Both the position numbers and the translations under genes were made by a program. Positions 1-55,102 of a stretch of DNA of 55,102 nucleotides are shown here, piece by piece. This DNA comes from Alphaproteobacteria bacterium. Lineage in GTDB: Bacteria > Pseudomonadota > Alphaproteobacteria > UBA9219 > RFNS01. Below the pieces are notes generated by a model, which ran no database searches, had not been told where the DNA came from, and saw only the letters and a list, made by a program, of their open reading frames with translations. The stretch spans positions 1-55,102 of the forward strand of contig RFNS01000061.1 in the NCBI GenBank assembly GCA_009927055.1, written 5' to 3'. Within the stretch, counting starts at the first letter, position 1; each line of letters begins with the position of its first letter.

Positions 1-183
1 CCTAACCATGCTGCGCACCAGCGCGCGCCGCGCCGGCCGCCAGCTGCGCTCTCGGCGCCACTCGATAATACGCGGTAGTAGCACAGCGATCAGCACCACA
101 TCCAACACGAAGATCGCCAGTCCCGCTACGACGTTCACGCGAAACTCGTCGGAAGAGATCATGCCCAGGATACTCTGACCCAT
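1..183 (-). CDS. Partial membrane protein, runs off the left edge (probably host flank)
   Basis: Not in ORF track. ATG at 183 preceded by GGAGG; reads MGQSILGMISSDEFRVNVVAGLAIFVLDVVLIAVLLPRIIEWRRERSWRPARRALVRSMVR with one hydrophobic segment followed by basic residues; open to position 1. Confidence 0.6.
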   Translation of the reverse strand, partial: MGQSILGMISSDEFRVNVVAGLAIFVLDVVLIAVLLPRIIEWRRERSWRPARRALVRSMVR

Positions 184-198
184 CCGCGCGGCCTCCAC

Positions 199-864
199 TC
201 ATAACATTCCAATGGTGCTGATCGTACCACCTTCAAGGCTCGGCGTCGCCCCGCTGCCGCGGGGCCGGGCTCTACTCGCGCGAGTACTGAGCGCGCTCAC
301 GGAGCCCCGCGAGAAAAGAACGCGGGTCTTGCCTGCATCCTTCAACCCCTCAATATCGCGTCTGGCGGTCTTGATCGCCACGCAAAAATGCCCCGTGATG
401 TCTTCCGCGCAGGCCTTATTTTTACGCTTCAAAAGAATCAAAAACCAGCGTTGACGGTCGTTAAACGATTTTAATGGGACATTTATAGGGACATTTTCAC
501 TGACAGTTTTGTCGGTAAAACCGTCATTTTCTGGCTCCGGCACCGTCGCCAGGGCATGATGAGAAAGCAGCTGAAAAGCGTCCCAAAGATCCTCCCCGCC
601 GATCTGCTGCAGGATGAATTTTAGGATGCTGGGAGATGAGCGCGCGAGCAGCAGTAAATGTCCGGAAGATGGCGCATTTCTAGCCTCGTACCAGTTTTTG
701 ATCGCCCGTAAATTGCTGCTGGTCAGCTGGCCAATCCGCTTGATGGCAGATGCCGTCTCTCCAAAGTCGCGGCGCAATGCTGCGGCCACGATTTTCGCTA
801 GTTCTTCGTCCGAAATTGCCCTTGGTTTGATGGGAAAACTTCGGTCCATTTTTGAATGAGACAT
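199..864 (-). pseudogene. HTH regulator (N-terminal XRE-like, C-terminal winged helix), 3' end apparently truncated at ~330
   Basis: ATG with AAGGAG RBS; RAIKNWYEARNAPSSGHL XRE-like helix; VAIKTARRDIEGLKDAG wHTH motif, then an unrelated Arg/Ser/Gly-rich tail where the DNA becomes GC-richer. Divergent from the recombinase. Confidence 0.55.
248..326. repeat. Cluster of GC-rich palindromes (REP/MITE-like or element end)
   Basis: GCCCCGC/GCGGGGC (248-265); GGGCTC (267-272)...GAGCCC (302-307) enclosing perfect palindromes TACTCGCGCGAGTA (273-286) and TGAGCGCGCTCA (288-299); CCCGCG/CGCGGG (306-326). Confidence 0.55.
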
Positions 865-951
865 TTGTATCGCTCCTTGGTTAGGATTCCAAAGAGCGGT
901 CGTGCGGCTGGCGCGCGGCAGGGTGTTGTCAAAAACGGAAAGAACAAACGG

Positions 952-2517
952 ATGGAAAGGTGGAATAACTCGGCAGGGTCAACGGACGGGCAACAGCGCC
1001 GCCGTGCGGCCATGTATGTGCGTATGTCGACTGACCACCAGAAATATTCGACCGAAAACCAGGCCGACGCGATCCGCGAGTATGCCGCCCATCGCCAGAT
1101 AGACATCGTCAAGACCTACACCGATTCCGGTAAAAGCGGCCTTAAGCTGGATGGACGCGACGCCCTTCAAAATCTGATTGCCGACGTGCAGTCGGGTTCT
1201 AAAGATTATAGCGTCATTCTCGTTCTTGACGTGACCCGCTGGGGACGGTTTCAGGATGCGGATGAAAGTGCCTATTATGAATATCTTTGCCGCCGCGCTG
1301 GCATTGATGTTCAGTATGTCGCCGAGCAGTTCGAGAACGACGGCAGTCCCGTATCCACAATCGTCAAAGGCGTTAAGCGTGCCATGGCAGGTGAATATAG
1401 CCGTGAATTATCCGGCAAGGTGTTCGCAGGACAATGCCGCCTGATCGAGATGGGCTTTCGTCAGGGTGGCCCTGCCGGATACGGATTGCGCCGTGTGCTA
1501 GTGGATGAAAACCGCCAACCCAAAGGTACGCTCAAGCGCGGAGAACATAAATCCTTACAGACCGACCGCGTTGTCCTGGTCGCGGGGCCAGACGCGGAAG
1601 TCGATACGGTACGCTGGATCTACCGCGCTTTCACCGAGGAAGGTTTGCAGGAAACCGAGATCGCCCACGCCCTCAATAACAAAGGCGTTTTGACCGATCT
1701 TGGCCGTGAATGGACGCGCGGTGTCGTTCACGGCATTCTCACCAACGAAAAATATATCGGCAACAACGTCTTTAACCGCCGTTCCTTCAAGCTCAAGAAA
1801 CGCCGTGTCGTCAATTCGCCTGATATGTGGGTGCGCGCGGACGGCGTGTTCGAAGCGATCATTGAGGCGCGATATTTCTATACGGCGCAAGGCATCATCC
1901 GTGAACGCAGCCGCAAGTTCAGCGACGATGAAATGCTCACTAGGCTACGCACACTGCATGAAAAACAAGGCTGGCTGTCCGGCATCCTGATCGATGAAAC
2001 CGATGATATGCCCTCCAGCAGCGCCTATGCCCATCGTTTCGGCGGGCTGACCCAAGCCTATAAACTGATCGGTTATGATCCTGGGCGTGACCAGCGTTAT
2101 ATCGAGGACAATAAATATCTGCGAAAAATGTATCCCGATGTCGTGGAAGGCGTGATCCGCAATATCCAGTCACTGGGCGGAAAAGTTCACCGTGAGGTCG
2201 GCAACGACTTTCTGATTGTCAATAACGAGATCAAGGTTTCGCTTGTTATTTGCCGCTGCGCCCAGACTCCCGCTGGCACCAACCGCTGGAAGATCCAGTT
2301 GGACAGCAGCCTCATGCCGGATATCACCATCGCGGTGCGCATGGAGCCGGATAACCGCCAGATCCTCGATTATTATCTGATCCCTGCGATCGATGTTGAA
2401 AACCCACAGATCCGCCTCGCTGAAAACAACCATCTTTCGCTGGATGCCTATCGCTTTGACGATCTGGAGCCGTTCTTCATGCTGGCCGAGCGTGCCGCCT
2501 TGCCGGAGGCCGCATGA
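952..2517 (+). CDS. Large serine recombinase (resolvase + recombinase domains, atypical C-terminus)
   Basis: YVRMST catalytic Ser, DSGKSG, DVTRWGR, GGPAGYG, ILTNEKYIG. Start moved from 856 to 952 because 856-864 overlaps the divergent gene. Confidence 0.92.
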   Translation: MERWNNSAGSTDGQQRRRAAMYVRMSTDHQKYSTENQADAIREYAAHRQIDIVKTYTDSGKSGLKLDGRDALQNLIADVQSGSKDYSVILVLDVTRWGRFQDADESAYYEYLCRRAGIDVQYVAEQFENDGSPVSTIVKGVKRAMAGEYSRELSGKVFAGQCRLIEMGFRQGGPAGYGLRRVLVDENRQPKGTLKRGEHKSLQTDRVVLVAGPDAEVDTVRWIYRAFTEEGLQETEIAHALNNKGVLTDLGREWTRGVVHGILTNEKYIGNNVFNRRSFKLKKRRVVNSPDMWVRADGVFEAIIEARYFYTAQGIIRERSRKFSDDEMLTRLRTLHEKQGWLSGILIDETDDMPSSSAYAHRFGGLTQAYKLIGYDPGRDQRYIEDNKYLRKMYPDVVEGVIRNIQSLGGKVHREVGNDFLIVNNEIKVSLVICRCAQTPAGTNRWKIQLDSSLMPDITIAVRMEPDNRQILDYYLIPAIDVENPQIRLAENNHLSLDAYRFDDLEPFFMLAERAALPEAA

Positions 2518-3431
2518 CGAAAGGCAAAGGCACCCGCGCTTCCGAGATTAAGATGATCCAGATCGATCGGATCAATATCCTCAATCCCCGTGTACGAAAC
2601 CAGAAGGTGTTTCTGGAGATCGCCACCAATATGACCCAGGTCGGTATGAAACGTCCGATCACCGTGACGCCAAGCCGCTCCAAGGTTGACGGCAAGGATT
2701 ACGACCTGATCTGCGGCCAGGGCCGGATCGAAGCCTTCACAGCCTGCGGGCAAACCGAGATTCCCGCCATCGTGATTGATGCCAGCGAGGAACAGGCATT
2801 GATCATGAGTTTGGTCGAAAACCTTGCCCGCCGTCAGCATCGCGCCACCGACCTTCTGCAAGGTATCGAAATCCTACAAGAGCAAGGCTATGACGCGCCC
2901 ACCATTGCTGCCAAGACAGGATTGTCGCTCGACTACGTTAACGGCGTTCTGAATTTGATGGAGCGTGGCGAAGAACGGCTGCTCTCTGCTGTTGAAGCCG
3001 GACACATGCCGATCTCACTGGCGATCCGCGTTGCAGAAAACCCAGAAGACGAACAACGCGCCTTGCATGAGGCGTATGAATCCAAGCAACTGCGCGGCAA
3101 TCGTCTGTTGCTGGCCAAACGCCTGATCGATACCAGAAAGCGGCGCGGTAAAGCCTTCGCCGATGAGCGCAAGCGTGGCAAACGCGATAAGGGTGATAAA
3201 GCACTTTCCGTACAAGACGTGTTGAAAGTTTACCAGCGGGAGGTTGATCGCAAACGTCTCTTAACCCGCAAGGCCGATGCTGTTGCCAACCGCATGTTGT
3301 TCGTCACTGAAGCCTTACGCGAATTATTGCAGGACGAGCATTTCAGCAATCTTCTGCGTGCGGAAGGTTTGACGACGCTGCCGAAGCCTCTTGCCGGATT
3401 GATAACGGAAAAAGGTCACGGTCATGGCTAA
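2514..3431 (+). CDS. ParB/Spo0J-like protein 1
   Basis: GMKRPITV, LICGQGRIEA (GxxRxxA), SLVENLAR, HTH (APTIAAKTGLSLDYV); ATGA overlap with recombinase stop. Confidence 0.88.
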   Translation: MTKGKGTRASEIKMIQIDRINILNPRVRNQKVFLEIATNMTQVGMKRPITVTPSRSKVDGKDYDLICGQGRIEAFTACGQTEIPAIVIDASEEQALIMSLVENLARRQHRATDLLQGIEILQEQGYDAPTIAAKTGLSLDYVNGVLNLMERGEERLLSAVEAGHMPISLAIRVAENPEDEQRALHEAYESKQLRGNRLLLAKRLIDTRKRRGKAFADERKRGKRDKGDKALSVQDVLKVYQREVDRKRLLTRKADAVANRMLFVTEALRELLQDEHFSNLLRAEGLTTLPKPLAGLITEKGHGHG

Positions 3432-4353
3432 AATCCCACCGCAAAAACCCAAACTCCCCAAGGGCGAGATCAAGGCAGGCTTCGATGAGACCACCATTGA
3501 TCTCAAAATCGATCAGATCGTCTCGATCAAGTTGGTCACACCCGCCGCACGCAAAAGCCCAAAATACCACCAGATATTAGCGTCCATCCGTGAGGTCGGC
3601 ATTATCGAGCCGCCCGTGGTCAGCCGCGACCCGCATGCGCGCAGTAAATACATTCTGCTCGATGGCCATATGCGGATCGAGGCACTCAAAGAGCTTGGTG
3701 AAACTGAAGTCACTTGTCTGGTGTCAACGGATGATGAAGCCTTTACCTACAACAAGCATATCAACCGTCTCTCCACCGTGCAGGAACACCGGATGATCCT
3801 GCGGGCGATTGAGCGCGGCGTGCCGGAATCCAAGATCGCTGCTGCCCTTAATATCGACACCCGCAGCATTGCCACCAGGCGTGATCTATTGAACGGCATT
3901 TGTTCGGAAGCGGCTGATCTTTTGAAAGACAAGATGGTACCGATCGCCACGTTCCCGATCTTGAAACGCATGAAATCCTTCCGCCAGATCGAGGCTGCAA
4001 CGCTCATGAATGATGCGGGCGTGTATTCCAAAACCTATGCCCGCGCTTTATTGGCGGCCACTCCGAAGGATCAGTTGACCGATCCCAACAAGCCGAAAAA
4101 GATCAAGGGACTGGATGAAGATCAGATGGCACGCATGGAAAGCGAGATGGAGAGCCTGCAGCGTGAATATCGCCTGATTGAGGAAAATTACGGCAAGGAT
4201 GTTTTGAGCCTGACTTTGACCAAGGGCTATCTCGGATCATTGCTCGGCAATGCCAAAGTGGTGCGTTATCTCGCCCAGAACCATCGGGACATTCTTAATC
4301 AATTCCAGAAAATCGCTGATATGACCTCTCTGGCCAAGGAGAGCGCGGCGTAA
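3424..4353 (+). CDS. ParB-like protein 2 (RepB partition C-terminal type)
   Basis: SIREVGIIEPPVV, LLDGHMRIEA, HTH (PESKIAAALNI); overlaps previous gene by 8 nt. Confidence 0.85.
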   Translation: MAKIPPQKPKLPKGEIKAGFDETTIDLKIDQIVSIKLVTPAARKSPKYHQILASIREVGIIEPPVVSRDPHARSKYILLDGHMRIEALKELGETEVTCLVSTDDEAFTYNKHINRLSTVQEHRMILRAIERGVPESKIAAALNIDTRSIATRRDLLNGICSEAADLLKDKMVPIATFPILKRMKSFRQIEAATLMNDAGVYSKTYARALLAATPKDQLTDPNKPKKIKGLDEDQMARMESEMESLQREYRLIEENYGKDVLSLTLTKGYLGSLLGNAKVVRYLAQNHRDILNQFQKIADMTSLAKESAA

Positions 4354-4632
4354 ACGACTGAAGCGAGCGGCTCGGCCTACTATTGTATGTTATCGGCCTT
4401 CGAGCGCCTGCATAAGGGGACCGAGACCCTTCAAGCGTCGGGACTGCGGGAGAAGCCGTCTGCCCACGGGCAGATATGGAGCAAGCGCAGTGGCAGGGAT
4501 GGCGGCGACCCCGTTCGGAGCCTGCCAGGCTGGCGGTCATAGGCCAGCCGATCGGCTGTTTTTATTGGAAAATTGGTCGAATTGTCGCGCGATCCTCTGA
4601 TTGAGGGCTTCAGATCGGCCAGAGGGTCGCGC
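4354..4632. ncRNA. Putative structured non-coding element downstream of the ParB pair
   Basis: Consecutive stems: 4370-4374/4401-4405, 4443-4448/4486-4491 enclosing 4459-4474, 4491-4497/4521-4527, 4528-4534/4543-4549, palindrome 4545-4558 followed by T5, 13-bp stem 4587-4599/4620-4632. No credible ORF. Confidence 0.45.
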
Positions 4633-4641
4633 TTGGGTGTT

Positions 4642-4669
4642 GAGGGATAGCGACTTTTCTAACGTATTA
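4642..4669 (+). promoter_or_regulatory. ECF (CnrH-like) promoter, copy 1
   Basis: GAGGGAT-N14-CGTATTA upstream of the anti-sigma gene; same motif and spacing at 6054 and 13981. Confidence 0.75.
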
Positions 4670-4697
4670 CTGGTATAGTCGGAAAGAGGTGAACATC

Positions 4698-5042
4698 ATG
4701 TCGAATGATAAACTTGATAAATTAATCAAAGGGTTGGTTGATTCTCAACCCCGCTTTGAGCGGCTGCAGGCGGTAGAAAGCCGCGTCTGGCAAGCCATCA
4801 ACAAACGACGCGCGGATATGCCGCGCAACGTCGTCGAAGGCTGGTTGGCAAGCCTGTTCGTGCCAGAATACCGGATGGCGTCACTGTCTTTTGCCTTGAT
4901 CGTCGGAGTTTTCGCCGCGACCTTAAGCGTTTCAAATCCGCAACCCGCCAATGCGGCGCAGGCGCTGAACCTGCACGTCTTTTCTTCAAATTATGGTATA
5001 ACTTCTACGGTTATTCTTGCCAAGAACGGGGGTAAAACCTGA
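4698..5042 (+). CDS. Membrane anti-sigma factor (CnrY-like position)
   Basis: Small protein with one TM segment (SLSFALIVGVFAATLSV); first gene of the Y-X-H-like triad; GAGG RBS before ATG 4698 (GTG 4689 is an alternative start). Confidence 0.6.
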   Translation: MSNDKLDKLIKGLVDSQPRFERLQAVESRVWQAINKRRADMPRNVVEGWLASLFVPEYRMASLSFALIVGVFAATLSVSNPQPANAAQALNLHVFSSNYGITSTVILAKNGGKT

Positions 5043-5479
5043 TGCGCTCCTATCAAAAGGAAATCCTTTATTTCATCGTCATCGCGCTCGTGGGCTTTGG
5101 CGCTTTTTATGCCTGCGGTAATTTTTTTAAAGCGCCTCATCATGGCTCGGTCGATGCTCACGTCTGGCTACACGAGCAGATCGGCATTACAGCGGAGCAG
5201 GATCAAAAGCTCTCTGAAATCGAAAATAAATTTGCCGACAAGCAACGCGTGTTGCGTGAAAAAATCCATGTCGGCAACCTAGAGCTTGCAGCCGCCATGC
5301 TCGAAGATAAGGCGTTTTCCGAGCGTGTCGCTGCTGCAGTCGAGCGTATTCATCACGCTCAAGGGGAACTGCAAAAGGCGACGATTGAGCATATATTTGA
5401 CATGCAGACCATATTAACGCCGCAGCAAGCGGAAAAGCTCAATAAGTTAGCCGCAGATGCCCTTGTTCAGAACCCATAG
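5042..5479 (+). CDS. Periplasmic heavy-metal sensor (CnrX/NccX-like)
   Basis: N-terminal anchor, HxxxH (AHVWLH), HxxxM (EHIFDM), LTPQQ motif of the CpxP/ZraP/CnrX fold. Confidence 0.82.
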   Translation: MRSYQKEILYFIVIALVGFGAFYACGNFFKAPHHGSVDAHVWLHEQIGITAEQDQKLSEIENKFADKQRVLREKIHVGNLELAAAMLEDKAFSERVAAAVERIHHAQGELQKATIEHIFDMQTILTPQQAEKLNKLAADALVQNP

Positions 5480-6062
5480 AACCCCAAAAGAGAATACCGC
5501 CGATGAGGATTACGCGCTCGTCAAGCGATTGAGTTCTGGTGACGATTTTGCGCTCAACGAGATCATGCAACGCTATAAAGAGCGCGTCTATCGTCTGTCC
5601 TGGCGTTATGTGGGCAACGAAGAAGCGGCGCTCGACGTGACGCAGGAAACTTTCACGAAACTTTACTTTAATATCGAAAAATATGACCCAGCTTACAAAT
5701 TCAGCACCTGGGTCTTTCAGATCGCGGTCAATCTGTGCCGAGACCATCTTCGCAAAAACAAGAACCATGCCCGCAATGTTTCTTATGATGCGTTAAGCGA
5801 AAGCGGCTCCGGCGATTGGCAGCAGAGCGAAGAGAATATCGAGGCCAGCTTTCAATCGAAGCAGCAGCTTGCCCACTTACGGCAAGAGATCGAACGGTTG
5901 CCGGATACCCTTAAAGAAGCCTTTATTTTGTTCGCTCTTGAGGAGCGGACACAAAACGAATGCGCTGAAATCCTTAATGTTTCGGCCAAAACCGTGGAAA
6001 CCCGCGTCTATCGCGCGCGCAAGATTTTATCCGAAAAACTGCACTTTTATTCTGAGGGATAG
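5457..6062 (+). CDS. ECF sigma factor (CnrH/NccH-like)
   Basis: Region 2 (DVTQETF, FSTWVFQIAVNLCRD) and region 4 (ECAEILNVSAKTVETRVYRAR). Confidence 0.92.
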   Translation: MPLFRTHRTPKENTADEDYALVKRLSSGDDFALNEIMQRYKERVYRLSWRYVGNEEAALDVTQETFTKLYFNIEKYDPAYKFSTWVFQIAVNLCRDHLRKNKNHARNVSYDALSESGSGDWQQSEENIEASFQSKQQLAHLRQEIERLPDTLKEAFILFALEERTQNECAEILNVSAKTVETRVYRARKILSEKLHFYSEG

Positions 6063-6081
6063 ACAGATTTAAGCCGTATTA
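6054..6081 (+). promoter_or_regulatory. ECF promoter, copy 2 (ahead of efflux operon)
   Basis: GAGGGAT-N14-CGTATTA overlapping the sigma stop codon. Confidence 0.75.
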
Positions 6082-6113
6082 GCTTCATGAGACCAGAAAA
6101 AGGTGGGACTTTC

Positions 6114-7349
6114 ATGAAGAAATCAATGATATGGCAATTAGCGATTGCGGCGATCCTGTTCGCCTCGCCTGCGTATGCGGACCCCTCCGCTTTAACCCTT
6201 GACCAAGTCATCAAGGAAAGCCTGCAAAAGAACACCAGCCTGTTCCGCGCCCAGCGTGATTACGACGATAAGATGGCCACGGCCACGGAAACTACCTTAT
6301 TGGATAATCCTGAACTTCAGGTCGACGTTGTGCGCGATAAAGGTGAAGGCGGTACGGGGACGGATCTGGAATTTACCCAGCCTTTGAAATTCTCCCAGCT
6401 TTCCGGCGCAAGGGGCGGCTATGCCCAAGCTCTGGCGAACGTGGCCAGCATGGAGCAAAAATACGAAATACTGAAAGTCATCAATGAAACTACGGTGCTT
6501 TACACGCAAGTCTGGCTGCTCTCCGAGCGTAAAAAACTATACGAGAATTATGCCGATGACGCCGATAAAATGAAAAAACTAGTGAAGGAGTCAGCGGGGC
6601 AAGGTCAGACCAGCCCTGCGGCCTCGCATCTCTTTTCATCGGACGCCGCCAAGTTGCGGGCGGATGCGAATGCCGTTGACGCGGAGCTGCGTCAGGTGCG
6701 TACGGAACTCGCGCGATTGACGGGACGCAGCTTCCAACAGGCAAAACTGGAGCGTCCGGCTTTCGTGGTGGTGCCGGAAGATACCGAGCGGCTTTTGGCT
6801 TTCGCGCAGACGCAATCCAATCTTAGAAACGTGATCAAAAATCGTATTCAGGCGGCGGAGCGCCGTTTGAGCGTCGCCCAGCAGGACGCCGCGATGCCAG
6901 AATTCGGGCCGCGCGCATTTTATTCGCGTTCCCCCAACGGCGATGACCAGTCCTACGGCATAGGCGTTGCCTTGCGGATTCCATTGTGGAACCAGAACGA
7001 CGCCGAGCGCAAACGAGCCAATGCGGAACTGCGCCAGGCCAAGTCCGAGGCCGACCTTTATGCGGGATTGCCGCAGCAAGACGTGATCGGGGAATTACAA
7101 CAGAGCGCGTCCGCGCTTCAGTCTCGCGCGGACAGTTATTTTGACAGCATTCTGCCTGGCTACCGCAAATCCTATGAGTTGACGCGCAGCATGTTCCGTC
7201 AGGGGCAAGCAGACGCGCTTGAAGTTTGGCAAGTGCGCGAGAAGCTACTTTCCAGCGAAAATGAAGGGCTTGACGCGCTGGCGCAGGCCGTGAATGCGCG
7301 CGGGGCTTTGGAAGTGGAGCTGGGCGGAAAAATAGAGGAAGTCAGATAA
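6114..7349 (+). CDS. TolC/CzcC-family outer membrane factor
   Basis: Signal peptide, DNPELQ, GVALRIPLWNQN, helical repeats; precedes MFP and RND genes. Confidence 0.88.
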   Translation: MKKSMIWQLAIAAILFASPAYADPSALTLDQVIKESLQKNTSLFRAQRDYDDKMATATETTLLDNPELQVDVVRDKGEGGTGTDLEFTQPLKFSQLSGARGGYAQALANVASMEQKYEILKVINETTVLYTQVWLLSERKKLYENYADDADKMKKLVKESAGQGQTSPAASHLFSSDAAKLRADANAVDAELRQVRTELARLTGRSFQQAKLERPAFVVVPEDTERLLAFAQTQSNLRNVIKNRIQAAERRLSVAQQDAAMPEFGPRAFYSRSPNGDDQSYGIGVALRIPLWNQNDAERKRANAELRQAKSEADLYAGLPQQDVIGELQQSASALQSRADSYFDSILPGYRKSYELTRSMFRQGQADALEVWQVREKLLSSENEGLDALAQAVNARGALEVELGGKIEEVR

Positions 7350-8362
7350 TGAAAAAGTTTTTGATCACATCGGCTCTTGTCGCGGTCCTTGGTTTATCCA
7401 CACCCGCGATTGCCCATGAAGGACATGCCGAAGCGCCAGGCGAAGAAAGTGCGGGTGGCGCGGCTACAGTTTTGACGCTGTCAGATACGGCGATCAATAA
7501 TCTCGGCATCCAGACGGTCAAGGCAACCATCGCACCACGGGCAACAACGGTAGATGTGAACGGGATCGTCGAGTTTCTGCCGGAACGCCAAGCCATCGCC
7601 ACATCGCGCGCGGCGGGCCGCGTCTCTGAAATCCACGTCAAGGTGGGTGAGAAAGTGGCTAAGGGCCAGAGCCTTCTGACCATCCAGCCGATCTTCGTCG
7701 GCAGCTCTCCCGTATCGATCTCGTCGCCGATCGACGGCTATGTCACCAAGCAAAACGTCGTTTTGGGACAATCCGTCACGCCGGAGGCGGGATTGATGGA
7801 AATTGGCGACTCCTCGGAAGTTCTGGTGCGCGGCGTCATGTATGAAACGCCAGACGTTGCCAAAGTTCAAGTCGGCCAAAATGTCAGCGTCAATAGCAGC
7901 CTGATCGGCAATACGCCGCTACAGGGCAAGGTGCAGCGCATGGACGGTGCCTATGATCGCGGCAGCCGCACACTAAACGTCTATGCCCTGGTTGAAAACC
8001 CTGATCGCAAGCTGCTTGCCAATATGCAGGTCGTCCTCTCCGTCGAAGTGAGCGAGCCTGCCGATATTTTGACCGTTCCCGTCAAAGCCATTCTGGGCGA
8101 GAGCGGTGAACAATTCATCTTTGTAAAAAATGGCAATGAGTTTGAGCGCCGGAGCGTCAAACTGGGTGCGAAATTCGGCGCGGAGCGCGAAGTCTTGGAA
8201 GGTGTTTTCCCCGACGAGGAAGTCGTGACGGTCGGAAACTACCAGCTGCAATTCGCTAAGTCAGCTGAACCCAAAAAAGATGCCGCCACGACAAAAGACA
8301 AAAAAGATGTCCCTGCGGTGGAAGGCAAGAAGGAAGACGACGGTCACGGTCATGAGCATTGA
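7349..8362 (+). CDS. RND membrane fusion protein (CzcB-like), His-rich termini
   Basis: GRVSEIHVKVGEKVAKGQ lipoyl motif, SPIDGYV, VPVKAI; AHEGH N-terminus and GHGHEH C-terminus. Confidence 0.9.
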   Translation: MKKFLITSALVAVLGLSTPAIAHEGHAEAPGEESAGGAATVLTLSDTAINNLGIQTVKATIAPRATTVDVNGIVEFLPERQAIATSRAAGRVSEIHVKVGEKVAKGQSLLTIQPIFVGSSPVSISSPIDGYVTKQNVVLGQSVTPEAGLMEIGDSSEVLVRGVMYETPDVAKVQVGQNVSVNSSLIGNTPLQGKVQRMDGAYDRGSRTLNVYALVENPDRKLLANMQVVLSVEVSEPADILTVPVKAILGESGEQFIFVKNGNEFERRSVKLGAKFGAEREVLEGVFPDEEVVTVGNYQLQFAKSAEPKKDAATTKDKKDVPAVEGKKEDDGHGHEH

Positions 8363-8395
8363 TCGCCGCACGACCCGTGAACAGAGGATTATAAA

Positions 8396-11300
8396 ATGCT
8401 GAATGCAATCATCCAATTTTCTTTGAAGAACAGGCTTCTGGTCGTCGCGGCCTCGGCTTTGTTGATGGTCTACGGCGTGTTCGTGATCAGCAAACTGCCC
8501 GTCGACGTGTTTCCTGACTTGAACCGCCCGACCGTGACGATTTTCACCGAGGCTGAAGGTCTTGCGCCGGAAGAAGTTGAAGCCTTGGTCACTTGGCCTC
8601 TCGAAACGGCGGTCAATGGATCGACGGGGGTTGAGCGGGTGCGCTCGGCTTCCGCCATCGGTCTTTCGATTGTCTGGGTTGAGTTTGGCTGGGATACGAA
8701 TATCTATACCGCCCGTCAAATCGTGGCGGAGAAACTGCAACAGGCGCAGGAAACCCTGCCGCAGGACGTACGTCCCGTCATGGGGCCGATTTCCTCGATC
8801 ATGGGCGAGATCATGCTGGTTGGCTTGACCAGCGAGAACCCGAAGATCGGCGGCATGGATTTGCGCACGATTGCCGAGTGGGATATTCGCAACCGGATCC
8901 TTTCCATCTCCGGCATTTCGCAAGTCTCGGTGATCGGCGGTGAGCTGAAGCAGTATCAGGTGCTGGTTGATCCGTTGAAGCTTAAAAACTATGGCGTCAC
9001 GCTGCACGATGTCGAGGCCACGATTGAAGGATCGAACATCAATGCGACGGGCGGCTTCCTGTTGTCTGATTATCAGGAAAGCCTGATCCGCAACGTCGCC
9101 AGGGTCAAAACCATCGAAGATCTGGCAAAATCACCACTGCCCAAAGAAAACGGCAGCCCAACGCCACTGACTCTTGATCAAGTTGCTGATATCAAGCTCG
9201 GCGGGCCGCTCGCCAAGCGCGGGGATGCAAGCGTCAACGGTCAATCCGCCGTCATCCTCTCTATTCAAAAGCAGCCAGGCGCCGACACGATCAAACTCAC
9301 CAAGGCGGTCGAGGCGGAACTCGCCAGCATTCAAAAGACATTGCCGGAAGGCGTTAAAATCCACGGCGATATATTCAAGCAAGGAACCTTTATCGAACGG
9401 GCAATCAAGAACGTCGAAGAGGCTTTGCGCGACGGAGCAATCCTTGTAGCCATCGTTCTTTTCCTTTTTTTGCTCAACTTCCGCACCACCTTTATCACTT
9501 TGACCGCTATACCGTTGTCGTTTGTCTTGACCGCCATCGTCTTCAAGTATTTCGGGTTGAGCATCAACACCATGACCTTGGGCGGGCTGGCCGTCGCCAT
9601 CGGTGAGCTGGTTGATGATGCCATTGTCGACGTCGAAAACGTCTTCCGGCGTTTACGCGAGAACCGCCATGCCGAAAAATCGCGCAACCCTTTGCAAGTG
9701 ATCTTCGAAGCCTCCAGCGAAGTACGAAACTCCATCGTTTTCGCCACCATCATCGTGGTGCTGGTCTTTATCCCGCTCTTTGCAATGGGCGGCATCGAAG
9801 GCAAGATATTCCTACCGCTTGGCATAGCCTATATCACCTCCATCGTCGCGTCCTTGTTCGTCTCGCTGACGCTGACGCCCGCGCTTTGCTCCTACCTTTT
9901 GCCGAATATGAAGCGGATGAGCGCAGAGCATGACGGCTGGCTGATCCGTATGATCAAGGGAGGGCAAAAGCGCGTTCTGAACTTTGCTTTTCCCCATAGC
10001 CGATTAGTGCTGACCTTGGTCGCGTTGATCACGTTCGGGGTCATGGCGATGGTGCCGTTCTTCGGCAAGGAATTTTTACCCCAGTTCAACGAAGGATCGG
10101 TGACGATCAATATCCTGACGCCGCCTGGCACCAGCTTGGCCGAGTCAAACCGCATCGGCACGATTGCCGAGAACCTGATCCGTCAAGTGCCGGAAGCGTC
10201 CGAAACAGGACGCCGCACGGGCCGCGCCGAACGTGACGACCATGCGGAAGGCGTACATTCGAGCGAGATCGAAGTTGAGCTAAAGGAATCTGAACGCTCC
10301 CGTGGCGATATTCTGGCCGATATTCGTGATCGTCTGGATCAAATTCCAGGGATCGCGGTCAATATCGGGCAACCGATCTCTCACCGCATCGACCATATGA
10401 TGAGCGGTGTCCGTGCGCAGATGGCCATCAAACTTTTTGGCACCGATCTTGATGTCTTACGCGCCAAAGCAGAGGAAATCCGCCAAGCCATGAGCGAGGT
10501 CGAGGGCGTGGTCGACCTATCCGTGGAAAAACAAGTCCTGATCCCGCAGGTGCATGTACTGTTCGACCGCGAGAAGGCAGCGTCTTACGGCCTGTTGTCG
10601 GGCGAAGCGGCTGAGTATGCCGAACTTGCGATGCAAGGCAAGGCCGTGGGACAAGTTCTGGACGGGCAGCGCACCTATGATATCGTCATGCGCCTCTCGG
10701 ATGCCGCCCGTAATGATGTCGAAGCGATCAAACAAATTCCGGTCGATACGAAAGACGGCAATGTCGTACCGCTCCAGGCCATTGCGACCGTGCAGGACGC
10801 CAAGGGGCCGAATATCATCAACCGCGAGAACGCGCAACGTCGGATCGTGATACAGGCCAACGTCTCCGACCGCGATCTGGTAGGCGTGGTACAGAAGGTG
10901 CAAGCCGCCATCGACAGTAAGGTGCATCTGCCGCAAGGCTATTACGTCACCTATGGCGGTCAGTTTGAAAGTCAGGCCAGTGCCTCGCGCCTGATCGCGC
11001 TTTTGAGCCTGTTCTCCCTCGCGGGCATGTTCATGGTTCTCTATGTCCACTTCAAGAGCGCCAATCTTGCCCTGCAGGTCATGACGTCCATCCCGCTTGC
11101 CTTTATTGGCGCGGTGATCGGCGTTTGGCTGTCCGGCGGCGTGTTCTCGATTGCCACCATGGTCGGTTTTGTAACGCTGACAGGCATTGCCGCCCGCAAC
11201 GGTATCATGATGATCGCTCACTATATCCACCTGATGGAGCATGAAGGCGAGAAGTTCGATCTGGCTATGGTGTATCGCGGCACGTCCGAGCGGATCATCC

Positions 11301-11518
11301 CCGTGTTGATGACCGCGCTGACCGCCTCTCTGGCTCTCATCCCTCTGGTGATCGCCGCCGACGAGCCAGGCCGCGAATTGTTGCATCCGGTCGCCGTGGT
11401 CATCTTCTGCGGTCTATTCTCCAGTACCTTGCTTGACCTTACGGTGCGTCCGCTTGTGTTCTGGAAGTTCGGCAAAAAGCCAATCTCAACCTTGTTACCC
11501 CAAGCCATAACCCCATAA
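8396..11518 (+). CDS. Heavy-metal efflux RND permease (CzcA/CusA family)
   Basis: 1040 aa; LPVDVFPDL, GELVDDAIVDVEN, GIAARNGI, PVLMTALTA. Confidence 0.95.
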   Translation: MLNAIIQFSLKNRLLVVAASALLMVYGVFVISKLPVDVFPDLNRPTVTIFTEAEGLAPEEVEALVTWPLETAVNGSTGVERVRSASAIGLSIVWVEFGWDTNIYTARQIVAEKLQQAQETLPQDVRPVMGPISSIMGEIMLVGLTSENPKIGGMDLRTIAEWDIRNRILSISGISQVSVIGGELKQYQVLVDPLKLKNYGVTLHDVEATIEGSNINATGGFLLSDYQESLIRNVARVKTIEDLAKSPLPKENGSPTPLTLDQVADIKLGGPLAKRGDASVNGQSAVILSIQKQPGADTIKLTKAVEAELASIQKTLPEGVKIHGDIFKQGTFIERAIKNVEEALRDGAILVAIVLFLFLLNFRTTFITLTAIPLSFVLTAIVFKYFGLSINTMTLGGLAVAIGELVDDAIVDVENVFRRLRENRHAEKSRNPLQVIFEASSEVRNSIVFATIIVVLVFIPLFAMGGIEGKIFLPLGIAYITSIVASLFVSLTLTPALCSYLLPNMKRMSAEHDGWLIRMIKGGQKRVLNFAFPHSRLVLTLVALITFGVMAMVPFFGKEFLPQFNEGSVTINILTPPGTSLAESNRIGTIAENLIRQVPEASETGRRTGRAERDDHAEGVHSSEIEVELKESERSRGDILADIRDRLDQIPGIAVNIGQPISHRIDHMMSGVRAQMAIKLFGTDLDVLRAKAEEIRQAMSEVEGVVDLSVEKQVLIPQVHVLFDREKAASYGLLSGEAAEYAELAMQGKAVGQVLDGQRTYDIVMRLSDAARNDVEAIKQIPVDTKDGNVVPLQAIATVQDAKGPNIINRENAQRRIVIQANVSDRDLVGVVQKVQAAIDSKVHLPQGYYVTYGGQFESQASASRLIALLSLFSLAGMFMVLYVHFKSANLALQVMTSIPLAFIGAVIGVWLSGGVFSIATMVGFVTLTGIAARNGIMMIAHYIHLMEHEGEKFDLAMVYRGTSERIIPVLMTALTASLALIPLVIAADEPGRELLHPVAVVIFCGLFSSTLLDLTVRPLVFWKFGKKPISTLLPQAITP

Positions 11519-11529
11519 AGGAGACCATC

Positions 11530-12012
11530 ATGAAAAAACTACTACTGACCGCCGCTATCATTGCCTTGACAGGGTTACAGCCCGCTCTGGCTCATGAAGG
11601 CGAAGATCATTCAAAAACGGAACAACATGGCCAACACGAAACCTCGGCCATTCATGACGAGGCCACCCAGATAACGACCAAAGACGATGCCCTCAAAGTA
11701 ATGCGTGACGGCGTGTCGTTTATGGATGAAGCCGTAAACAAACACAAAGCTGACTTATTTGCCGGTGGAAAAGTAATGGATCAACTCCATGATGTGACGG
11801 TTCATATTGAAGAAGCGGCCAAGTTTCTTGAAAGTGACACTGCAAATATAGATCCAGCAAAGAAGGCTCGTTTGTCCAGCGCAATCAAACAACTCGTAAA
11901 AACCACAACGGACTTCCATGTCGCTACGCACGATAAGAATATCGATAAAACCTTGGTTGAACTCAAAAAAACCCAAGGCGCGTTGAAACTGGTCGAATCT
12001 GCTTTGAAATAG
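11530..12012 (+). CDS. Exported His-rich helical protein, putative metal binder
   Basis: Signal peptide then AHEGEDH...HGQHE; amphipathic helices; AAGGAG RBS. Confidence 0.7.
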   Translation: MKKLLLTAAIIALTGLQPALAHEGEDHSKTEQHGQHETSAIHDEATQITTKDDALKVMRDGVSFMDEAVNKHKADLFAGGKVMDQLHDVTVHIEEAAKFLESDTANIDPAKKARLSSAIKQLVKTTTDFHVATHDKNIDKTLVELKKTQGALKLVESALK

Positions 12013-12022
12013 GGAGGACGTT

Positions 12023-12277
12023 ATGAAGGGAATATTACTCGCTTTAGCTGCAGGAACGCTGTTTCTTGCAGGTTGCACTACGGTTCCAGCACCTTCTCTT
12101 GAAGAGCAGATGCAGGGAAAAACACAGGCAGAACGCGCGGTTTTTCTTAAAGAAAAATGCCTTGAAGAAGCCTCGTATCGTTACATGGGCAAATACCGGA
12201 GCAACAGCTCAGGTCATGTGTCCCGCATGACGGATATCTGCAATGCCATGTCGGGCGAGATGGCAAAAACCAAATAA
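12023..12277 (+). CDS. Small lipoprotein
   Basis: Lipobox LAGC; two further Cys; GGAGG RBS. Confidence 0.75.
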   Translation: MKGILLALAAGTLFLAGCTTVPAPSLEEQMQGKTQAERAVFLKEKCLEEASYRYMGKYRSNSSGHVSRMTDICNAMSGEMAKTK

Positions 12278-12292
12278 TCGAGGAGAAAACTC

Positions 12293-13174
12293 ATGAAACT
12301 ACTTCACGCATTGCTCATTACTACGATCTTGACCACAGGGGCCGCGGCCTATGCCGCAGGCGATCATGCTGGCGGTCACACTTCCAACGCTCCCGCCGCC
12401 ACAAGCATGTCTCATGATGCGATGGGGCATGGTGGCGAGAGAATGGAAGTCATGGCCGCACAAAATATGGTCAAGCTGGCGCTTGAGCCAGCCGCTCCTT
12501 TGCAGGCGGGAAAGACCACGCAAGTGACCGTAAAGCTGAATGCTGTTGCCGACGGCAAACCTCTGACGCTGGATGATCTTAAGGAAGCGCATACCAAGAA
12601 ACTGCACTTGCTGGTCGTCGATCCGACGCTGACTGATTACCATCACATTCATCCTGTGGCGGGTGAAAAGCCTGGCGAGTATGTATTCGATTTCACGCCG
12701 CTTAAAAACGATACTTATCGCGTTTGGGCGGATGTGATCCCCGTTGCCACGGACAAGCAGGAGTATGTGCAAACCGACATGGGAACGCCCGCCAAGGAAA
12801 AGGCCAGCATCGATAAGGCCACGAGCATGATGGCAACGGTGGACGGATACACCTTTACCCTGGCATTGGACGGAGAGCCGAAAGCGGGCAGCCCCGTGAT
12901 GGGCAACGTCACCGTTACCAAGGACGGTCAGCCTTTTACCGGATTGGAGCCTGTGATGGGTGCTTTCGCGCATGTGGTCGGATTCACCGAAGATTATAAT
13001 TCCGTCCTCCATGTCCACCCGATGGGCAAAGAGCCGACCAACGATGCCGAGCGTGGCGGGCCGAAGCTGGAGTTCCATATCGAGCCTGAGAAAGCGGGCT
13101 TTGTGAAGCTATTTACCCAAGTCCGTATTGGCGGGAAGGATATTTTCGCGCCGTTCGGAATAACCGTGAAATAA
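12293..13174 (+). CDS. Exported two-domain His/Met-rich metal-binding protein
   Basis: Signal peptide; duplicated H...HxHP motifs (LHLLVV..YHHIHP; AHVVG..LHVHP). Confidence 0.75.
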   Translation: MKLLHALLITTILTTGAAAYAAGDHAGGHTSNAPAATSMSHDAMGHGGERMEVMAAQNMVKLALEPAAPLQAGKTTQVTVKLNAVADGKPLTLDDLKEAHTKKLHLLVVDPTLTDYHHIHPVAGEKPGEYVFDFTPLKNDTYRVWADVIPVATDKQEYVQTDMGTPAKEKASIDKATSMMATVDGYTFTLALDGEPKAGSPVMGNVTVTKDGQPFTGLEPVMGAFAHVVGFTEDYNSVLHVHPMGKEPTNDAERGGPKLEFHIEPEKAGFVKLFTQVRIGGKDIFAPFGITVK

Positions 13175-13195
13175 CCCCCGAAAAAGGAGAATACG

Positions 13196-13702
13196 ATGAA
13201 GACGTTTTTACTGGCACTTATGATGGCCTTGACCACACTTGCTCCCGCGATGGCTGCGGATACCAGCCATGCACATGATAGCGCTTGGCTTAAACCTACC
13301 GAGGCGCAGTATGTGTGTATGATGAACAATAAGGTTTTCGATAAACCGCAAATTGCGATCGAAGTTGAAGGCAAGACCTATTACGGCTGCTGCCCGATGT
13401 GCGCGGATAAGCTGAAGAACGACGTTTCTTTGCGCACGGCAACCGATCCTGTTAGCGGGAAACCTGTCGATAAGGCCAGTGCCGTCATCGGTGCGGATAC
13501 GCATGGCATGACATACTACTTCGAGAGCAAGGAAAACTTTGATAAATTCGCCAGCGGCCCGATGCCTCCTATGGACGGCGGCATGAAAATGCACGAGATG
13601 AAGGGTGGCATGATGATGCAGGAAGAGAAAAATGGGGCGACAAAGAGCGTCGATCCAGCGCCTTCCTCCAAGAACGATGAAAATCATCAACAGCACCATT
13701 AA
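13196..13702 (+). CDS. Exported TRASH/YHS-domain protein
   Basis: VCMMNN, YYGCCPMC, TDPVSGKPVD, YYFES; Met/His-rich tail. Confidence 0.82.
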   Translation: MKTFLLALMMALTTLAPAMAADTSHAHDSAWLKPTEAQYVCMMNNKVFDKPQIAIEVEGKTYYGCCPMCADKLKNDVSLRTATDPVSGKPVDKASAVIGADTHGMTYYFESKENFDKFASGPMPPMDGGMKMHEMKGGMMMQEEKNGATKSVDPAPSSKNDENHQQHH

Positions 13703-13713
13703 GGGAGAACGTC

Positions 13714-13941
13714 ATGCACCACGATAAAGACTGCGCACACGACCACAAGGGACCGTTGTCATGGATTCTTTCATGGAAAGGCATCGCCCTGATCCTGGTT
13801 CTGGCTGGTATCAGCTACTATCTTTTGACCGTCCACTTGGCGCATCTGGCCGTGGCGTTGCCGTATCTTTTCCTGTTGGCTTGTCCGTTGATGCATATCT
13901 TCGGACATAAACATAATCACGGCGACCATAAAAAGGACTGA
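13714..13941 (+). CDS. DUF2933-like small membrane protein
   Basis: Two TM segments, LLACPLMHIFGH, His-rich ends. Confidence 0.82.
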   Translation: MHHDKDCAHDHKGPLSWILSWKGIALILVLAGISYYLLTVHLAHLAVALPYLFLLACPLMHIFGHKHNHGDHKKD

Positions 13942-13980
13942 TCGAGGCAGATATTCCGGCAAAAATAGGCTTTCGCTCTT

Positions 13981-14008
13981 CAGGGATGAGCACTTTCAAA
14001 ACGTATTA
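13981..14008 (+). promoter_or_regulatory. ECF promoter, copy 3
   Basis: CAGGGAT-N14-CGTATTA upstream of the lipoprotein at 14060. Confidence 0.7.
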
Positions 14009-14059
14009 TTAATGTGACGAATGCCTCGTCTCATTAACTCACTGAGAAAGAAGTCTATC

Positions 14060-14287
14060 ATGATGAAGAATATGTCTCTTACGTCGCTTCGTTTGGGAGG
14101 ACTGTTGGCTTTAACTACACTATTGGCCGCATGCGCTGCAACGACGACAACGGCAACGCCCCCTCAAACGCAAAAATATAATAGCCAGGAGTGCAAGCAG
14201 ATGCGTGGACGTGGCGCGATTAATCTCGACCAATACAAAAAATGCATTTACGGCCAGCCATTTGAAGTACTGGATAAAGCATCTTAG
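14060..14287 (+). CDS. Small lipoprotein
   Basis: Lipobox LAAC, Thr-rich linker, two further Cys; exact start uncertain. Confidence 0.65.
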   Translation: MMKNMSLTSLRLGGLLALTTLLAACAATTTTATPPQTQKYNSQECKQMRGRGAINLDQYKKCIYGQPFEVLDKAS

Positions 14288-14391
14288 TTGATAATTGAGG
14301 CGCGTATTTTTTAAATAAAGAGACAAGCCTGCCGATATGCTCCGACAGGCTGTTTATTTTTCTCAAGTCTTGATTACGGCACGTTTTATAC

Positions 14392-14414
14392 TATATACCC
14401 CTATAAGGTATATA
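14392..14414. promoter_or_regulatory. CsoR/RcnR-type operator
   Basis: TATATACC-N7-GGTATATA perfect inverted repeat with C-tract, just upstream of csoR. Confidence 0.78.
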
Positions 14415-14432
14415 ATTGAACGGAGAAACCAG

Positions 14433-14717
14433 ATGCCAAGTCAAAGACACCCATCGCATGAGGCGGAAATCAAACGTCTTAACCGTATCGCTGGGCAGGT
14501 CGAAGGAGTCAAGAAAATGGTCGAGGAAGGCCGTTATTGTCCCGAAATCCTCTCTCAGTTACGGGCCGTGCGCTCGGCGGTCAAGGGGATCGAAACAGAA
14601 ATCCTGCGCCGTCATTTATCGTCCTGCGTGGTGAGCGCCATGCAAGGCGGCGATAAAGCCAGCCGCATGAAATACATCGAGGAAGTCACAAATTTATTCT
14701 CAAAATTCGACGAATAA
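14433..14717 (+). CDS. csoR: CsoR/RcnR metal-sensing repressor
   Basis: RLNRIAGQVEG; Cys (GRYC), His and Cys (HLSSC) give the C-H-C copper fingerprint; GGAG RBS before ATG 14433. Confidence 0.88.
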   Translation: MPSQRHPSHEAEIKRLNRIAGQVEGVKKMVEEGRYCPEILSQLRAVRSAVKGIETEILRRHLSSCVVSAMQGGDKASRMKYIEEVTNLFSKFDE

Positions 14718-14729
14718 GGAATATCAGCC

Positions 14730-16961
14730 ATGACCGATCATTCACATCATCACGACCATAAAAAACTAGACGAAAAACCGTCGCAAGGTTCTTGCTGCGC
14801 GATGCACGGACATGATCATCAGCCGAAGAGAACTCCTGTGGCGGACGTGCCAGCGGGCAGCGTGTATATCTGCCCGATGCATCCGCAAGTTCGCCAAGCT
14901 GGCCCTGGCAATTGCCCGATCTGCGGTATGGCCTTGGAACCGGAAATGATGACGGGGGATGAAGGCCCGAACCATGAGCTGATTGATATGACGCGACGTT
15001 TTTGGATCGGTCTTATGCTTACGCTTCCGGTCTTTATGCTGGAAATGGGTGCGCATTTGACCAATCTCCACTTTGTTACAGGCGCAATGTCCAACTGGAT
15101 ACAGCTTACGCTGGCAACACCCGTCGTATTGTGGGCGGGCTGGCCGTTTTTCACGCGCGGCTGGTCGTCCATAGTATCGCGTAACCTCAACATGTTCACC
15201 CTAATCGCCATCGGCACGGGCGTGGCCTGGCTGTATAGCATCGTGGCCACGCTGATGCCGGATGTTTTTCCTGAAGCCTTCCGCCATCAGGATGGTTCCG
15301 TTCCGGTGTATTTCGAAGCCGCTGCCGTGATTACGGTGTTGGTGTTGCTGGGACAGGTTCTGGAGCTGCGCGCCCGTGAAAAAACGGGTGGTGCAATCAA
15401 GGCTCTTTTAAATTTATCGCCCAAGACTGCTCGTCGGATCAACACGGACGGATCGGAAGAGGATATCCCGCTTGGTCATGTTCACACGGGAGATCTCCTG
15501 CGCGTACGTCCAGGCGAGACGGTTCCCGTTGACGGCATCGTTGTTGAAGGTAAAAGCGCGGTGGATGAATCCATGGTCACGGGCGAATCCATGCCCGTGA
15601 TGAAGGAAAAAGACATCGCCGTGATCGGTGGAACCATGAACCAGACGGGCAGCTTTATCATGAAGGCGGAGCGTGTCGGCGGCGACACCATGCTCTCACG
15701 CATCGTGCAATTGGTCGCAGAGGCGCAGCGTAGCCGCGCGCCCATTCAACGATTGGCAGATCAGGTATCCGCATGGTTTGTGCCTGCGGTCATTCTTGTC
15801 GCCATCGTGGCCTTCGTTGCGTGGTTTGTATTTGGCCCTTCGCCAGCCTTTACTTACGGCTTAATCGCGGCGGTCAGCGTTCTGATCATTGCTTGCCCGT
15901 GCGCCCTCGGCCTTGCCACGCCCATGTCGATCATGGTGGGCGTCGGGCGCGGCGCGCAGGCTGGCGTTTTGATCAAGAACGCCGAAGCTCTGGAGCGCTT
16001 GGAAAAAATCGACACGCTTGTCGTCGACAAGACGGGAACGCTGACCGAAGGAAAGCCAAAAGTAACCCGCATCGTCGCACAAGGTATATCCGAAGATGAT
16101 CTGCTTTTGCTGGCAGCCTCTTTGGAACAGGGAAGCGAACACCCCTTGGCTCATGCCATCGTGGTGGCGGCAAAAGAAAAAGGTTTGTCTATCACTAAAG
16201 CTGACGAGTTTGACTCGCCGACCGGAAAAGGCGTAATTGGCAAAGTGTCTGGCCGCAGGGTGACGCTCGGAAATATCAAGATGATGAACGATCTGGGCGT
16301 AGATGTTTCAGCTTTGGAAGCTGAGGGCAATGATTTACGCAAGGATGGCGCAACAGTGATATTTGCGGCGGTCGACGGCAAAGCGGCGGGGCTTCTCGCC
16401 ATTGCCGATCCGATCAAGAAAACCACGCCGCAAGCGGTCAAAGAATTGCAAAAGGCTGGGATCCGCGTGGTCATGCTCACGGGCGATAATAAAACCACCG
16501 CGCAGGCCGTGGCGCGTCAGTTGGGTATCGACGAGGTCGAAGCCGAAGTATTGCCGGAAGACAAAAGCCGTATCGTCAAAAAATTGCGCGGCGAAGGCCG
16601 TGTTGTGGCTATGGCAGGAGATGGCACGAACGACGCTCCGGCTTTGGCTGCCGCCGATATCGGCATTGCCATGGGAACGGGTACGGACGTGGCCATGGAA
16701 AGCGCAGGCGTAACGCTCCTAAAAGGCGACCTCATGGGGATTGCGCGGGCGCAGAAACTCTCGAAATCCGTGATGCGAAATATCCGCCAGAACCTGTTCT
16801 TCGCCTTTATCTACAACATGGCGGGTGTTCCGGTGGCGGCGGGCGTCCTCTATCCTGTTTTCGGCGTCTTGCTCAGTCCAATCATGGCGGCAGCAGCAAT
16901 GGCGCTGAGTTCCGTGTCTGTGATTGCGAATGCACTAAGGTTAAAGACGGTAAAGCTTTGA
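14730..16961 (+). CDS. copA: Cu(I)/Ag(I) P1B-type ATPase
   Basis: [41 protein letters not shown] and MxxSS. Confidence 0.95.
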
Positions 16962-17002
16962 ACTAATTATAAAATTTTGTCTAATTGGGTACGATTTTGG
17001 GA

Positions 17003-17151
17003 TTATCCTTTCTTTCTGTCTCTTGAAAAGAAAGGAAATAGTTAAAAACCTTCTTTTTCCACCAAATATGGTGATTTCCCTTATTTAACGACTTTACAAA
17101 GAAAGTCTATTTATCTATTATTTCTTTAATCGAATCCAAAAGAAAGGATAA
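17003..17151. promoter_or_regulatory. Three inverted-repeat operators upstream of fic
   Basis: TTTCTTT-N11-AAAGAAA at 17009-17033 and 17121-17145; CTTATTT-N11-AAAGAAA at 17080-17104. Confidence 0.55.
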
Positions 17152-17157
17152 CCAGCC

Positions 17158-18345
17158 ATGTCCGGCGATAACAGCCGTCTCGGCTCTTATATACGGTGCA
17201 GCGTTGCGGGAGAGACTTATCAGGCTTTCCTGCCACCCATGCTGCCGCCACAGCCGTCTTTGAACTTGCTGGAATTGCAGGGGCTGCTGTCCAAGGCCAA
17301 TCAGGCTTTGGGCAAGCTCGATGCCGTGGCCGACATCCTGCCGGACAGTAATCTGCTCCTTTATTATTACGTACGCAAAGAGGCCGTGCTGTCGTCCCAG
17401 ATCGAGGGGACTCAATCGTCGCTCTCAGACTTGTTGCTCCATGAAAGCGGTGAAGCACCCAGCGTTCCGATTGACGATGTGGTCGAAGTTTCGTCTTACG
17501 TTGCGGCGCTTGAACATGGTTTGAAGCGTGTGCAGGAAGGCTTCCCCGTATCGTTGCGTTTGATCCGCGAAATGCACGCCATTCTTCTTTCTAAAGGGCG
17601 CGGCAGTAACAAACAGCCAGGTGAGTTTCGTACATCGCAAAACTGGATCGGCGGATCGCGCCCTGGCAATGCGGCTTTCGTGCCGCCACCGCCGGATCGG
17701 CTGATCGAATGCCTCGATGCTTTCGAGAAATATCTGCATCTGGAGGAGCGCTCCTATGCGTCGCTCGTCGATGCGGGACTGATCCACGTCCAGTTTGAAA
17801 CCATCCACCCGTTCCTCGATGGCAATGGGCGTATCGGACGTTTGCTCATCACTTTCTTCCTCATGATGATGGGCGATCTGCGGCAACCGAATTTGTATTT
17901 GAGCTTGTTCTTTAAGAATAACCGTCAGGAATATTATTCGCGCCTCAGTGCTGTCCGCACGGCGGGCGATTGGGAGGGCTGGCTGGATTTCTTTCTGCAC
18001 GGCGTAGCTGAGACTTCCAATCAGGTCGTACAGACCAGTCAGGCGATCTCCGCGCTGTTCAAATCCGACAACGATAAGATCACCACGCTGAAACGCGCTG
18101 GAATAACGGCGCGCCAAGCACACGCCCAGCTTCAAAAAGTAGCGATCTCGAACGCCATCAACATGGCTGCCGCGCTCGACGTTAGCGTTCCCACCGCGCG
18201 TCTGGCGTTGAACAACCTGAAAGAGCTGGGAATCGTGAAAGACGTCAGCGGCTCCGGCAAGGAACGCCTCTACATCTATACCGCTTTGCTCGATATTTTA
18301 GAGCAAGGCGCAGAGCCGATTGTATTAAAGGGGAATTTGGAATGA
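17158..18345 (+). CDS. Fic-domain protein with N-terminal inhibitory motif and C-terminal wHTH
   Basis: HPFLDGNGRIGR catalytic loop; SSQIEG motif; VSVPTARLALNNL HTH. Confidence 0.93.
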   Translation: MSGDNSRLGSYIRCSVAGETYQAFLPPMLPPQPSLNLLELQGLLSKANQALGKLDAVADILPDSNLLLYYYVRKEAVLSSQIEGTQSSLSDLLLHESGEAPSVPIDDVVEVSSYVAALEHGLKRVQEGFPVSLRLIREMHAILLSKGRGSNKQPGEFRTSQNWIGGSRPGNAAFVPPPPDRLIECLDAFEKYLHLEERSYASLVDAGLIHVQFETIHPFLDGNGRIGRLLITFFLMMMGDLRQPNLYLSLFFKNNRQEYYSRLSAVRTAGDWEGWLDFFLHGVAETSNQVVQTSQAISALFKSDNDKITTLKRAGITARQAHAQLQKVAISNAINMAAALDVSVPTARLALNNLKELGIVKDVSGSGKERLYIYTALLDILEQGAEPIVLKGNLE

Positions 18346-21194
18346 CGAATAATATTCATGCAGCAAGAAAAGTAGAGCAATCTGCCCCCAAAACTTATAC
18401 GCCATATCAGGGACAGTATTTTGCTCACGCGCTAACCCTCGATGGTCAGGCGGAAGATACCATCTCGCGTTCGATTGCCAGTGCAAAAGTCGATATGAAC
18501 CCGCACCAGGTGGAAGCTGCGCTTTTCGCGCTACGCTCACCATTATCGCAGGGTGTTATTCTGGCTGATGAAGTCGGTTTGGGTAAAACCATTGAGGCGA
18601 GCCTTGTGATCGCCCAGAAATGGGCCGAGCGTCAGCGAAGAATCTTGCTGATTGTACCAGCTATGCTCCGCAATCAATGGGCGCAAGAGTTAAGTGAAAA
18701 GTTTTCTATGCCCACCACCATCATAGAAACCTCCAGCTATAACGCTGCCAAGAAAGCTGGAAAACTCAATCCGTTTGAAAGCGACCGTATCGTCATTTGT
18801 TCATATGAGTTTGCCGCCAGAAAAAATGTTGATGTTAAAAATATCGATTGGCACCTGGTTATCTTTGACGAAGCCCACAAGCTGCGTAATGTCTGGAAAA
18901 AAGATGGAGCCAAGAAAGCCAAAGCCCTTCAGGCGGCATTGGACGGCAAAAAGAAAATGCTGTTGTCTGCAACGCCTTTGCAAAACTCCTTGCTGGAACT
19001 GTATGGCCTAATCTCGATTATTGATCCCCATTTCTTTGGCAGTGCCGATGCCTTCAAGGCGCAGTATGTCGGCGGCAAAGCTACCGCGCAGAACCTTGAT
19101 ATTCTCAAACACCGTCTTGGCAAAGTGTGCAGCCGTACATTGCGCCGTCAGGTACAGCAGGAAGGCGGCATCAAGTTTACACGCCGCCATTCGATTGTGG
19201 AAGATTTCCGCCCCAGCCAGGAAGAGCTTGATCTATACGATAGCATTTCAAGCTATTTGCAGCGCGATGACATCGCTTCAATCAAACCAGGTGCGCGCCA
19301 CCTCGTCACGCTTGTGATCAGAAAGATTCTGGCCTCGTCATCTTTTGCCATCAGCGGCACGCTTGAAAAAATGATCCAGCGCCTTGAAAGCGGTCTGACG
19401 GACATCAATACTGATACGCTTGATGACATTGAGAACATCAAGGACATCGCTGAAGAACTGGATTTTGAAGACGAGGATGATGGTGAAAAACCTGACAACC
19501 AGGCTCTTAGAAAAGAAATTGACGAATTAAAATCCTATCAAGTGCTGGCAAAGCGTATTCAACAGAATGAAAAAGGCAATGCACTGCTCAAGGTGCTGGA
19601 TCGCGCTTTTGCACGCGTGACGGAGCTGGGCGGCGCACGCAAGGCTGTTGTCTTCACTGAATCTTGCCGGACGCAACAGCATTTGAAAGAATTGCTGGAA
19701 GCCAACGGCTATGCTGGCGAGATTGTCCTGCTTAACGGGTCGAACAATGACCCTGAATCAAAGCGCATTTATCAGGAATGGCAAGCGCGCCATAAAGGAT
19801 CGGATAAGGTTTCCGGTTCAAAATCGGCAGATATGAAGGCCGCTATCGTTGAAGAGTTCAAAAACAAAGCCACCATTTTAATCTCGACGGAATCCGGTGC
19901 CGAGGGCGTGAACATGCAGTTCTGCTCCTTGCTGGTCAATTATGATCTGCCCTGGAACCCACAGCGGGTTGAGCAGCGCATTGGTCGTGTCCATCGTTAC
20001 GGCCAGCAATGCGATGTGGTTGTGGTCAACTTCCTCAATAAGGGCAACAAGGCCGACCAGCTCGTCTTTGAATTGCTGGATCGTAAATTTAAGCTCTTTG
20101 AAGGCGTCTTCGGTGCCAGCGATGAAATCCTGGGTGCGATTGAGTCGGGTGTCGATATTGAACAGCGCATCAACGGCATCCTGCAAAAATGCCGCCACAC
20201 AACAGAGATCGAACAAAACTTTGCCCAGCTCCAGCTGGATTTAGATGGCTTGATCGAGGCACGGGAACAAGACGCCCGCCGTACTTTGCTGGAAAACTTT
20301 GATCCTGAAGTTCTGCGTAAGCTGCAAAGCCGTCGCAGCAGTATGGATCTTGCCCTCAACGCTTACGAAGAGCAGTTGATGACTATGATCCGTGCCGAGC
20401 TACCGGATGCAGAATTTGAAGAGGCCAGCTTCAAGCATAATGGCGAGGAATATTTCCTGAAATGGAAAGAGGCTGAAGAAAACAACGGCCAGTTCTTCCG
20501 TATCGATCACGGTTTGGCGGGGCAACTCGTTGATGGTGCAAAAGCAAAGACTTTGCCTGTTTCGACTGTGCGTTTCCACCTTGACCGCTACGGCATGCAA
20601 TTGGGCGATCTAAAGGAGTTCCGTGGTAAGTCGGGCTGGCTGGCATTGTCCAAGCTCACCGTTGAATCGATTAATACGGTTGAACATCTTATCGCTGCCG
20701 CCAAAACAGATGATGGTCAGGTGCTTGACGGCGATCTTTGCGCACGCCTGATGCTGGTACCGTCAGAGATTGTCGGATCACCGCAAGGAAATGCTCCCGC
20801 TGATCTGCCCATCATCGCCGATCAAATCGTTCAAACGCATCTCCGTCAGGCGCATGATGAAAACGGCGTCTATTTTGAGGAAGAGCGCGACAAGCTGGAA
20901 CGCTGGGCCGAAGACACCAAGCAGGCCATGGAACAAGAAATCAAGGCCCTGGAAAAAGAGATCCGCGAAGCCAAGAAGCTGGCGCGCAGTCTGGCCACTT
21001 TGGATGAAAAGACCAAAGAACAGCGCCGTATTAAAAAGATGGAAAAAGACCGCGATGATAAGATGCTTGAATTCTTCAACACCCGTAAACAGGTGGACGA
21101 AAAAATGGAAGAACTTCTCGATACCATCGAAGCAAAATTACAGTTGAATCCAGTGCTCACTTCGGTCTTCATGATCCGGTGGGAGTTGGTGTAG
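18342..21194 (+). CDS. SNF2-family helicase with C-terminal coiled coil
   Basis: LADEVGLGKT, DEAH, SATP, GAEGVNMQ, YDLPWNP, QRIGRVHRYGQ. Confidence 0.92.
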   Translation: MTNNIHAARKVEQSAPKTYTPYQGQYFAHALTLDGQAEDTISRSIASAKVDMNPHQVEAALFALRSPLSQGVILADEVGLGKTIEASLVIAQKWAERQRRILLIVPAMLRNQWAQELSEKFSMPTTIIETSSYNAAKKAGKLNPFESDRIVICSYEFAARKNVDVKNIDWHLVIFDEAHKLRNVWKKDGAKKAKALQAALDGKKKMLLSATPLQNSLLELYGLISIIDPHFFGSADAFKAQYVGGKATAQNLDILKHRLGKVCSRTLRRQVQQEGGIKFTRRHSIVEDFRPSQEELDLYDSISSYLQRDDIASIKPGARHLVTLVIRKILASSSFAISGTLEKMIQRLESGLTDINTDTLDDIENIKDIAEELDFEDEDDGEKPDNQALRKEIDELKSYQVLAKRIQQNEKGNALLKVLDRAFARVTELGGARKAVVFTESCRTQQHLKELLEANGYAGEIVLLNGSNNDPESKRIYQEWQARHKGSDKVSGSKSADMKAAIVEEFKNKATILISTESGAEGVNMQFCSLLVNYDLPWNPQRVEQRIGRVHRYGQQCDVVVVNFLNKGNKADQLVFELLDRKFKLFEGVFGASDEILGAIESGVDIEQRINGILQKCRHTTEIEQNFAQLQLDLDGLIEAREQDARRTLLENFDPEVLRKLQSRRSSMDLALNAYEEQLMTMIRAELPDAEFEEASFKHNGEEYFLKWKEAEENNGQFFRIDHGLAGQLVDGAKAKTLPVSTVRFHLDRYGMQLGDLKEFRGKSGWLALSKLTVESINTVEHLIAAAKTDDGQVLDGDLCARLMLVPSEIVGSPQGNAPADLPIIADQIVQTHLRQAHDENGVYFEEERDKLERWAEDTKQAMEQEIKALEKEIREAKKLARSLATLDEKTKEQRRIKKMEKDRDDKMLEFFNTRKQVDEKMEELLDTIEAKLQLNPVLTSVFMIRWELV

Positions 21195-21209
21195 GAAAGT
21201 AGGATTATC

Positions 21210-22973
21210 ATGGCAAAAAAACAAAAACTGGAGCTGACCTGGATTGGCAAAGAAAATCGGCCAAAGCTGGAGCCACGTATTTTGCTGGAAGATACTACCA
21301 TGTCCTATCATGCGCCGCACAAGGTGACAGAGGATGACCTGTTTGATAATCGGCTTATTTTTGGAGATAATCTTTTAGCACTAAGGGCTTTGGAGCAGGA
21401 ATTTACTGGCAAAATTAAATGTATATATATTGATCCCCCCTTCAATATTGATGCGGCTGGGGTTCCATACGAAGACAACATAGAAAATTCTTTGTGGCTC
21501 TCTCTAATGAGAAGCCGATTAGAAATTCTTCATCGTCTTATGACGAGGGATGGTCTTATCTTCGTACATATTGATGATGAAATGCTACATTACCTTGCCG
21601 TTTTAATGGATGAGATTTTTTCTAAATCTAATAGAATTAATATTATAGCTGTTAAGATGAGCGAAGCCTCTGGCGTAAAGATGTCTCATGCGGACAAGCG
21701 GCTTCCAAAGCTAAAAGAATATATTTTGGTTTATAAGAAAGAATTAACACCAACAATTACCATTGAAAAAATACCAACTGGTGAATGGAATGAGGAGTAT
21801 AAAACGTTACTGGTAGATATTTCGAAAGAGGATATAAGCGAACTAAAAGATATAATCTCAAAAGAAAAATGTGATGAAGGCGATGTAGCCGAATGTTTGA
21901 GGATTCTTAAGAAAGCAAGGACAATAAGTCTCAGTAAATTTTTTAAAGATAATGATATAAAAGAGAAAGAACAAAACGCCTGGAAGTTTGATAATGCTTG
22001 GAGAATTATTCAAGCAGTTGGATCTTCAAGTGTTCTCAATCTTGCAAAACGCCAACCTAAACAAGACCAAGAAATAGCAGCAGCACTTTCTGCCACAGGT
22101 TTAATCTATCTTTATAAGACCGATGTTGATCCAGAAGCGAAGCAACCACGAGTGCAGGTTATTTTTGCGGACGATAATCTTCTCCAAAATCCTGGAGATT
22201 TTTGGTCGGATATTAAAACAACTGGTGGTGTCGGACAAGAAGGGGGAGTTCTATTCCCAAACAGTAAAAAGCCAGAAGCCCTATTAAAAAGAATTATTGG
22301 CATGTGTACTCAACCTGGAGATATCGTTCTAGATTCATTTGCTGGCTCAGGAACAACTGGTGCCGTTGCCCATAAAATGAAGCGTCGCTGGATAATGGTG
22401 GAGCTTATGGAGCATTGCCATACGCATGTTATACCACGCCTTAAAAGCGTGATTGATGGAACAGATGCCAGCGGTATTACAAAAGCAGTCGACTGGAGAG
22501 CCGGTGGCGGGTTCCGGTACTATTACCTTGCTCCATCGCTTCTGCAAAAAGACAAATGGGATAACTGGGTTATCAGCACCGAATACAATGCTGCGATGCT
22601 TTCCGAGGCCATGTGCAAGCTGATGGGTTTCACTTATCAGCCCAATTCAGAGCATTATTGGATTCACGGACATTCGTCGGAATCTGACTTTATCTATGTG
22701 ACCACCGCTGTTCTGACGCATGACCAGTTAAAAGTTATCAGCGAGGAAGTCGGCAAAAACAGAACGCTTCTGATTTGTTGCAAGGCATTTAAAGCCAATC
22801 AAGACGCTTTTGAAAACCTAACAATTCGCAAAATTCCTGCCGCTGTTCTTGTGAAATGCGAATGGGGCAAGGATGATTACAGTTTGAATGTCGCCAATCT
22901 TCAACCGAAACCGGAACCAGAAAACAAGGGCAATGGCACACCTTCCTTGTTTGATACAATGCAGGAAGGTTAA
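21210..22973 (+). CDS. mod: Type III restriction-modification methyltransferase
   Basis: IYIDPPFN (motif IV) before VLDSFAGSGTTG (motif I); AT-rich central specificity region. Confidence 0.92.
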   Translation: MAKKQKLELTWIGKENRPKLEPRILLEDTTMSYHAPHKVTEDDLFDNRLIFGDNLLALRALEQEFTGKIKCIYIDPPFNIDAAGVPYEDNIENSLWLSLMRSRLEILHRLMTRDGLIFVHIDDEMLHYLAVLMDEIFSKSNRINIIAVKMSEASGVKMSHADKRLPKLKEYILVYKKELTPTITIEKIPTGEWNEEYKTLLVDISKEDISELKDIISKEKCDEGDVAECLRILKKARTISLSKFFKDNDIKEKEQNAWKFDNAWRIIQAVGSSSVLNLAKRQPKQDQEIAAALSATGLIYLYKTDVDPEAKQPRVQVIFADDNLLQNPGDFWSDIKTTGGVGQEGGVLFPNSKKPEALLKRIIGMCTQPGDIVLDSFAGSGTTGAVAHKMKRRWIMVELMEHCHTHVIPRLKSVIDGTDASGITKAVDWRAGGGFRYYYLAPSLLQKDKWDNWVISTEYNAAMLSEAMCKLMGFTYQPNSEHYWIHGHSSESDFIYVTTAVLTHDQLKVISEEVGKNRTLLICCKAFKANQDAFENLTIRKIPAAVLVKCEWGKDDYSLNVANLQPKPEPENKGNGTPSLFDTMQEG

Positions 22974-22976
22974 GCC

Positions 22977-25688
22977 ATGAACCGTACCGTAAGCTCTATC
23001 ACCGCACGTCTCTCTCTTCGCAGCCCACAGGAAGAGTCGCTTGAAATTCTGGCCAACATTCTTGAGAGCATTGAGCTTTCAAAGGCTCCTGATCTGATTC
23101 AGACCCTAAAAACAATCGAAGGCATGTATCCGTCGGTTAAGGATTTTGAGCGTGAATTTCCATCGCTGTGCTTTGCTATTGCTACGGGTGTCGGTAAAAC
23201 TCGCCTGATGGGCGCCTTTATTGCTTATTTTTATCTGACAGGCCGCAGTCACAATTTCTTTGTCCTCGCGCCCAACTTGACCATTTACGACAAGCTGATC
23301 AGCGATTTCTCACCGCAAAGCCCAAAATACGTTTTCAGGGGCATCGCAGAATTCGCCACCAATCAGCCTGTTATCATTACAGGCGACAACTATGAAAGTG
23401 GTATCGGTGTGCGCGGGCGTGACCTGTTAGGGCATGACGACACGCCGTATATCAATATTTTCAATATCTCCAAGATCAACGCCACGGAGAACAAGCCAGG
23501 TGCGGCGAAAAGCAAGGTAGCCAAAATCAAGCGGCTGCAAGAATATATTGGCGAAAGCTATTTTGAATATCTCTCGAACCTGCCTGACCTTGTGCTGTTG
23601 ATGGATGAGGCGCACCGTTACCGTGCGACGGCTGGGGCAAATGCAATTAATGAATTGAAGCCCTTACTTGGAATTGAGCTGACTGCAACGCCAAAATCGG
23701 TCGGTGCAAAGTCAACAGACTTTAAGAATATTATCTATGATTACCCGCTGGCTCAGGCGATGATTGACGGCTACGTCAAGGATCCTGCCGTTGCTACGCG
23801 TAAGGATTTCAATGTCGAGCAATACAAAAATGACCCTGAACGGCTGGAACGCATCAAACTTGAAGATGGTATCCACCACCACGAGCATGTGAAAGTCGAG
23901 CTGGATGTTTATGCCCGCCAGTATGCCAAGCCGCTCGTAAAGCCGTTTATGTTGGTTGTCGCTCAAGATACGGAGCACGCCCGTCAGCTGCGCGCTGTCA
24001 TGGAGAGCAATGATTTCTTCGCTGGCCGCTATAAAGGCAAAGTCGCAGAGATTCACTCCAAACAGTCTGGCACTGAAGAAGATGAAAATATTCAAAAGCT
24101 GATTGCAATTGAGAACCCTGCCGAGCCAACGGAAATCGTTATTCACGTTAACAAGCTAAAAGAAGGCTGGGACGTTACCAACCTTTATACGATCGTCCCG
24201 TTGCGGGCATCGGCTTCGGAAATTCTGACCGAGCAGACCATTGGACGCGGTTTGCGTTTGCCGTATGGCCGTCGCACGGGAGTTGAAGCGGTTGACCGTT
24301 TGACAATCGTCGCCCACGACCAATTCCAGAAAATTGTGGATGCCGCCAACAATCCTGATTCCATCATCCGCAAGACGGTGATCATCGGCGAAGGTGGCGA
24401 GATTGGTCTTGAAAAGCCCAGGGCGATTGAGGTTCCCTCCATTGCCGAAACGGCGCTTTCTGGTTTCAAAGACAGATCTCAAGATGATTATGCTGTATCA
24501 GCTATCATTAAGTCGCCGGAGCATCAGCACATTGCCGCTGTGACGATTGAAGTGGCAAGAAAATATGAGCGCCTTGATAGTTCGCAAAAACTTAAAGAGC
24601 CGGAAATACAAAAGAAGATCGCCGACGAGGTTAGAGAAATCCTTCGTCCTGTTCAGGGAGCATTAGACGGCATTCTTCAAGGGCCGGATATTGAAGAGGT
24701 TGTGAATACCGTTACCACCAACCTTGCAGAATTGACGATTGACGTTCCGAACATCGTCCTCATTCCAACGCGCGAGATCACATACGGCTTCAAGGATTTT
24801 GACTTGCAAAACCTTGGGACGGTTAATTATCCGCCCGTCAGCGAAGAAATTCTAATCCACCAGCTTCGTACCAATCAAAAGTCCACTCTGACGTGGAACA
24901 GCAATATCGAACGTGAAGCGCGGCCAGAAAATTATATCGTTCGGTCTCTCATCGATCATGACGAGATTGATTACGACGAACACGCCGATCTGCTGTACAA
25001 ACTGGCAGGCCAGATTGTTACGCGCTTGCGGGCATATCTGAAAGACGAAACTGAAGTTGAAAACGTCCTTCTCTATTATCAGAAACGCTTGTCCCAGTTT
25101 GTGTTTGCCCAGATGATGGAACATTACTGGGAGACGCCGACGGATTATCGCCCTAGCATCACGCAAGGCTTTTCGATCTTAAAGCCTGTCAACTACACCC
25201 TGGCGGCAAGTGAGAAACCTCGTAATTTCCGGCAAATCCCGCAGAACAAATCAGATGTTAAAAAGATGGTGTTCTCTGGCTTTACCAAATGTTGCTACCC
25301 ACTGCAAAAGTTTGACTCGGTGGACGGCGAATTGCGCTTTGCCAATTTACTGGAAGACGATGCAACCGTTTTGAAATGGATGAAGCCAGCGCCTGGTGTC
25401 TTCCGTATCGAATATCGTGATGGCATCCCATACAATCCGGACTTTGTCGTCGAGACAACTACGGAAAAGCTGATCTGCGAACCGAAAATGGAATCGGAGA
25501 TGAAAAGCGATGACGTTTTGACCAAGGCGCGGTCGGCCACAAAATGGTGTCGGTATGCTTCGGAATACGCGAAGGCCAATGGTAAAAAGCCATGGTCATA
25601 TCTTTTAATTCCGCATACGGCTATCGGTAGCAACCGTTCTCTGGATTCCTTAAAAGCGGAATACCAAGTTAACGAGCTTGATCTTTAA
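22977..25688 (+). CDS. res: Type III restriction endonuclease subunit
   Basis: ATGVGKT, DEAH, TATP, LKEGWD, QTIGRGLR; C-terminal YNPDF..CEPK nuclease motif. Confidence 0.92.
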   Translation: MNRTVSSITARLSLRSPQEESLEILANILESIELSKAPDLIQTLKTIEGMYPSVKDFEREFPSLCFAIATGVGKTRLMGAFIAYFYLTGRSHNFFVLAPNLTIYDKLISDFSPQSPKYVFRGIAEFATNQPVIITGDNYESGIGVRGRDLLGHDDTPYINIFNISKINATENKPGAAKSKVAKIKRLQEYIGESYFEYLSNLPDLVLLMDEAHRYRATAGANAINELKPLLGIELTATPKSVGAKSTDFKNIIYDYPLAQAMIDGYVKDPAVATRKDFNVEQYKNDPERLERIKLEDGIHHHEHVKVELDVYARQYAKPLVKPFMLVVAQDTEHARQLRAVMESNDFFAGRYKGKVAEIHSKQSGTEEDENIQKLIAIENPAEPTEIVIHVNKLKEGWDVTNLYTIVPLRASASEILTEQTIGRGLRLPYGRRTGVEAVDRLTIVAHDQFQKIVDAANNPDSIIRKTVIIGEGGEIGLEKPRAIEVPSIAETALSGFKDRSQDDYAVSAIIKSPEHQHIAAVTIEVARKYERLDSSQKLKEPEIQKKIADEVREILRPVQGALDGILQGPDIEEVVNTVTTNLAELTIDVPNIVLIPTREITYGFKDFDLQNLGTVNYPPVSEEILIHQLRTNQKSTLTWNSNIEREARPENYIVRSLIDHDEIDYDEHADLLYKLAGQIVTRLRAYLKDETEVENVLLYYQKRLSQFVFAQMMEHYWETPTDYRPSITQGFSILKPVNYTLAASEKPRNFRQIPQNKSDVKKMVFSGFTKCCYPLQKFDSVDGELRFANLLEDDATVLKWMKPAPGVFRIEYRDGIPYNPDFVVETTTEKLICEPKMESEMKSDDVLTKARSATKWCRYASEYAKANGKKPWSYLLIPHTAIGSNRSLDSLKAEYQVNELDL

Positions 25689-25918
25689 CGGCATTGAACA
25701 AGCTGTTGCCTGACCAAAGCGTAGTCTTGTAACACGGCTGGAAAAACTGCACCTGCAGGGGCAGATTCAATTTCATCTGCCAACTTATGCTGAAACTCCC
25801 GATCATACTTCTTGATCGGTGGGCAAACGCAGGCCGGATCAGAATTTGCCGTTGCGCAGGCGGTCAACAAGCTCACCGCGATTGCGAGGAGCATCAAGCG
25901 TGGCACGCAATTGAGCAT
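25685..25918 (-). CDS. Putative o-spanin (Rz1-like lipoprotein)
   Basis: GGAG RBS, lipobox LTAC, CVCPP; starts inside the upstream gene in another frame. Confidence 0.65.
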   Translation of the reverse strand: MLNCVPRLMLLAIAVSLLTACATANSDPACVCPPIKKYDREFQHKLADEIESAPAGAVFPAVLQDYALVRQQLVQCR

Positions 25919-26078
25919 CTTTAATCTCCAATGATTTTTTGAGTTGATCGACACGTTCAGCGTTACGGCCAGCTTGGCGCGCACCCAGCAGAACAGCACT
26001 GACCGACAATGCCGCCACGCTCCATCCGATGAGGCGCAGGGCATTGCCGGAAAGCCAGGTTTTGATGATCGCCCACAT
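25839..26078 (-). CDS. Putative i-spanin (Rz-like)
   Basis: N-terminal TM then short helical domain; between endolysin and lipoprotein. Confidence 0.6.
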   Translation of the reverse strand: MWAIIKTWLSGNALRLIGWSVAALSVSAVLLGARQAGRNAERVDQLKKSLEIKDAQLRATLDAPRNRGELVDRLRNGKF

Positions 26079-26749
26079 TAGCGGAGCCCCTTGCGGTGAT
26101 CATCGATCCGCGCCCAAAGCATAACGCCGATGCCGATAAGGGTAACGGCCAGCAGCAGCCATTTGGCGACTTCCAGGTACGGCGCGAGGCCCACCAGGGC
26201 GTCGCGGGCGGGGTCAATGGTTTGCTGGACGGCTTCAACCACGCCCAGGCCCGCCGTGGCGGCTGTGGCGGCCTGTCCGCCCTTGACAGTGCGGCTGGCC
26301 TGCAAGTTGACCTTTTCCGGCTCCACGCCTGCCAACACCAGCCCCTTGGTCAACGCGACGTCGGTATAGGGTTGCTGGCCATTTTCATGCCGGATGATCG
26401 CTTTGGTCAGCGGCAGGAGATGATCAAAACGGTGCATGTCGAGGATCTGGTCGGCATCCTGTCCCGTGTCCGCTGCCACAGCCCTTATATACGCATTCGT
26501 GTTGTTTTCGTTCGGGGGTGCCCAGCGAGAAATTATCTGGCGGATCGTGCGCAGGCCATGCTTGTCCTGATAGGCAATCAACGTGCGTGCCAGCGCGCGG
26601 ATGCCGTAAATGGCCGATTTGAACGTGAAGAATTCCACGTCACCCTGGCGCTCCGCCAAACCTTGCCATGGATCGCCATTGCGGCGAAGGTTGCCAGGGT
26701 TGTTGTTGCGGATGCCGCGCGGCGTGCGTTCGGAAGTTGATACCGTCAT
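26078..26749 (-). CDS. Putative endolysin (RNNNPGN family) with C-terminal membrane anchor
   Basis: PRGIRNNNPGNLR, RWAPPNENNT, AIIRHENG; hydrophobic C-terminus; AGGAG RBS. Confidence 0.75.
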   Translation of the reverse strand: MTVSTSERTPRGIRNNNPGNLRRNGDPWQGLAERQGDVEFFTFKSAIYGIRALARTLIAYQDKHGLRTIRQIISRWAPPNENNTNAYIRAVAADTGQDADQILDMHRFDHLLPLTKAIIRHENGQQPYTDVALTKGLVLAGVEPEKVNLQASRTVKGGQAATAATAGLGVVEAVQQTIDPARDALVGLAPYLEVAKWLLLAVTLIGIGVMLWARIDDHRKGLR

Positions 26750-26765
26750 TGTTTTCTCCTGTCTG

Positions 26766-27053
26766 TTAGCGGTTAAAAAAGGGCTTGATGATCTGTTCGA
26801 GCAGCGCACCCGCGATAGCGCCCAGCGCCAGCACCACCGCAAAGCCGCCTTTCCAGCGGTTCGCCATGCGGTCGAGATCGGCGAGCTTGGTATCCATGCC
26901 CTCGACCTTGGTTTTCAGTTCTGTAATGGCCGTGGTCAGGGTCTGGACTTGGGCTTCCAGCCTACCGATGGCACGGAAGTATTCCGGTTCCGTCATGGGC
27001 GTGTTCTCCTGTTCCCGCCCGTTATGGGCAGGGTTTTGGTTCTGGTTTTTCAT
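26766..27053 (-). CDS. Holin-like coiled-coil plus TM protein
   Basis: IGRLEAQV coiled coil, WKGG then one TM; directly upstream of lysin. Alternative start 26996. Confidence 0.55.
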   Translation of the reverse strand: MKNQNQNPAHNGREQENTPMTEPEYFRAIGRLEAQVQTLTTAITELKTKVEGMDTKLADLDRMANRWKGGFAVVLALGAIAGALLEQIIKPFFNR

Positions 27054-27065
27054 GGGTGGCTCCGT

Positions 27066-27893
27066 TTATCCGGCGACGACGATCAACATGCCGCCTTGTC
27101 CCGTGGACGGGGGTGACCCGTTCCGGCGCACAACTTCAACAGCAAGCTGGGTCAGACGAAGATTACCGCTTGTAGCGCGGCGTACAGTTTCAATGGCAAG
27201 CTGGCTTACTTGCAGGCGTGCCTCTGTCGGGCGGCGCAACGCTTCAACGGCGACCTGGCTGACGCGCAGAACGGGGTTATCAACCAGAGTGAAGGTATCG
27301 GAAAAATCAAAATATCCGACACCGCCATCTGCCGCACCGCCGCTGGTCAGATCGGAACCGCTGCCGCCATACCAGATCGTTCCCGTGCGGCTGGTGGTGA
27401 CCGTGTTTCGAGAACGGTAACCGATCTCGACAACGATGCGGTCGCCCGTCAGCGCAGCAACGGCGGTTAAGGTCGCGGCTGCCGACAGAGCCTTGCCCAG
27501 CGCCGTCGTTCCCCATTCATTGGTGTCAGGGTCGGCATAGTTGGCCAGCAATGTGCCGCGCAGATTGTCGGTGTCGCCCTGCGTGACAAAAACGTGAAGG
27601 TAATACGCCATATCGGCGGCAGCGTTGGATTCCTGCACGCCCATCATAAGGTTCAGCGTGCCAGAAAAATTATGATCCGCCGCCAGCGGTGCAGATACGC
27701 AACGCAGAAGCAGAACATCGTAATCCGCTGAGGAGACGGTTTCCGCGCTGCCGATAGACAACGGCCCACCCAGGCCGGACAAATCCTTGGCACCCATGCC
27801 GCAAATGGCATGACCCGTTGTCTTCTCCCACGCGCCACGGATCGTCGTCGGCGTGTATGCAACTCCGACGGCTGATGGATAGAGCTTTGTCAT
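27066..27893 (-). CDS. Putative virion accessory protein with three C-terminal 18-aa repeats
   Basis: Beta-rich Thr/Gly/Ala composition; repeats LRVSQVAVEALRR, LQVSQLAIETVRR, LRLTQLAVEVVRR. Confidence 0.6.
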   Translation of the reverse strand: MTKLYPSAVGVAYTPTTIRGAWEKTTGHAICGMGAKDLSGLGGPLSIGSAETVSSADYDVLLLRCVSAPLAADHNFSGTLNLMMGVQESNAAADMAYYLHVFVTQGDTDNLRGTLLANYADPDTNEWGTTALGKALSAAATLTAVAALTGDRIVVEIGYRSRNTVTTSRTGTIWYGGSGSDLTSGGAADGGVGYFDFSDTFTLVDNPVLRVSQVAVEALRRPTEARLQVSQLAIETVRRATSGNLRLTQLAVEVVRRNGSPPSTGQGGMLIVVAG

Positions 27894-28918
27894 TATGCTT
27901 GAACCTTGTAGCCAAATTCAGCGCCGTTGATCTCGCTTTCTGTCCAGGCTGCCGTGGTGTTTGGATTTTGCTCCATGACCTGGCGGTAAACCCGATAATC
28001 GGTGCCGACGTTTTGCGACGCGCCTTCATAATCGGTGCTAGAAACGCGCGTCAGCGAACGCAGCGTTCGCCCACCCGCATCGTCTTTACGCGCGGCCATG
28101 TTCACTTGGACACCGAAAATGCTCCCCGTGATCGCCGGAAGGTTCCCGCAATCGAGCGTGTCGCGCTGCCCGACCGTATTGCTGTAGTTATAGGTGGAAT
28201 CGCTATCAATCGTCGTGTCGTCCAGGTTGTCCCAGTTGCTGGCGCTGCCCTGTTTGCTGAATTCAGAATAATTGCCAGCGCTGATGGGGCGAACGGTATC
28301 CACGCGCACGTCACCGAGGAAGGTGTTGTTATTGCTGCCCGTGCTATCGCAGACGTAAAGATCATCGATGGCATTGTCAGATCCGCGACCCCAGATTTGA
28401 ATACGCACCGCTGTTGAGAGGGTGGTGGACTGTTTGGTATCGCCCGTGAAATTGATCCAGGTGCTTTCGTTGACGCGCACCTCCCAATTCCCGCCGCTAT
28501 CTGCAATCGTGTATTTAACTTCGATATAGTTCCAGGTCAGGATCGGCAGTGCATTCGTGGACGTGGCCAACAACGTGCCGCTCGTCACGGAGTTTCGGTA
28601 AACGCGAATGGTGCCATCGTTGCCGATAGAAAGCGCACCCTGAATTGTGCCTGCCTCATCCGTGAACCGCAGCAGCTCTGTTGTTTCGGTGGAAAGCATG
28701 TAAAGCCCGAAACCAACAATCCAGGTTGATTGCGGATCAAAGGTCAGGCCGATGAAATCGCTGGAAGTGCGGAACAGCAAAGCTGTGCTGCCGGAGCGAC
28801 GGCCTGTCATGGTGGTGATGCCGCTCGACCCGCCGCTATCATTGTAAGAAGCATACTTGAGCGGAATCTGGCTGGGGATCGAATAATGATCGAAGCCGTC
28901 AATGAAACGTAAAGCCAT
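27893..28918 (-). CDS. Putative virion receptor-binding or lectin-like protein
   Basis: MALRFIDGFDHY start, WNYIEVK..EVRVN..IDDLYV beta-sandwich pattern; downstream of tail genes. Confidence 0.55.
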   Translation of the reverse strand: MALRFIDGFDHYSIPSQIPLKYASYNDSGGSSGITTMTGRRSGSTALLFRTSSDFIGLTFDPQSTWIVGFGLYMLSTETTELLRFTDEAGTIQGALSIGNDGTIRVYRNSVTSGTLLATSTNALPILTWNYIEVKYTIADSGGNWEVRVNESTWINFTGDTKQSTTLSTAVRIQIWGRGSDNAIDDLYVCDSTGSNNNTFLGDVRVDTVRPISAGNYSEFSKQGSASNWDNLDDTTIDSDSTYNYSNTVGQRDTLDCGNLPAITGSIFGVQVNMAARKDDAGGRTLRSLTRVSSTDYEGASQNVGTDYRVYRQVMEQNPNTTAAWTESEINGAEFGYKVQA

Positions 28919-28929
28919 GTGTTTTCTCC

Positions 28930-29658
28930 TTAAAGTCGAATGCCTGCCAGCGCGAAGCCAATATCGGCCAGCGTACTGTCAGCGGGGCTTGGGGCGATGA
29001 TGGTCAGCACGTCACCCGCCGCGAAATCGGTGAGCGTGGCTGCTGTGAAAGTCGGTGTGCTGGCACCAGCCGCGAATTGCATGGTGGCGAATTGCGTGCC
29101 GTTCTTGCGGATGGAAAATGTGGCGGTTGCGCCTGAAACCGTTCCTGCCACACCTCGGCTGTTGGCCATAGCGGCGGGGAACCGCACCGCGCGCGGTATC
29201 GGATAGCGCAATACGACCGCACCGCCTGTTGGAATCCCTGCAAGTGTGCCACCGATATCGTAAGGGACGCTAACACCAACGGCTGTTTCAGCAACGATTT
29301 GAAAAGTCGTGCCATCGCAATAAAGCAGTTTGCGATCACCGACCGCGAAGGAAATGGCCGTGCCGGATGGCGTTTTCACCGAAAGAGTGAAGCCGCCCGT
29401 CGTGCTGTTTTCCACCATCAGCAGCTTGGCCTTGGCGGGGATGGTGATCGTCCGGCCCGCCGTCAGCGTGCCAGTGAGCTTCATCGACAGCGTGCCGAGC
29501 ATTTGCGCATCGGTGAGCGTGGTGTCCACGTCGAGAATGGCAATGCTGGTAAGCTGGCATAAGGCTTTGTCCAACGCATCGAAGGCGGCGTTGGCCGTGA
29601 CTTCTTTTTGCGCCTGGTTGGCGGCGATATATTCAATCGCAAGATTAGGTGTTGGCAT
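28930..29658 (-). CDS. Tail fibre or adaptor with DUF2793-like N-terminus
   Basis: TPNLAIEYIAANQAQKEVTANAAFDALD N-terminus; follows the large tail protein. Confidence 0.65.
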   Translation of the reverse strand: MPTPNLAIEYIAANQAQKEVTANAAFDALDKALCQLTSIAILDVDTTLTDAQMLGTLSMKLTGTLTAGRTITIPAKAKLLMVENSTTGGFTLSVKTPSGTAISFAVGDRKLLYCDGTTFQIVAETAVGVSVPYDIGGTLAGIPTGGAVVLRYPIPRAVRFPAAMANSRGVAGTVSGATATFSIRKNGTQFATMQFAAGASTPTFTAATLTDFAAGDVLTIIAPSPADSTLADIGFALAGIRL

Positions 29659-29667
29659 GTTTCGTCC

Positions 29668-32600
29668 TCAAATGGTGGCTTGTTTCACTTGGCCGCGCCC
29701 GATCACGGCATTGATTTGGTACACGGCAATGCTGATCGCGCTCTGGGTCGAGCCGAAATCGACAACCTGATCAGCGGCACTGTATGCGGCGGTCGGCGTG
29801 GTGGCCGTGATCGTCCGTTTGACGGTGCTGCCCGATAGAATGTCGATCTCGTATTTTTCGGCATCTTCGAAGAGCGGAACGTCGGTACCGTCCAGCCATT
29901 CGCCATACCAGCGTGTGCGGCGTTTCCAGGTGATCGTCAGATTACCGCTGCCATCGCGCGCGCCTTTGACCTGGACAGGCGCAAAGCAGCGCAGGCTGTT
30001 GCCTTTGAACACGAAGGGATTGGACGGCGCGTCATCCCAATTGCCGCCGTCAGGAATGCCCTTGTAGTAAGCCGTTTTATTGATTTCGGTCGCAGGCAGC
30101 GGCGCACGATAATTGCCGTCATCGGATAAGAGAACGAAGCGTTCGCCCATCGTGTGTGTTCCCGTGGCCCATTCCGTGCCGCGCCGACCGCGCAACAGGC
30201 CGGACAGCTCGTAAAGGCCGCTGGCCAGGACGTTGGCGTTGCGCCATTGAATGACTTCGTCGCCCAGCAGCGCCACGTTCGTCCAATTGAGAACCTCCAA
30301 GGCGGTTTTGCTGTCAAGTGTGCCTTGTGTCAGGGCGATTTGAACCTTGTTCGTTTCATCCCACGTCCACGGATTTGCCGTGTTGGCAAGCACAGTAGCC
30401 GACCACCCGAAGGTGGGGCCGTCATTGCCTGTGCCGAGAACTTCCCAGGCCAGCTCGTCCGGAGAGCGATACATCGATGCGCCCGTGACGGTGTTGTCGC
30501 GGAAACCGAAGGCATAATAGATGCCCAGGTTATTATCCTCATACCGTAGCATGGGCATATCCAGGATCAGCAGCGGGGTTGGCCCCGTGTTGCTGATCGG
30601 CGTGGCTGGCAAGCCGCCACCGGAGCCTGTCGAAGTCGAGATGTAAACGATCTCGTCCTCGGCCACGGCTTCGCAGGACACGACGTTGTTGCCGCCAAAA
30701 TCCACTTTGTTCAATCGCAGCTTCAGCGAAAGATCATCGACGTTGACGGTCAGAACGTCAGCGGGATCTAGGCGTAGCCATTTCGGCGGCAAGCTGAATT
30801 TATACTGGTTGCGTTCGACCCAGGCATTGTAGAGCGTGCGCTCGGCGATTTGTTTTGCTTCATCTGGCGTCAGAGAGATCGAAACTTCTCTCGTCTGCTT
30901 TTCCCGCGTGATAATGGCATCCGTGATACGGGAGGCGTGCTGGGTGTTCGGCTGGTGATCGCGCGTCGGATCGACATGCACGATGTCGAGGCGCTGCGGC
31001 AATTCCACATCCTGCACACGGCTTTCCGAAAGACGGATTTGTTCATCCTGTCCGCTATCGCTGGCTCCTAAATCATCCTTCGCAATCGTGGCGGCAGATG
31101 CGCCACCGCGCGGGATAAAGCGCAGGATGCCATCCGTTTCCACGGCATCGATGAAATACGACCCCAGCAGCGGCTCCAAAGCCTCGCGCGCGGCCATGCG
31201 GCGGCTGACCACATACCCGCGCAAGGATTGGCTTACAGCGCTTGAAATAACGCTCGTGGAGGCCATACCAGCCTTTTGGCAGATGTCCTTTAGAACATTC
31301 GACAAAGGCACTGCATCATTGCCGTAACGCTCCAGAGGATATTTGAACATGCCATCGTAGGTCATGATGATGGCAGAGTGCGTGAACTTTTCGTATGTCC
31401 CGCCAAGCTGGGCGGGGAACGTGGTTGCCAGATCGAGCAAATCGATCCGGCGCTCGATCTTCATCGTGACCAGATTGACTAGAGTCACGTCGTAATCAGC
31501 AACCGCCCAATATTTCCCGTTGAGGGGATAATTGAAGTCCGACTGGATGCCCCAGCCTGCGGGGACGGCGACATCATCGCAATGACCCGCGTAGCCGCTT
31601 TCCGGATGCCATTTGATCAGGCGCTGGCCCAAGCCGAGCGTGAAATAAATATGGTCTGTGAAGTCGTCCCACCACACCGTGCGCGGCAATTCGCCGTCCG
31701 TCCAAGCGATGCTGCTCCATTCGGTCAATTCCCCTGAGCCGAGGCCATTAGGAACGAAGAGGCGCACATAACCGCCCGTGACTTGCCAATAACGGCCATA
31801 CGGATCGTCGCACATCGGCCCGCCGAACATGACGGAAGGAAAGTAAGCGGACAGGTCGGTAATCAATTTGAGGTTCAGATCGTAAACCTCGCGCGTACCG
31901 TAGCAGAAGATTTTATCCCGCCGCACGCAGCCGTTGACACTGAAGCTGATCTTCGGGCTGCTGATCGCCACGATGCCCAGGGTTTCAGGGTGCCGTTTTA
32001 CGAGGCGCATGGTTACGCCGTAGGCATCCGTCGCGTGATAATAATAACCCTGGCTGTCCATGCCGCAGACATCGCCATAGACATCATTGGCGCCAGGATA
32101 GATTGGCGCCCAATTCGGATCTTCTAAATCGCGCTCCAAAACGAAGCGGTTGTTGACGCAATCGTATTTCCAAACGTGATCTGCACCTGTGCCAATCATC
32201 ATGCCGCGCGCTTGATCGAGAATACCGCCTTCCTTCGTCATCGTGGTTGCGGGCGGGAAGATAAAGCGGTCGCTCTGCATATCGCCGTCGGCAACAACCT
32301 CGGCGCTGATATTCGGAATGCGGTTGGCAAAATCCTTTAGCTGCAGATCGTCAAAAACTAGATAGCACATGCCTCTGAAGGCAGGCACGTTGCCCGCGCC
32401 AAGATGCATTTCCATCGTGGAATCCGGCTCTTCATCTTCGCCGCCGCGATGGATGCGCACCACGCCTGGATATTTCTCGGTCGATTGCGTGTTGCTGGCG
32501 CTTGCATCATAAATCACCTTCGTGTCCGCCCAGATCCGGCGCACTGTTGCCACGGGGCCAAGGCAAAGACCGACTGCAAAGGAAACGGAATAGCTGTAAG

Positions 32601-32913
32601 TGGTCTGCGACGATTTCTTGCCGCCGCCTTTACCGCCGCTGCTTTTCTTGACAGTGCGAGTTTCTTTGAGTGGCGTCGACCAGATGACGTTGCCAGAAAT
32701 CCGCATGGTTCCATACACAAGCGGAATCGGCGCGCCGTAAGTCGAGGTTTGTACCGACAAATCATCAATGCGTGGGCCTTCGATGTTTTGGCCTTTGCCG
32801 CCGCCGAACAGAAGATTTCCCAGCAAGACGCCGCCCAGCCAGCCTGCGGACGCACCGATCCCGATGGCGGAACCGAGGGCGGATCCGACCACACCTAAAG
32901 CAAGAACAGCCAT
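29668..32913 (-). CDS. Large tail-tip/host-specificity protein (RcGTA g15-like, no TIM barrel)
   Basis: EGPRIDDLSVQTSTYGAPIP, VPAFRGMCYLVF, FANRIPNISAEV, LSGLLRGRRGT, ITWKRRTR. Confidence 0.88.
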   Translation of the reverse strand: MAVLALGVVGSALGSAIGIGASAGWLGGVLLGNLLFGGGKGQNIEGPRIDDLSVQTSTYGAPIPLVYGTMRISGNVIWSTPLKETRTVKKSSGGKGGGKKSSQTTYSYSVSFAVGLCLGPVATVRRIWADTKVIYDASASNTQSTEKYPGVVRIHRGGEDEEPDSTMEMHLGAGNVPAFRGMCYLVFDDLQLKDFANRIPNISAEVVADGDMQSDRFIFPPATTMTKEGGILDQARGMMIGTGADHVWKYDCVNNRFVLERDLEDPNWAPIYPGANDVYGDVCGMDSQGYYYHATDAYGVTMRLVKRHPETLGIVAISSPKISFSVNGCVRRDKIFCYGTREVYDLNLKLITDLSAYFPSVMFGGPMCDDPYGRYWQVTGGYVRLFVPNGLGSGELTEWSSIAWTDGELPRTVWWDDFTDHIYFTLGLGQRLIKWHPESGYAGHCDDVAVPAGWGIQSDFNYPLNGKYWAVADYDVTLVNLVTMKIERRIDLLDLATTFPAQLGGTYEKFTHSAIIMTYDGMFKYPLERYGNDAVPLSNVLKDICQKAGMASTSVISSAVSQSLRGYVVSRRMAAREALEPLLGSYFIDAVETDGILRFIPRGGASAATIAKDDLGASDSGQDEQIRLSESRVQDVELPQRLDIVHVDPTRDHQPNTQHASRITDAIITREKQTREVSISLTPDEAKQIAERTLYNAWVERNQYKFSLPPKWLRLDPADVLTVNVDDLSLKLRLNKVDFGGNNVVSCEAVAEDEIVYISTSTGSGGGLPATPISNTGPTPLLILDMPMLRYEDNNLGIYYAFGFRDNTVTGASMYRSPDELAWEVLGTGNDGPTFGWSATVLANTANPWTWDETNKVQIALTQGTLDSKTALEVLNWTNVALLGDEVIQWRNANVLASGLYELSGLLRGRRGTEWATGTHTMGERFVLLSDDGNYRAPLPATEINKTAYYKGIPDGGNWDDAPSNPFVFKGNSLRCFAPVQVKGARDGSGNLTITWKRRTRWYGEWLDGTDVPLFEDAEKYEIDILSGSTVKRTITATTPTAAYSAADQVVDFGSTQSAISIAVYQINAVIGRGQVKQATI

Positions 32914-33362
32914 TACATACCTTTGAAATACGGAAAGCGATAAGCCGCCGAGATGCGTTGCTGCCAGCGTTCGTCAAGCCCATGCTCGACGACTTTGCCG
33001 ACACCTGAATAGCTATGGATGATCCCGTGATCGGTGATCAAAGCGACGTGCTGCGGCTCACGGCCCCAAGCCATGAAATAGAAATCGGCAATCTGGGCTT
33101 CCTCCACCGGAATGGGGATGAACCAGCGGCTCAAGGCTTCGCGCATGCGGCGGCTGTCCGGCATCATCGAATAATTGGCGTAAGACAAAGCCTCCGTTGA
33201 ATTCGGATCGTAATCCATCAGATTGTGCTGCATGCCGATGGCTTTGATCAAGCCGATGCAATCACAGGCCACGCCTTTGAGTGCGCCTTGGTGCTTGAAA
33301 GGCGTGTTGATCCATTCGCGCGCTTCGCGCACGATGTCCATGCGGGTGAGTTTATTTGCCAT
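32913..33362 (-). CDS. NlpC/P60 tail-associated peptidase (g14-like)
   Basis: AREWINTPFKHQG, CDCIGL catalytic Cys, QHVAL, IIHS; true start 33362. Confidence 0.9.
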   Translation of the reverse strand: MANKLTRMDIVREAREWINTPFKHQGALKGVACDCIGLIKAIGMQHNLMDYDPNSTEALSYANYSMMPDSRRMREALSRWFIPIPVEEAQIADFYFMAWGREPQHVALITDHGIIHSYSGVGKVVEHGLDERWQQRISAAYRFPYFKGM

Positions 33363-34197
33363 CGGGATAAGCCAGAACCTGATCGTTGCCAGGGACGTTC
33401 GGTTCGCCCCTGAAGTTTTTGACGTTGTTGTACCTGTCTTTACAGGTGGAAAACTTCTTATCGCAGCCAGGGCGCAAGCTGTAATTGTCGCCGACCGCCA
33501 CGATGCTGGGCATGGGCAAGAACAACGTGAACGCACCGCCGCTGGCGAAGGCTTTGACCTCCATCTTGCGCCCCACGTTCGCGCCGCTCGTCCAGGTCAA
33601 TAAACCGCCGTTCCAGTAATTCACGCCCTCAGCGCGCGACGTATCGGTAAAACTGCGTCTGTCAGTAACGGCTGTTATACCGCCCGTGACTGTGAGCGCG
33701 GCCAGGTTGACCTTGCAGCGCGTATCACCAAGATCGGCGCGGCAATCTGCCGTATAAAGTTCAACAATTTGCTGCGAAAGCGCTTGTGATAAGCCGCGTA
33801 GTTCGGCACGAAAAACTGTGTCTTTTAGTTCCACTTCGCCGATGGTGCCGCGCTTCAGGATGATTTTACCGTTGGCAAGATTACTCCAGTTAACGAGGAA
33901 TATCTCCACCGTCGCACCGTCCCACACGCCTGCGCGCAAATCGGCGGCGCTCAGGGTTTCGCTGTCAATCGCGCTTTCGATGTCAAGATTGTCCACCGCA
34001 AGATTGGCAATCGTATGAATAGCCGAGCGCGTATAGCCAGAACGCGCAATGTAAACCAAGCTCTCTACCGTTAAATCCTTGTCGAAATCCGTAAAGCCGA
34101 ATATCGACCCATCGCGGCGCGTAACCTTCCAGCAAGTGGCAAGCGTCGTCGTCTCGCCACCGATGTGGGTGGCGAGTTGTGAACTGGCTGATTTCAT
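33352..34197 (-). CDS. DUF2163 baseplate hub (g13-like)
   Basis: TTLATCWKVTRRDG..GFTD, CRADLGD, GCDK..TC, NFRGEP. Confidence 0.92.
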   Translation of the reverse strand: MKSASSQLATHIGGETTTLATCWKVTRRDGSIFGFTDFDKDLTVESLVYIARSGYTRSAIHTIANLAVDNLDIESAIDSETLSAADLRAGVWDGATVEIFLVNWSNLANGKIILKRGTIGEVELKDTVFRAELRGLSQALSQQIVELYTADCRADLGDTRCKVNLAALTVTGGITAVTDRRSFTDTSRAEGVNYWNGGLLTWTSGANVGRKMEVKAFASGGAFTLFLPMPSIVAVGDNYSLRPGCDKKFSTCKDRYNNVKNFRGEPNVPGNDQVLAYPDGK

Positions 34198-34217
34198 GAG
34201 TTTCTCTATTTAATTGG

Positions 34218-34703
34218 CTAGTTAAGCGCGGCGTTTTTATTATATTTCCGCATAGATATTATTAAGAGGGCAACGCCCATAAAAATAGCACTGTCCGTGA
34301 CGTTAAACGCAGGCCAGTGATAACCGAGAGCATGGAAATCTAAGTAATCTGCTACTGCGCCATGCAAAACACGATCAATTACGTTGCCCACAGCCCCGCC
34401 AATAATCAAGCTATAAGCCGTTGCTTCAAAAGAACTGGTAGCCCGTAACAGCAAGTGTGTAAGAAATACGCTAATTCCCAATGCGAATATTGACAATATC
34501 CATTGGCCATAAGTGAGCTTGTTAAGCATGCCAAAACTAATGCCGTAATTCCATACTTCTACAAAATTAAAAAACGGCGTTATTGCAATAGATTTTCCCT
34601 CTTCTTGAAGTACGGAAAATACCCAAGCCTGAATTATTGTATCAAGCACAATTACAGCAAAAACAATAAGTATTCCGATCATTAAGTTTTTACGCAACTT
34701 CAT
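34218..34703 (-). CDS. lspA: Lipoprotein signal peptidase II
   Basis: WNYGISFG, GGAVGNVIDR, VADYLD, WPAFNVTDSAI. Confidence 0.92.
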   Translation of the reverse strand: MKLRKNLMIGILIVFAVIVLDTIIQAWVFSVLQEEGKSIAITPFFNFVEVWNYGISFGMLNKLTYGQWILSIFALGISVFLTHLLLRATSSFEATAYSLIIGGAVGNVIDRVLHGAVADYLDFHALGYHWPAFNVTDSAIFMGVALLIISMRKYNKNAALN

Positions 34704-35331
34704 TTTTTTTCTCTCTATGCGTGTTCAAATCTTTGCGTGCTGCACGAAGAATCTGCCATGCTCCGCTTAAAGCCAAATATCCTAAAATCGCTGCGACAAT
34801 GATGTCAGGCCAAGCGGTGGCGCTGGCAAATACCCCGCCAGCGGCAAAAATGACCGCAATATTGCCGATGGCATCATTCCGGCTGCATATCCACACGGAT
34901 TCCCGATTACTGTCGCCGCCGCGATGTCGATATAGCAGTACGGCACAACCGATATTTACAGCCAATCCAACAATGCTGATGACCGTCATAATTTCAGGCT
35001 TAGGCAATTCGGGCTGTAGGGCATGTTGCAAGGTTTCAAAGGCTACCCACAATCCGATTAAACCAAGGGAAACGCCTTTCAAATACGAGGCTTTTGCTCT
35101 GGCCTGTAAACTTTTCCCCAAAACAAAAAGACTGATAGCATAATTGGCTGCGTCGGAGAGGAAATCCAACGCATTTGCCAGCAACGACACCGATAGCGCT
35201 TCGTAACTTCCCATCGTCTGAACACCGAACATCACGGCGTTAGCGATCAAGCATACATAGAGAATACGTTTATACTTTTCGTCGATATGATTTTCATTCG
35301 ACGAACCGCAAGAATCTTTGCATCCGACCAT
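34690..35331 (-). CDS. Short CDF cation transporter (no C-terminal domain)
   Basis: SLLANALDFLSDA, SVWICSRNDAIGN, WPD; N-terminal CxxxC. Confidence 0.88.
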   Translation of the reverse strand: MVGCKDSCGSSNENHIDEKYKRILYVCLIANAVMFGVQTMGSYEALSVSLLANALDFLSDAANYAISLFVLGKSLQARAKASYLKGVSLGLIGLWVAFETLQHALQPELPKPEIMTVISIVGLAVNIGCAVLLYRHRGGDSNRESVWICSRNDAIGNIAVIFAAGGVFASATAWPDIIVAAILGYLALSGAWQILRAARKDLNTHREKKNEVA

Positions 35332-35343
35332 AGGCGTTTCTCC

Positions 35344-35517
35344 TTAAGTCTCGTTAACGTGGTGAAGCATATCAACTAAAACGCAGCGAACGTGATCGGC
35401 AGAGAGAGCGTAAAAACCTTGCTTTCCCTGTTTCTTGTGCCTGACCAGCCGAGCGGCTTTGAGTAACCGCAAGTCATCGTCATCGGCTTTTTTTAGCTTT
35501 TTCATCGCATAACTCAT
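35344..35517 (-). pseudogene. ArsR/SmtB repressor with in-frame internal deletion (57 aa)
   Basis: Not in ORF track. MSYAMKKLKKADDDD|LRLLKAARLVRHKKQGKQGFYALSADHVRCVLVDMLHHVNET: wing and last helix of ArsR present, dimer helix and most of the HTH missing. Confidence 0.8.
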
Positions 35518-35519
35518 AA

Positions 35520-35543
35520 ATATATAAACAAGTGTTTATATAT
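35520..35543. promoter_or_regulatory. ArsR/SmtB operator
   Basis: Perfect 11-2-11 inverted repeat ATATATAAACA-AG-TGTTTATATAT. Confidence 0.82.
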
Positions 35544-35570
35544 AGGGATTCTTGATCAATCAAGCAAGCG

Positions 35571-36170
35571 TTAAACTCGAATTTCGACTATCGGTATTCC
35601 CGACCATTGGTGAAGGTTAACTTGTTCGATGGTGACGGCCATGTGGTCGGTATCGAACCGCACAGGCACGTCGAATTCATAATCAGCCGAAACGGCCACG
35701 TTATTTCCTGGCGCGGTCGTAAAGGTGATCACACCCGTGGTGGTGTTGACCGACCAGCCGGAGGCCTGCAGCACGCCCGCAAGGTAAATTTTTACCGTGC
35801 CGGCGACGGGTTTGGTAATGGTGCGCACATCTGTGCTGCCGCCCGATGAATAGGTGCGGCTTAACTGAAAGGTCTTGTTCGTGCCATCGCCCGTGCCAAT
35901 GGCCTGACCCGTTGCCTTGTAATCCGTCCAGTCTTTGAAGCGAAATCCATGCGCACGGCCTTTGCGAGCGCGGAAGAAAGCGATCAGCGTATCGAGCTGC
36001 GTTTGCTTCTTTAAACCGGAGGCCACATCCCAGCGCCCGCGTGCCGATGACCAATTGATATTACGCTGCTCATAGCCGGAAGCCGTGGCAACGACGGACG
36101 TGGCAAATTCAGGCCCGCCCGTCGCGCCATAGGCAATATCGTTCGGGAATTGGACTTCATGAAAAGCCAT
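35571..36170 (-). CDS. DUF2460 distal tail protein (g12-like)
   Basis: MAFHEVQFP, GGPEFAT, FFRARKGRAHGFRFKDW, FDVPVRFDTD. Confidence 0.93.
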   Translation of the reverse strand: MAFHEVQFPNDIAYGATGGPEFATSVVATASGYEQRNINWSSARGRWDVASGLKKQTQLDTLIAFFRARKGRAHGFRFKDWTDYKATGQAIGTGDGTNKTFQLSRTYSSGGSTDVRTITKPVAGTVKIYLAGVLQASGWSVNTTTGVITFTTAPGNNVAVSADYEFDVPVRFDTDHMAVTIEQVNLHQWSGIPIVEIRV

Positions 36171-38713
36171 TACAGGTTCCTCTTGGCACGCTGGATGCCG
36201 CGCGCGGCTTCAGCCGTGATTTGCGACTGGCTCATGCGGAAGCTGCTGGCATCCGGCGTGGTGATGTTCATGACGACGTTGACGGGCGATCCCATGCGGG
36301 TGCCGTCCTTTGGCAGCACGACTTCACCGCGCTCCAAAATGGCCGGAATTTCCCCAGGTTTTAGGCCCGCAACACCGCCTGTGTGATAGCGCGGTGCGTT
36401 GGCGAATGCATACGCAGGCATACGGCGCTGCGGCGCGGATCCGCCGACTTCACCACCTTCGTGGAAAATGCTGCTGAAAATACTGTCCAGGAAACCGCCG
36501 CCGCCCATGCTGCTGCCCAGCATGTTGAAGAGCGGCCCTGTGATCGACTTTTGCACGGCCATGCGGGTGATATCGGCCACGATAGAATTGGCCATGTCGC
36601 CAAGGCTCTTTAGGCTTTTGCCACCGGAGGTGACGAAATCCACAATCGCGTCCTCGGTCGCCTTCATGCCTTCGGTGAAGGCTTTTTCGACCGCCGACGC
36701 TGCATCCTCGGCTTGTTCACGGTAATTGCGGAAGGCCCGCAATGCCCCAGCTTCGGCATCCTTGCGCGCGTCGAGCTGCTGCTTTTCAGCATTGGCAACC
36801 GCGCGGTTGTAAGTTTCCTGGCTGATCGCGCCAGCATCGAGCATGTTTTTAAGACGCTCTAATTCTGCCGCATAGGCTTCCGTCGCCGTGCGCGTGGCAT
36901 TGGTGACTTGTTCGCCTTCCTGCTTTAGCTTGTTCAGCTTTTGCTGGGCTTCGCCCTGGTCGTAAAGGGCAGCGGCCAGTTTCTCAACTTCGGCGCGCTG
37001 TGCCGACGTTGCGTTATCCGACAAGCGGCCAACGGCGTCTTGAATGAACGCCGCGCGTTTATCGGTCAGGCGCTCAAGCTGTTTATTCAGATCCTCGACG
37101 ACTTTTTGCGCTTCGGAATAAGCCTGACTGTCGAAAAGCTGCGCCGCAAGTTTGCGCGTTTGTTCACGCTGCGCATCGCCTGCATCTTTGGAAAGACGGC
37201 CCACGGCCTGGTCGATAAAGGCTTGGCGCTTGTCGGAAAGGCCCAGCATTTGACGCTGGAGGTCTTCCACGACTTTGGTATTGGCCTCCATAACGCGGGT
37301 GGCTGCATCGCGCGCTGGCTTTTCAATCGCGTCGACCTGACGGCGAGAGATTTCTTCGGCCTGTTTCAGCGCTGCATCCACCGCACCAGCATTGCTGCCA
37401 TCTTTCTCGCGCAACGCTTCAAGGCGCTGCTTGGTGGTTTCCAGCTCCTTGTTGACCTTGGCGATACGGTCGGCAGGATCGGTTGCCAATTTATCGACGG
37501 CATCGTCCAGCTTTTTGCGCTGTTCGCTCAAGAGATCGGCGCGGCGATCACGCGCAGCTTGTTCCTGGGCGGCCTGCAGCTTTTGCTGTTCGGCTTCGTA
37601 TTCTTGCGCTTCCCGGCGTGCCTGCGCCAAAAGGCCGTTCATTTCTTCGCGCAGCTTGGCCACACGGCTTTCCTGACGCTCCACCATCGGACTCATGTCC
37701 GTAAACGGGAGGATAGGCTTATAATTCTGCAGCCGTTTTAGGCGTTCTTCCTGTTCGGCTAAATTCTGCTTGGCATCCATCAGCTGCTTGCCGATGGGGT
37801 CGTCCTTCATCAAATTGCGCAGACCTTCGACGACATACGACAGGCCGCTCAATGCGCCTTCGGCGGTACCCGCGACCACGCGCGTTTGCCCGATATCCTC
37901 CATCAGGTTGCTCCAGGCATCCGACAAGCGATTGGTGGCGCCCGTCAAACCTGTAGCTTCGCCTGCACCAGCGCCACCGACCTTGGATTCCAGGGCATCC
38001 AAGATGACTTTCTGAGCTTCGGCCTGCTTGCCCGTGTCGACCAGCGATTGGATCAAATCCTTCTGGCTGTCGGTGAACAAGATTCCGATCCGGCGCAGCG
38101 CCGTCAAACCCTCGGCGGGATTTTCCAGAGCCTTGCCAAGCTGGGTAACGCTGCCGCGCAAATCCGTGCCGAACACGGCAGACATATCCTGCGCCAGCGT
38201 CATTGCGCGGGTGAAGGTTTCGCCCGTGACGGAGCGGAACGTGGCCATAACACCCGCCGCATCCTGCACCTGTTCGGCGGTGGCCAAGGTGGAGGCTTCG
38301 ATTTCGTCGGCAAAGGACGCGATCTGTTTGCCGGACAGGCCTGTCGTGTTGCCCGTGGCGCGCAAAACGGCCTGCAGGCGGTTGAAGGACTGCTCCGCCT
38401 CGGCGGCGTTTTCCAAGGCAGATTTCAGGCCCAGCGTGACGATGGCCAAAGCCGCGCCAACGGCAAGGCCGACAGGGCCGATGGCTCCCAGCGCCGATCC
38501 CAGCGGGCCAAGATTGCCCGTCAGGCCGACAACCGAGCCTTTCACATCATTGGCGGCCGCATTGAGAGCCAGCAACGACTTTGATGCGGGTTGTCCGGCC
38601 AGCTCGATTTTCTTGAGCGACTTTTCGCCCGTTTCACCGACTTCCCGTAATTCAGCCTTGACCTTGCCGCCGTCGAGGACAGTCAGGCGAATGGCAAGAT
38701 TGCGTTCGGTCAT
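36170..38713 (-). CDS. Tail tape measure protein
   Basis: 847 aa, Ala/Gln-rich helical; C-terminal FHEGG..PRYHTGG..PAILERGEVV; internal 57-aa duplication. Confidence 0.9.
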   Translation of the reverse strand: MTERNLAIRLTVLDGGKVKAELREVGETGEKSLKKIELAGQPASKSLLALNAAANDVKGSVVGLTGNLGPLGSALGAIGPVGLAVGAALAIVTLGLKSALENAAEAEQSFNRLQAVLRATGNTTGLSGKQIASFADEIEASTLATAEQVQDAAGVMATFRSVTGETFTRAMTLAQDMSAVFGTDLRGSVTQLGKALENPAEGLTALRRIGILFTDSQKDLIQSLVDTGKQAEAQKVILDALESKVGGAGAGEATGLTGATNRLSDAWSNLMEDIGQTRVVAGTAEGALSGLSYVVEGLRNLMKDDPIGKQLMDAKQNLAEQEERLKRLQNYKPILPFTDMSPMVERQESRVAKLREEMNGLLAQARREAQEYEAEQQKLQAAQEQAARDRRADLLSEQRKKLDDAVDKLATDPADRIAKVNKELETTKQRLEALREKDGSNAGAVDAALKQAEEISRRQVDAIEKPARDAATRVMEANTKVVEDLQRQMLGLSDKRQAFIDQAVGRLSKDAGDAQREQTRKLAAQLFDSQAYSEAQKVVEDLNKQLERLTDKRAAFIQDAVGRLSDNATSAQRAEVEKLAAALYDQGEAQQKLNKLKQEGEQVTNATRTATEAYAAELERLKNMLDAGAISQETYNRAVANAEKQQLDARKDAEAGALRAFRNYREQAEDAASAVEKAFTEGMKATEDAIVDFVTSGGKSLKSLGDMANSIVADITRMAVQKSITGPLFNMLGSSMGGGGFLDSIFSSIFHEGGEVGGSAPQRRMPAYAFANAPRYHTGGVAGLKPGEIPAILERGEVVLPKDGTRMGSPVNVVMNITTPDASSFRMSQSQITAEAARGIQRAKRNL

Positions 38714-38936
38714 CGGTTTTTCATCTCGCTACTGAGTTTTTCGTTGAATGCACTGGTCATCCCAGCTTCCACGGCGGGGAGGAATTCCGCCGTGGCGTTC
38801 GCGTCATGGCCGAGCGATGCCGCAACGTGCAGCGCCGCCGAAAAATCCATGCCGATGGCGACCATTTGGCTCAGGCGCAATTGCCCGCCGCAACGGAGCG
38901 CTAAATCCCAGGCTTGCCACGCCTCCAATGACAGCG
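38710..38936 (-). pseudogene. 3' remnant of the tail assembly chaperone
   Basis: LSLEAWQAWDLALRCGGQLRL..GMDFSAAL..EFLPAVEAG; stop overlaps tape-measure ATG; no start of its own. Confidence 0.7.
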
Positions 38937-39298
38937 TCTTTGTCGGCATTGCCTTTGCCTGTGATGAAGCGTTTGATAGTGCCGACCGGAACGCCTTCGT
39001 AGGGGATGGTGTGGTGTTCGCACCAGGCCGTGAGGTGGGCGAGAAACCCGCCATAGGCGTGCGCGGCATCAACGCCAACGTGACGGCGCACTTCTTCGAA
39101 ATACACGGCGTCGATCTGGCCGGAGACGTTCTTCGTTTCCGTAAGCCAGCGTTTGAAACGCAGGTAACGCATACCGCCACCTTCGAAGCGGCGGGGTTTG
39201 AAATGCGCCGTTCCGCTGGCAATCGATCCGTATTCGTTGAGCAATGCCCATCCGGTCGATGTTCCGAGGTCAAGGCAAAGCAAGGTTGGGTTGGTCAT
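38804..39298 (-). pseudogene. Phage RuvC-like resolvase, C-terminally truncated and fused
   Basis: LCLDLGTSTGWA, YFEEVRRH, VGTIKRFITGKGNADK; the terminal acidic catalytic helix is absent. Confidence 0.8.
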
Positions 39299-39324
39299 GG
39301 GCGTCCTCCGATTTGGGGTGAAAA

Positions 39325-39582
39325 AATCTGTGCCGGAGAACACGCATCCACATGCGGGGCAAAAAACCCTTGGGGTTTTGCCCACATGTAATGTGGGGAG
39401 TTTCTCCAGAATCTGGGGCAAGACGAAAAGCATTGAAATGCAAAGGTTTTCGTCAGATTTCTAGATTGACGGCCAGATTGCGCGGAAATCTGGACATGCA
39501 CCGGAAACCCTTGTGCGAAAAGGACTTCAGAGCGATTGCAGATTGCGGCAGATTTCAGATTTCTGTGAATCTGGGCCAGATT
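39325..39582. repeat. Putative replication origin with hexamer iterons
   Basis: Ten exact CAGATT/AATCTG copies in 258 bp in both orientations, plus hairpins, just downstream of the primase-helicase. Confidence 0.65.
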
Positions 39583-39593
39583 GACGAGCGTGA

Positions 39594-41741
39594 TCATGGC
39601 GCGTCCTCCTCTGGGTAGACCCAGACGGAAGGGTTTTCGACGGGCAAAATCGCGCCGTTTCCAGGCTGTTTGAAATGCGTCGGCAAGAGCGACTTCATGC
39701 CCGCGATGATCTCGCCAGTCTCCGTGTCCACGCTCTCTTCGCCCGTCGGCACTTCCATGCCTTCGACGCACATCACGCCATATTTGCTTTTGGCGGCGTT
39801 GTCCTTATTGAATTTGACGTAGCCCTTGGTCGAGAGAACATCGATGCGGTCGCGGATGGAGTGGTTACCGCCGAGGCCAGCTTTGTTCTCGAACGCCTGA
39901 CAGAATTGACTTGGGGTATAAAGCGTACCCTTGCGGCCTTCGTCGAACAGCAATTGCAAGATGACGTCATGACGGCGGCGACGCTCATTGTCGAGCCGTT
40001 CACCGTAATCCTTGTTCACCAACCTGGAAGAGTGATGCTCAAGCTCACGCCAACGCCCGTCGATTTTATCGACCCATTTAGGCGGGATGCCTTCGCCGTT
40101 GCGCAGCTCAAACATGAGCTGGCGGATGCTTTGTTGTTCATCCGGCCTGAAAAGGATCATGCCCGTCGAATAGAAGCTGCGCAGGCTTCCGGCTCCACTC
40201 AATCCTTGGAACGGATCGTCCTCCAGCATCTTTTTGCTGATCTTCTTGGTGTGATGGGCAAGAATGACGCCTACATCGGAGTTAACAAGAAAACGCAGCT
40301 TCTCAACGCGATCCTGCAAAAAAGACAGCATGGCGGTGTTATCGTTTTCGCCGCCACTTTGTCCGCCGTCATAGACGTTGCGGAGCGGATCGATGGCGAT
40401 GATGTCGAGCAGCTTCGGATCGCAATGGCGCAGGATGGCATCCCGCACCATCTCGACACCTTTTTCATCGAGCAGCATCCGCACTTGCGGCGTGATGATA
40501 AGATTTTGACGCACGAGCGGCATGAAGTTTTGATCAAATTTCATTTGCCGCAGGCGTTCGCGCAGATAGTGATAACCAATCTCCGCCTGCAGAAAGAAAA
40601 CTTTGAGCGGCTTTGCGGGTTTCATGCCGAGGAACGGCAATCCCGCCGCCATATGCGCCAGCAGCACCAACAAAAAATCCGTTTTGCCGACCTTCGGCGC
40701 GCCGCCCAGCACGAGAAGACCGCCAGGTGTCAGGACACGCGGGGCGATGATGTCGTCTGGCATGGGACTGTCATCGTCAAGCAAATGCCCGACGCTGAAG
40801 GCTGGAAGCGCAGATGCAGGCGGGATCGTCATGCGCTTTGCTGAGGCCAGAAACACCGGAATATCCATGCCTTCGGTCACCGCATCGGCCACGTCCCAGC
40901 TTGAAGGCTTGTCTTCGGGAGGGATGAGAATGGTCAGCGAAGCGATGCCCAGTACACGCAGTTTACCCGCGACAGCATCAGCATAATGTTTTCCGGCTTC
41001 GTCATTATCCGGCCAGATCAACACATGCTTGCTGTAAAGAGGTGACCAGTCCGTCTTATCCACGGGCGCGTTGGCTCCGTTCATGGCGGTGGTGGCGCAA
41101 ATGCCGATGCCGATAAGAGCATCCGCGCACTTTTCGCCTTCGACCAGAACAACGCTGTTCGATCGGAAAATACCTTGTTGGTTATAAAGCGGCCTTGGAT
41201 CGGGCGCGCGGCGTTTGCGTGCCTTTACATCCCAGGGGCGGAACTCCTTGCCAGACGGCGTGTCATAGCGATAGACGCAGGCGATAAGGTCGCCCTGCGC
41301 GTCGAGATAGTCCCATTTGGCGGTATGCGGCCCCAGATCCTCGTTTTCATTTTCCGTTTTGCCCTTTGGTACGGGACGAATATCGGTACCGAGCCATGCA
41401 TGAACAGCGCTGATAATATCCGGAAAGCGGTTGCGGTGATCTATGCCATGAACCGCGCCCCAAAGAGAAAGTATGTCGCCGCCATCGCCTGTGGCGAAGT
41501 CGTGCCACATACCGATTTTTGCGCCGGACAGCTCGACGCTCAGGCTGTCGCCCTTGCTGCCGTTAATGTCGCCAACCACGAAACGCCCGTTGCGGATCTT
41601 GCCGTTGGGCAGAAGATGGAAAAGCGTTTCCCGCAAACGTCCGTGTAGGCGCTCCTTTAGATCCTCCGTTGTCAGTCTTTCTTCTGCTTTCGGGCGGGTC
41701 TGGTCGGGCGCATCGTTGAAATCGATCCATGCACCCGTCAT
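39594..41741 (-). CDS. Primase-helicase (Toprim + AAA_25/RepA-like)
   Basis: WHDFATGDGGD, LVEGEKCAD, WPDNDEAG, GAPKVGKT, IAIDP, HHTKK; ATGA coupling at 41738-41741. Confidence 0.9.
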   Translation of the reverse strand: MTGAWIDFNDAPDQTRPKAEERLTTEDLKERLHGRLRETLFHLLPNGKIRNGRFVVGDINGSKGDSLSVELSGAKIGMWHDFATGDGGDILSLWGAVHGIDHRNRFPDIISAVHAWLGTDIRPVPKGKTENENEDLGPHTAKWDYLDAQGDLIACVYRYDTPSGKEFRPWDVKARKRRAPDPRPLYNQQGIFRSNSVVLVEGEKCADALIGIGICATTAMNGANAPVDKTDWSPLYSKHVLIWPDNDEAGKHYADAVAGKLRVLGIASLTILIPPEDKPSSWDVADAVTEGMDIPVFLASAKRMTIPPASALPAFSVGHLLDDDSPMPDDIIAPRVLTPGGLLVLGGAPKVGKTDFLLVLLAHMAAGLPFLGMKPAKPLKVFFLQAEIGYHYLRERLRQMKFDQNFMPLVRQNLIITPQVRMLLDEKGVEMVRDAILRHCDPKLLDIIAIDPLRNVYDGGQSGGENDNTAMLSFLQDRVEKLRFLVNSDVGVILAHHTKKISKKMLEDDPFQGLSGAGSLRSFYSTGMILFRPDEQQSIRQLMFELRNGEGIPPKWVDKIDGRWRELEHHSSRLVNKDYGERLDNERRRRHDVILQLLFDEGRKGTLYTPSQFCQAFENKAGLGGNHSIRDRIDVLSTKGYVKFNKDNAAKSKYGVMCVEGMEVPTGEESVDTETGEIIAGMKSLLPTHFKQPGNGAILPVENPSVWVYPEEDAP

Positions 41742-42490
41742 GCCGCCACCTTCCAGCATCGCTGACGGTACGGACAGAACGCGCACTCAAAGTGATCTTC
41801 ATTCATGGCAATGCGCGGCAACACTTCGCCTGCATCAGTCGCACGGATCAGATTGACGGCACGGTCGCTGGCTTCTTGCGCCAATGCTGCATCAAACGGC
41901 ACTAACTCATGATAGATTTCTGCCGTGTCCTTATTGACGGCGGTGAACAGCGCGGGATTTGCGGAAATACCAGGCACGCTGCCTTCCATGTAAGCCTGAT
42001 AAGTGGCGACCTGAACAGCGTAAATCGGCTTTGATTTCTTCAATCCATGCTTAACGGTATCCCGCCATGACTTGGCGTTCATCGACTTACATTCCCAGAT
42101 AGCAGGAAATTTCATGCCGAGATCGGCGGGTGCGTCATTGATGATGCCGTCGACATGTCCACGGATCCTGCCACCCGCCACAGAAAAACCAAAAGCGTCG
42201 CCGTTTGGTTTTTTCGTGAACACGCTGAATCCCGCTTGACGCAACCACGCCAGCGCAAGGGCTTCGAACGCATGGCCGATCTTGAAGATGCGAAGGATCT
42301 GACCTTTAAAATCCTCGTCCCTGGGCGTTTTCGTATATTCGTATTGCAATGCACGGGCGCAGGACACGCCGAGGCGAGATGCGCCAAGGTAATCGCGCTC
42401 CGGCTGTGCGGCGCGTTCCTGCTGGATTGCCACGTCGATCAGCGCATTGATCGTGTAGGCGATGCTGGGGCGATGATTGAAATCGAGCAT
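41738..42490 (-). CDS. PD-(D/E)XK (Cas4-like) exonuclease
   Basis: YLGASRLG..C, GHVDG, WECKS, QVATY, CAFCPYRQRC. Confidence 0.85.
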   Translation of the reverse strand: MLDFNHRPSIAYTINALIDVAIQQERAAQPERDYLGASRLGVSCARALQYEYTKTPRDEDFKGQILRIFKIGHAFEALALAWLRQAGFSVFTKKPNGDAFGFSVAGGRIRGHVDGIINDAPADLGMKFPAIWECKSMNAKSWRDTVKHGLKKSKPIYAVQVATYQAYMEGSVPGISANPALFTAVNKDTAEIYHELVPFDAALAQEASDRAVNLIRATDAGEVLPRIAMNEDHFECAFCPYRQRCWKVAA

Positions 42491-42700
42491 TTAAAATGGG
42501 ATCCCTGTGTCTTCTTGGCGGGGTTGGCTTTGAATGAGGAACATCTGGTAATTGCCGACGACAACTTCGATCAGTGTGAGAACTTCGGCGCGGGTATATT
42601 CTGCCAGGGGTTTTTGAACCCCGATCTCAGCTACGATTTCGCCGAGCGGCTGAAGCGTGCGTTCCATGCATTGCTTTTCAATGTCGGTTAGATCGATCAT
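42491..42700 (-). CDS. Small phage protein (DUF6511-like)
   Basis: MIDLTDIEK..LIEVVV..Y..IPF; coupled to the helicase. Confidence 0.65.
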   Translation of the reverse strand: MIDLTDIEKQCMERTLQPLGEIVAEIGVQKPLAEYTRAEVLTLIEVVVGNYQMFLIQSQPRQEDTGIPF

Positions 42701-44358
42701 GTCGCGCTCCTCGCTGATTGAATGGCGCGCTGGATGCCGTCGCGGTTGAAATGCATCGTCATCAAAGCTGATGCCTTGTAGCGGGTCAGGCTGAAGTCAT
42801 TGCGATGGCTCGGCAGATATTGAAGCTGCTTCGGCGTCGCGGGCTGGTGAAGCCACGAGCGCGTCTTGTGCGCGGTTTCGTCGCTTTCATGCAGATTGAG
42901 CCAGTCATCGGCAGCGGCGAAACAGACGATGCGTTCACCAACGGCCAGCAGTTTGGGGGATTGGTTCTTGATGCCGCCCACGGCGTGCCATTCGCCATCC
43001 TTGAAGAAAACGCCGCCCCAAGCATTAAACCCCGTGGCCAGGAAATACCGATCGTTCTGCTGCAGATCGACCCAAAGAAAGCTCGATCGTTTCAGCAGAT
43101 CGATCTCGGCCATAATGAAACCGTTTTCAGCCAGCTCGCGTTCGGCTGCCTGCGCTTTCCATTCATAACCACAAAGCGGGCATTCCTTGACGGCGGCGGG
43201 AACTTCCGCACCGCAATCAGGACATTCCTTCGTCGGCGCATCACCTTCACCCATCTGGTCATCGAGATTGACGTCTTGTTCAAGCGAGCCGTGAAGCAGC
43301 GTGGACGTGCCAAAATCAAGAACGATGCAGTCTTTTTTGATGATGTCGGGATGCTCAGTCGGATCGACGGTTCGCAGGCCGCGACCGATCATCTGGATCA
43401 TCGTAGATTTGTATGAGCTAGGGCGGAGCAACACGACGCAGGCCGTGGGCGGATGATCCCAGCCTTCAGTAAGCACCGCCACGTTGACGATGACTTGCGC
43501 TTCGCCTTCCGTGTATTCCGTAAGAACGGCATTGCGTTCGGTATCCGACATCTGGCCATGGACGAATACGGTTGGAATGTCTGCGGCATTGAAACTGCGT
43601 GCCACGTCCTCGGCATGTTCGATGGTCGAGCAAAAGACGACGGTTTTGCGGTCTCCGGCTTTCTCATGCCAATGTTTGACCACGGCATCGTTGATGGGGC
43701 GCGTGTTCATGATTGCGGACACGGCACCCATATCGAAGTCGCTGGCGGTCTTTTTGACTTGGCGCAACTCGTCCTGAACACCAACGTCCATGACAAAGGT
43801 GCGTGGCGGCACAAGGTGGCCGGAGGAGATCAATTCCTTGACGGTGATCTGATCCGACACGTTGGAAAAAACAGGACGTAGTCCTTTTTTGTCGCCGCGA
43901 TTGGGTGTGGCCGTCATGCCGAGCAGTTTTACGCCAGAGTTGGCCTGCTTGACGCGTTCGATCACGCGCATATAGCTGTCCGCGCGGGCATGGTGCGCTT
44001 CATCGATAACCAGCACATCGATCGGCGGCATTCCAGCCAGATTGTTTTCCCGCGACAGCGTCTGCACCATGGCGAAGGTGACTTCGCCTTTCCATGATTT
44101 GACCGAGGCATCAAAAACACTGGTCGAAAGATGCGGTGTGACGCGCTTGAATTTATCTTCGTTCTGAAACGTCAGCTCGTCGCGGTGCGCCAACACGCAG
44201 GCTTTGCCTGGATTGCCTTTGAACATCTCTCCGATGATGGCGGAGAGCATGATCGTCTTGCCCGCTCCGGTGGGCGCGACGGCCAGCGTGTTGCCATGCT
44301 TGTTCAACGCAGCCACGGTGCGGCTGACCAGCTCTTTTTGTCTCGGCCTTAACAGCAT
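42697..44358 (-). CDS. SF2 DEAD/DEAH helicase with zinc ribbon
   Basis: APTGAGKT, DEAHH, TATP, LTEGWD, QMIGRGLR, CPDC..CPLC. Confidence 0.92.
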   Translation of the reverse strand: MLLRPRQKELVSRTVAALNKHGNTLAVAPTGAGKTIMLSAIIGEMFKGNPGKACVLAHRDELTFQNEDKFKRVTPHLSTSVFDASVKSWKGEVTFAMVQTLSRENNLAGMPPIDVLVIDEAHHARADSYMRVIERVKQANSGVKLLGMTATPNRGDKKGLRPVFSNVSDQITVKELISSGHLVPPRTFVMDVGVQDELRQVKKTASDFDMGAVSAIMNTRPINDAVVKHWHEKAGDRKTVVFCSTIEHAEDVARSFNAADIPTVFVHGQMSDTERNAVLTEYTEGEAQVIVNVAVLTEGWDHPPTACVVLLRPSSYKSTMIQMIGRGLRTVDPTEHPDIIKKDCIVLDFGTSTLLHGSLEQDVNLDDQMGEGDAPTKECPDCGAEVPAAVKECPLCGYEWKAQAAERELAENGFIMAEIDLLKRSSFLWVDLQQNDRYFLATGFNAWGGVFFKDGEWHAVGGIKNQSPKLLAVGERIVCFAAADDWLNLHESDETAHKTRSWLHQPATPKQLQYLPSHRNDFSLTRYKASALMTMHFNRDGIQRAIQSARSAT

Positions 44359-44366
44359 GTTTCACC

Positions 44367-44939
44367 TCACCGCGCCCAGGAGGGAAGATTGGATGCAGCC
44401 GCTGCGGCAGGCTGTGCCTGCACAGGCGGTGTCGATCCGCTACCGCCGTTGCCGTAGTCTTTGTGATCTTTGGTAACGGCGACTTTGATGACGTTCCGGT
44501 CACTGCCGTCGCGTTGATCTTTTTCCACGTCGATGCGGGCGGTGAATTCAATGCCGTCAAGATCGCCGAGGCCGTTGATACGGCGTGCGGCAATAGCCTG
44601 CTGGCTATCGTCCTTGGCGGAAAATCCACGCGCAGAATTCAGGATGCCCTTGATAAAGGAACGTCCCATGTTCGCGTAGTCCGGCCCTTTGGGGCTGTGC
44701 AGCCCGATCAGGCTCCATACCTTGCGCCGCGCGAATTGGCCTTCCAAAATGACGAATTCGCAATTGAGATAAACCGCTCCGGTATTACCTTGCGTGGCGT
44801 ATCCGCCCGTCCAGCCTTCCGAAGGATCGTTGTGGCCACCTGGTTTGATGGCCATGCGCACGCGTGCGATCGTGCCTTTGGGGATGATGTCGAAAGTTTG
44901 CTGATCTTCTGCGCTGCTAAAATCTTTCCATACGGACAT
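44367..44939 (-). CDS. Putative ssDNA-binding protein (DUF669-like)
   Basis: YLNCEFVILEG, flexible tail ending PSWAR; between ATPase and helicase. Confidence 0.65.
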   Translation of the reverse strand: MSVWKDFSSAEDQQTFDIIPKGTIARVRMAIKPGGHNDPSEGWTGGYATQGNTGAVYLNCEFVILEGQFARRKVWSLIGLHSPKGPDYANMGRSFIKGILNSARGFSAKDDSQQAIAARRINGLGDLDGIEFTARIDVEKDQRDGSDRNVIKVAVTKDHKDYGNGGSGSTPPVQAQPAAAAASNLPSWAR

Positions 44940-44941
44940 GG

Positions 44942-45808
44942 TTATTCTCCTTGCGTTTGTGGTGCGTTGATTTGTTGCGGATGGACGTAGGTCAGACGTT
45001 CGGCAGCGGGTTTGGCCGCTCCGGCAATCTTGTCCATCAACCGTCCTAGGTGCGGCTCTTCCAGAAGTTCGAGCCGACCGCTGCGATCCTTGGCGGGGAA
45101 GCTGTGGGGATTGAGCGTGTGGCAGATGAAGGCGCGATACGGCGTGCCGTCTTCGGTCTTCAACTCGGCCATGGTGATGACCTGATCAACGATGCCTGGA
45201 AGTTCGAGACCTGTTTTGCTGCCCTCGATTTGCGGCTGGAAGAAACGACGATTGAAATCGTCCAGCTTTTCGTCGAGAATCCCGACAAACCAGATGTTCT
45301 TGCCGCGTGCGTGCTGGAGATGCGTCAGCCACGCGATCATCTCCTGACCGTGAAGGCCGTAAGCACCGCGCGTATCTGGTTTGCCTGTCTTGTCGCTGAA
45401 CGCCTGCGGCTGGCCTTTGCACCACTGGAAGCACAGGCGTCCGGCCACGGTGATTGAATCCACAAAAACCGTGTCGTATTTTTCAAGAGTTGCAGGGTCG
45501 CCGAAGCGTTCGCGCACCGCGTCGTAATGCGCTTGGCTGTAAGGCTGGTCTTCGCGCAGGGCGGGATTAGGGCCGCCGATGAATACTGCAAAGTCACGGC
45601 AATCCTGCCAGGTACGCGGGCGAATGGTATCGCCCGCCCAGCCTTCAATGGCCAGATCGCCAGCTTCAAGGTCAAAGAACAAAGTATTTTCGGCGGGCAG
45701 CGTCCAGAGCAGCGATGTTTTGCCGATGCCGGACTTGCCGAAAATGCAGCCCTTGATGCCACGCTTTTCGGCAAGTCGCTCGTCTGCGGAGATGATGGGA
45801 AGCGTCAT
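44942..45808 (-). CDS. AAA_24 / Sak4-like ATPase
   Basis: GKSGIGKT, VFVDSIT, AKDRSG. Confidence 0.85.
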   Translation of the reverse strand: MTLPIISADERLAEKRGIKGCIFGKSGIGKTSLLWTLPAENTLFFDLEAGDLAIEGWAGDTIRPRTWQDCRDFAVFIGGPNPALREDQPYSQAHYDAVRERFGDPATLEKYDTVFVDSITVAGRLCFQWCKGQPQAFSDKTGKPDTRGAYGLHGQEMIAWLTHLQHARGKNIWFVGILDEKLDDFNRRFFQPQIEGSKTGLELPGIVDQVITMAELKTEDGTPYRAFICHTLNPHSFPAKDRSGRLELLEEPHLGRLMDKIAGAAKPAAERLTYVHPQQINAPQTQGE

Positions 45809-46098
45809 TACACGCCTCCCTTTTTGCCTGTGATGGCATCGACGATGTTATCGCTGCCAACTGCGCCCTTGGAACGCGCCTCACGGTAAAGACGGCGCAG
45901 CGCGTACAGGGTCGAGTTTAAAGCGTCGGCTTTTTGATCGATAGCCTGCGCCGCGAAAGCGATGTCATCGAGCGTCGCTTGTTCGATCGGCTTGGTAACG
46001 TCCGTCAGGTTTTCGCCGAGTGGCGGGATATGGATGCTCTCCGGCACGTTGTTTGCCAGATAGGTGTCCTTCAAAAGTTTTTCGATTTTCTTGCTCAT
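45808..46098 (-). CDS. Hypothetical phage protein
   Basis: Coupled to both neighbours; AGGAGG RBS. Confidence 0.65.
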   Translation of the reverse strand: MSKKIEKLLKDTYLANNVPESIHIPPLGENLTDVTKPIEQATLDDIAFAAQAIDQKADALNSTLYALRRLYREARSKGAVGSDNIVDAITGKKGGV

Positions 46099-46259
46099 TG
46101 TGCGCCTCCTTTTTTGGCTTTGAGTCTCAGTGCGCCGCGCAACCAGCGGCAGACCAGTTCGGCCTTTGCCAGCAGTCGGCGTAGTTCGGTTTCGTCCATC
46201 TCCAGCAATTGCCCGACGGGCGTGCCGTAGACGGCGTCTAGTGATTGTGAATCGCTCAT
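46095..46259 (-). CDS. Small hypothetical, first gene of replication operon
   Basis: AAGGAG RBS before ATG 46259; ATGA coupling downstream. Confidence 0.55.
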   Translation of the reverse strand: MSDSQSLDAVYGTPVGQLLEMDETELRRLLAKAELVCRWLRGALRLKAKKGGAQ

Positions 46260-46410
46260 TCGATGCTCCTTGGTTTCGTTATTGCTCCTGGTTGCCGTTT
46301 GCATTGCTGCTGTCGGGTCTTGGCGCCGCCAAAGAGCAAAAGCGGTCGCGGTATTTCCCCGAAAGGTTTTGCATTCCCGCGAAGGCCCGACATGAATTCC
46401 CTATGAGGGG

Positions 46411-46442
46411 TTACATACCGAGCGATCGCGGGAACTGTCGGG
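46411..46442 (-). promoter_or_regulatory. Putative phage-sigma promoter, copy A
   Basis: Minus strand CCCGACAGTTCCC-N8-TCGGTATGTAA; matches copy B at 49646-49677. Confidence 0.7.
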
Positions 46443-46447
46443 GTCGG

Positions 46448-47017
46448 TCAGTGCAGATATTTGTGGAGGCCGCGCTCATCAAAATCGCGCCGGATCCGCC
46501 CGATGGTTTCGTAAACCGTGGACGGATGTCGGTTGTGGATTTTGCAGAGCGTGCGGATGGGCAAGTCCTGCATCAGCATCGCGCAATAGAAGCGCGCGGC
46601 TTCCGGCAAGGCACGGATTGCATCCGTCAGGTCAATCGTCAGATCGACTTGGCGTGCATGATTTGGGTGCGCCCCCCAGATGGACATGGATTCCGGAATG
46701 TCGTCGCGATCGCCGTCTTCCAGGTACGAATCCAGCGATGCGGCATGGAAACCGCCATTGCGTTTTTCTGCCTTCGCCGCTTTGATCATCGCCGCGCATT
46801 TGTGGCGCAGGATGCGGTCGGTGAAGGTTTTGCGGCAGGATTTTTCTGGGTCGAAGGATTGGATGCGCGAGAGATAGTCGAGCATTAATTCCTGCTCGAT
46901 ATCCTCAATCTCCATTCCGGCCATGGTATGGTGCCGGAGCATTTGACGTGAATGGTAACGGACTTGTGAAACGACATACGGATCGATGCCGTCGTAACGG
47001 TTTTGGCTCTTGCTCAT
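46448..47017 (-). CDS. Phage sigma70/ECF-like factor
   Basis: EDIEQEL..FDPEKS..TFTDRI region 2; AIRALPE..STVYETIGRIR region 4. Confidence 0.75.
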   Translation of the reverse strand: MSKSQNRYDGIDPYVVSQVRYHSRQMLRHHTMAGMEIEDIEQELMLDYLSRIQSFDPEKSCRKTFTDRILRHKCAAMIKAAKAEKRNGGFHAASLDSYLEDGDRDDIPESMSIWGAHPNHARQVDLTIDLTDAIRALPEAARFYCAMLMQDLPIRTLCKIHNRHPSTVYETIGRIRRDFDERGLHKYLH

Positions 47018-47124
47018 TGTTTTCGCCTTTGTTTGCTTTGACGGCCACGCGGGCCGGACAAAGGGACTGGCGAAAACTCACTGGACGACTGGATTTGAGG
47101 TCTTTTCCAGACCGCCTAAAAAGC

Positions 47125-47149
47125 AAAAAGCCGCCTGTGCGGCGGCTTT
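47125..47149 (-). terminator. Intrinsic terminator between recombinase operon and sigma gene
   Basis: AAAGCCGCC-N5-GGCGGCTTT stem followed by a T-run on the minus strand. Confidence 0.6.
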
Positions 47150-47184
47150 AAGGGCGAAAATAATTTTGATTTTTTTTCAGGGTG

Positions 47185-47204
47185 TCCGGTGAATTTTCAC
47201 CGGA
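47185..47204. promoter_or_regulatory. Perfect 9-2-9 palindrome upstream of the sigma gene
   Basis: TCCGGTGAA-TT-TTCACCGGA. Confidence 0.55.
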
Positions 47205-47220
47205 GATAGTGGCGACCCTA

Positions 47221-47634
47221 TCAGGCGGTCAAGCCAAAGTGGCGGTTTTGGGCTTCCCAATCGTCAGGGAAAGGCTGGAGAAGCTCGGTTAATTTCATGC
47301 TCTTGGGCTGTGTGCCGTCTAAAATCATTTCCTTAATATTGGGCGCAAGAAGGTTCAGCCGGATGATGCGCGAAACGTAGGATGGGTTGATTTCATTTTC
47401 GACGGCCAGCTGATCGATATTTTTGACCTTGCCTGTTTCCAGCCATTGGCTCCATTTATGGGCGCGCGCCAGTGCTTTCAGCATTTTATCATCTTTGCGT
47501 GAGGGGTTGATGAAGGGGATCTCGCCCTCGGTCGGCGGCACGATCATATAACGCCGACCGAATTTTCTGGTGAAGTTCACGGGGATGCAGATATTGATGA
47601 TATTGCCGTCGAGAGAAATCATGGCCTTATTCAT
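47221..47634 (-). CDS. Recombinase-associated HTH protein
   Basis: KALARAHKW..SYVSRIIRLNLLAPNI..ILDG..PDDWEAQ; ATGA-coupled to the recombinase. Confidence 0.75.
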   Translation of the reverse strand: MNKAMISLDGNIINICIPVNFTRKFGRRYMIVPPTEGEIPFINPSRKDDKMLKALARAHKWSQWLETGKVKNIDQLAVENEINPSYVSRIIRLNLLAPNIKEMILDGTQPKSMKLTELLQPFPDDWEAQNRHFGLTA

Positions 47635-48977
47635 GCGGCCTCCTTATGTTGTTGAACATACTGAATATCGCGTACCAGACTGTTCAGACCTTCGGCGTGG
47701 ATACGAATATCGATGCGGTCGTTGTTGACGATGATTTTATCAATCAACAACTTTAAGAGCCGCGCTTGTTCAGTCGGAAACAATTCATCCCAAACAAGGT
47801 TTAGGTTTTGGAGTGACGATCGCACGTCCTGTTCTGATATTTTGTGGTCATCCTTGATGGCCTCGCGCCAGACCCGCACCATCATCTCTGGTGTGCAGAG
47901 CGCAAGACGCATTTGATTAAGGACAATGTTCTCTAGCTCTCCGGCGGGTACTGCGCCGATCGGGCAATCTTCGATCTCGTTCTTCAGATGGGCACTTGCT
48001 TTATAGTACCGATACAGCCTGCCGTTCGGCTTTTTTGAATGGGTCGGCGTAAGCACGGATTGACAACCGCCGCATACGGCCAGTCCCTGCAGCAACGCCG
48101 TCGAGAGACCGCGCGTTCGCACGGCACGTTTGCGTGGACTTTCTTTGAGAGTTGAATGCACTTTTTCCCAAAGTGCAAAGTCAATGATCGGCTGGTGCTG
48201 GCCTGGGTAGGTATTTCCCTTGTGATTGATTTCGCCAAGATAAGTGCGATTATAAAGAGCTTTGTAAAGAAAACCTTTGGTAATCGGACGTCCGCCGCGT
48301 TGTTTTCCATTTTTGCTGACCCAACTTTTCGTTCGATATCCTTGATCGCGCAGTTCCTTTGCCAGCAGTGTCATCGATTTCAGCATGACAAATCGTTCGA
48401 AAATCATTCGGACGAGCTGCGCTTCTTTTTCATCGATCACCAACTTTTTCTCTTTTGTATCGTACCCAAGCGGCTTGATCCCGCCGATCCACATGCCCTT
48501 GCGTTTTGTTGCAGCGATTTTGTCGCGGATACGTTCGCCAATCACTTCACGTTCGAATTGTGCGAAAGACAGCAGGATGTTGAGCGTGAGCCGTCCCATG
48601 GAGGTGGTGGTATTGAATTGCTGGGTAACAGAAACGAAGCTGACGTTGTGTTTGTCGAAAAGATCGATCAGCTTGGCAAAATCGGAGAGCGCGCGCGACA
48701 GGCGGTCAACTTTATAAACCACGACCACGTCGATTAGGCCGTTTTCAATGTCGCGTATAAGTTTTTTCAGCGCCGGACGATCCATGGATCCGCCTGAAAA
48801 GCCCCCATCGTCGTAGTATTCCGGCACCAACGTCCAGCCTTCGTGACGTTGCGCGTTGATATAGGATTCTCCGGCCTCGCGCTGTGCGTCGAGACTGTTG
48901 AATTCCATGTCGAGACCTTCCTCGGTGGATTTGCGCGTATAAATCGCACAGCGAATTCTTTTCTTTTGTTCTGTCAT
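47631..48977 (-). CDS. Large serine recombinase (prophage integrase)
   Basis: YTRKST, DDGGFSG, YKVDRLSR, FAQFERE, PLGY, CGGC zinc ribbon. Confidence 0.95.
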   Translation of the reverse strand: MTEQKKRIRCAIYTRKSTEEGLDMEFNSLDAQREAGESYINAQRHEGWTLVPEYYDDGGFSGGSMDRPALKKLIRDIENGLIDVVVVYKVDRLSRALSDFAKLIDLFDKHNVSFVSVTQQFNTTTSMGRLTLNILLSFAQFEREVIGERIRDKIAATKRKGMWIGGIKPLGYDTKEKKLVIDEKEAQLVRMIFERFVMLKSMTLLAKELRDQGYRTKSWVSKNGKQRGGRPITKGFLYKALYNRTYLGEINHKGNTYPGQHQPIIDFALWEKVHSTLKESPRKRAVRTRGLSTALLQGLAVCGGCQSVLTPTHSKKPNGRLYRYYKASAHLKNEIEDCPIGAVPAGELENIVLNQMRLALCTPEMMVRVWREAIKDDHKISEQDVRSSLQNLNLVWDELFPTEQARLLKLLIDKIIVNNDRIDIRIHAEGLNSLVRDIQYVQQHKEAA

Positions 48978-49432
48978 GCCTTGTCCTCTTTATTTCTTTT
49001 ATTGCGTATCAGGCCGAAGAAAACGGGGCCTGACCAACTCGTTCCTGTAATTTCGCGCGCGATTTGGGATAGGCTTTTGTAACGCATACCGTTGTATTCA
49101 AATCCGTGGTCAAGGACGGTCACGCGGTGTTCGATGCCGTGATGCACGCGCACGAGCTTTGTTCCTGCAACGGGCATGTGGATGCCTGTGCCGCGCGGCT
49201 TGCGTAAATTTTCCGAAAGACTCTCCTTCGCGTATTGCTCAAGTCGTTTTTCGATAATGCTGCTGTCCACGTTATGGGCGATTTCCTGCAGGCGATAAGC
49301 CAGCCGTTTGACCAAATAGGGCTTGTTGTATTTCGGCGGTTTGGCCTGAAAAAGCTCTTCCCACATGGCCGCCAGTTCACCCATAGGCATTTGCGGTAAG
49401 GCGGAAACTCTTGCTAAGACATTGTTTTGCAT
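48974..49432 (-). CDS. DUF2924 protein
   Basis: LAYRLQE, GTKLVR, YKSLSQIAREITGTSWSGPVFFGL. Confidence 0.88.
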   Translation of the reverse strand: MQNNVLARVSALPQMPMGELAAMWEELFQAKPPKYNKPYLVKRLAYRLQEIAHNVDSSIIEKRLEQYAKESLSENLRKPRGTGIHMPVAGTKLVRVHHGIEHRVTVLDHGFEYNGMRYKSLSQIAREITGTSWSGPVFFGLIRNKRNKEDKA

Positions 49433-49617
49433 TGACTATTTTCCTCTTTCTGGTTTTGTCCATGAATGCTTCCTGGCTCTCTGAAGTCCAGTGAATAGTC
49501 TCTCTTGTCAGCGGTTTTCAGCTTTTGCAGGCGACGGACGATGCCACGGCTAAGAATCAGGCCGACTTCACTCATACGCTCGTCTGCAGTCATCAGGTTT
49601 GGATCCAATCTATTCAT
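49414..49617 (-). CDS. Small hypothetical, first gene of recombinase operon
   Basis: GGAGG RBS; MTADERMSEVGLILSRGIVR. Confidence 0.6.
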   Translation of the reverse strand: MNRLDPNLMTADERMSEVGLILSRGIVRRLQKLKTADKRDYSLDFREPGSIHGQNQKEENSQCKTMS

Positions 49618-49645
49618 GTTCACCTCCGTACTGTTCCATGCGCTA

Positions 49646-49677
49646 TTACTTACCGAATGCGTAGGGGAAGTGTCGGG
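49646..49677 (-). promoter_or_regulatory. Putative phage-sigma promoter, copy B
   Basis: Minus strand CCCGACACTTCCC-N8-TCGGTAAGTAA. Confidence 0.7.
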
Positions 49678-49689
49678 ATAAGTACGGTA

Positions 49690-49740
49690 TTGACAGCGAA
49701 TTTTCTTGAAATAAGATAATCAAACCTAATAAATATAAGG
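49690..49740 (+). promoter_or_regulatory. Sigma70 promoter and candidate repressor operator of the LexA-like operon
   Basis: TTGACA-N16-TAAGAT (49690-49717); imperfect palindrome CCTAATAAATATAAGG (49725-49740). Confidence 0.55.
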
Positions 49741-49760
49741 CTCATCATAAGGAGATTCGC

Positions 49761-49943
49761 ATGGCAACAAATCCGCCAAAAGGCGATGGCCACCGCAACG
49801 GCGCGGTGCGTGATCGTTCTCAAGTTCTGAACACCAAAACGGGGCATTACACCAAACGCAACGATGACACAGGCCGTTTTATGGATGTGAAATCGGACGG
49901 CGGAAAATTCAAAGGCGTGAGAACCGAGAAGCCGAAAAAATGA
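49761..49943 (+). CDS. Small basic hypothetical protein
   Basis: AAGGAG RBS; ATGA-coupled to the repressor; GAVRDRSQ..TGRFMDVK. Confidence 0.75.
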   Translation: MATNPPKGDGHRNGAVRDRSQVLNTKTGHYTKRNDDTGRFMDVKSDGGKFKGVRTEKPKK

Positions 49944-50623
49944 GAGCGCTAAAAAAACTACCAAGCACCGGAAATCTGACACCCGCGCAAGAGACGATGT
50001 TGCGTACTATCAGCGCGTTCAAAGATCGGCGCGGTGTCGCTCCAACTGTGCAGGAACTTGCTGCCATTCTTTCGATCCAGCCGCCCAGCGCACACGAGCT
50101 GTTGGGGCGTTTGGAAGAAAAAGGATATATTCAGCGCGAACCGCGCAAGGCGCGCGCAATGACGGTCGTGAAAGATTTCATGCCGCGCACGCGTCAGATG
50201 GTCAATGTTCCGATCGTGGGTCGCGTTGCTGCGGGTGCGCCGATACTGGCCATCGAAAATAAAGTTGGTGAAATCATGGTCGATGCCATGATTGCGCGCG
50301 GTAATTGCTTCGCGCTTCAAGTGTGCGGCGATAGCATGATCGATGTGGATATTAATGACGGCGACTATGTTGTCGTGCGTCAACAACAGCTTGCCGAGTC
50401 TGGCGACATTGTCGTTGCCATGCGCGACGGGGAAGCGACCGTAAAGCGGTTGTTTATAGCAGATGAAAAAATCGAACTGAGGCCCGAAAACAAAAAACTG
50501 AAACCAATCATCATCAGCCATGACGATGACTTCTCAATTGTGGGAAGGGTCGTCAGCGTTTGTTCCAGAGCCGATCCTATCAATCAGGCAAAGGAGCAAC
50601 AGGATGGCGACATATTCCCTTAA
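49940..50623 (+). CDS. LexA-like self-cleaving repressor
   Basis: PTVQELA wHTH, GRVAAG cleavage site, GDSM (Ser), TVKR (Lys). Confidence 0.92.
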   Translation: MRALKKLPSTGNLTPAQETMLRTISAFKDRRGVAPTVQELAAILSIQPPSAHELLGRLEEKGYIQREPRKARAMTVVKDFMPRTRQMVNVPIVGRVAAGAPILAIENKVGEIMVDAMIARGNCFALQVCGDSMIDVDINDGDYVVVRQQQLAESGDIVVAMRDGEATVKRLFIADEKIELRPENKKLKPIIISHDDDFSIVGRVVSVCSRADPINQAKEQQDGDIFP

Positions 50624-51815
50624 TAAATTTGCACAACCGGATATTCTGAAGAAGATCAAGGATGAGAATCTTTTGCAATTTCTTTCCCCGTACACTTCTT
50701 ATTTGGAGGGGCGCGGGTTCAAGCCGAAAGTGAACGGCAGCGCACAAATCGATTACGATCTGCTCTGCCGGATTCTGATGCAGCCGACCGAGGGCATACC
50801 GCCAGACATGGTGGATGCCCTCTTTTTTGTTCATGAGGTTGCGGACGACGAAATGTACGACGAGTTGCTGGAGATGGCGAAGACCGGAAACGTCACCGTT
50901 CCTGCCGATTGCACACCCGCTGATCTCGCAGTGCTGTTGTGGCTGAAAGACCCAGAGTTGATCAAAAAATCACACGCCGAGGCACTGATGATGAAGCCGA
51001 AGAGCTTCAACAGCTTCCAGTCTGAAAAGGGTAAGGGTAAAAAGCCAAACCTTTCTAGCGGCAATGTTTCTCACCTCGAAAGCCTCATGGACGTGTGGTT
51101 CGAGCAGAATAAACGTGGCAAGGGCTGCAAGGTTTTGTCATTCGATATGGATTATGAGAATAAAGTGTATTTCCTCGTGCGCCACGGCATGCCGTTCAAG
51201 CGCGAAGGCAAAATCGAAGATGGCGAAACAGGCAGCGTGTTCTACCGTCCTGAATTTCACGATGTTGTCATTTACGACATTGATTCCAACGAGCTTCAAA
51301 TCTTTAACAAGTCTGGCGGCAAGAAAGAACGGGCGATGTATCTCTCGGCTTTCGGGCAGGTGTTTTTCAACGATACGGAATACTTCCCCAACGAGGACAA
51401 ATTTACCCTGCAGCCGCTGCTCGACGATGGGGTAAATTCCTTGAGCTGCCTCGACATCGACGGCCTTGCAGAGGTGCGTCTGACAGAGGTGCAGTTGTTG
51501 TTCCGTGGGCCGTACAATGACCGCACGATCTTGCGTTCCAAAGACATCTTCAAATCTTTGGAAGGTCGTAAGCGTAATTTCCCCGATTACGGAACTTTGG
51601 TCGCGGCCAGCTTTCAAGTTAAATTCGATAGCAGTTCAAAGCCGCGCACGGTGAAGATTAAGACCCCAAATATCGCCAGCTTCGATCGGAAAGAAGATGC
51701 ACATATCATTGAGCAATGGATGAAGGCGCGTGGCTTTATCAAGCCACAAGATGTGGTAACCGACGAAGATACTGATGAGGTGGTGACATATGTTGCAGAA
51801 GCAGCCGTGGCATAA
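50604..51815 (+). CDS. Hypothetical protein (403 aa)
   Basis: AAGGAG RBS, long ORF overlapping the repressor end; no recognised motif. Confidence 0.8.
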   Translation: MATYSLNKFAQPDILKKIKDENLLQFLSPYTSYLEGRGFKPKVNGSAQIDYDLLCRILMQPTEGIPPDMVDALFFVHEVADDEMYDELLEMAKTGNVTVPADCTPADLAVLLWLKDPELIKKSHAEALMMKPKSFNSFQSEKGKGKKPNLSSGNVSHLESLMDVWFEQNKRGKGCKVLSFDMDYENKVYFLVRHGMPFKREGKIEDGETGSVFYRPEFHDVVIYDIDSNELQIFNKSGGKKERAMYLSAFGQVFFNDTEYFPNEDKFTLQPLLDDGVNSLSCLDIDGLAEVRLTEVQLLFRGPYNDRTILRSKDIFKSLEGRKRNFPDYGTLVAASFQVKFDSSSKPRTVKIKTPNIASFDRKEDAHIIEQWMKARGFIKPQDVVTDEDTDEVVTYVAEAAVA

Positions 51816-52845
51816 GTTAAGCCAACTTCTCGGTGCGCGCGGCGTAAAGGCAGACTGGACGGGTTTCCCTGAAAATCTGCTAAAGCCCACGAACGAGCTT
51901 GCTGAAACATTTCCATGCGCAGGCAGATGTGGTGGATACATGGATGTGATAAAGCACAACGATGGCCAGCATATTGGTGTGTGTGCCTCTGGCTGCGATA
52001 AGCGGTCGTTGCAAATGAAAGATCTGATCATTCACTACCCCGACACCACGGCTATTTTTTCCGGCCTTGGGCAGGCATTCGGTATCAGTGCAACAAGCCA
52101 CGCAATCATCGACGGCATTCCAGCGTGTTGGCAGATCGGGGATTACAATCCTTCCGCCAGCTATCGATTTCCTGTGGCAACTTTGTTTGACGCGCAGGCA
52201 AGCAGAATTGAGCGCGCGATCGGTCAGCTCGCCGCTAGGTACAAAAACCCTTTCTTTTTTCTTTTGCCGTCCGCGTCCGCCGTAACGCAATCTGTCCAAG
52301 ATGTCGCTCTTCGAAATGGGTGCAAAGTGTTCGCCTACGAAGACCTGATTGAATTTACCAATAATTCTATTCACGTCAGGGGAATGGCCGCCAATATGCT
52401 GGCCGAAATTTCTGCTGGTTGGATCAAGCACATTGACGGTGCGCCTGGAGAAACGCGTTACCCGACGCCCGCAGGCGCGAAGTGGGAAGATTTTGTTCTG
52501 GAATTTACCGCCGACGAGATGATCACCGTTTCCTGCAAGGGCCAAGGCCACAAGCAGTTCAGCGCCGAAGACCTCCAAATGCGTGACAAGCGTACCAAGA
52601 AACCCAAAAAGGCATGGACGTTCCTGCAGGCCATGGCGGCGGCGAACGGCAATATGTCGGTCAGCGATATCGACAAGGTCAAAAAGACCAAGCAGGAAGT
52701 TTCAGCCAATCTCCAGCGCGTGTTCCAGATTCCCGATGACGACCCGATTGAGTGGTCAGGCGAGGACACAGCCTACAAAGCCAAATTCATCGTGCGTGGC
52801 GGGGAGAAATTGACCCTGTCGAACGCGCGCAAGCGGACGGCTTAG
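51790..52845 (+). CDS. Hypothetical protein with Cys cluster and probable C-terminal DNA-binding domain
   Basis: CAGRC..CASGC; basic helical C-terminal ~110 aa; GAGG RBS. Confidence 0.75.
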   Translation: MLQKQPWHKLSQLLGARGVKADWTGFPENLLKPTNELAETFPCAGRCGGYMDVIKHNDGQHIGVCASGCDKRSLQMKDLIIHYPDTTAIFSGLGQAFGISATSHAIIDGIPACWQIGDYNPSASYRFPVATLFDAQASRIERAIGQLAARYKNPFFFLLPSASAVTQSVQDVALRNGCKVFAYEDLIEFTNNSIHVRGMAANMLAEISAGWIKHIDGAPGETRYPTPAGAKWEDFVLEFTADEMITVSCKGQGHKQFSAEDLQMRDKRTKKPKKAWTFLQAMAAANGNMSVSDIDKVKKTKQEVSANLQRVFQIPDDDPIEWSGEDTAYKAKFIVRGGEKLTLSNARKRTA

Positions 52846-53039
52846 GCTGCTTTGTCAGCCTGCACGGCCAAACCGATCACATGGTGAACTAGGAATGCGT
52901 CGATCAACGACAGGGCGTAGCCCTTGCTGATCGGCAGCATATCTTCCGTCAGCATGGTATCGACGTATTCCGCCGCATTCCAAAGTTTGCGGGTCTGCTC
53001 CGGATTGTTCGGATCGCCGCCGTTTAATTCGCGGAATAC
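52842..53039 (-). pseudogene. Start-less 3' gene remnant
   Basis: VFRELNGGDPNNPEQTRKLWNAAEYVDTMLTEDMLPISKGYALSLIDAFLVHHVIGLAVQADKAA* begins in frame right after the TAG of the MerT-like gene. Confidence 0.5.
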
Positions 53040-53402
53040 CTATACAAAAAAACGATGTGCATTGGCAGCAAAAAATCCGATGCACCATACTACAACTGCA
53101 AGCCAGTAAAAACGACGATTCCACCTATCCGCCTTTTTACACGCTTGTGCAAGAACAGGATCAGCAGGGCAAATTCTGCCTGAACGGTAGAGCATCCATC
53201 CTGCAAACAACAAAATGGCCGCCGTAACGCCGAATGTGATTTCTTCATTACGTCCGAACCATTGTAGAAAAGAAAGTTTCTCTCCGTACAAGCTGGCAAC
53301 TACTGATCCCATACCAAGATTTACCAACACTATAGGTAACGCGCAACAGAGCAAGGTTGGAGTGGAAGCAAAAAGCAGCCAGAATCCCCATCGTTTTGGC
53401 AT
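53040..53402 (-). CDS. MerT-like three-TM metal transport protein
   Basis: TLLCCALP Cys pair in TM1; CPADP..AC loop. Confidence 0.72.
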   Translation of the reverse strand: MPKRWGFWLLFASTPTLLCCALPIVLVNLGMGSVVASLYGEKLSFLQWFGRNEEITFGVTAAILLFAGWMLYRSGRICPADPVLAQACKKADRWNRRFYWLAVVVWCIGFFAANAHRFFV

Positions 53403-53412
53403 GTTGGTTTTA

Positions 53413-53622
53413 TTAGTCACAGCAGCCCCCTTTTTGTTGTTGGATCGACGGACAAGGCACATCACCATAGGAGCAATAGACACAGCAGTCGCCATGCTTC
53501 GGCCTCAATACCTCTCCGCAGAAACTGCATTCGTAAAAATACTGGCAGGCATCAGTCGGCATGGTTTCCGTTTTTTCGCTGCCGCATTTTGGGCAGGTGA
53601 TGCTGGATTCAGGCGTAAACAT
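53413..53622 (-). CDS. GDCCVxC-domain protein
   Basis: ITCPKCG..MPTDACQYFYEC..C..GDCCVYCSYGDVPCP. Confidence 0.88.
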   Translation of the reverse strand: MFTPESSITCPKCGSEKTETMPTDACQYFYECSFCGEVLRPKHGDCCVYCSYGDVPCPSIQQQKGGCCD

Positions 53623-53918
53623 TAACAGCCCTCGCGCTTGGTCACGCCCTTAAAGGTGAATCCGCGCTCGGCGAACATGACTTTTAATTGTTCGTCGTCT
53701 AGCTTCACACGCTCATCGGCGCACAGGCTAATCTTCCCTGCGTCAATATCCGTCTTCACTGAGGACACACCTTCAATAGCTTTCAGGTTTTTTTCGGCAC
53801 TACCAACGCATGAGAGGCAGGTAATGCCGCCGATGCTTAAGTCATAACCAATGTTAGCCGCTAGTGTGGGTGATACGATAAATATTGAGAGGGCGATTGT
53901 TAGCAAGGTTCGTTTCAT
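53622..53918 (-). CDS. Periplasmic HMA-domain protein (MerP/CopZ-like)
   Basis: Signal peptide; GITCLSC. Confidence 0.82.
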   Translation of the reverse strand: MKRTLLTIALSIFIVSPTLAANIGYDLSIGGITCLSCVGSAEKNLKAIEGVSSVKTDIDAGKISLCADERVKLDDEQLKVMFAERGFTFKGVTKREGC

Positions 53919-54325
53919 GATGGTTCTCCGTAAAAATATTCAAGGATGCTGCATTCCTTCAGGCGCGTGCCTTTGCCCTTGCAGGCGGAGGCCAGTTTCT
54001 CAAGGCCACGCTTCATGGTTTGCAGATCATCCATGCGTTGCTGAATCTGAAGTATTTTATCCTGAACACGTTGCTTTACATCGGCGCAATCTGCTTCTTG
54101 CGTGTGATGCAACTCAAGCAATTCCTTGATTTCTTCAAGTGTCAAGCCAAGGCTTTGTGCCCTACGCACGAACTTTAGCTTCTTAATGCTGCTTGGGTCG
54201 TACACACGGTAGCCAGAGGCAGTGCGGTCAAGCGGCATGAGCAACCCCATGCGTTCGTAATAGCGAACGGTGTCGATATTCACATCGCAAGACTTTGCCA
54301 GTTTACCAATGGTTAGCGTACTCAT
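53915..54325 (-). CDS. MerR-family metal-responsive regulator
   Basis: TIGKLAK..DTVRYYER..GYRVY; three Cys (ADC, SAC, ECSIL) as in divalent-metal sensors. Confidence 0.92.
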   Translation of the reverse strand: MSTLTIGKLAKSCDVNIDTVRYYERMGLLMPLDRTASGYRVYDPSSIKKLKFVRRAQSLGLTLEEIKELLELHHTQEADCADVKQRVQDKILQIQQRMDDLQTMKRGLEKLASACKGKGTRLKECSILEYFYGEPS

Positions 54326-54343
54326 AATCAACTCCATAATCTC

Positions 54344-54374
54344 ATTATAATCCTTGAGTATAGTCTAGAGTCAA
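54344..54374 (-). promoter_or_regulatory. MerR-type promoter with 19-bp spacer
   Basis: TTGACT-N19-TATAAT with dyad CTAGACTATACTCAAG in the spacer. Confidence 0.88.
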
Positions 54375-54407
54375 GAGTTTTTTATTAACTAAAACCAGGA
54401 GAAACCG

Positions 54408-54632
54408 ATGATCGATGCCGCCGAACGACTGTTGCTGCTGTATATCGGCCTGATCGCGCCGACCACCAGCTATACGCCGCCCAGCGTAGCAAATTTCGAG
54501 TCGGCACAAAGCAGCGTCAGCGTGAAGGTGCGGCTTCAGATGATCGAGAAAGGAAGTAAAGCCTATGGCTCGGATCGCCGTAATGGCAACAGGTTAACTC
54601 TGGTAGGGCAAAGCATGAAAAACCAATGTTGA
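54408..54632 (+). CDS. Possible small hypothetical or gene fragment
   Basis: AGGAG RBS, divergent from merR; no motif. Confidence 0.3.
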   Translation: MIDAAERLLLLYIGLIAPTTSYTPPSVANFESAQSSVSVKVRLQMIEKGSKAYGSDRRNGNRLTLVGQSMKNQC

Positions 54633-54807
54633 GTAAACCCTTGAAACCTATTGACCGAAACCTGTGAACATGGTGGCAATCAGTACGGAGGTTTCTGAGA
54701 GAAAAGGCCCGTAGAGAGAGAAATGAGCCGGATTTTCACCGCCACGGCCAAAACCATGTCAGGAGGTTTTCGCGGAACACGTTGCAGGAGTTGGAGTTTT
54801 TCCGGCG

Positions 54808-54837
54808 ACCCCTATACCGGTATAGGGGTGTTTTTTT
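54808..54837. terminator. 22-bp perfect palindrome plus T-tract next to tRNA 3' end
   Basis: ACCCCTATACCGGTATAGGGGT (54808-54829) then GTTTTTTT on the plus strand. Confidence 0.55.
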
Positions 54838-54843
54838 AGAAAA

Positions 54844-54937
54844 TGGCGGAGACGGAGGGATTCGAACCCTCGATACGCCTTTACAAGCGTATAACGGTTT
54901 AGCAAACCGCCGCCTTCAGCCACTCGGCCACGTCTCC
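54844..54937 (-). tRNA. tRNA-Ser(GCT)
   Basis: GGAGACG/CGTCTCC acceptor stem, anticodon loop TTGCTAA, long variable arm, GTTCGAATC, encoded CCA. Confidence 0.96.
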
Positions 54938-55075
54938 ACGCTATTATCTCAACCACGCGAAGGCGAGTGGCTGAGGGATTTTCACGCTTCCTGGGCCACT
55001 TGGGGTGTTGGGGTGCGCGGTTCCTGGAAGGATATAGCACGACCGCAGGGCCGCACAAAACTTATTTGTCAACAT

Positions 55076-55102
55076 TGGCGCACCCGAGAAGATTCGAACT
55101 CC
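55076..55102 (-). tRNA. 3' end of a second tRNA (probably Arg), cut by window edge
   Basis: GGAGTTCGAATCTTCTCGGGTGCGCCA: T-loop, acceptor strand, CCA; anticodon not visible. Confidence 0.75.

Follow-up and report, generated by a model that had tools for sequence, protein, structure and literature searches.

A serine recombinase, a ParB pair and a structured RNA in a candidate end module of genomic islands

The window analysed here is a 55,102-nucleotide stretch of an Alphaproteobacteria bacterium assembly (contig RFNS01000061.1). Near its left end lie three genes on the forward strand. The first (1012..2517) encodes a serine recombinase (SR) of 501 aa, counted from a conserved methionine. Its frame is open over 856-2517 (553 aa), and alignments of homologues place the likely start at 1012 (MYVRMSTDHQ); the start at 952 given in the initial annotation corresponds to Met33 of the frame. 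The other two genes encode ParB-like proteins, ParB1 (2514..3431, 305 aa) and ParB2 (3424..4353, 309 aa). In line with the translational coupling noted in that annotation, the frames of the trio overlap, SR and ParB1 by 4 nt (ATGA) and ParB1 and ParB2 by 8 nt, and the same abutting layout was found in related loci. A divergent gene on the reverse strand (199..864) encodes a 221-aa protein, HTH221, with a Pfam HTH_DeoR match (E 3.2e-4; DeoR-like HTH at residues 137-181) that is stronger in its homologues than in the window copy. Of 64 genome loci, 39 have an HTH221 homologue lying divergently ahead of SR, and the DNA homology of the window to close relatives stops at ~318-324, about the 3′ end of HTH221. 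HTH221 probably regulates the module and is encoded by the outermost of its conserved genes. Downstream of ParB2, the hairpin-dense region picked out at first reading is far above chance, and comprises a covarying RNA motif, a terminator-like hairpin and a palindrome. Tentatively, we read window positions ~280-4641 as a conserved module that forms one end of integrative genomic islands and prophage-like elements belonging to a widespread family. Its parts, five by our count, are the divergent HTH regulator, the SR-ParB1-ParB2 operon, the structured RNA and the palindromic site.

SR consists of a catalytic domain, a recombinase domain and a C-terminal tail. Pfam matched it to Resolvase (PF00239, E 2.9e-23) and Recombinase (PF07508, E 7.4e-20, residues 247-351 of the 553-aa frame), and PHROG to the integrase family phrog_95 (E 1.4e-54). 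Across 25 sequences, residues S6, D73, R76 and R79 do not vary, and serine integrases give the best fold matches (9dxd, 9y66, 4bqq, PhiC31 and Bxb1); the best NCBIfam match is CcrB, far under its cut-off. The invariance of the catalytic Ser/Asp/Arg residues, the integrase PHROG match and these fold matches suggest that SR is an active site-specific recombinase. The proposal that the enzyme lacks the usual zinc ribbon and has a different C-terminus of ~200 aa was borne out. SR has no match to Zn_ribbon_recom (PF13408) at E≤0.01, whereas the same library does match other serine recombinases in related loci (L007, L014), and no CxxC pairs are visible in the alignment of homologues. This C-terminal stretch of ~200 aa is modelled as an HTH and a restriction-endonuclease-like (PD-(D/E)xK) fold resembling nucleases and junction resolvases. 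The structure model of this C-terminal part has a pLDDT of 82, and its structure matches by VIA-align include I-Ssp6803I (Z 8.1), Hjc (Z 7.3/7.1) and RecU (Z 7.0). The tail alignment shows no conserved lysine of the (D/E)xK type.

ParB1 matches ParB_N (PF02195, E 1.9e-9) and contains the motifs GQGRIEA and VENLARRQH and an HTH-like middle part. ParB2 has a weak ParB_N match (E 1e-3, under cut-off) and the motif GHMRIEA. Both proteins match Pfam RepB (PF07506; E 5.6e-49 for ParB2), and their PHROG matches are phrog_3951 (ParB1, E 4.7e-35) and phrog_31451 (ParB2, E 1.9e-57). The GxxRxxA motif was thus correctly read in both, and its G and R are invariant over 24 sequences of the two paralogues. 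At the place of what we take to be an ENLxR-type box, the nearly invariant VENLARRQH of ParB1 is replaced in ParB2 by the degenerate YNKHINR; the two proteins are ~18% identical. Neither a ParA-type family nor a relaxase was found among the window ORFs scanned, in agreement with the first reading, and the ParA result extends to 259 neighbouring ORFs of 20 related loci. A phage-type primase/helicase lies ~35 kb from the trio. Identity with RepB of repABC plasmids was considered and rejected: TIGR03454 gives a score of 23.6, its cut-off being 201.5, and PRK13866 one of ~16 against 522, and neither repA nor repC is adjacent.

Relatives of ParB2 numbered 5726 among 8000 candidates scored. Where at least 2.7 kb of sequence was available upstream of the ParB2 homologue, SR and ParB1 were found there in 49 of 52 loci from genomes and 57 of 58 from viruses. 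Among 301 sampled genomes of the window's class, 21 contain the SR tail; it occurs at 23 places in them, and at 22 of these ParB1 and ParB2 follow immediately. The association is near-obligate, and homologues routinely free of the ParB genes, or routinely accompanied by a ParA, were not encountered. The trio was also found on 103 PLSDB plasmids and on prophage-like contigs. MAGs with the labels Bdellovibrionales, Pseudobdellovibrionaceae, Alphaproteobacteria and Ca. Liberibacter encode proteins that are 93-99% identical, and near-identical copies of the module occur in MAGs of different phyla, although such bin labels may be wrong. DNA runs holding at least half of the sampled words numbered 14. 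These findings speak for mobility of the module.

Immediately 3′ of ParB2 is a structured RNA motif of ~177 nt (4394..4570, forward strand) with seven helices including a pseudoknot. RNAalifold gave 30 pairs, 15 of them compensatory. In the alignment of our RNA model, R1, 97.8% of cells are paired and 18 of 30 pairs are compensatory, a value reached by 0 of 500 shuffles; slid controls gave at most 6. The last helix is a terminator-like hairpin (4545-4558, forward strand) followed by a T run, as identified by a terminator scan. About half of the loci match R1 (35 of 67 genome or plasmid sources, 33 of 80 viral loci), in every case on the forward strand and immediately 3′ of ParB2. This conserved non-coding element agrees with the expectation that the DNA downstream of the trio would be conserved. 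A scan of 151 genomes returned nine strong matches, every one beside ParB2. The RNA was not detected in the close relatives L008, L009 and L011 or in the E. coli form of the trio. No Rfam family matched window positions 4300-4720 at E≤10, Rfam at gathering score found only a tRNA in the whole window, and neither ARAGORN nor Rfam gave any match at the motif, which is not tRNA-like. The RNA is a previously undescribed motif with strong covariation and no Rfam family, and is new on its own account. Together with the trio order, frame overlaps and co-occurrence kept over more than 100 loci, covariation so far beyond the controls refutes a chance adjacency of unrelated genes and an unstructured spacer, for which only generic database names speak; we give that reading practically no weight.

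Beyond the RNA lies a 46-bp palindrome (4587..4632) with 13-nt arms around a conserved 20-nt centre. It is unique in the window, where none is expected, and its arms covary between loci. The centre motif was found in 10 of 60 loci that have the ParB2 3′ end, and so marks a subset only. The palindrome is a candidate site for protein binding or for recombination, and conservation of the module stops ~8 nt past it: homology to related loci (L004, L005, L006, L010, L015, L066) ends at 4632-4641, and in several loci variable cargo begins within ~10 nt of the palindrome.

In the window, the sequence that follows is 12.3 kb of metal-resistance cargo (4642..16978, forward strand), with Pfam matches to a sigma factor, a Metal_resist protein, CzcCBA-type efflux, a YHS protein and a P-type ATPase. 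This segment is an insertion relative to close relatives; in L004, L066, L016, L008, L009 and L012, sequence starting at window 16979-17026 comes straight after the module. Next comes cargo shared with relatives (17158..25688, forward strand; common to L004, L008, L015, L016 and L066), encoding a Fic protein, an SNF2 helicase, an N6/N4 DNA methylase and a ResIII-type restriction subunit by Pfam. In relatives with other cargo, homology resumes at window 25719-25755. These limits are consistent with an island of ~25 kb, headed by the module and ending at about 25.7 kb, with metal-resistance and restriction/Fic cargo. More widely, the module was found at the ends of integrative islands and prophage-like regions bearing defence and metal-resistance cargo, and host genes abut it in two loci (L020, L046).

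The neighbours of the module are mostly defence genes: restriction-modification, Fic, AbiE, GmrSD, McrBC, MmeI-type enzymes and Qat. By our own reading, an AAA and HNH pair (two domains) is Septu-like, and a pair recorded as an ATP-dependent endonuclease and an ATP-dependent helicase is Gabija-like. This dominance of defence genes, the divergent HTH regulator and the nuclease-like fold modelled for the SR tail would fit a regulatory or defence role, in which ParB clamps silence or guard island DNA, for which KorB and Noc are models, or the trio is an anti-phage or anti-plasmid system with SR as switch or effector. However, no family of PADLOC-DB 2.0 passes: SR, ParB1 and HTH221 have no match, and ParB2 has only partial matches (E 4e-4 and 4e-3) to ParB-like N-termini. 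The tail also has no conserved (D/E)xK lysine in its alignment, and the position at island ends and an integrase-family SR fit core mobile-element functions better. We consider a regulatory or defence role very unlikely.

Other integrases accompany the trio in several settings. Of 5426 complete E. coli genomes, 658 have a homologous trio without the RNA at ssrA, among them an E. coli B laboratory strain, and the others lack it. At ssrA the trio adjoins a tyrosine integrase, an allele of which (≥95% identity) is present in 624 genomes, compared to 658 with the trio. The minimal E. coli island consists of the integrase, the trio and IS1, with no replication gene annotated, and in some copies the SR gene is interrupted by IS elements. 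On pAtC58, the trio lies inside an island with a tyrosine integrase near the opposite end; the true repABC is ~40 kb off. The trio-side boundary of this island falls in tRNA-like sequence, 16 nt past a small upstream ORF, and such sequence is typical of tyrosine-integrase sites. Tyrosine integrases were also found near the trio in L024, L026, L036 and L064. Because the E. coli and pAtC58 trios are paired with a tyrosine integrase, SR is not always the sole integrase. The initial proposal of a mobility system therefore stands as regards a dedicated three-gene unit on mobile DNA, but not as regards a unit that is self-sufficient everywhere.

In its strong form, that proposal makes SR the only integrase of the island and the ParB pair a CTP-gated directionality factor replacing the coiled coil. 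Membership of SR in the serine-integrase family without a zinc ribbon and the strict co-occurrence of the trio are in its favour. So are loci such as L020, where no other recombinase family was found among the ORFs scanned up to 8 kb to either side of the ParB2 match, and a Dehalococcoides integration module offers a precedent (PMC3146451). The tyrosine integrases beside the trio in E. coli, pAtC58 and the four other loci argue against it, as do the tRNA-like junction on pAtC58 and the result for SR itself, for which no attL/attR pair was found. We regard the strong form as quite improbable.

The separate tyrosine integrases can also be taken to leave SR free for resolution. SR would then be a multimer resolvase which, with a ParB partition or tethering function that is ParA-less or uses the host ParA, stabilises an excised or episomal island or prophage. 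P1 Cre-lox with ParAB and RP4 parCBA are stabilising precedents. RepB (PF07506) is the partition-protein domain of repABC plasmids, the trio is carried by plasmids and prophage-like contigs, and the module contains an intact palindrome, in keeping with a res- or parS-like site. Yet no ParA was found in the 20 loci, the NCBIfam RepB equivalogs score far under their cut-offs, and on pAtC58, a large repABC plasmid, the trio is far from repABC. Furthermore, since the minimal E. coli island has no annotated replication gene, it would have nothing to partition. A maintenance module is thus unlikely in our estimation.

Our best explanation is that SR works only together with the ParB pair in recombination during the island life cycle. 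We assign it a probability of about 45%, a joint figure that includes the module limits and the ~25-kb island. SR would be an active site-specific recombinase in which the zinc-ribbon and coiled-coil part for recognition and control has been replaced by the HTH and nuclease-like fold. It would act only alongside ParB1 and ParB2, of which ParB1 keeps the CTP-clamp motifs and ParB2 is degenerate. The pair may load on module DNA, with the palindrome as candidate site, and bring or license SR. The reaction would be integration and excision where there is no other integrase, and a second, accessory one where a tyrosine integrase is present. The RNA, made from the 3′ end of the operon, may be a cis-encoded regulator or cofactor. 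What the comparisons show is the anatomy of the module, its co-occurrence, its mobility, the structure of the RNA and the lack of ParA in the loci scanned; catalysis, the partnership, the site and what the RNA does are inferred. In favour of this explanation are the near-obligate trio with its conserved frame overlaps, the active-looking SR and its unusual tail, the absence of a ParA-type family from the 259 ORFs, the signs of mobility and the location at island edges. L020 with no other recombinase family among its scanned ORFs, the confinement of the RNA to the neighbourhood of ParB2, the cargo that varies from the palindrome onwards and the Dehalococcoides precedent (PMC3146451) add to these. 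Weighing against this explanation are the tyrosine integrases at ssrA in E. coli, on pAtC58 with its tRNA-like boundary and in the four further loci, the failure to define att sites, target duplications or empty sites for SR, the restriction of the palindrome to a subset of loci and of the RNA to about half, and the IS-interrupted SR genes.

A bolder version is a new recombination machine, in which SR has exchanged its zinc-ribbon and coiled-coil control part for a junction-resolvase-like domain and would be directed to its target, or licensed, by a heterodimeric ParB CTP clamp independent of ParA and by the structured RNA. It would act at the palindrome to capture or exchange downstream cargo, as an integron-like defence and resistance platform, or the RNA would be used in choosing or timing the DNA site. 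We offer this as speculation that is probably wrong. ParB proteins are familiar as clamps that act in partition or silencing. Serine integrases are familiar as self-contained enzymes guided by protein, and genome engineering makes wide use of them. A near-obligate pairing of the two, with an RNA of its own, would point to a new control of site-specific recombination and a new way of building defence and resistance islands. Since the module is common, with the SR tail in 21 of 301 genomes of the class and the homologous trio in 658 of 5426 E. coli genomes, the question of its function is directly testable at the bench.

Among known systems, SR resembles the large serine recombinases (PhiC31, Bxb1, TP901-1, CcrB) in its catalytic Ser/Asp/Arg domain followed by a recombinase domain. 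It differs from them in the zinc ribbon, which was not detected, in a ~200-aa tail predicted to be HTH and PD-(D/E)xK-like, and in the two ParB-like genes that follow in 22 of 23 places. ParB/Spo0J, KorB and Noc are CTP-dependent DNA clamps. The pair shares with them ParB_N with GxxRxxA and, in ParB1, a putative ENLxR-type box and an HTH-like region, but no ParA partner was found in the loci scanned, and here two diverged paralogues, one with a degenerate box, are tied to a recombinase. With RepB of repABC plasmids the likeness is the RepB domain in both ParBs, in contrast to the absence of adjacent RepA and RepC and the TIGR03454 score far under cut-off. RP4 parCBA and P1 Cre-lox with ParAB likewise encode a site-specific recombinase with 'Par' proteins on a mobile replicon. 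However, the ParB of RP4 is another kind of protein, a nuclease without ParB_N, and P1 encodes a ParA, whereas the trio has no ParA and its minimal islands have no replicon function. The Dehalococcoides ssrA islands have a conserved integration module at one end beside variable cargo, comprising a ~540-aa CcrB-like serine recombinase, a single ParB-domain protein of 210 aa and an embedded conserved tRNA-like locus, together with the small serine recombinase DsiA, a RecF-like protein and a Mom homologue (PMC3146451). The ssrA location is common to the E. coli trio homologue. In contrast to the module as described there, the one analysed here has two ~300-aa ParB_N and RepB paralogues, one recombinase where that module has a DsiB-like large and DsiA-like small pair, a non-tRNA-like RNA and neither a DsiA-like gene nor Mom. 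By these feature lists, set side by side in place of the sequences, the likeness between the two is one of architecture only.

The window carries a conserved unit of a serine recombinase (SR) and two ParB-like proteins (ParB1 and ParB2) that lies on mobile elements without a ParA, and that has an atypical recombinase tail and a dedicated structured RNA. The window is one complete contig (55,102 bp) of a MAG of 2.09 Mb. The SR frame is open at 856-2517 on the + strand and its likely start is at 1012, giving 501 aa from MYVRMSTDHQ by homologue alignment. ParB1 (2514-3431, + strand) and ParB2 (3424-4353, + strand) each match ParB_N plus RepB (PF07506) in Pfam. The reading frames overlap by 4 nt (SR/ParB1) and 8 nt (ParB1/ParB2), confirming the three coupled genes of the initial annotation. 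Divergent to SR is HTH221 (199-864, - strand), a 221-aa protein with a DeoR-like HTH. Pfam assigned Resolvase plus Recombinase to SR, and PHROGs placed SR in an integrase family and ParB1 and ParB2 in two families of unknown function.

Homologous trios were collected by a ParB2 scan of one genome per species, which gave 64 loci. SR and ParB1 were present in the same order in 49 of the 52 loci with at least 2.7 kb upstream, and were near full length in 43. The three exceptions, L044, L049 and L066, are decayed copies. HTH221 homologues were found upstream in 39/64 loci. An IMG/VR profile scan, of which the best 80 of 92 loci were kept, yielded 58 with room upstream, and both genes were found in 57 of these. 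Searching 301 genomes of the window's class with the SR tail revealed 23 distinct places in 21 genomes, with ParB1 and ParB2 directly downstream at 22 of them. No ParA-type family was detected in the 259 ORFs (148 + 111) that flank 20 of the loci, in agreement with the absence of ParA first noted in the window. Alternatively, the unit could serve an excised form of the island by resolution and by partition without a ParA. The ParB proteins scored far under the cut-offs of the NCBIfam partition and RepB equivalogs, and we consider this reading unlikely.

ParB1 retains GQGRIEA and VENLARRQH, and ParB2 retains GHMRIEA with a degenerate second box; the GxxRxxA motif ascribed to both proteins is thus kept in each. 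We take these sequences to be the named ParB boxes with their assigned roles. The two paralogues share about 18% identity, and a PDB sequence search gave no match for ParB2. In SR, S6, D73, R76 and R79 were invariant across 25 homologues. The model of the whole protein (pLDDT 71) found its best structural matches among solved serine integrases, and the PDB sequence search matched SR through the catalytic domain only. The zinc-ribbon Pfam model, which represents the usual C-terminal part of serine integrases, did not match SR, though it did match other serine recombinases near related loci. The last 206 aa of SR were modelled alone from 48 sequences (pLDDT 82). Structure comparison of this model revealed that tail residues 6-60 are like TetR-type HTHs (Z about 5) and that residues 66-202 are like the PD-(D/E)xK proteins I-Ssp6803I (Z 8.1), RecU (Z 7.0), NhoI (Z 6.8) and Hjc (Z 7.3, 7.1, 6.4 and 6.3). 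Foldseek returned weaker rows from the same PD-(D/E)xK superfamily. Because the Z values are middling, the predicted resemblance to an HTH plus a PD-(D/E)xK fold is claimed at fold level only. No conserved (D/E)xK lysine was seen in the 48-sequence tail alignment. Together, the missing zinc-ribbon match and the tail model support the earlier description of a recombinase without the usual zinc ribbon and with a different C-terminus of ~200 aa. At a cut-off of E<=1e-3 the tail family has 3515 cluster representatives, and at E<=1e-30 it has 417. In a 1.84-billion-protein library, the ~60-aa HTH-like stretch at tail residues 4-64 (window 1906-2088) has 4 to 7 tandem matches, and 14 in one case, in other proteins of unrelated length. 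Two related loci, L039 and L041, each carry one in-frame stop, at codons 414 and 417 of 501, in an otherwise intact SR.

The hairpin-dense region first noticed downstream of ParB2 proved to be a covarying RNA motif (4394-4570). Similarity downstream of ParB2 was common to 36 of the 60 loci that include the ParB2 3' end. The first alignment, of 29 sequences, gave a fold of 30 pairs, and 15 of these show compensatory changes. A covariance model then located the motif in 35/67 sources among genomes and plasmids and, on the viral side, in 33 of the 80 best loci (of 92), on the + strand and right after ParB2 in every match. In a set of 65 distinct sequences, pairing is kept in 97.8% of cells and both-side changes occur in 18/30 pairs, a level reached by 0/500 shuffles; slid partners gave at most 6 such pairs. 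The 65-sequence alignment is biased towards the structure by its fitting to the model; the unfitted alignment of 29 gives the same helices. A pseudoknot-forming helix of three pairs is also supported, and the many G-U pairs place the RNA on the + strand. A search of 151 genomes of the class gave 9 strong hits, each of which adjoins a ParB2 homologue or remnant; three weak hits lie away from ParB2 and were taken as noise. Rfam gave no match to the region even at E<=10. In the window the motif closes with a terminator-like hairpin, its last helix, followed by a T run that is missing from some loci. The motif is absent in L008, L009 and L011, all close relatives, and in the E. coli form, where the 271 nt that follow ParB2 do not fold better than shuffled versions (z -0.87). 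Assembled contigs of two metatranscriptome runs gave sparse, low-depth pieces over the SR and ParB genes and none over 4394-4570, which weighs neither for nor against transcription of the RNA.

A 46-bp palindrome (4587-4632) lies 20 bases beyond the terminator-like hairpin and its T run; its arms covary between loci and its centre is conserved. A second copy of the centre occurs at 54532 with two mismatches; the window has 12 such matches, where 5.7 would be expected by chance. The DNA that is homologous to the closest loci spans about 318-324 to 4632-4641 and resumes only at 16979 or later. The segment 4642-16978 is therefore an insertion here. This 12.3-kb metal-resistance block encodes a sigma factor, a Metal_resist protein, CzcCBA-type efflux, a YHS protein and a P-type ATPase, and was inserted right after the palindrome relative to the related loci L004, L066 and L016. 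The ATPase part recurs in L048 at 95-97% identity, inverted, behind another large serine recombinase. After the block come Fic, SNF2, methylase and Res genes, which several loci share. In relatives with other cargo, homology restarts at 25719-25755, which gives an island of about 25 kb whose left flank is cut off by the end of the contig. L066:7576-8491 is a deletion derivative joining window-equivalent 750 to 4146, in which SR, ParB1 and most of ParB2 are gone and the RNA, palindrome and Fic gene are kept; after Fic comes sequence like window 54589-54693, then tRNA-Ser. An att search of the window found no repeat joining the left end with the tRNA-Ser region, and the left-boundary alignment shows only homology ending at the stop of the HTH gene. 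The relatives compared were too diverged or lacked flank, and no att or empty site of SR was defined.

The adjacent phage-like region (25800-50650) encodes endolysin, tail and tape-measure proteins, RuvC, primase/helicase, a Cas4-like exonuclease, Sak4 and a CI-like repressor; a PHROG scan found no head or packaging genes in it. SR was rejected as the prophage integrase of this region because the region already has a serine integrase of its own (47631-48977), accompanied by a phrog_11806 partner. A signal peptidase II and a cation-efflux gene lie between two tail genes at 34218-35331, with low G+C (0.45). Several related genomes, among them G032, G034, G028 and G041, have two to three or more copies of the holin/endolysin segment at 25760-26720. 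MAGs with the bin labels Bdellovibrionales, Pseudobdellovibrionaceae, Alphaproteobacteria and Ca. Liberibacter, which may be wrong, encode proteins 93-99% identical to those of the window. At least half of the sampled words were found in 14 DNA runs, two of which are possibly the source sample. A search of plasmids for near-identical DNA found none, and single-sequence patterns had no matches in viral contigs. By our reading of the table of IMG/VR contigs, the trio usually sits no more than a few kb from one end of its contig and reads inward. Defence, toxin-antitoxin and resistance genes make up most of the neighbours of trio loci. That the unit itself serves in silencing or defence is, in our judgement, improbable; a PADLOC scan of the trio and HTH221 gave nothing usable.

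In E. coli, a homologous trio was found in 658/5426 complete genomes, on the chromosome in every case, with 42%, 35% and 37% identity to the window SR, ParB1 and ParB2. The examples examined, one of them a record titled E. coli B strain C2566, have the order ssrA, tyrosine integrase, SR, ParB, ParB, IS1. The ssrA-side tyrosine integrase allele was present at >=95% identity in 624 genomes; since E. coli genomes are related to one another, the 658 and 624 counts are not independent. Strain PEC178 carries a truncated copy of the tyrosine integrase plus the trio within a composite argW island. The E. coli-type trio DNA (L165) had no match in phage records. An IS5, IS3 or IS100 element is found within the trio region of several E. 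coli genomes (hits H34-H38 and H74), and the annotation of H34-H37 splits the SR gene in two. The stretch that separates the tyrosine integrase from SR includes a 50-bp near-palindrome with 24-nt arms and a 2-nt centre, at L191:13940-13989 (E. coli B) and L165:7339-7388. It was found in both enterobacterial loci examined and in 0/5 alphaproteobacterial loci, confined to that lineage.

On pAtC58, about 28 kb separate the trio from a tyrosine integrase, and we read the two as the ends of one island, whose boundary was mapped on the trio side. Between them are Qat, restriction and Fic genes and an ATP-dependent endonuclease/helicase pair that we read as Gabija-like. At the mapped boundary, homology with a related plasmid stops 16 nt past the small ORF upstream of SR, inside a stretch that resembles a tRNA T-arm and acceptor end, on a plasmid, at L194 (pAtC58) 44319-44354 and L193:24083-24118. 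Tyrosine integrases are also near the trio at L024, L026, L036 and L064; at L020 and others, no other recombinase family was detected in the ORFs scanned 8 kb each side of the ParB2 match. The initial proposal of a mobility system stands as regards the location of the trio on mobile elements, but is weakened by the tyrosine integrases that accompany the trio in E. coli, pAtC58 and these four loci. That SR is the sole integrase, with the ParBs as its directionality factor, is in our view quite unlikely.

We infer instead, with a probability of about 0.45, that SR performs a step of site-specific recombination for the island. Its obligate DNA-loading partners would be ParB1 and ParB2, substituting for the lost zinc-ribbon/coiled-coil part, the palindrome would be a candidate site of action, and the RNA may be a regulator or cofactor.

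Full-text literature searches found no study of the SR/ParB1/ParB2 trio, and PMC6536676, in the portion available, is not about it. The closest described system is the Dehalococcoides ssrA-island integration module, in which a CcrB-like recombinase and a ParB-domain protein occur with a tRNA-like locus (PMC3146451). The likeness to the window module is one of architecture, and the gene sets differ.

Follow-up and report, generated by a model that had tools for sequence, protein, structure and literature searches.

A prophage control region in which DNA signals join a LexA-type repressor, a conserved protein pair and a phage sigma factor

How might a prophage that carries its own LexA-type repressor pass a DNA-damage signal on to the genes for excision and replication? 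The question is raised by the right arm of a prophage in the window analyzed here (the whole 55,102-nt stretch of an alphaproteobacterial contig), an integrated-phage control region in which a LexA-type repressor, a pair of proteins that we call A and B, and a phage sigma factor are joined by DNA signals. Comparison showed that these signals are also found in phages across many bacterial phyla. The host genome encodes RecA. The prophage ends at a tRNA-Ser (gct) gene (54844..54937, minus strand), around which the homology of relatives picks up again (~54585-54940), and it carries a cargo insert of MerT-like, HMA and MerR genes (52850..54590, minus strand; Pfam and comparison with relatives) that is missing in seven close relatives (L001, L003-L007 and L010). 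Our leading interpretation, to which we assign a probability of roughly 45%, is that a temperate phage lineage uses this region as its early control module, which senses DNA damage and acts in three steps from LexA through A and B to sigma. Every feature that a sequence-only reading of this DNA had described was found in its place and is conserved, with two corrections to the sigma control region that are given below.

The proposed plus-strand operon of a small ORF, a LexA-like gene, A and B was borne out, coordinates included, as was the sigma70 promoter with a palindrome ahead of it. The promoter, TTGACA-16-TAAGAT (49690..49717, plus strand), is kept in 10 of 10 close sequences and is followed by an operator-like imperfect CCT-N10-AGG palindrome, CCTAATAAATATAAGG (49725..49740), which sequence comparison assigns to the family CCTNAT-N4-ATNAGG. 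This is the sole match within the window, and the palindrome is likewise kept in all 10 aligned close sequences; the version in L003 is a perfect 7-2-7 palindrome, and in distant relatives CCTGAT-N4-ATCAGG is placed between TTGACC and TATAAT. The first gene of the operon encodes a 60-aa accessory protein (49761..49943, plus strand; PADLOC PDC-S38, 8.5e-32; phrog_12550) restricted to the closest relatives (8 of 80 loci). The second encodes a phage-borne LexA of 227 aa (49940..50623, plus strand) that is recognized by Pfam (Peptidase_S24, 5.4e-33; LexA_DNA_bind, 3.9e-13) and by NCBIfam (lexA, 178.4 bits against a cut-off of 110.95), and the VAAG, GDSM and VKRL stretches are intact in its translation. 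By the lexA score and the conserved palindrome, the repressor that had been described as LexA-like is a complete LexA with a putative operator at its own promoter. In the first step of the scheme, which sequence and comparison support well, the self-cleaving phage LexA would keep the small gene, lexA, A and B down by acting on the palindrome, and RecA-stimulated cleavage of LexA would release the operon.

Relatives without a phage LexA also bear on this step. An exact GAAC-N7-GAAC box, which is the Caulobacter SOS box as given in Table 1 of PMC9578287, lies ahead of A in four LexA-less Hyphomicrobiales loci (L023, L024, L026 and L028), where the repeats are constant and the spacers differ. The frequency of the box is low (34 per 1,192,148 nt); in L023, L024 and L026 the copy before A is the only one in the locus, and the box is absent from the 11 listed alphaproteobacterial loci with a phage lexA. 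Two LexA-less viral loci (L132 and L156) have a Peptidase_M78 gene directly 5' of A. Counting against our preferred interpretation, LexA is an immediate neighbor of A in just 27 of 75 viral loci. The completeness of LexA, the conservation of the operator and the SOS boxes in LexA-less relatives favor the proposal that the repressor controls A and B, and we regard such control as well supported, though predicted from DNA and protein sequence. Other LexA-controlled prophage effectors are known, such as coliphage 186 tum and the Gifsy antirepressors, which are small antirepressors. The host box before a phage effector gene in the four loci resembles that arrangement, in which the effector triggers induction. 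Here, however, two conserved, paired proteins of 400 and 350 residues would take the place of the small effector, and many of these phages bring their own LexA.

The genes for A (403 aa; 50604..51815, plus strand) and B (351 aa; 51790..52845, plus strand) overlap. B adjoins A in 75 of 80 genome loci; for viral loci the count is 61 of the 70 that extend far enough downstream. Among 150 listed relatives of B are two natural fusions of A with B. A sigma gene is present in 57 of 80 genome loci. Among the 80 viral loci 65 have one, which in 49 of them is co-directional with and downstream of B. As one block, the LexA-A-B unit changes its position and orientation with respect to the replication genes. 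A and B thus emerge from the neighborhood survey as a fixed pair tied to sigma and recombinase modules; since they are so linked, the objection that homologs of the pair might lie apart from such modules falls away. The sequence-only reading had also offered a defense role as an alternative, which finds little support, as A and B have no PADLOC match and, kept across phyla, belong to the lineage's core and not to its variable genes.

What A might do is suggested mainly by its predicted structure. Its start at 50604 matches the N-termini of 23 homologs. The protein has no match in the Pfam, NCBIfam, PHROG or PADLOC families, no relevant Pfam family, RdgC included, is matched by any of 24 members (0/24), and no relative was found among 50,697 phage records, phage WO included. 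The model (pLDDT 82.3) has a helical N-terminal part followed by an RdgC/CENP-N-type fold spanning residues ~127-386, with Z scores of 9.0-9.2 against RdgC (9.2 over 223 of 306 residues of the full-length protein) and 10.2-10.6 against CENP-N, further matches to CENP-L and Iml3, and low TM-scores against RdgC-type proteins (0.3-0.4). In BFVD it matches phage proteins (E 3e-5 to 1e-3) that carry the names exonuclease or recombination-associated protein RdgC. Many charged residues are invariant in A. The nearest folds (RdgC, CENP-N/L and YejK) are described in PMC11077077 as binding DNA without sequence preference and as non-activators. Judged from the model, A is not activator-like, and its RdgC/RexA-type fold would suit a lambda cI-rexA-type arrangement just as well. 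In the second step of the scheme, A would bind DNA as a member of the RdgC/CENP-N fold class.

The lambda parallel opens a different interpretation, which we consider unlikely: A and B would be made in the lysogen together with the repressor and would exclude other phages or tune the switch as RexA and RexB do, sigma being controlled by another factor or by read-through and not turned on by A and B. Lambda cI-rexA-rexB has the same gene order: behind the gene for an S24 repressor, and within its operon, come one for an RdgC-fold DNA-binding protein and then one more gene. As rexAB illustrates, genes cotranscribed with a repressor can be lysogen functions. RexA is described in PMC11077077 as having the RdgC/IML3/CHL4 fold, binding DNA non-specifically and biasing the lysis-lysogeny switch, and the folds matched by A are of this kind; moreover, the operon stands at the prophage end beside the cargo slot, and its 60-aa first gene matches a PADLOC defense candidate. 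Nevertheless, profile similarity between A and RexA is nil (hhalign probability 0.3%), B models as a soluble DNA-binding type and not as a RexB-like membrane protein, and the core status of A and B and their lack of a PADLOC match speak against this role as well. The operon has an autorepressed promoter of LexA type, unlike the activated PRM type of lambda, and a LexA-type operator on the promoter, together with the host SOS boxes, predicts damage induction, not steady expression in the lysogen.

Resemblance to RdgC itself would allow a feedback role, in which A is an RdgC-like RecA antagonist that damps or times repressor cleavage after the operon has been derepressed, and B is a sigma repressor that sets immunity. 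E. coli RdgC lowers RecA-dependent LexA cleavage, according to PMC11077077, and A, encoded immediately behind lexA, aligns with full-length RdgC; two palindromes around the sigma start region (see below) would suit a repressor. We find this rather improbable. The likeness to E. coli RdgC and to the phage proteins of that name is one of fold, with none of the 24 A members showing the corresponding sequence similarity, and A keeps many charged residues invariant and begins with an additional helical domain (~125 residues) that is absent in RdgC. Furthermore, were B a repressor of sigma, the damage that derepresses the operon would make repression tighter.

Protein B, too, has no match in the Pfam, NCBIfam, PHROG or PADLOC families, while its profile is matched by 5966 cluster representatives. 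The Cys cluster and probable DNA-binding end that had been noted in it can now be specified: a conserved C43/H56/C65 cluster is followed in the structure model (pLDDT 88.5) by an alpha/beta domain and a transcription-factor-like winged helix. This C-terminal domain aligns to OmpR/PhoB winged helices with Z 5.5-6.3, values around 6 being middling by the tool's own rating, and Pfam Trans_reg_C is matched by none of 31 B members. For the middle domain, the structural matches include PD-(D/E)xK nuclease domains (Cdn1, Z 8.3; Can2, Z 8.0). These matches, the RdgC and exonuclease names among the BFVD matches of A, and the Sak4-like annealing protein, helicase and Cas4-type exonuclease encoded nearby would fit A and B being damage-induced DNA-transaction proteins, such as helpers in excision or recombination-dependent replication, linked to sigma only by shared descent within a single phage lineage. 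We think this quite doubtful: an invariant Asp, Glu or Lys is absent from the nuclease-like domain across the B alignment, the domain fits receiver domains about equally well, and the LexA-A-B block moves and inverts with respect to the replication genes. Under the three-step interpretation, B would instead be transcription-factor-like and act paired with A, sequence recognition coming most likely from B.

The pair's proposed target is the control region of sigma. The perfect 9-2-9 palindrome reported upstream of the sigma-like gene is present (O1, TCCGGTGAATTTTCACCGGA; 47185..47204), ~170 nt upstream of the sigma start; the window contains it just once, and shuffles average 0.01 matches. The two corrections concern what follows it, a terminator between palindrome and sigma and a second palindrome copy. 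On the minus strand, O1 is succeeded by a conserved A-rich tract (47150..47184), which also follows the palindrome in distant phyla, by an intrinsic terminator (47127..47149; a 9-pair stem, then a T run) whose stem is preserved with different sequence in L004 and L005, and by a block (47042..47084) containing the degenerate palindrome O2 and a small hairpin, almost invariant in 9 of 9 close sequences. The O2 core (47070-47081) lies ~50 nt 5' of the sigma start and is matched with 2 mismatches; clear second copies stand 48-49 nt before sigma in L015 and L019. This layout, two palindromes ~120 bp apart with a terminator between them, recurs across phyla and stays in LexA-less phages.

The 80 loci contain 47 copies of the palindrome core, GYGAAWWTTCRC, compared with 0-2 per shuffle; of the 57 loci with sigma, 37 have the core no more than 900 nt ahead of that gene. 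Its strict pattern is found in 13 LexA-less loci, and variant copies were seen by eye in L023, L024 and L028; because it is kept where LexA is lacking, the phage LexA is not its binder. B identity between groups is only ~24% while the core is nearly constant, and the same palindrome is common to loci with differing B C-terminal sequences, so B and the site do not have the look of co-evolution. The terminator means that O1 could belong to an upstream transcript, and since sigma in most relatives lies on the same strand downstream of B behind a terminator, read-through or antitermination and classical activation are equally likely. We infer that A and B would target this region and turn sigma on by activation or antitermination.

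The 189-aa phage sigma (46448..47017, minus strand; phrog_1740, 1.7e-12) is ECF-like and falls under the cut-offs of Sigma70_r2 (21.9 bits; cut-off 24) and TIGR02937 (37.6 bits; cut-off 42.9). A single bipartite motif had been noted ahead of both the recombinase and the replication operons, and CCCGACASTTCCC-N8-TCGGTAWGTAA indeed has exactly two copies in the window, both on the minus strand and with an ECF-promoter type of layout. One promoter-like copy, CCCGACAGTTCCC-N8-TCGGTATGTAA (46411..46442), heads the replication operon, beginning a few bases past the sigma stop. The other (49646..49677) stands 22 nt ahead of the ORF that opens the recombinase operon (69 aa; 49414..49623; relatives in 20 of 80 loci). 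This operon continues on the minus strand with a DUF2924 protein (48974..49432; PF11149, 1.3e-44), a large serine recombinase or integrase (47631..48977; Resolvase, 1.1e-38; Recombinase, 3.8e-12; Zn_ribbon_recom, 1e-10; phrog_95, 3.2e-113) and a 137-aa accessory protein (47221..47634; phrog_14161, 1.3e-33) whose relative in L080 matches HTH_ParB. With a relaxed form of the motif, the 80 loci yielded 35 matches, whereas none of 20 shuffles yielded any. All but two of these (33) sit just past sigma or ahead of the recombinase operon: 18 are 10-15 nt after sigma, 6 are 22-24 nt before the first recombinase-operon ORF and 9 are 457-508 nt before DUF2924, on the strand of the flanking set gene wherever one was identified. 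These positions favor the earlier idea of a tier leading from sigma to excision and replication. That the ECF-like sigma would read both operons from the bipartite motif, which behaves as its promoter, is a well-supported prediction for the third step.

In SXT/R391 elements, the self-cleaving S24 repressor SetR senses RecA activity, and its loss frees a two-protein regulator, SetCD, whose FlhDC-type subunits turn on integration/excision and later genes. The scheme proposed here likewise passes from an S24 repressor sensing RecA to a two-protein regulator, but A and B match no such family, repressor and pair share one operon, and the phage sigma is an extra tier. Late transcription in T4 uses the sigma gp55 with the co-activator gp33 and the sliding clamp gp45; a phage sigma working with a DNA-encircling protein would be an analogy only, a ring form of A being hypothetical. 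The only sigma relatives among the phage records searched are those of Wolbachia phage WO (4 records, 25-27% identity). Phage WO differs in having no relative of A in that search, and by eye no GYGAAWWTTCRC palindrome was seen in the 400 nt before its sigma. Its sigma gene is nevertheless followed, as here, by AAA_24-type replication genes, and GAACTTT lies a few bases past the sigma stop.

The right half of the window is a prophage. Leftward from ~49.6 kb, its minus strand carries a 69-aa ORF, a DUF2924 gene, a large serine recombinase gene and a 137-aa accessory gene, then a sigma-like gene (46448-47017), the replication and recombination genes (Sak4-like AAA_24, helicase, Cas4-type exonuclease, primase/helicase and RuvC-like resolvase) and, beyond these, tail and lysis genes. 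Divergent from the recombinase operon, a plus-strand operon encodes a 60-aa protein (49761-49943), a LexA-like protein (49940-50623) and two large proteins that we call A (50604-51815, 403 aa) and B (51790-52845, 351 aa). The Resolvase (1.1e-38), Recombinase (3.8e-12) and zinc-ribbon (1e-10) domains of the recombinase identify it as a large serine recombinase. Homology with seven close relatives (loci L001, L003-L007 and L010) ended at ~52,810, right behind B, and returned at 54,585-54,940, where a tRNA-Ser(gct) gene is located. This break and return place the LexA-A-B operon at the right end of the prophage, and a cargo insert of MerR/HMA/MerT-like genes separates B from the tRNA. Genes for signal peptidase II and cation efflux among the tail genes (34218-35331; low G+C of 0.45) look like a second one. 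No head or packaging genes were seen in the whole window; they may lie past the contig end.

The first gene of the plus-strand operon, encoding the 60-aa protein, matched the PADLOC defence candidate PDC-S38 (8.5e-32) and phrog_12550. It is rare (8 of 80 genome loci and 2 of 80 viral loci) and is missing from loci L008 and L009; we conclude that it is an accessory gene inserted between the promoter and lexA.

The gene described from the sequence alone as a LexA-like repressor proved to encode a full LexA. The protein scored 178.4 bits against the NCBIfam lexA model TIGR00498 (curated cut-off, 110.95) and contains both a LexA_DNA_bind domain (3.9e-13, residues 12-73) and a Peptidase_S24 domain (5.4e-33, residues 91-205), and its closest solved structures are LexA proteins (best, 3k2z, 7.7e-28). 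Its translation includes VAAG, GDSM and VKRL, which align with LexA 3k2z and which we take, by the catalytic residues of E. coli LexA, to be the Ala-Gly cleavage site and the Ser/Lys catalytic pair. The promoter with a palindrome that had been noticed in front of this operon is likewise present: TTGACA-16-TAAGAT and the operator-like palindrome CCTAATAAATATAAGG (49725-49740) were kept in all 10 close sequences, and the palindrome has a single match within the window. In distant relatives, TTGACC, a CCTGAT-N4-ATCAGG palindrome and TATAAT precede the LexA gene in that order. Comparison of close and distant LexA promoters thus defines the operator family as CCTNAT-N4-ATNAGG over a sigma70-type promoter, this predicted LexA operator adjoining or falling inside the promoter in both sets of relatives.

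Some relatives of the A-B pair have no phage lexA. In four such Hyphomicrobiales loci (L023, L024, L026 and L028), an exact GAAC-N7-GAAC, the Caulobacter SOS box (Table 1, PMC9578287), stands ~160-180 nt before A, between A and a divergent copy of the bipartite promoter-like motif discussed below; the repeats are constant and the spacers vary. The 1,192,148 nt of loci contain 34 copies of this sequence, and in L023, L024 and L026 the copy before A is the only one. It was absent from 11 alphaproteobacterial loci with a phage lexA and from the Bartonella loci L016 and L019, and locus L018 has one copy at another place. In two LexA-less viral loci, a Peptidase_M78 (IrrE/ImmA-type) gene lies ahead of A; in some others, small unknown ORFs alone precede it. 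Comparison of these upstream regions gives good support to the view that A and B would come under LexA-type control in two ways, through the phage LexA or, in LexA-less loci, through a host-type SOS box. RecA is present in the host genome (573.5 bits), and no SOS box of either type was found upstream of the host recA. In the 97.3%-complete assembly (315 contigs), the phage LexA was the only LexA match; LexA was found in 30 of the 31 genomes searched (the source genome and 30 relatives), and the host's own lexA may be unassembled or lost.

The lineage is widespread. Relatives of A are encoded in 181 stretches of species-representative genomes, whose record titles name more than 10 phyla, and in 80 IMG/VR viral contigs; going by those titles, isolates with the module are Aquibium sp. 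ELW1220, Syntrophus buswellii DM-2, Desulfatitalea alkaliphila M08but and Desulfosarcina cetonica JCM 12296. A profile search with B returned 5966 representatives of 50%-identity clusters (4320 at 1e-10 and 812 at 1e-30). No A relative was found by tblastn in 50,697 phage records or 72,556 plasmids. We surveyed the gene neighbourhood in the best 80 of the 181 genome stretches (tblastn, E up to 1e-4). B was found next to A in 75 of the 80, the serine recombinase in 65, DUF2924 in 63, LexA in 62, sigma in 57 and the 137-aa gene in 41, the misses including truncation because several loci are cut by contig ends. The pair is therefore linked to sigma and recombinase modules, a linkage whose absence would have counted against the cascade from LexA through two unknown proteins to sigma that was proposed from the sequence alone. 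In distant phyla, the genes usually run DUF2924, recombinase, LexA, A, B, sigma and replication on one strand (e.g., loci L050 and L059); the group to which the window belongs has the LexA-A-B block inverted as a whole. Among the viral contigs, A was followed by B in 61 of the 70 loci with room downstream and was adjoined by LexA in 27 of 75, and sigma was present in 65 of 80, co-directional downstream of B in 49 and, as in the window, upstream on the opposite strand in 16. We found no published description of the LexA-A-B-sigma module in the searchable literature outside subscription journals.

Genes A and B overlap by 26 nt in the window and by 9-32 nt in most relatives with a placeable B start. 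Two of the 150 B relatives listed from an exhaustive B profile search are A-B fusions of 736 and 731 residues, which a frameshift error could also yield since the genes overlap; in each, a region related to A (30% and 24% identical to it, E 1e-60 and 5e-45) precedes the B part. Longer, fused forms of A did not turn up in a word-index search, which is weak evidence, and the predicted A + B complex scored 0.01 against a mark of 0.32, a result uninformative either way.

Neither A nor B matched Pfam, PHROGs, NCBIfam or PADLOC, and no PADLOC 2.0 family was found for either at E up to 1. None of 24 A relatives or 31 B relatives matched Pfam, and profile searches of solved-structure sequences returned nothing for A, B or their relatives. 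At E up to 1e-3, there were 261 A relatives among 3692 candidates, and wherever a source names one of them, the name is "hypothetical protein". The structural model of A (pLDDT 82.3) resembled CENP-N/Chl4 (Z 10.2-10.6; Foldseek E 1e-5 for CENP-N) and full-length RdgC (2owy_A, Z 9.2 over 223/306 residues with an rmsd of 5.3; 2owl_B, Z 9.0; Foldseek E 5.4e-4), followed by CENP-L (Z 8.0-8.1), Iml3 (Z 6.9-7.2) and YejK (Z 6.9). In a viral structure library, it matched phage proteins named RdgC or exonuclease. Judged by its model, A is predicted to share the fold of the RdgC monomer; none of the 24 aligned A relatives matched the RdgC Pfam model (PF04381) at E up to 1.

The main rival explanation likens A and B to lambda cI-rexA. 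RexA is encoded directly behind cI, and the A gene likewise follows an S24 repressor gene immediately within one operon; Adams et al. (PMC11077077) assign lambda RexA to an RdgC-type fold class. RexA showed no profile similarity to A (hhalign probability, 0.3%) and was not among the listed fold matches of A, an absence that does not imply exclusion. The second protein differs as well: lambda RexB is a small four-helix inner-membrane protein, whereas B is instead modelled as mixed beta/alpha globular domains with a winged helix. Neither A nor B matched any model of known anti-phage defence systems in PADLOC 2.0, only the 60-aa gene matching a candidate. Next after the cI-rexA parallel, we place an RdgC-type anti-RecA feedback by A, an analogy that draws on the predicted fold and on the reduction of RecA-dependent LexA cleavage by RdgC described in the same paper (PMC11077077). 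We prefer to view A and B as partners in transcriptional control, a reading in which B would supply the DNA recognition.

The B model had a pLDDT of 88.5. A Cys cluster had been noticed by eye in one of the two unknown ORFs, and B indeed has a conserved C43/H56/C65 cluster. Its middle alpha/beta domain (residues 85-219) resembled the nuclease domains of Cdn1 (Z 8.3), VC1899 (Z 8.1) and Can2 (Z 8.0) and, at Z ~6, receiver domains. We did not find PD-(D/E)xK catalytic residues there: the invariant columns of the 31-member B alignment hold no Asp, Glu or Lys in this domain. Residues 234-339 resembled the winged helices of BaeR (Z 6.3), AdeR (6.2), VanR (5.8), CadC (5.7) and CosR (5.6); the range against OmpR/PhoB winged helices, 5.5-6.3, is middling, and the domain calls for B are accordingly tentative. 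None of the 31 aligned B sequences matched Pfam Trans_reg_C, and Foldseek comparison of B with the PDB gave nothing below 1e-3; one Atlas cluster near B, with Trans_reg_C in 10% of members (score 0.88), is a lead only. No Pfam match to the FlhC or FlhD families was obtained for A, B, the 24 A relatives or the 31 B relatives, and the pair differs from SetCD/FlhDC-type activators in lacking a sequence match to FlhC or FlhD. In some B relatives (P0218 and P0274), the first 230-250 B residues are joined to ~480-500 unrelated residues that have no Pfam match and replace the winged helix; the DNA-binding end of B seems to be exchangeable.

The sigma-like protein scored 21.9 bits against Sigma70_r2 (cut-off, 24) and 37.6 bits against TIGR02937 (cut-off, 42.9), and matched phrog_1740 at 1.7e-12. 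A single bipartite motif had been reported in front of both the recombinase and the replication operons; we recovered it at these two places (49646-49677 and 46411-46442, both minus strand) and nowhere else in the window. Across the 80 loci, the relaxed pattern GAC[AG][CG][TA]T[CT][CG]-N10-13-[CG]GTA[ATG]GTA matched 35 times, as against no match in any of 20 shuffles. Eighteen of the 35 lie 10-15 nt after the sigma gene, six are 22-24 nt ahead of the first ORF in the recombinase operon, nine lie 457-508 nt before DUF2924 and two lie elsewhere. Wherever a gene of the set was identified, the motif was on the strand of that flanking gene. Two blocks at fixed spacing are typical of ECF promoters. 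The fixed block spacing with a CGTA/GGTA second block, the position near the start codon and the persistence across host phyla all argue for a promoter that would be read by the phage ECF-like sigma. In Wolbachia phage WO (L165, 5489-5560), GAACTTT occurs within a few bases after the sigma gene, at the same place as the bipartite motif, with AAA_24-type replication genes next; the layout of sigma followed by promoter may predate this lineage.

Nine close sequences share one order towards sigma: the stop of the 137-aa gene, a perfect 9-2-9 palindrome (O1, 47185-47204), a conserved A-rich tract, a terminator (47127-47149, minus strand), a block containing a degenerate second copy of the palindrome (O2, core 47070-47081), and the sigma start. 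The terminator stem is maintained by different sequence in L004 and L005, and the O2 block, which also holds a small hairpin, is nearly invariant. Centre to centre, O1 and O2 are separated by 119 bp in the window, 120-122 bp in L019 and L015, and 132 bp in L063 and L066. The O1 core, GYGAAWWTTCRC, has 47 copies in the 80 loci compared to 0-2 per shuffle, and 37 of the 57 sigma loci have it no more than 900 nt upstream of sigma. In the alphaproteobacterial group, the core is mostly 166-183 nt away from sigma; in distant phyla, the distance is mostly 788-798 nt, the core being directly behind the B stop and a 110-aa ORF intervening. Variant palindromes were recognised by eye where the strict pattern missed (L011, L023, L024, L027 and L028), and the strict core was found in LexA-less loci (3 genome and 10 viral). 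Since the core persists in LexA-less loci, the phage LexA is not its binder, and since the element travels with sigma and not with whichever gene is upstream, we read the O1/O2 region as the likely control region of sigma itself. B, as the only conserved protein with a transcription-factor-like domain, tentatively called, is a candidate binder of the palindrome. However, the B sequence varies far more than the palindrome, one palindrome being common to loci with different B C-terminal sequences.

Other roles for O1 were considered and rejected. A phage LexA operator should not be kept in LexA-less loci, and the LexA promoter bears a different palindrome; an attP is inconsistent with an O1 that is intact inside integrated prophages of complete chromosomes (e.g., L014); and a terminator does not fit, as neither strand shows a T run behind the palindrome. 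A third, half-matching copy in the LexA promoter spacer (49696-49707, two mismatches) was not above chance (shuffle mean, 36 per window).

Rfam gave nothing at gathering scores across 45800-53300. A weak isrK match on the minus strand from palindrome to terminator (47124-47204; 22.3 bits, gathering score 50, E 0.16) is a lead only; isrK is a short RNA transcribed from a prophage, and the terminator at which it ends precedes an antiterminator gene. In distant loci, a perfect hairpin (CCTCCTCGG-CC-CCGAGGAGG; 11017-11041 in L050, and the same place in ~25 loci) stops 2-3 nt short of the sigma start codon. Since this hairpin would sequester the GGAGG ribosome-binding site, sigma may be under translational control in these loci.

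Comparison across loci gives good support to the outer tiers of the proposed cascade, in which LexA would control A and B and sigma would control the recombinase and replication operons. For the middle tier, action of A and B on sigma, we offer a reasonable inference and nothing more, drawn from the presence of just one LexA operator in the window, the constant linkage of LexA, A, B and sigma, the A-B fusions and the putative DNA-binding end of B. Given that a terminator separates O1 from sigma and that the co-directional order is common, antitermination or read-through must be taken seriously as an alternative to classical activation at sigma. Our fullest reading, to which we give roughly one chance in four, is that A and B form an undescribed two-protein transcription switch, A as a DNA-encircling, RdgC-like component and B as its site-recognising winged-helix partner, and that cleavage of phage or host LexA leads to activation or antitermination at the conserved two-site sigma leader, a design that would be common to temperate phages of more than 10 phyla.

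SOS-triggered prophage induction is usually put down to lambda-type repressors or LexA-controlled antirepressors. This lineage would be different in that it has its own true LexA or borrows that of the host, sets two large uncharacterised proteins directly under it, and would route lytic development via the phage's own sigma. If the two-protein switch is real, it would provide the first function for a protein family with ~6000 cluster representatives, and if the middle step holds, a function for two unannotated families and a defined regulatory role for the RdgC/RexA fold. The conserved cis signals (operator, two palindromes around a terminator, and sigma promoters) suffice for designing reporter and binding tests. 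Four wastewater runs labelled RNA-Seq yielded only scattered short contigs for this stretch, probably DNA.

A separate island (856-25688) carries a serine recombinase of its own (856-2517) together with two ParB-like genes. A clear ECF sigma (5457-6062) is also encoded there, with a Metal_resist protein, a set for CusCBA-type RND efflux, a YHS protein, a CsoR-type repressor and a heavy-metal P-type ATPase as its neighbours. Genes for a Fic protein, SNF2 and ResIII helicases and a DNA methylase come further along.
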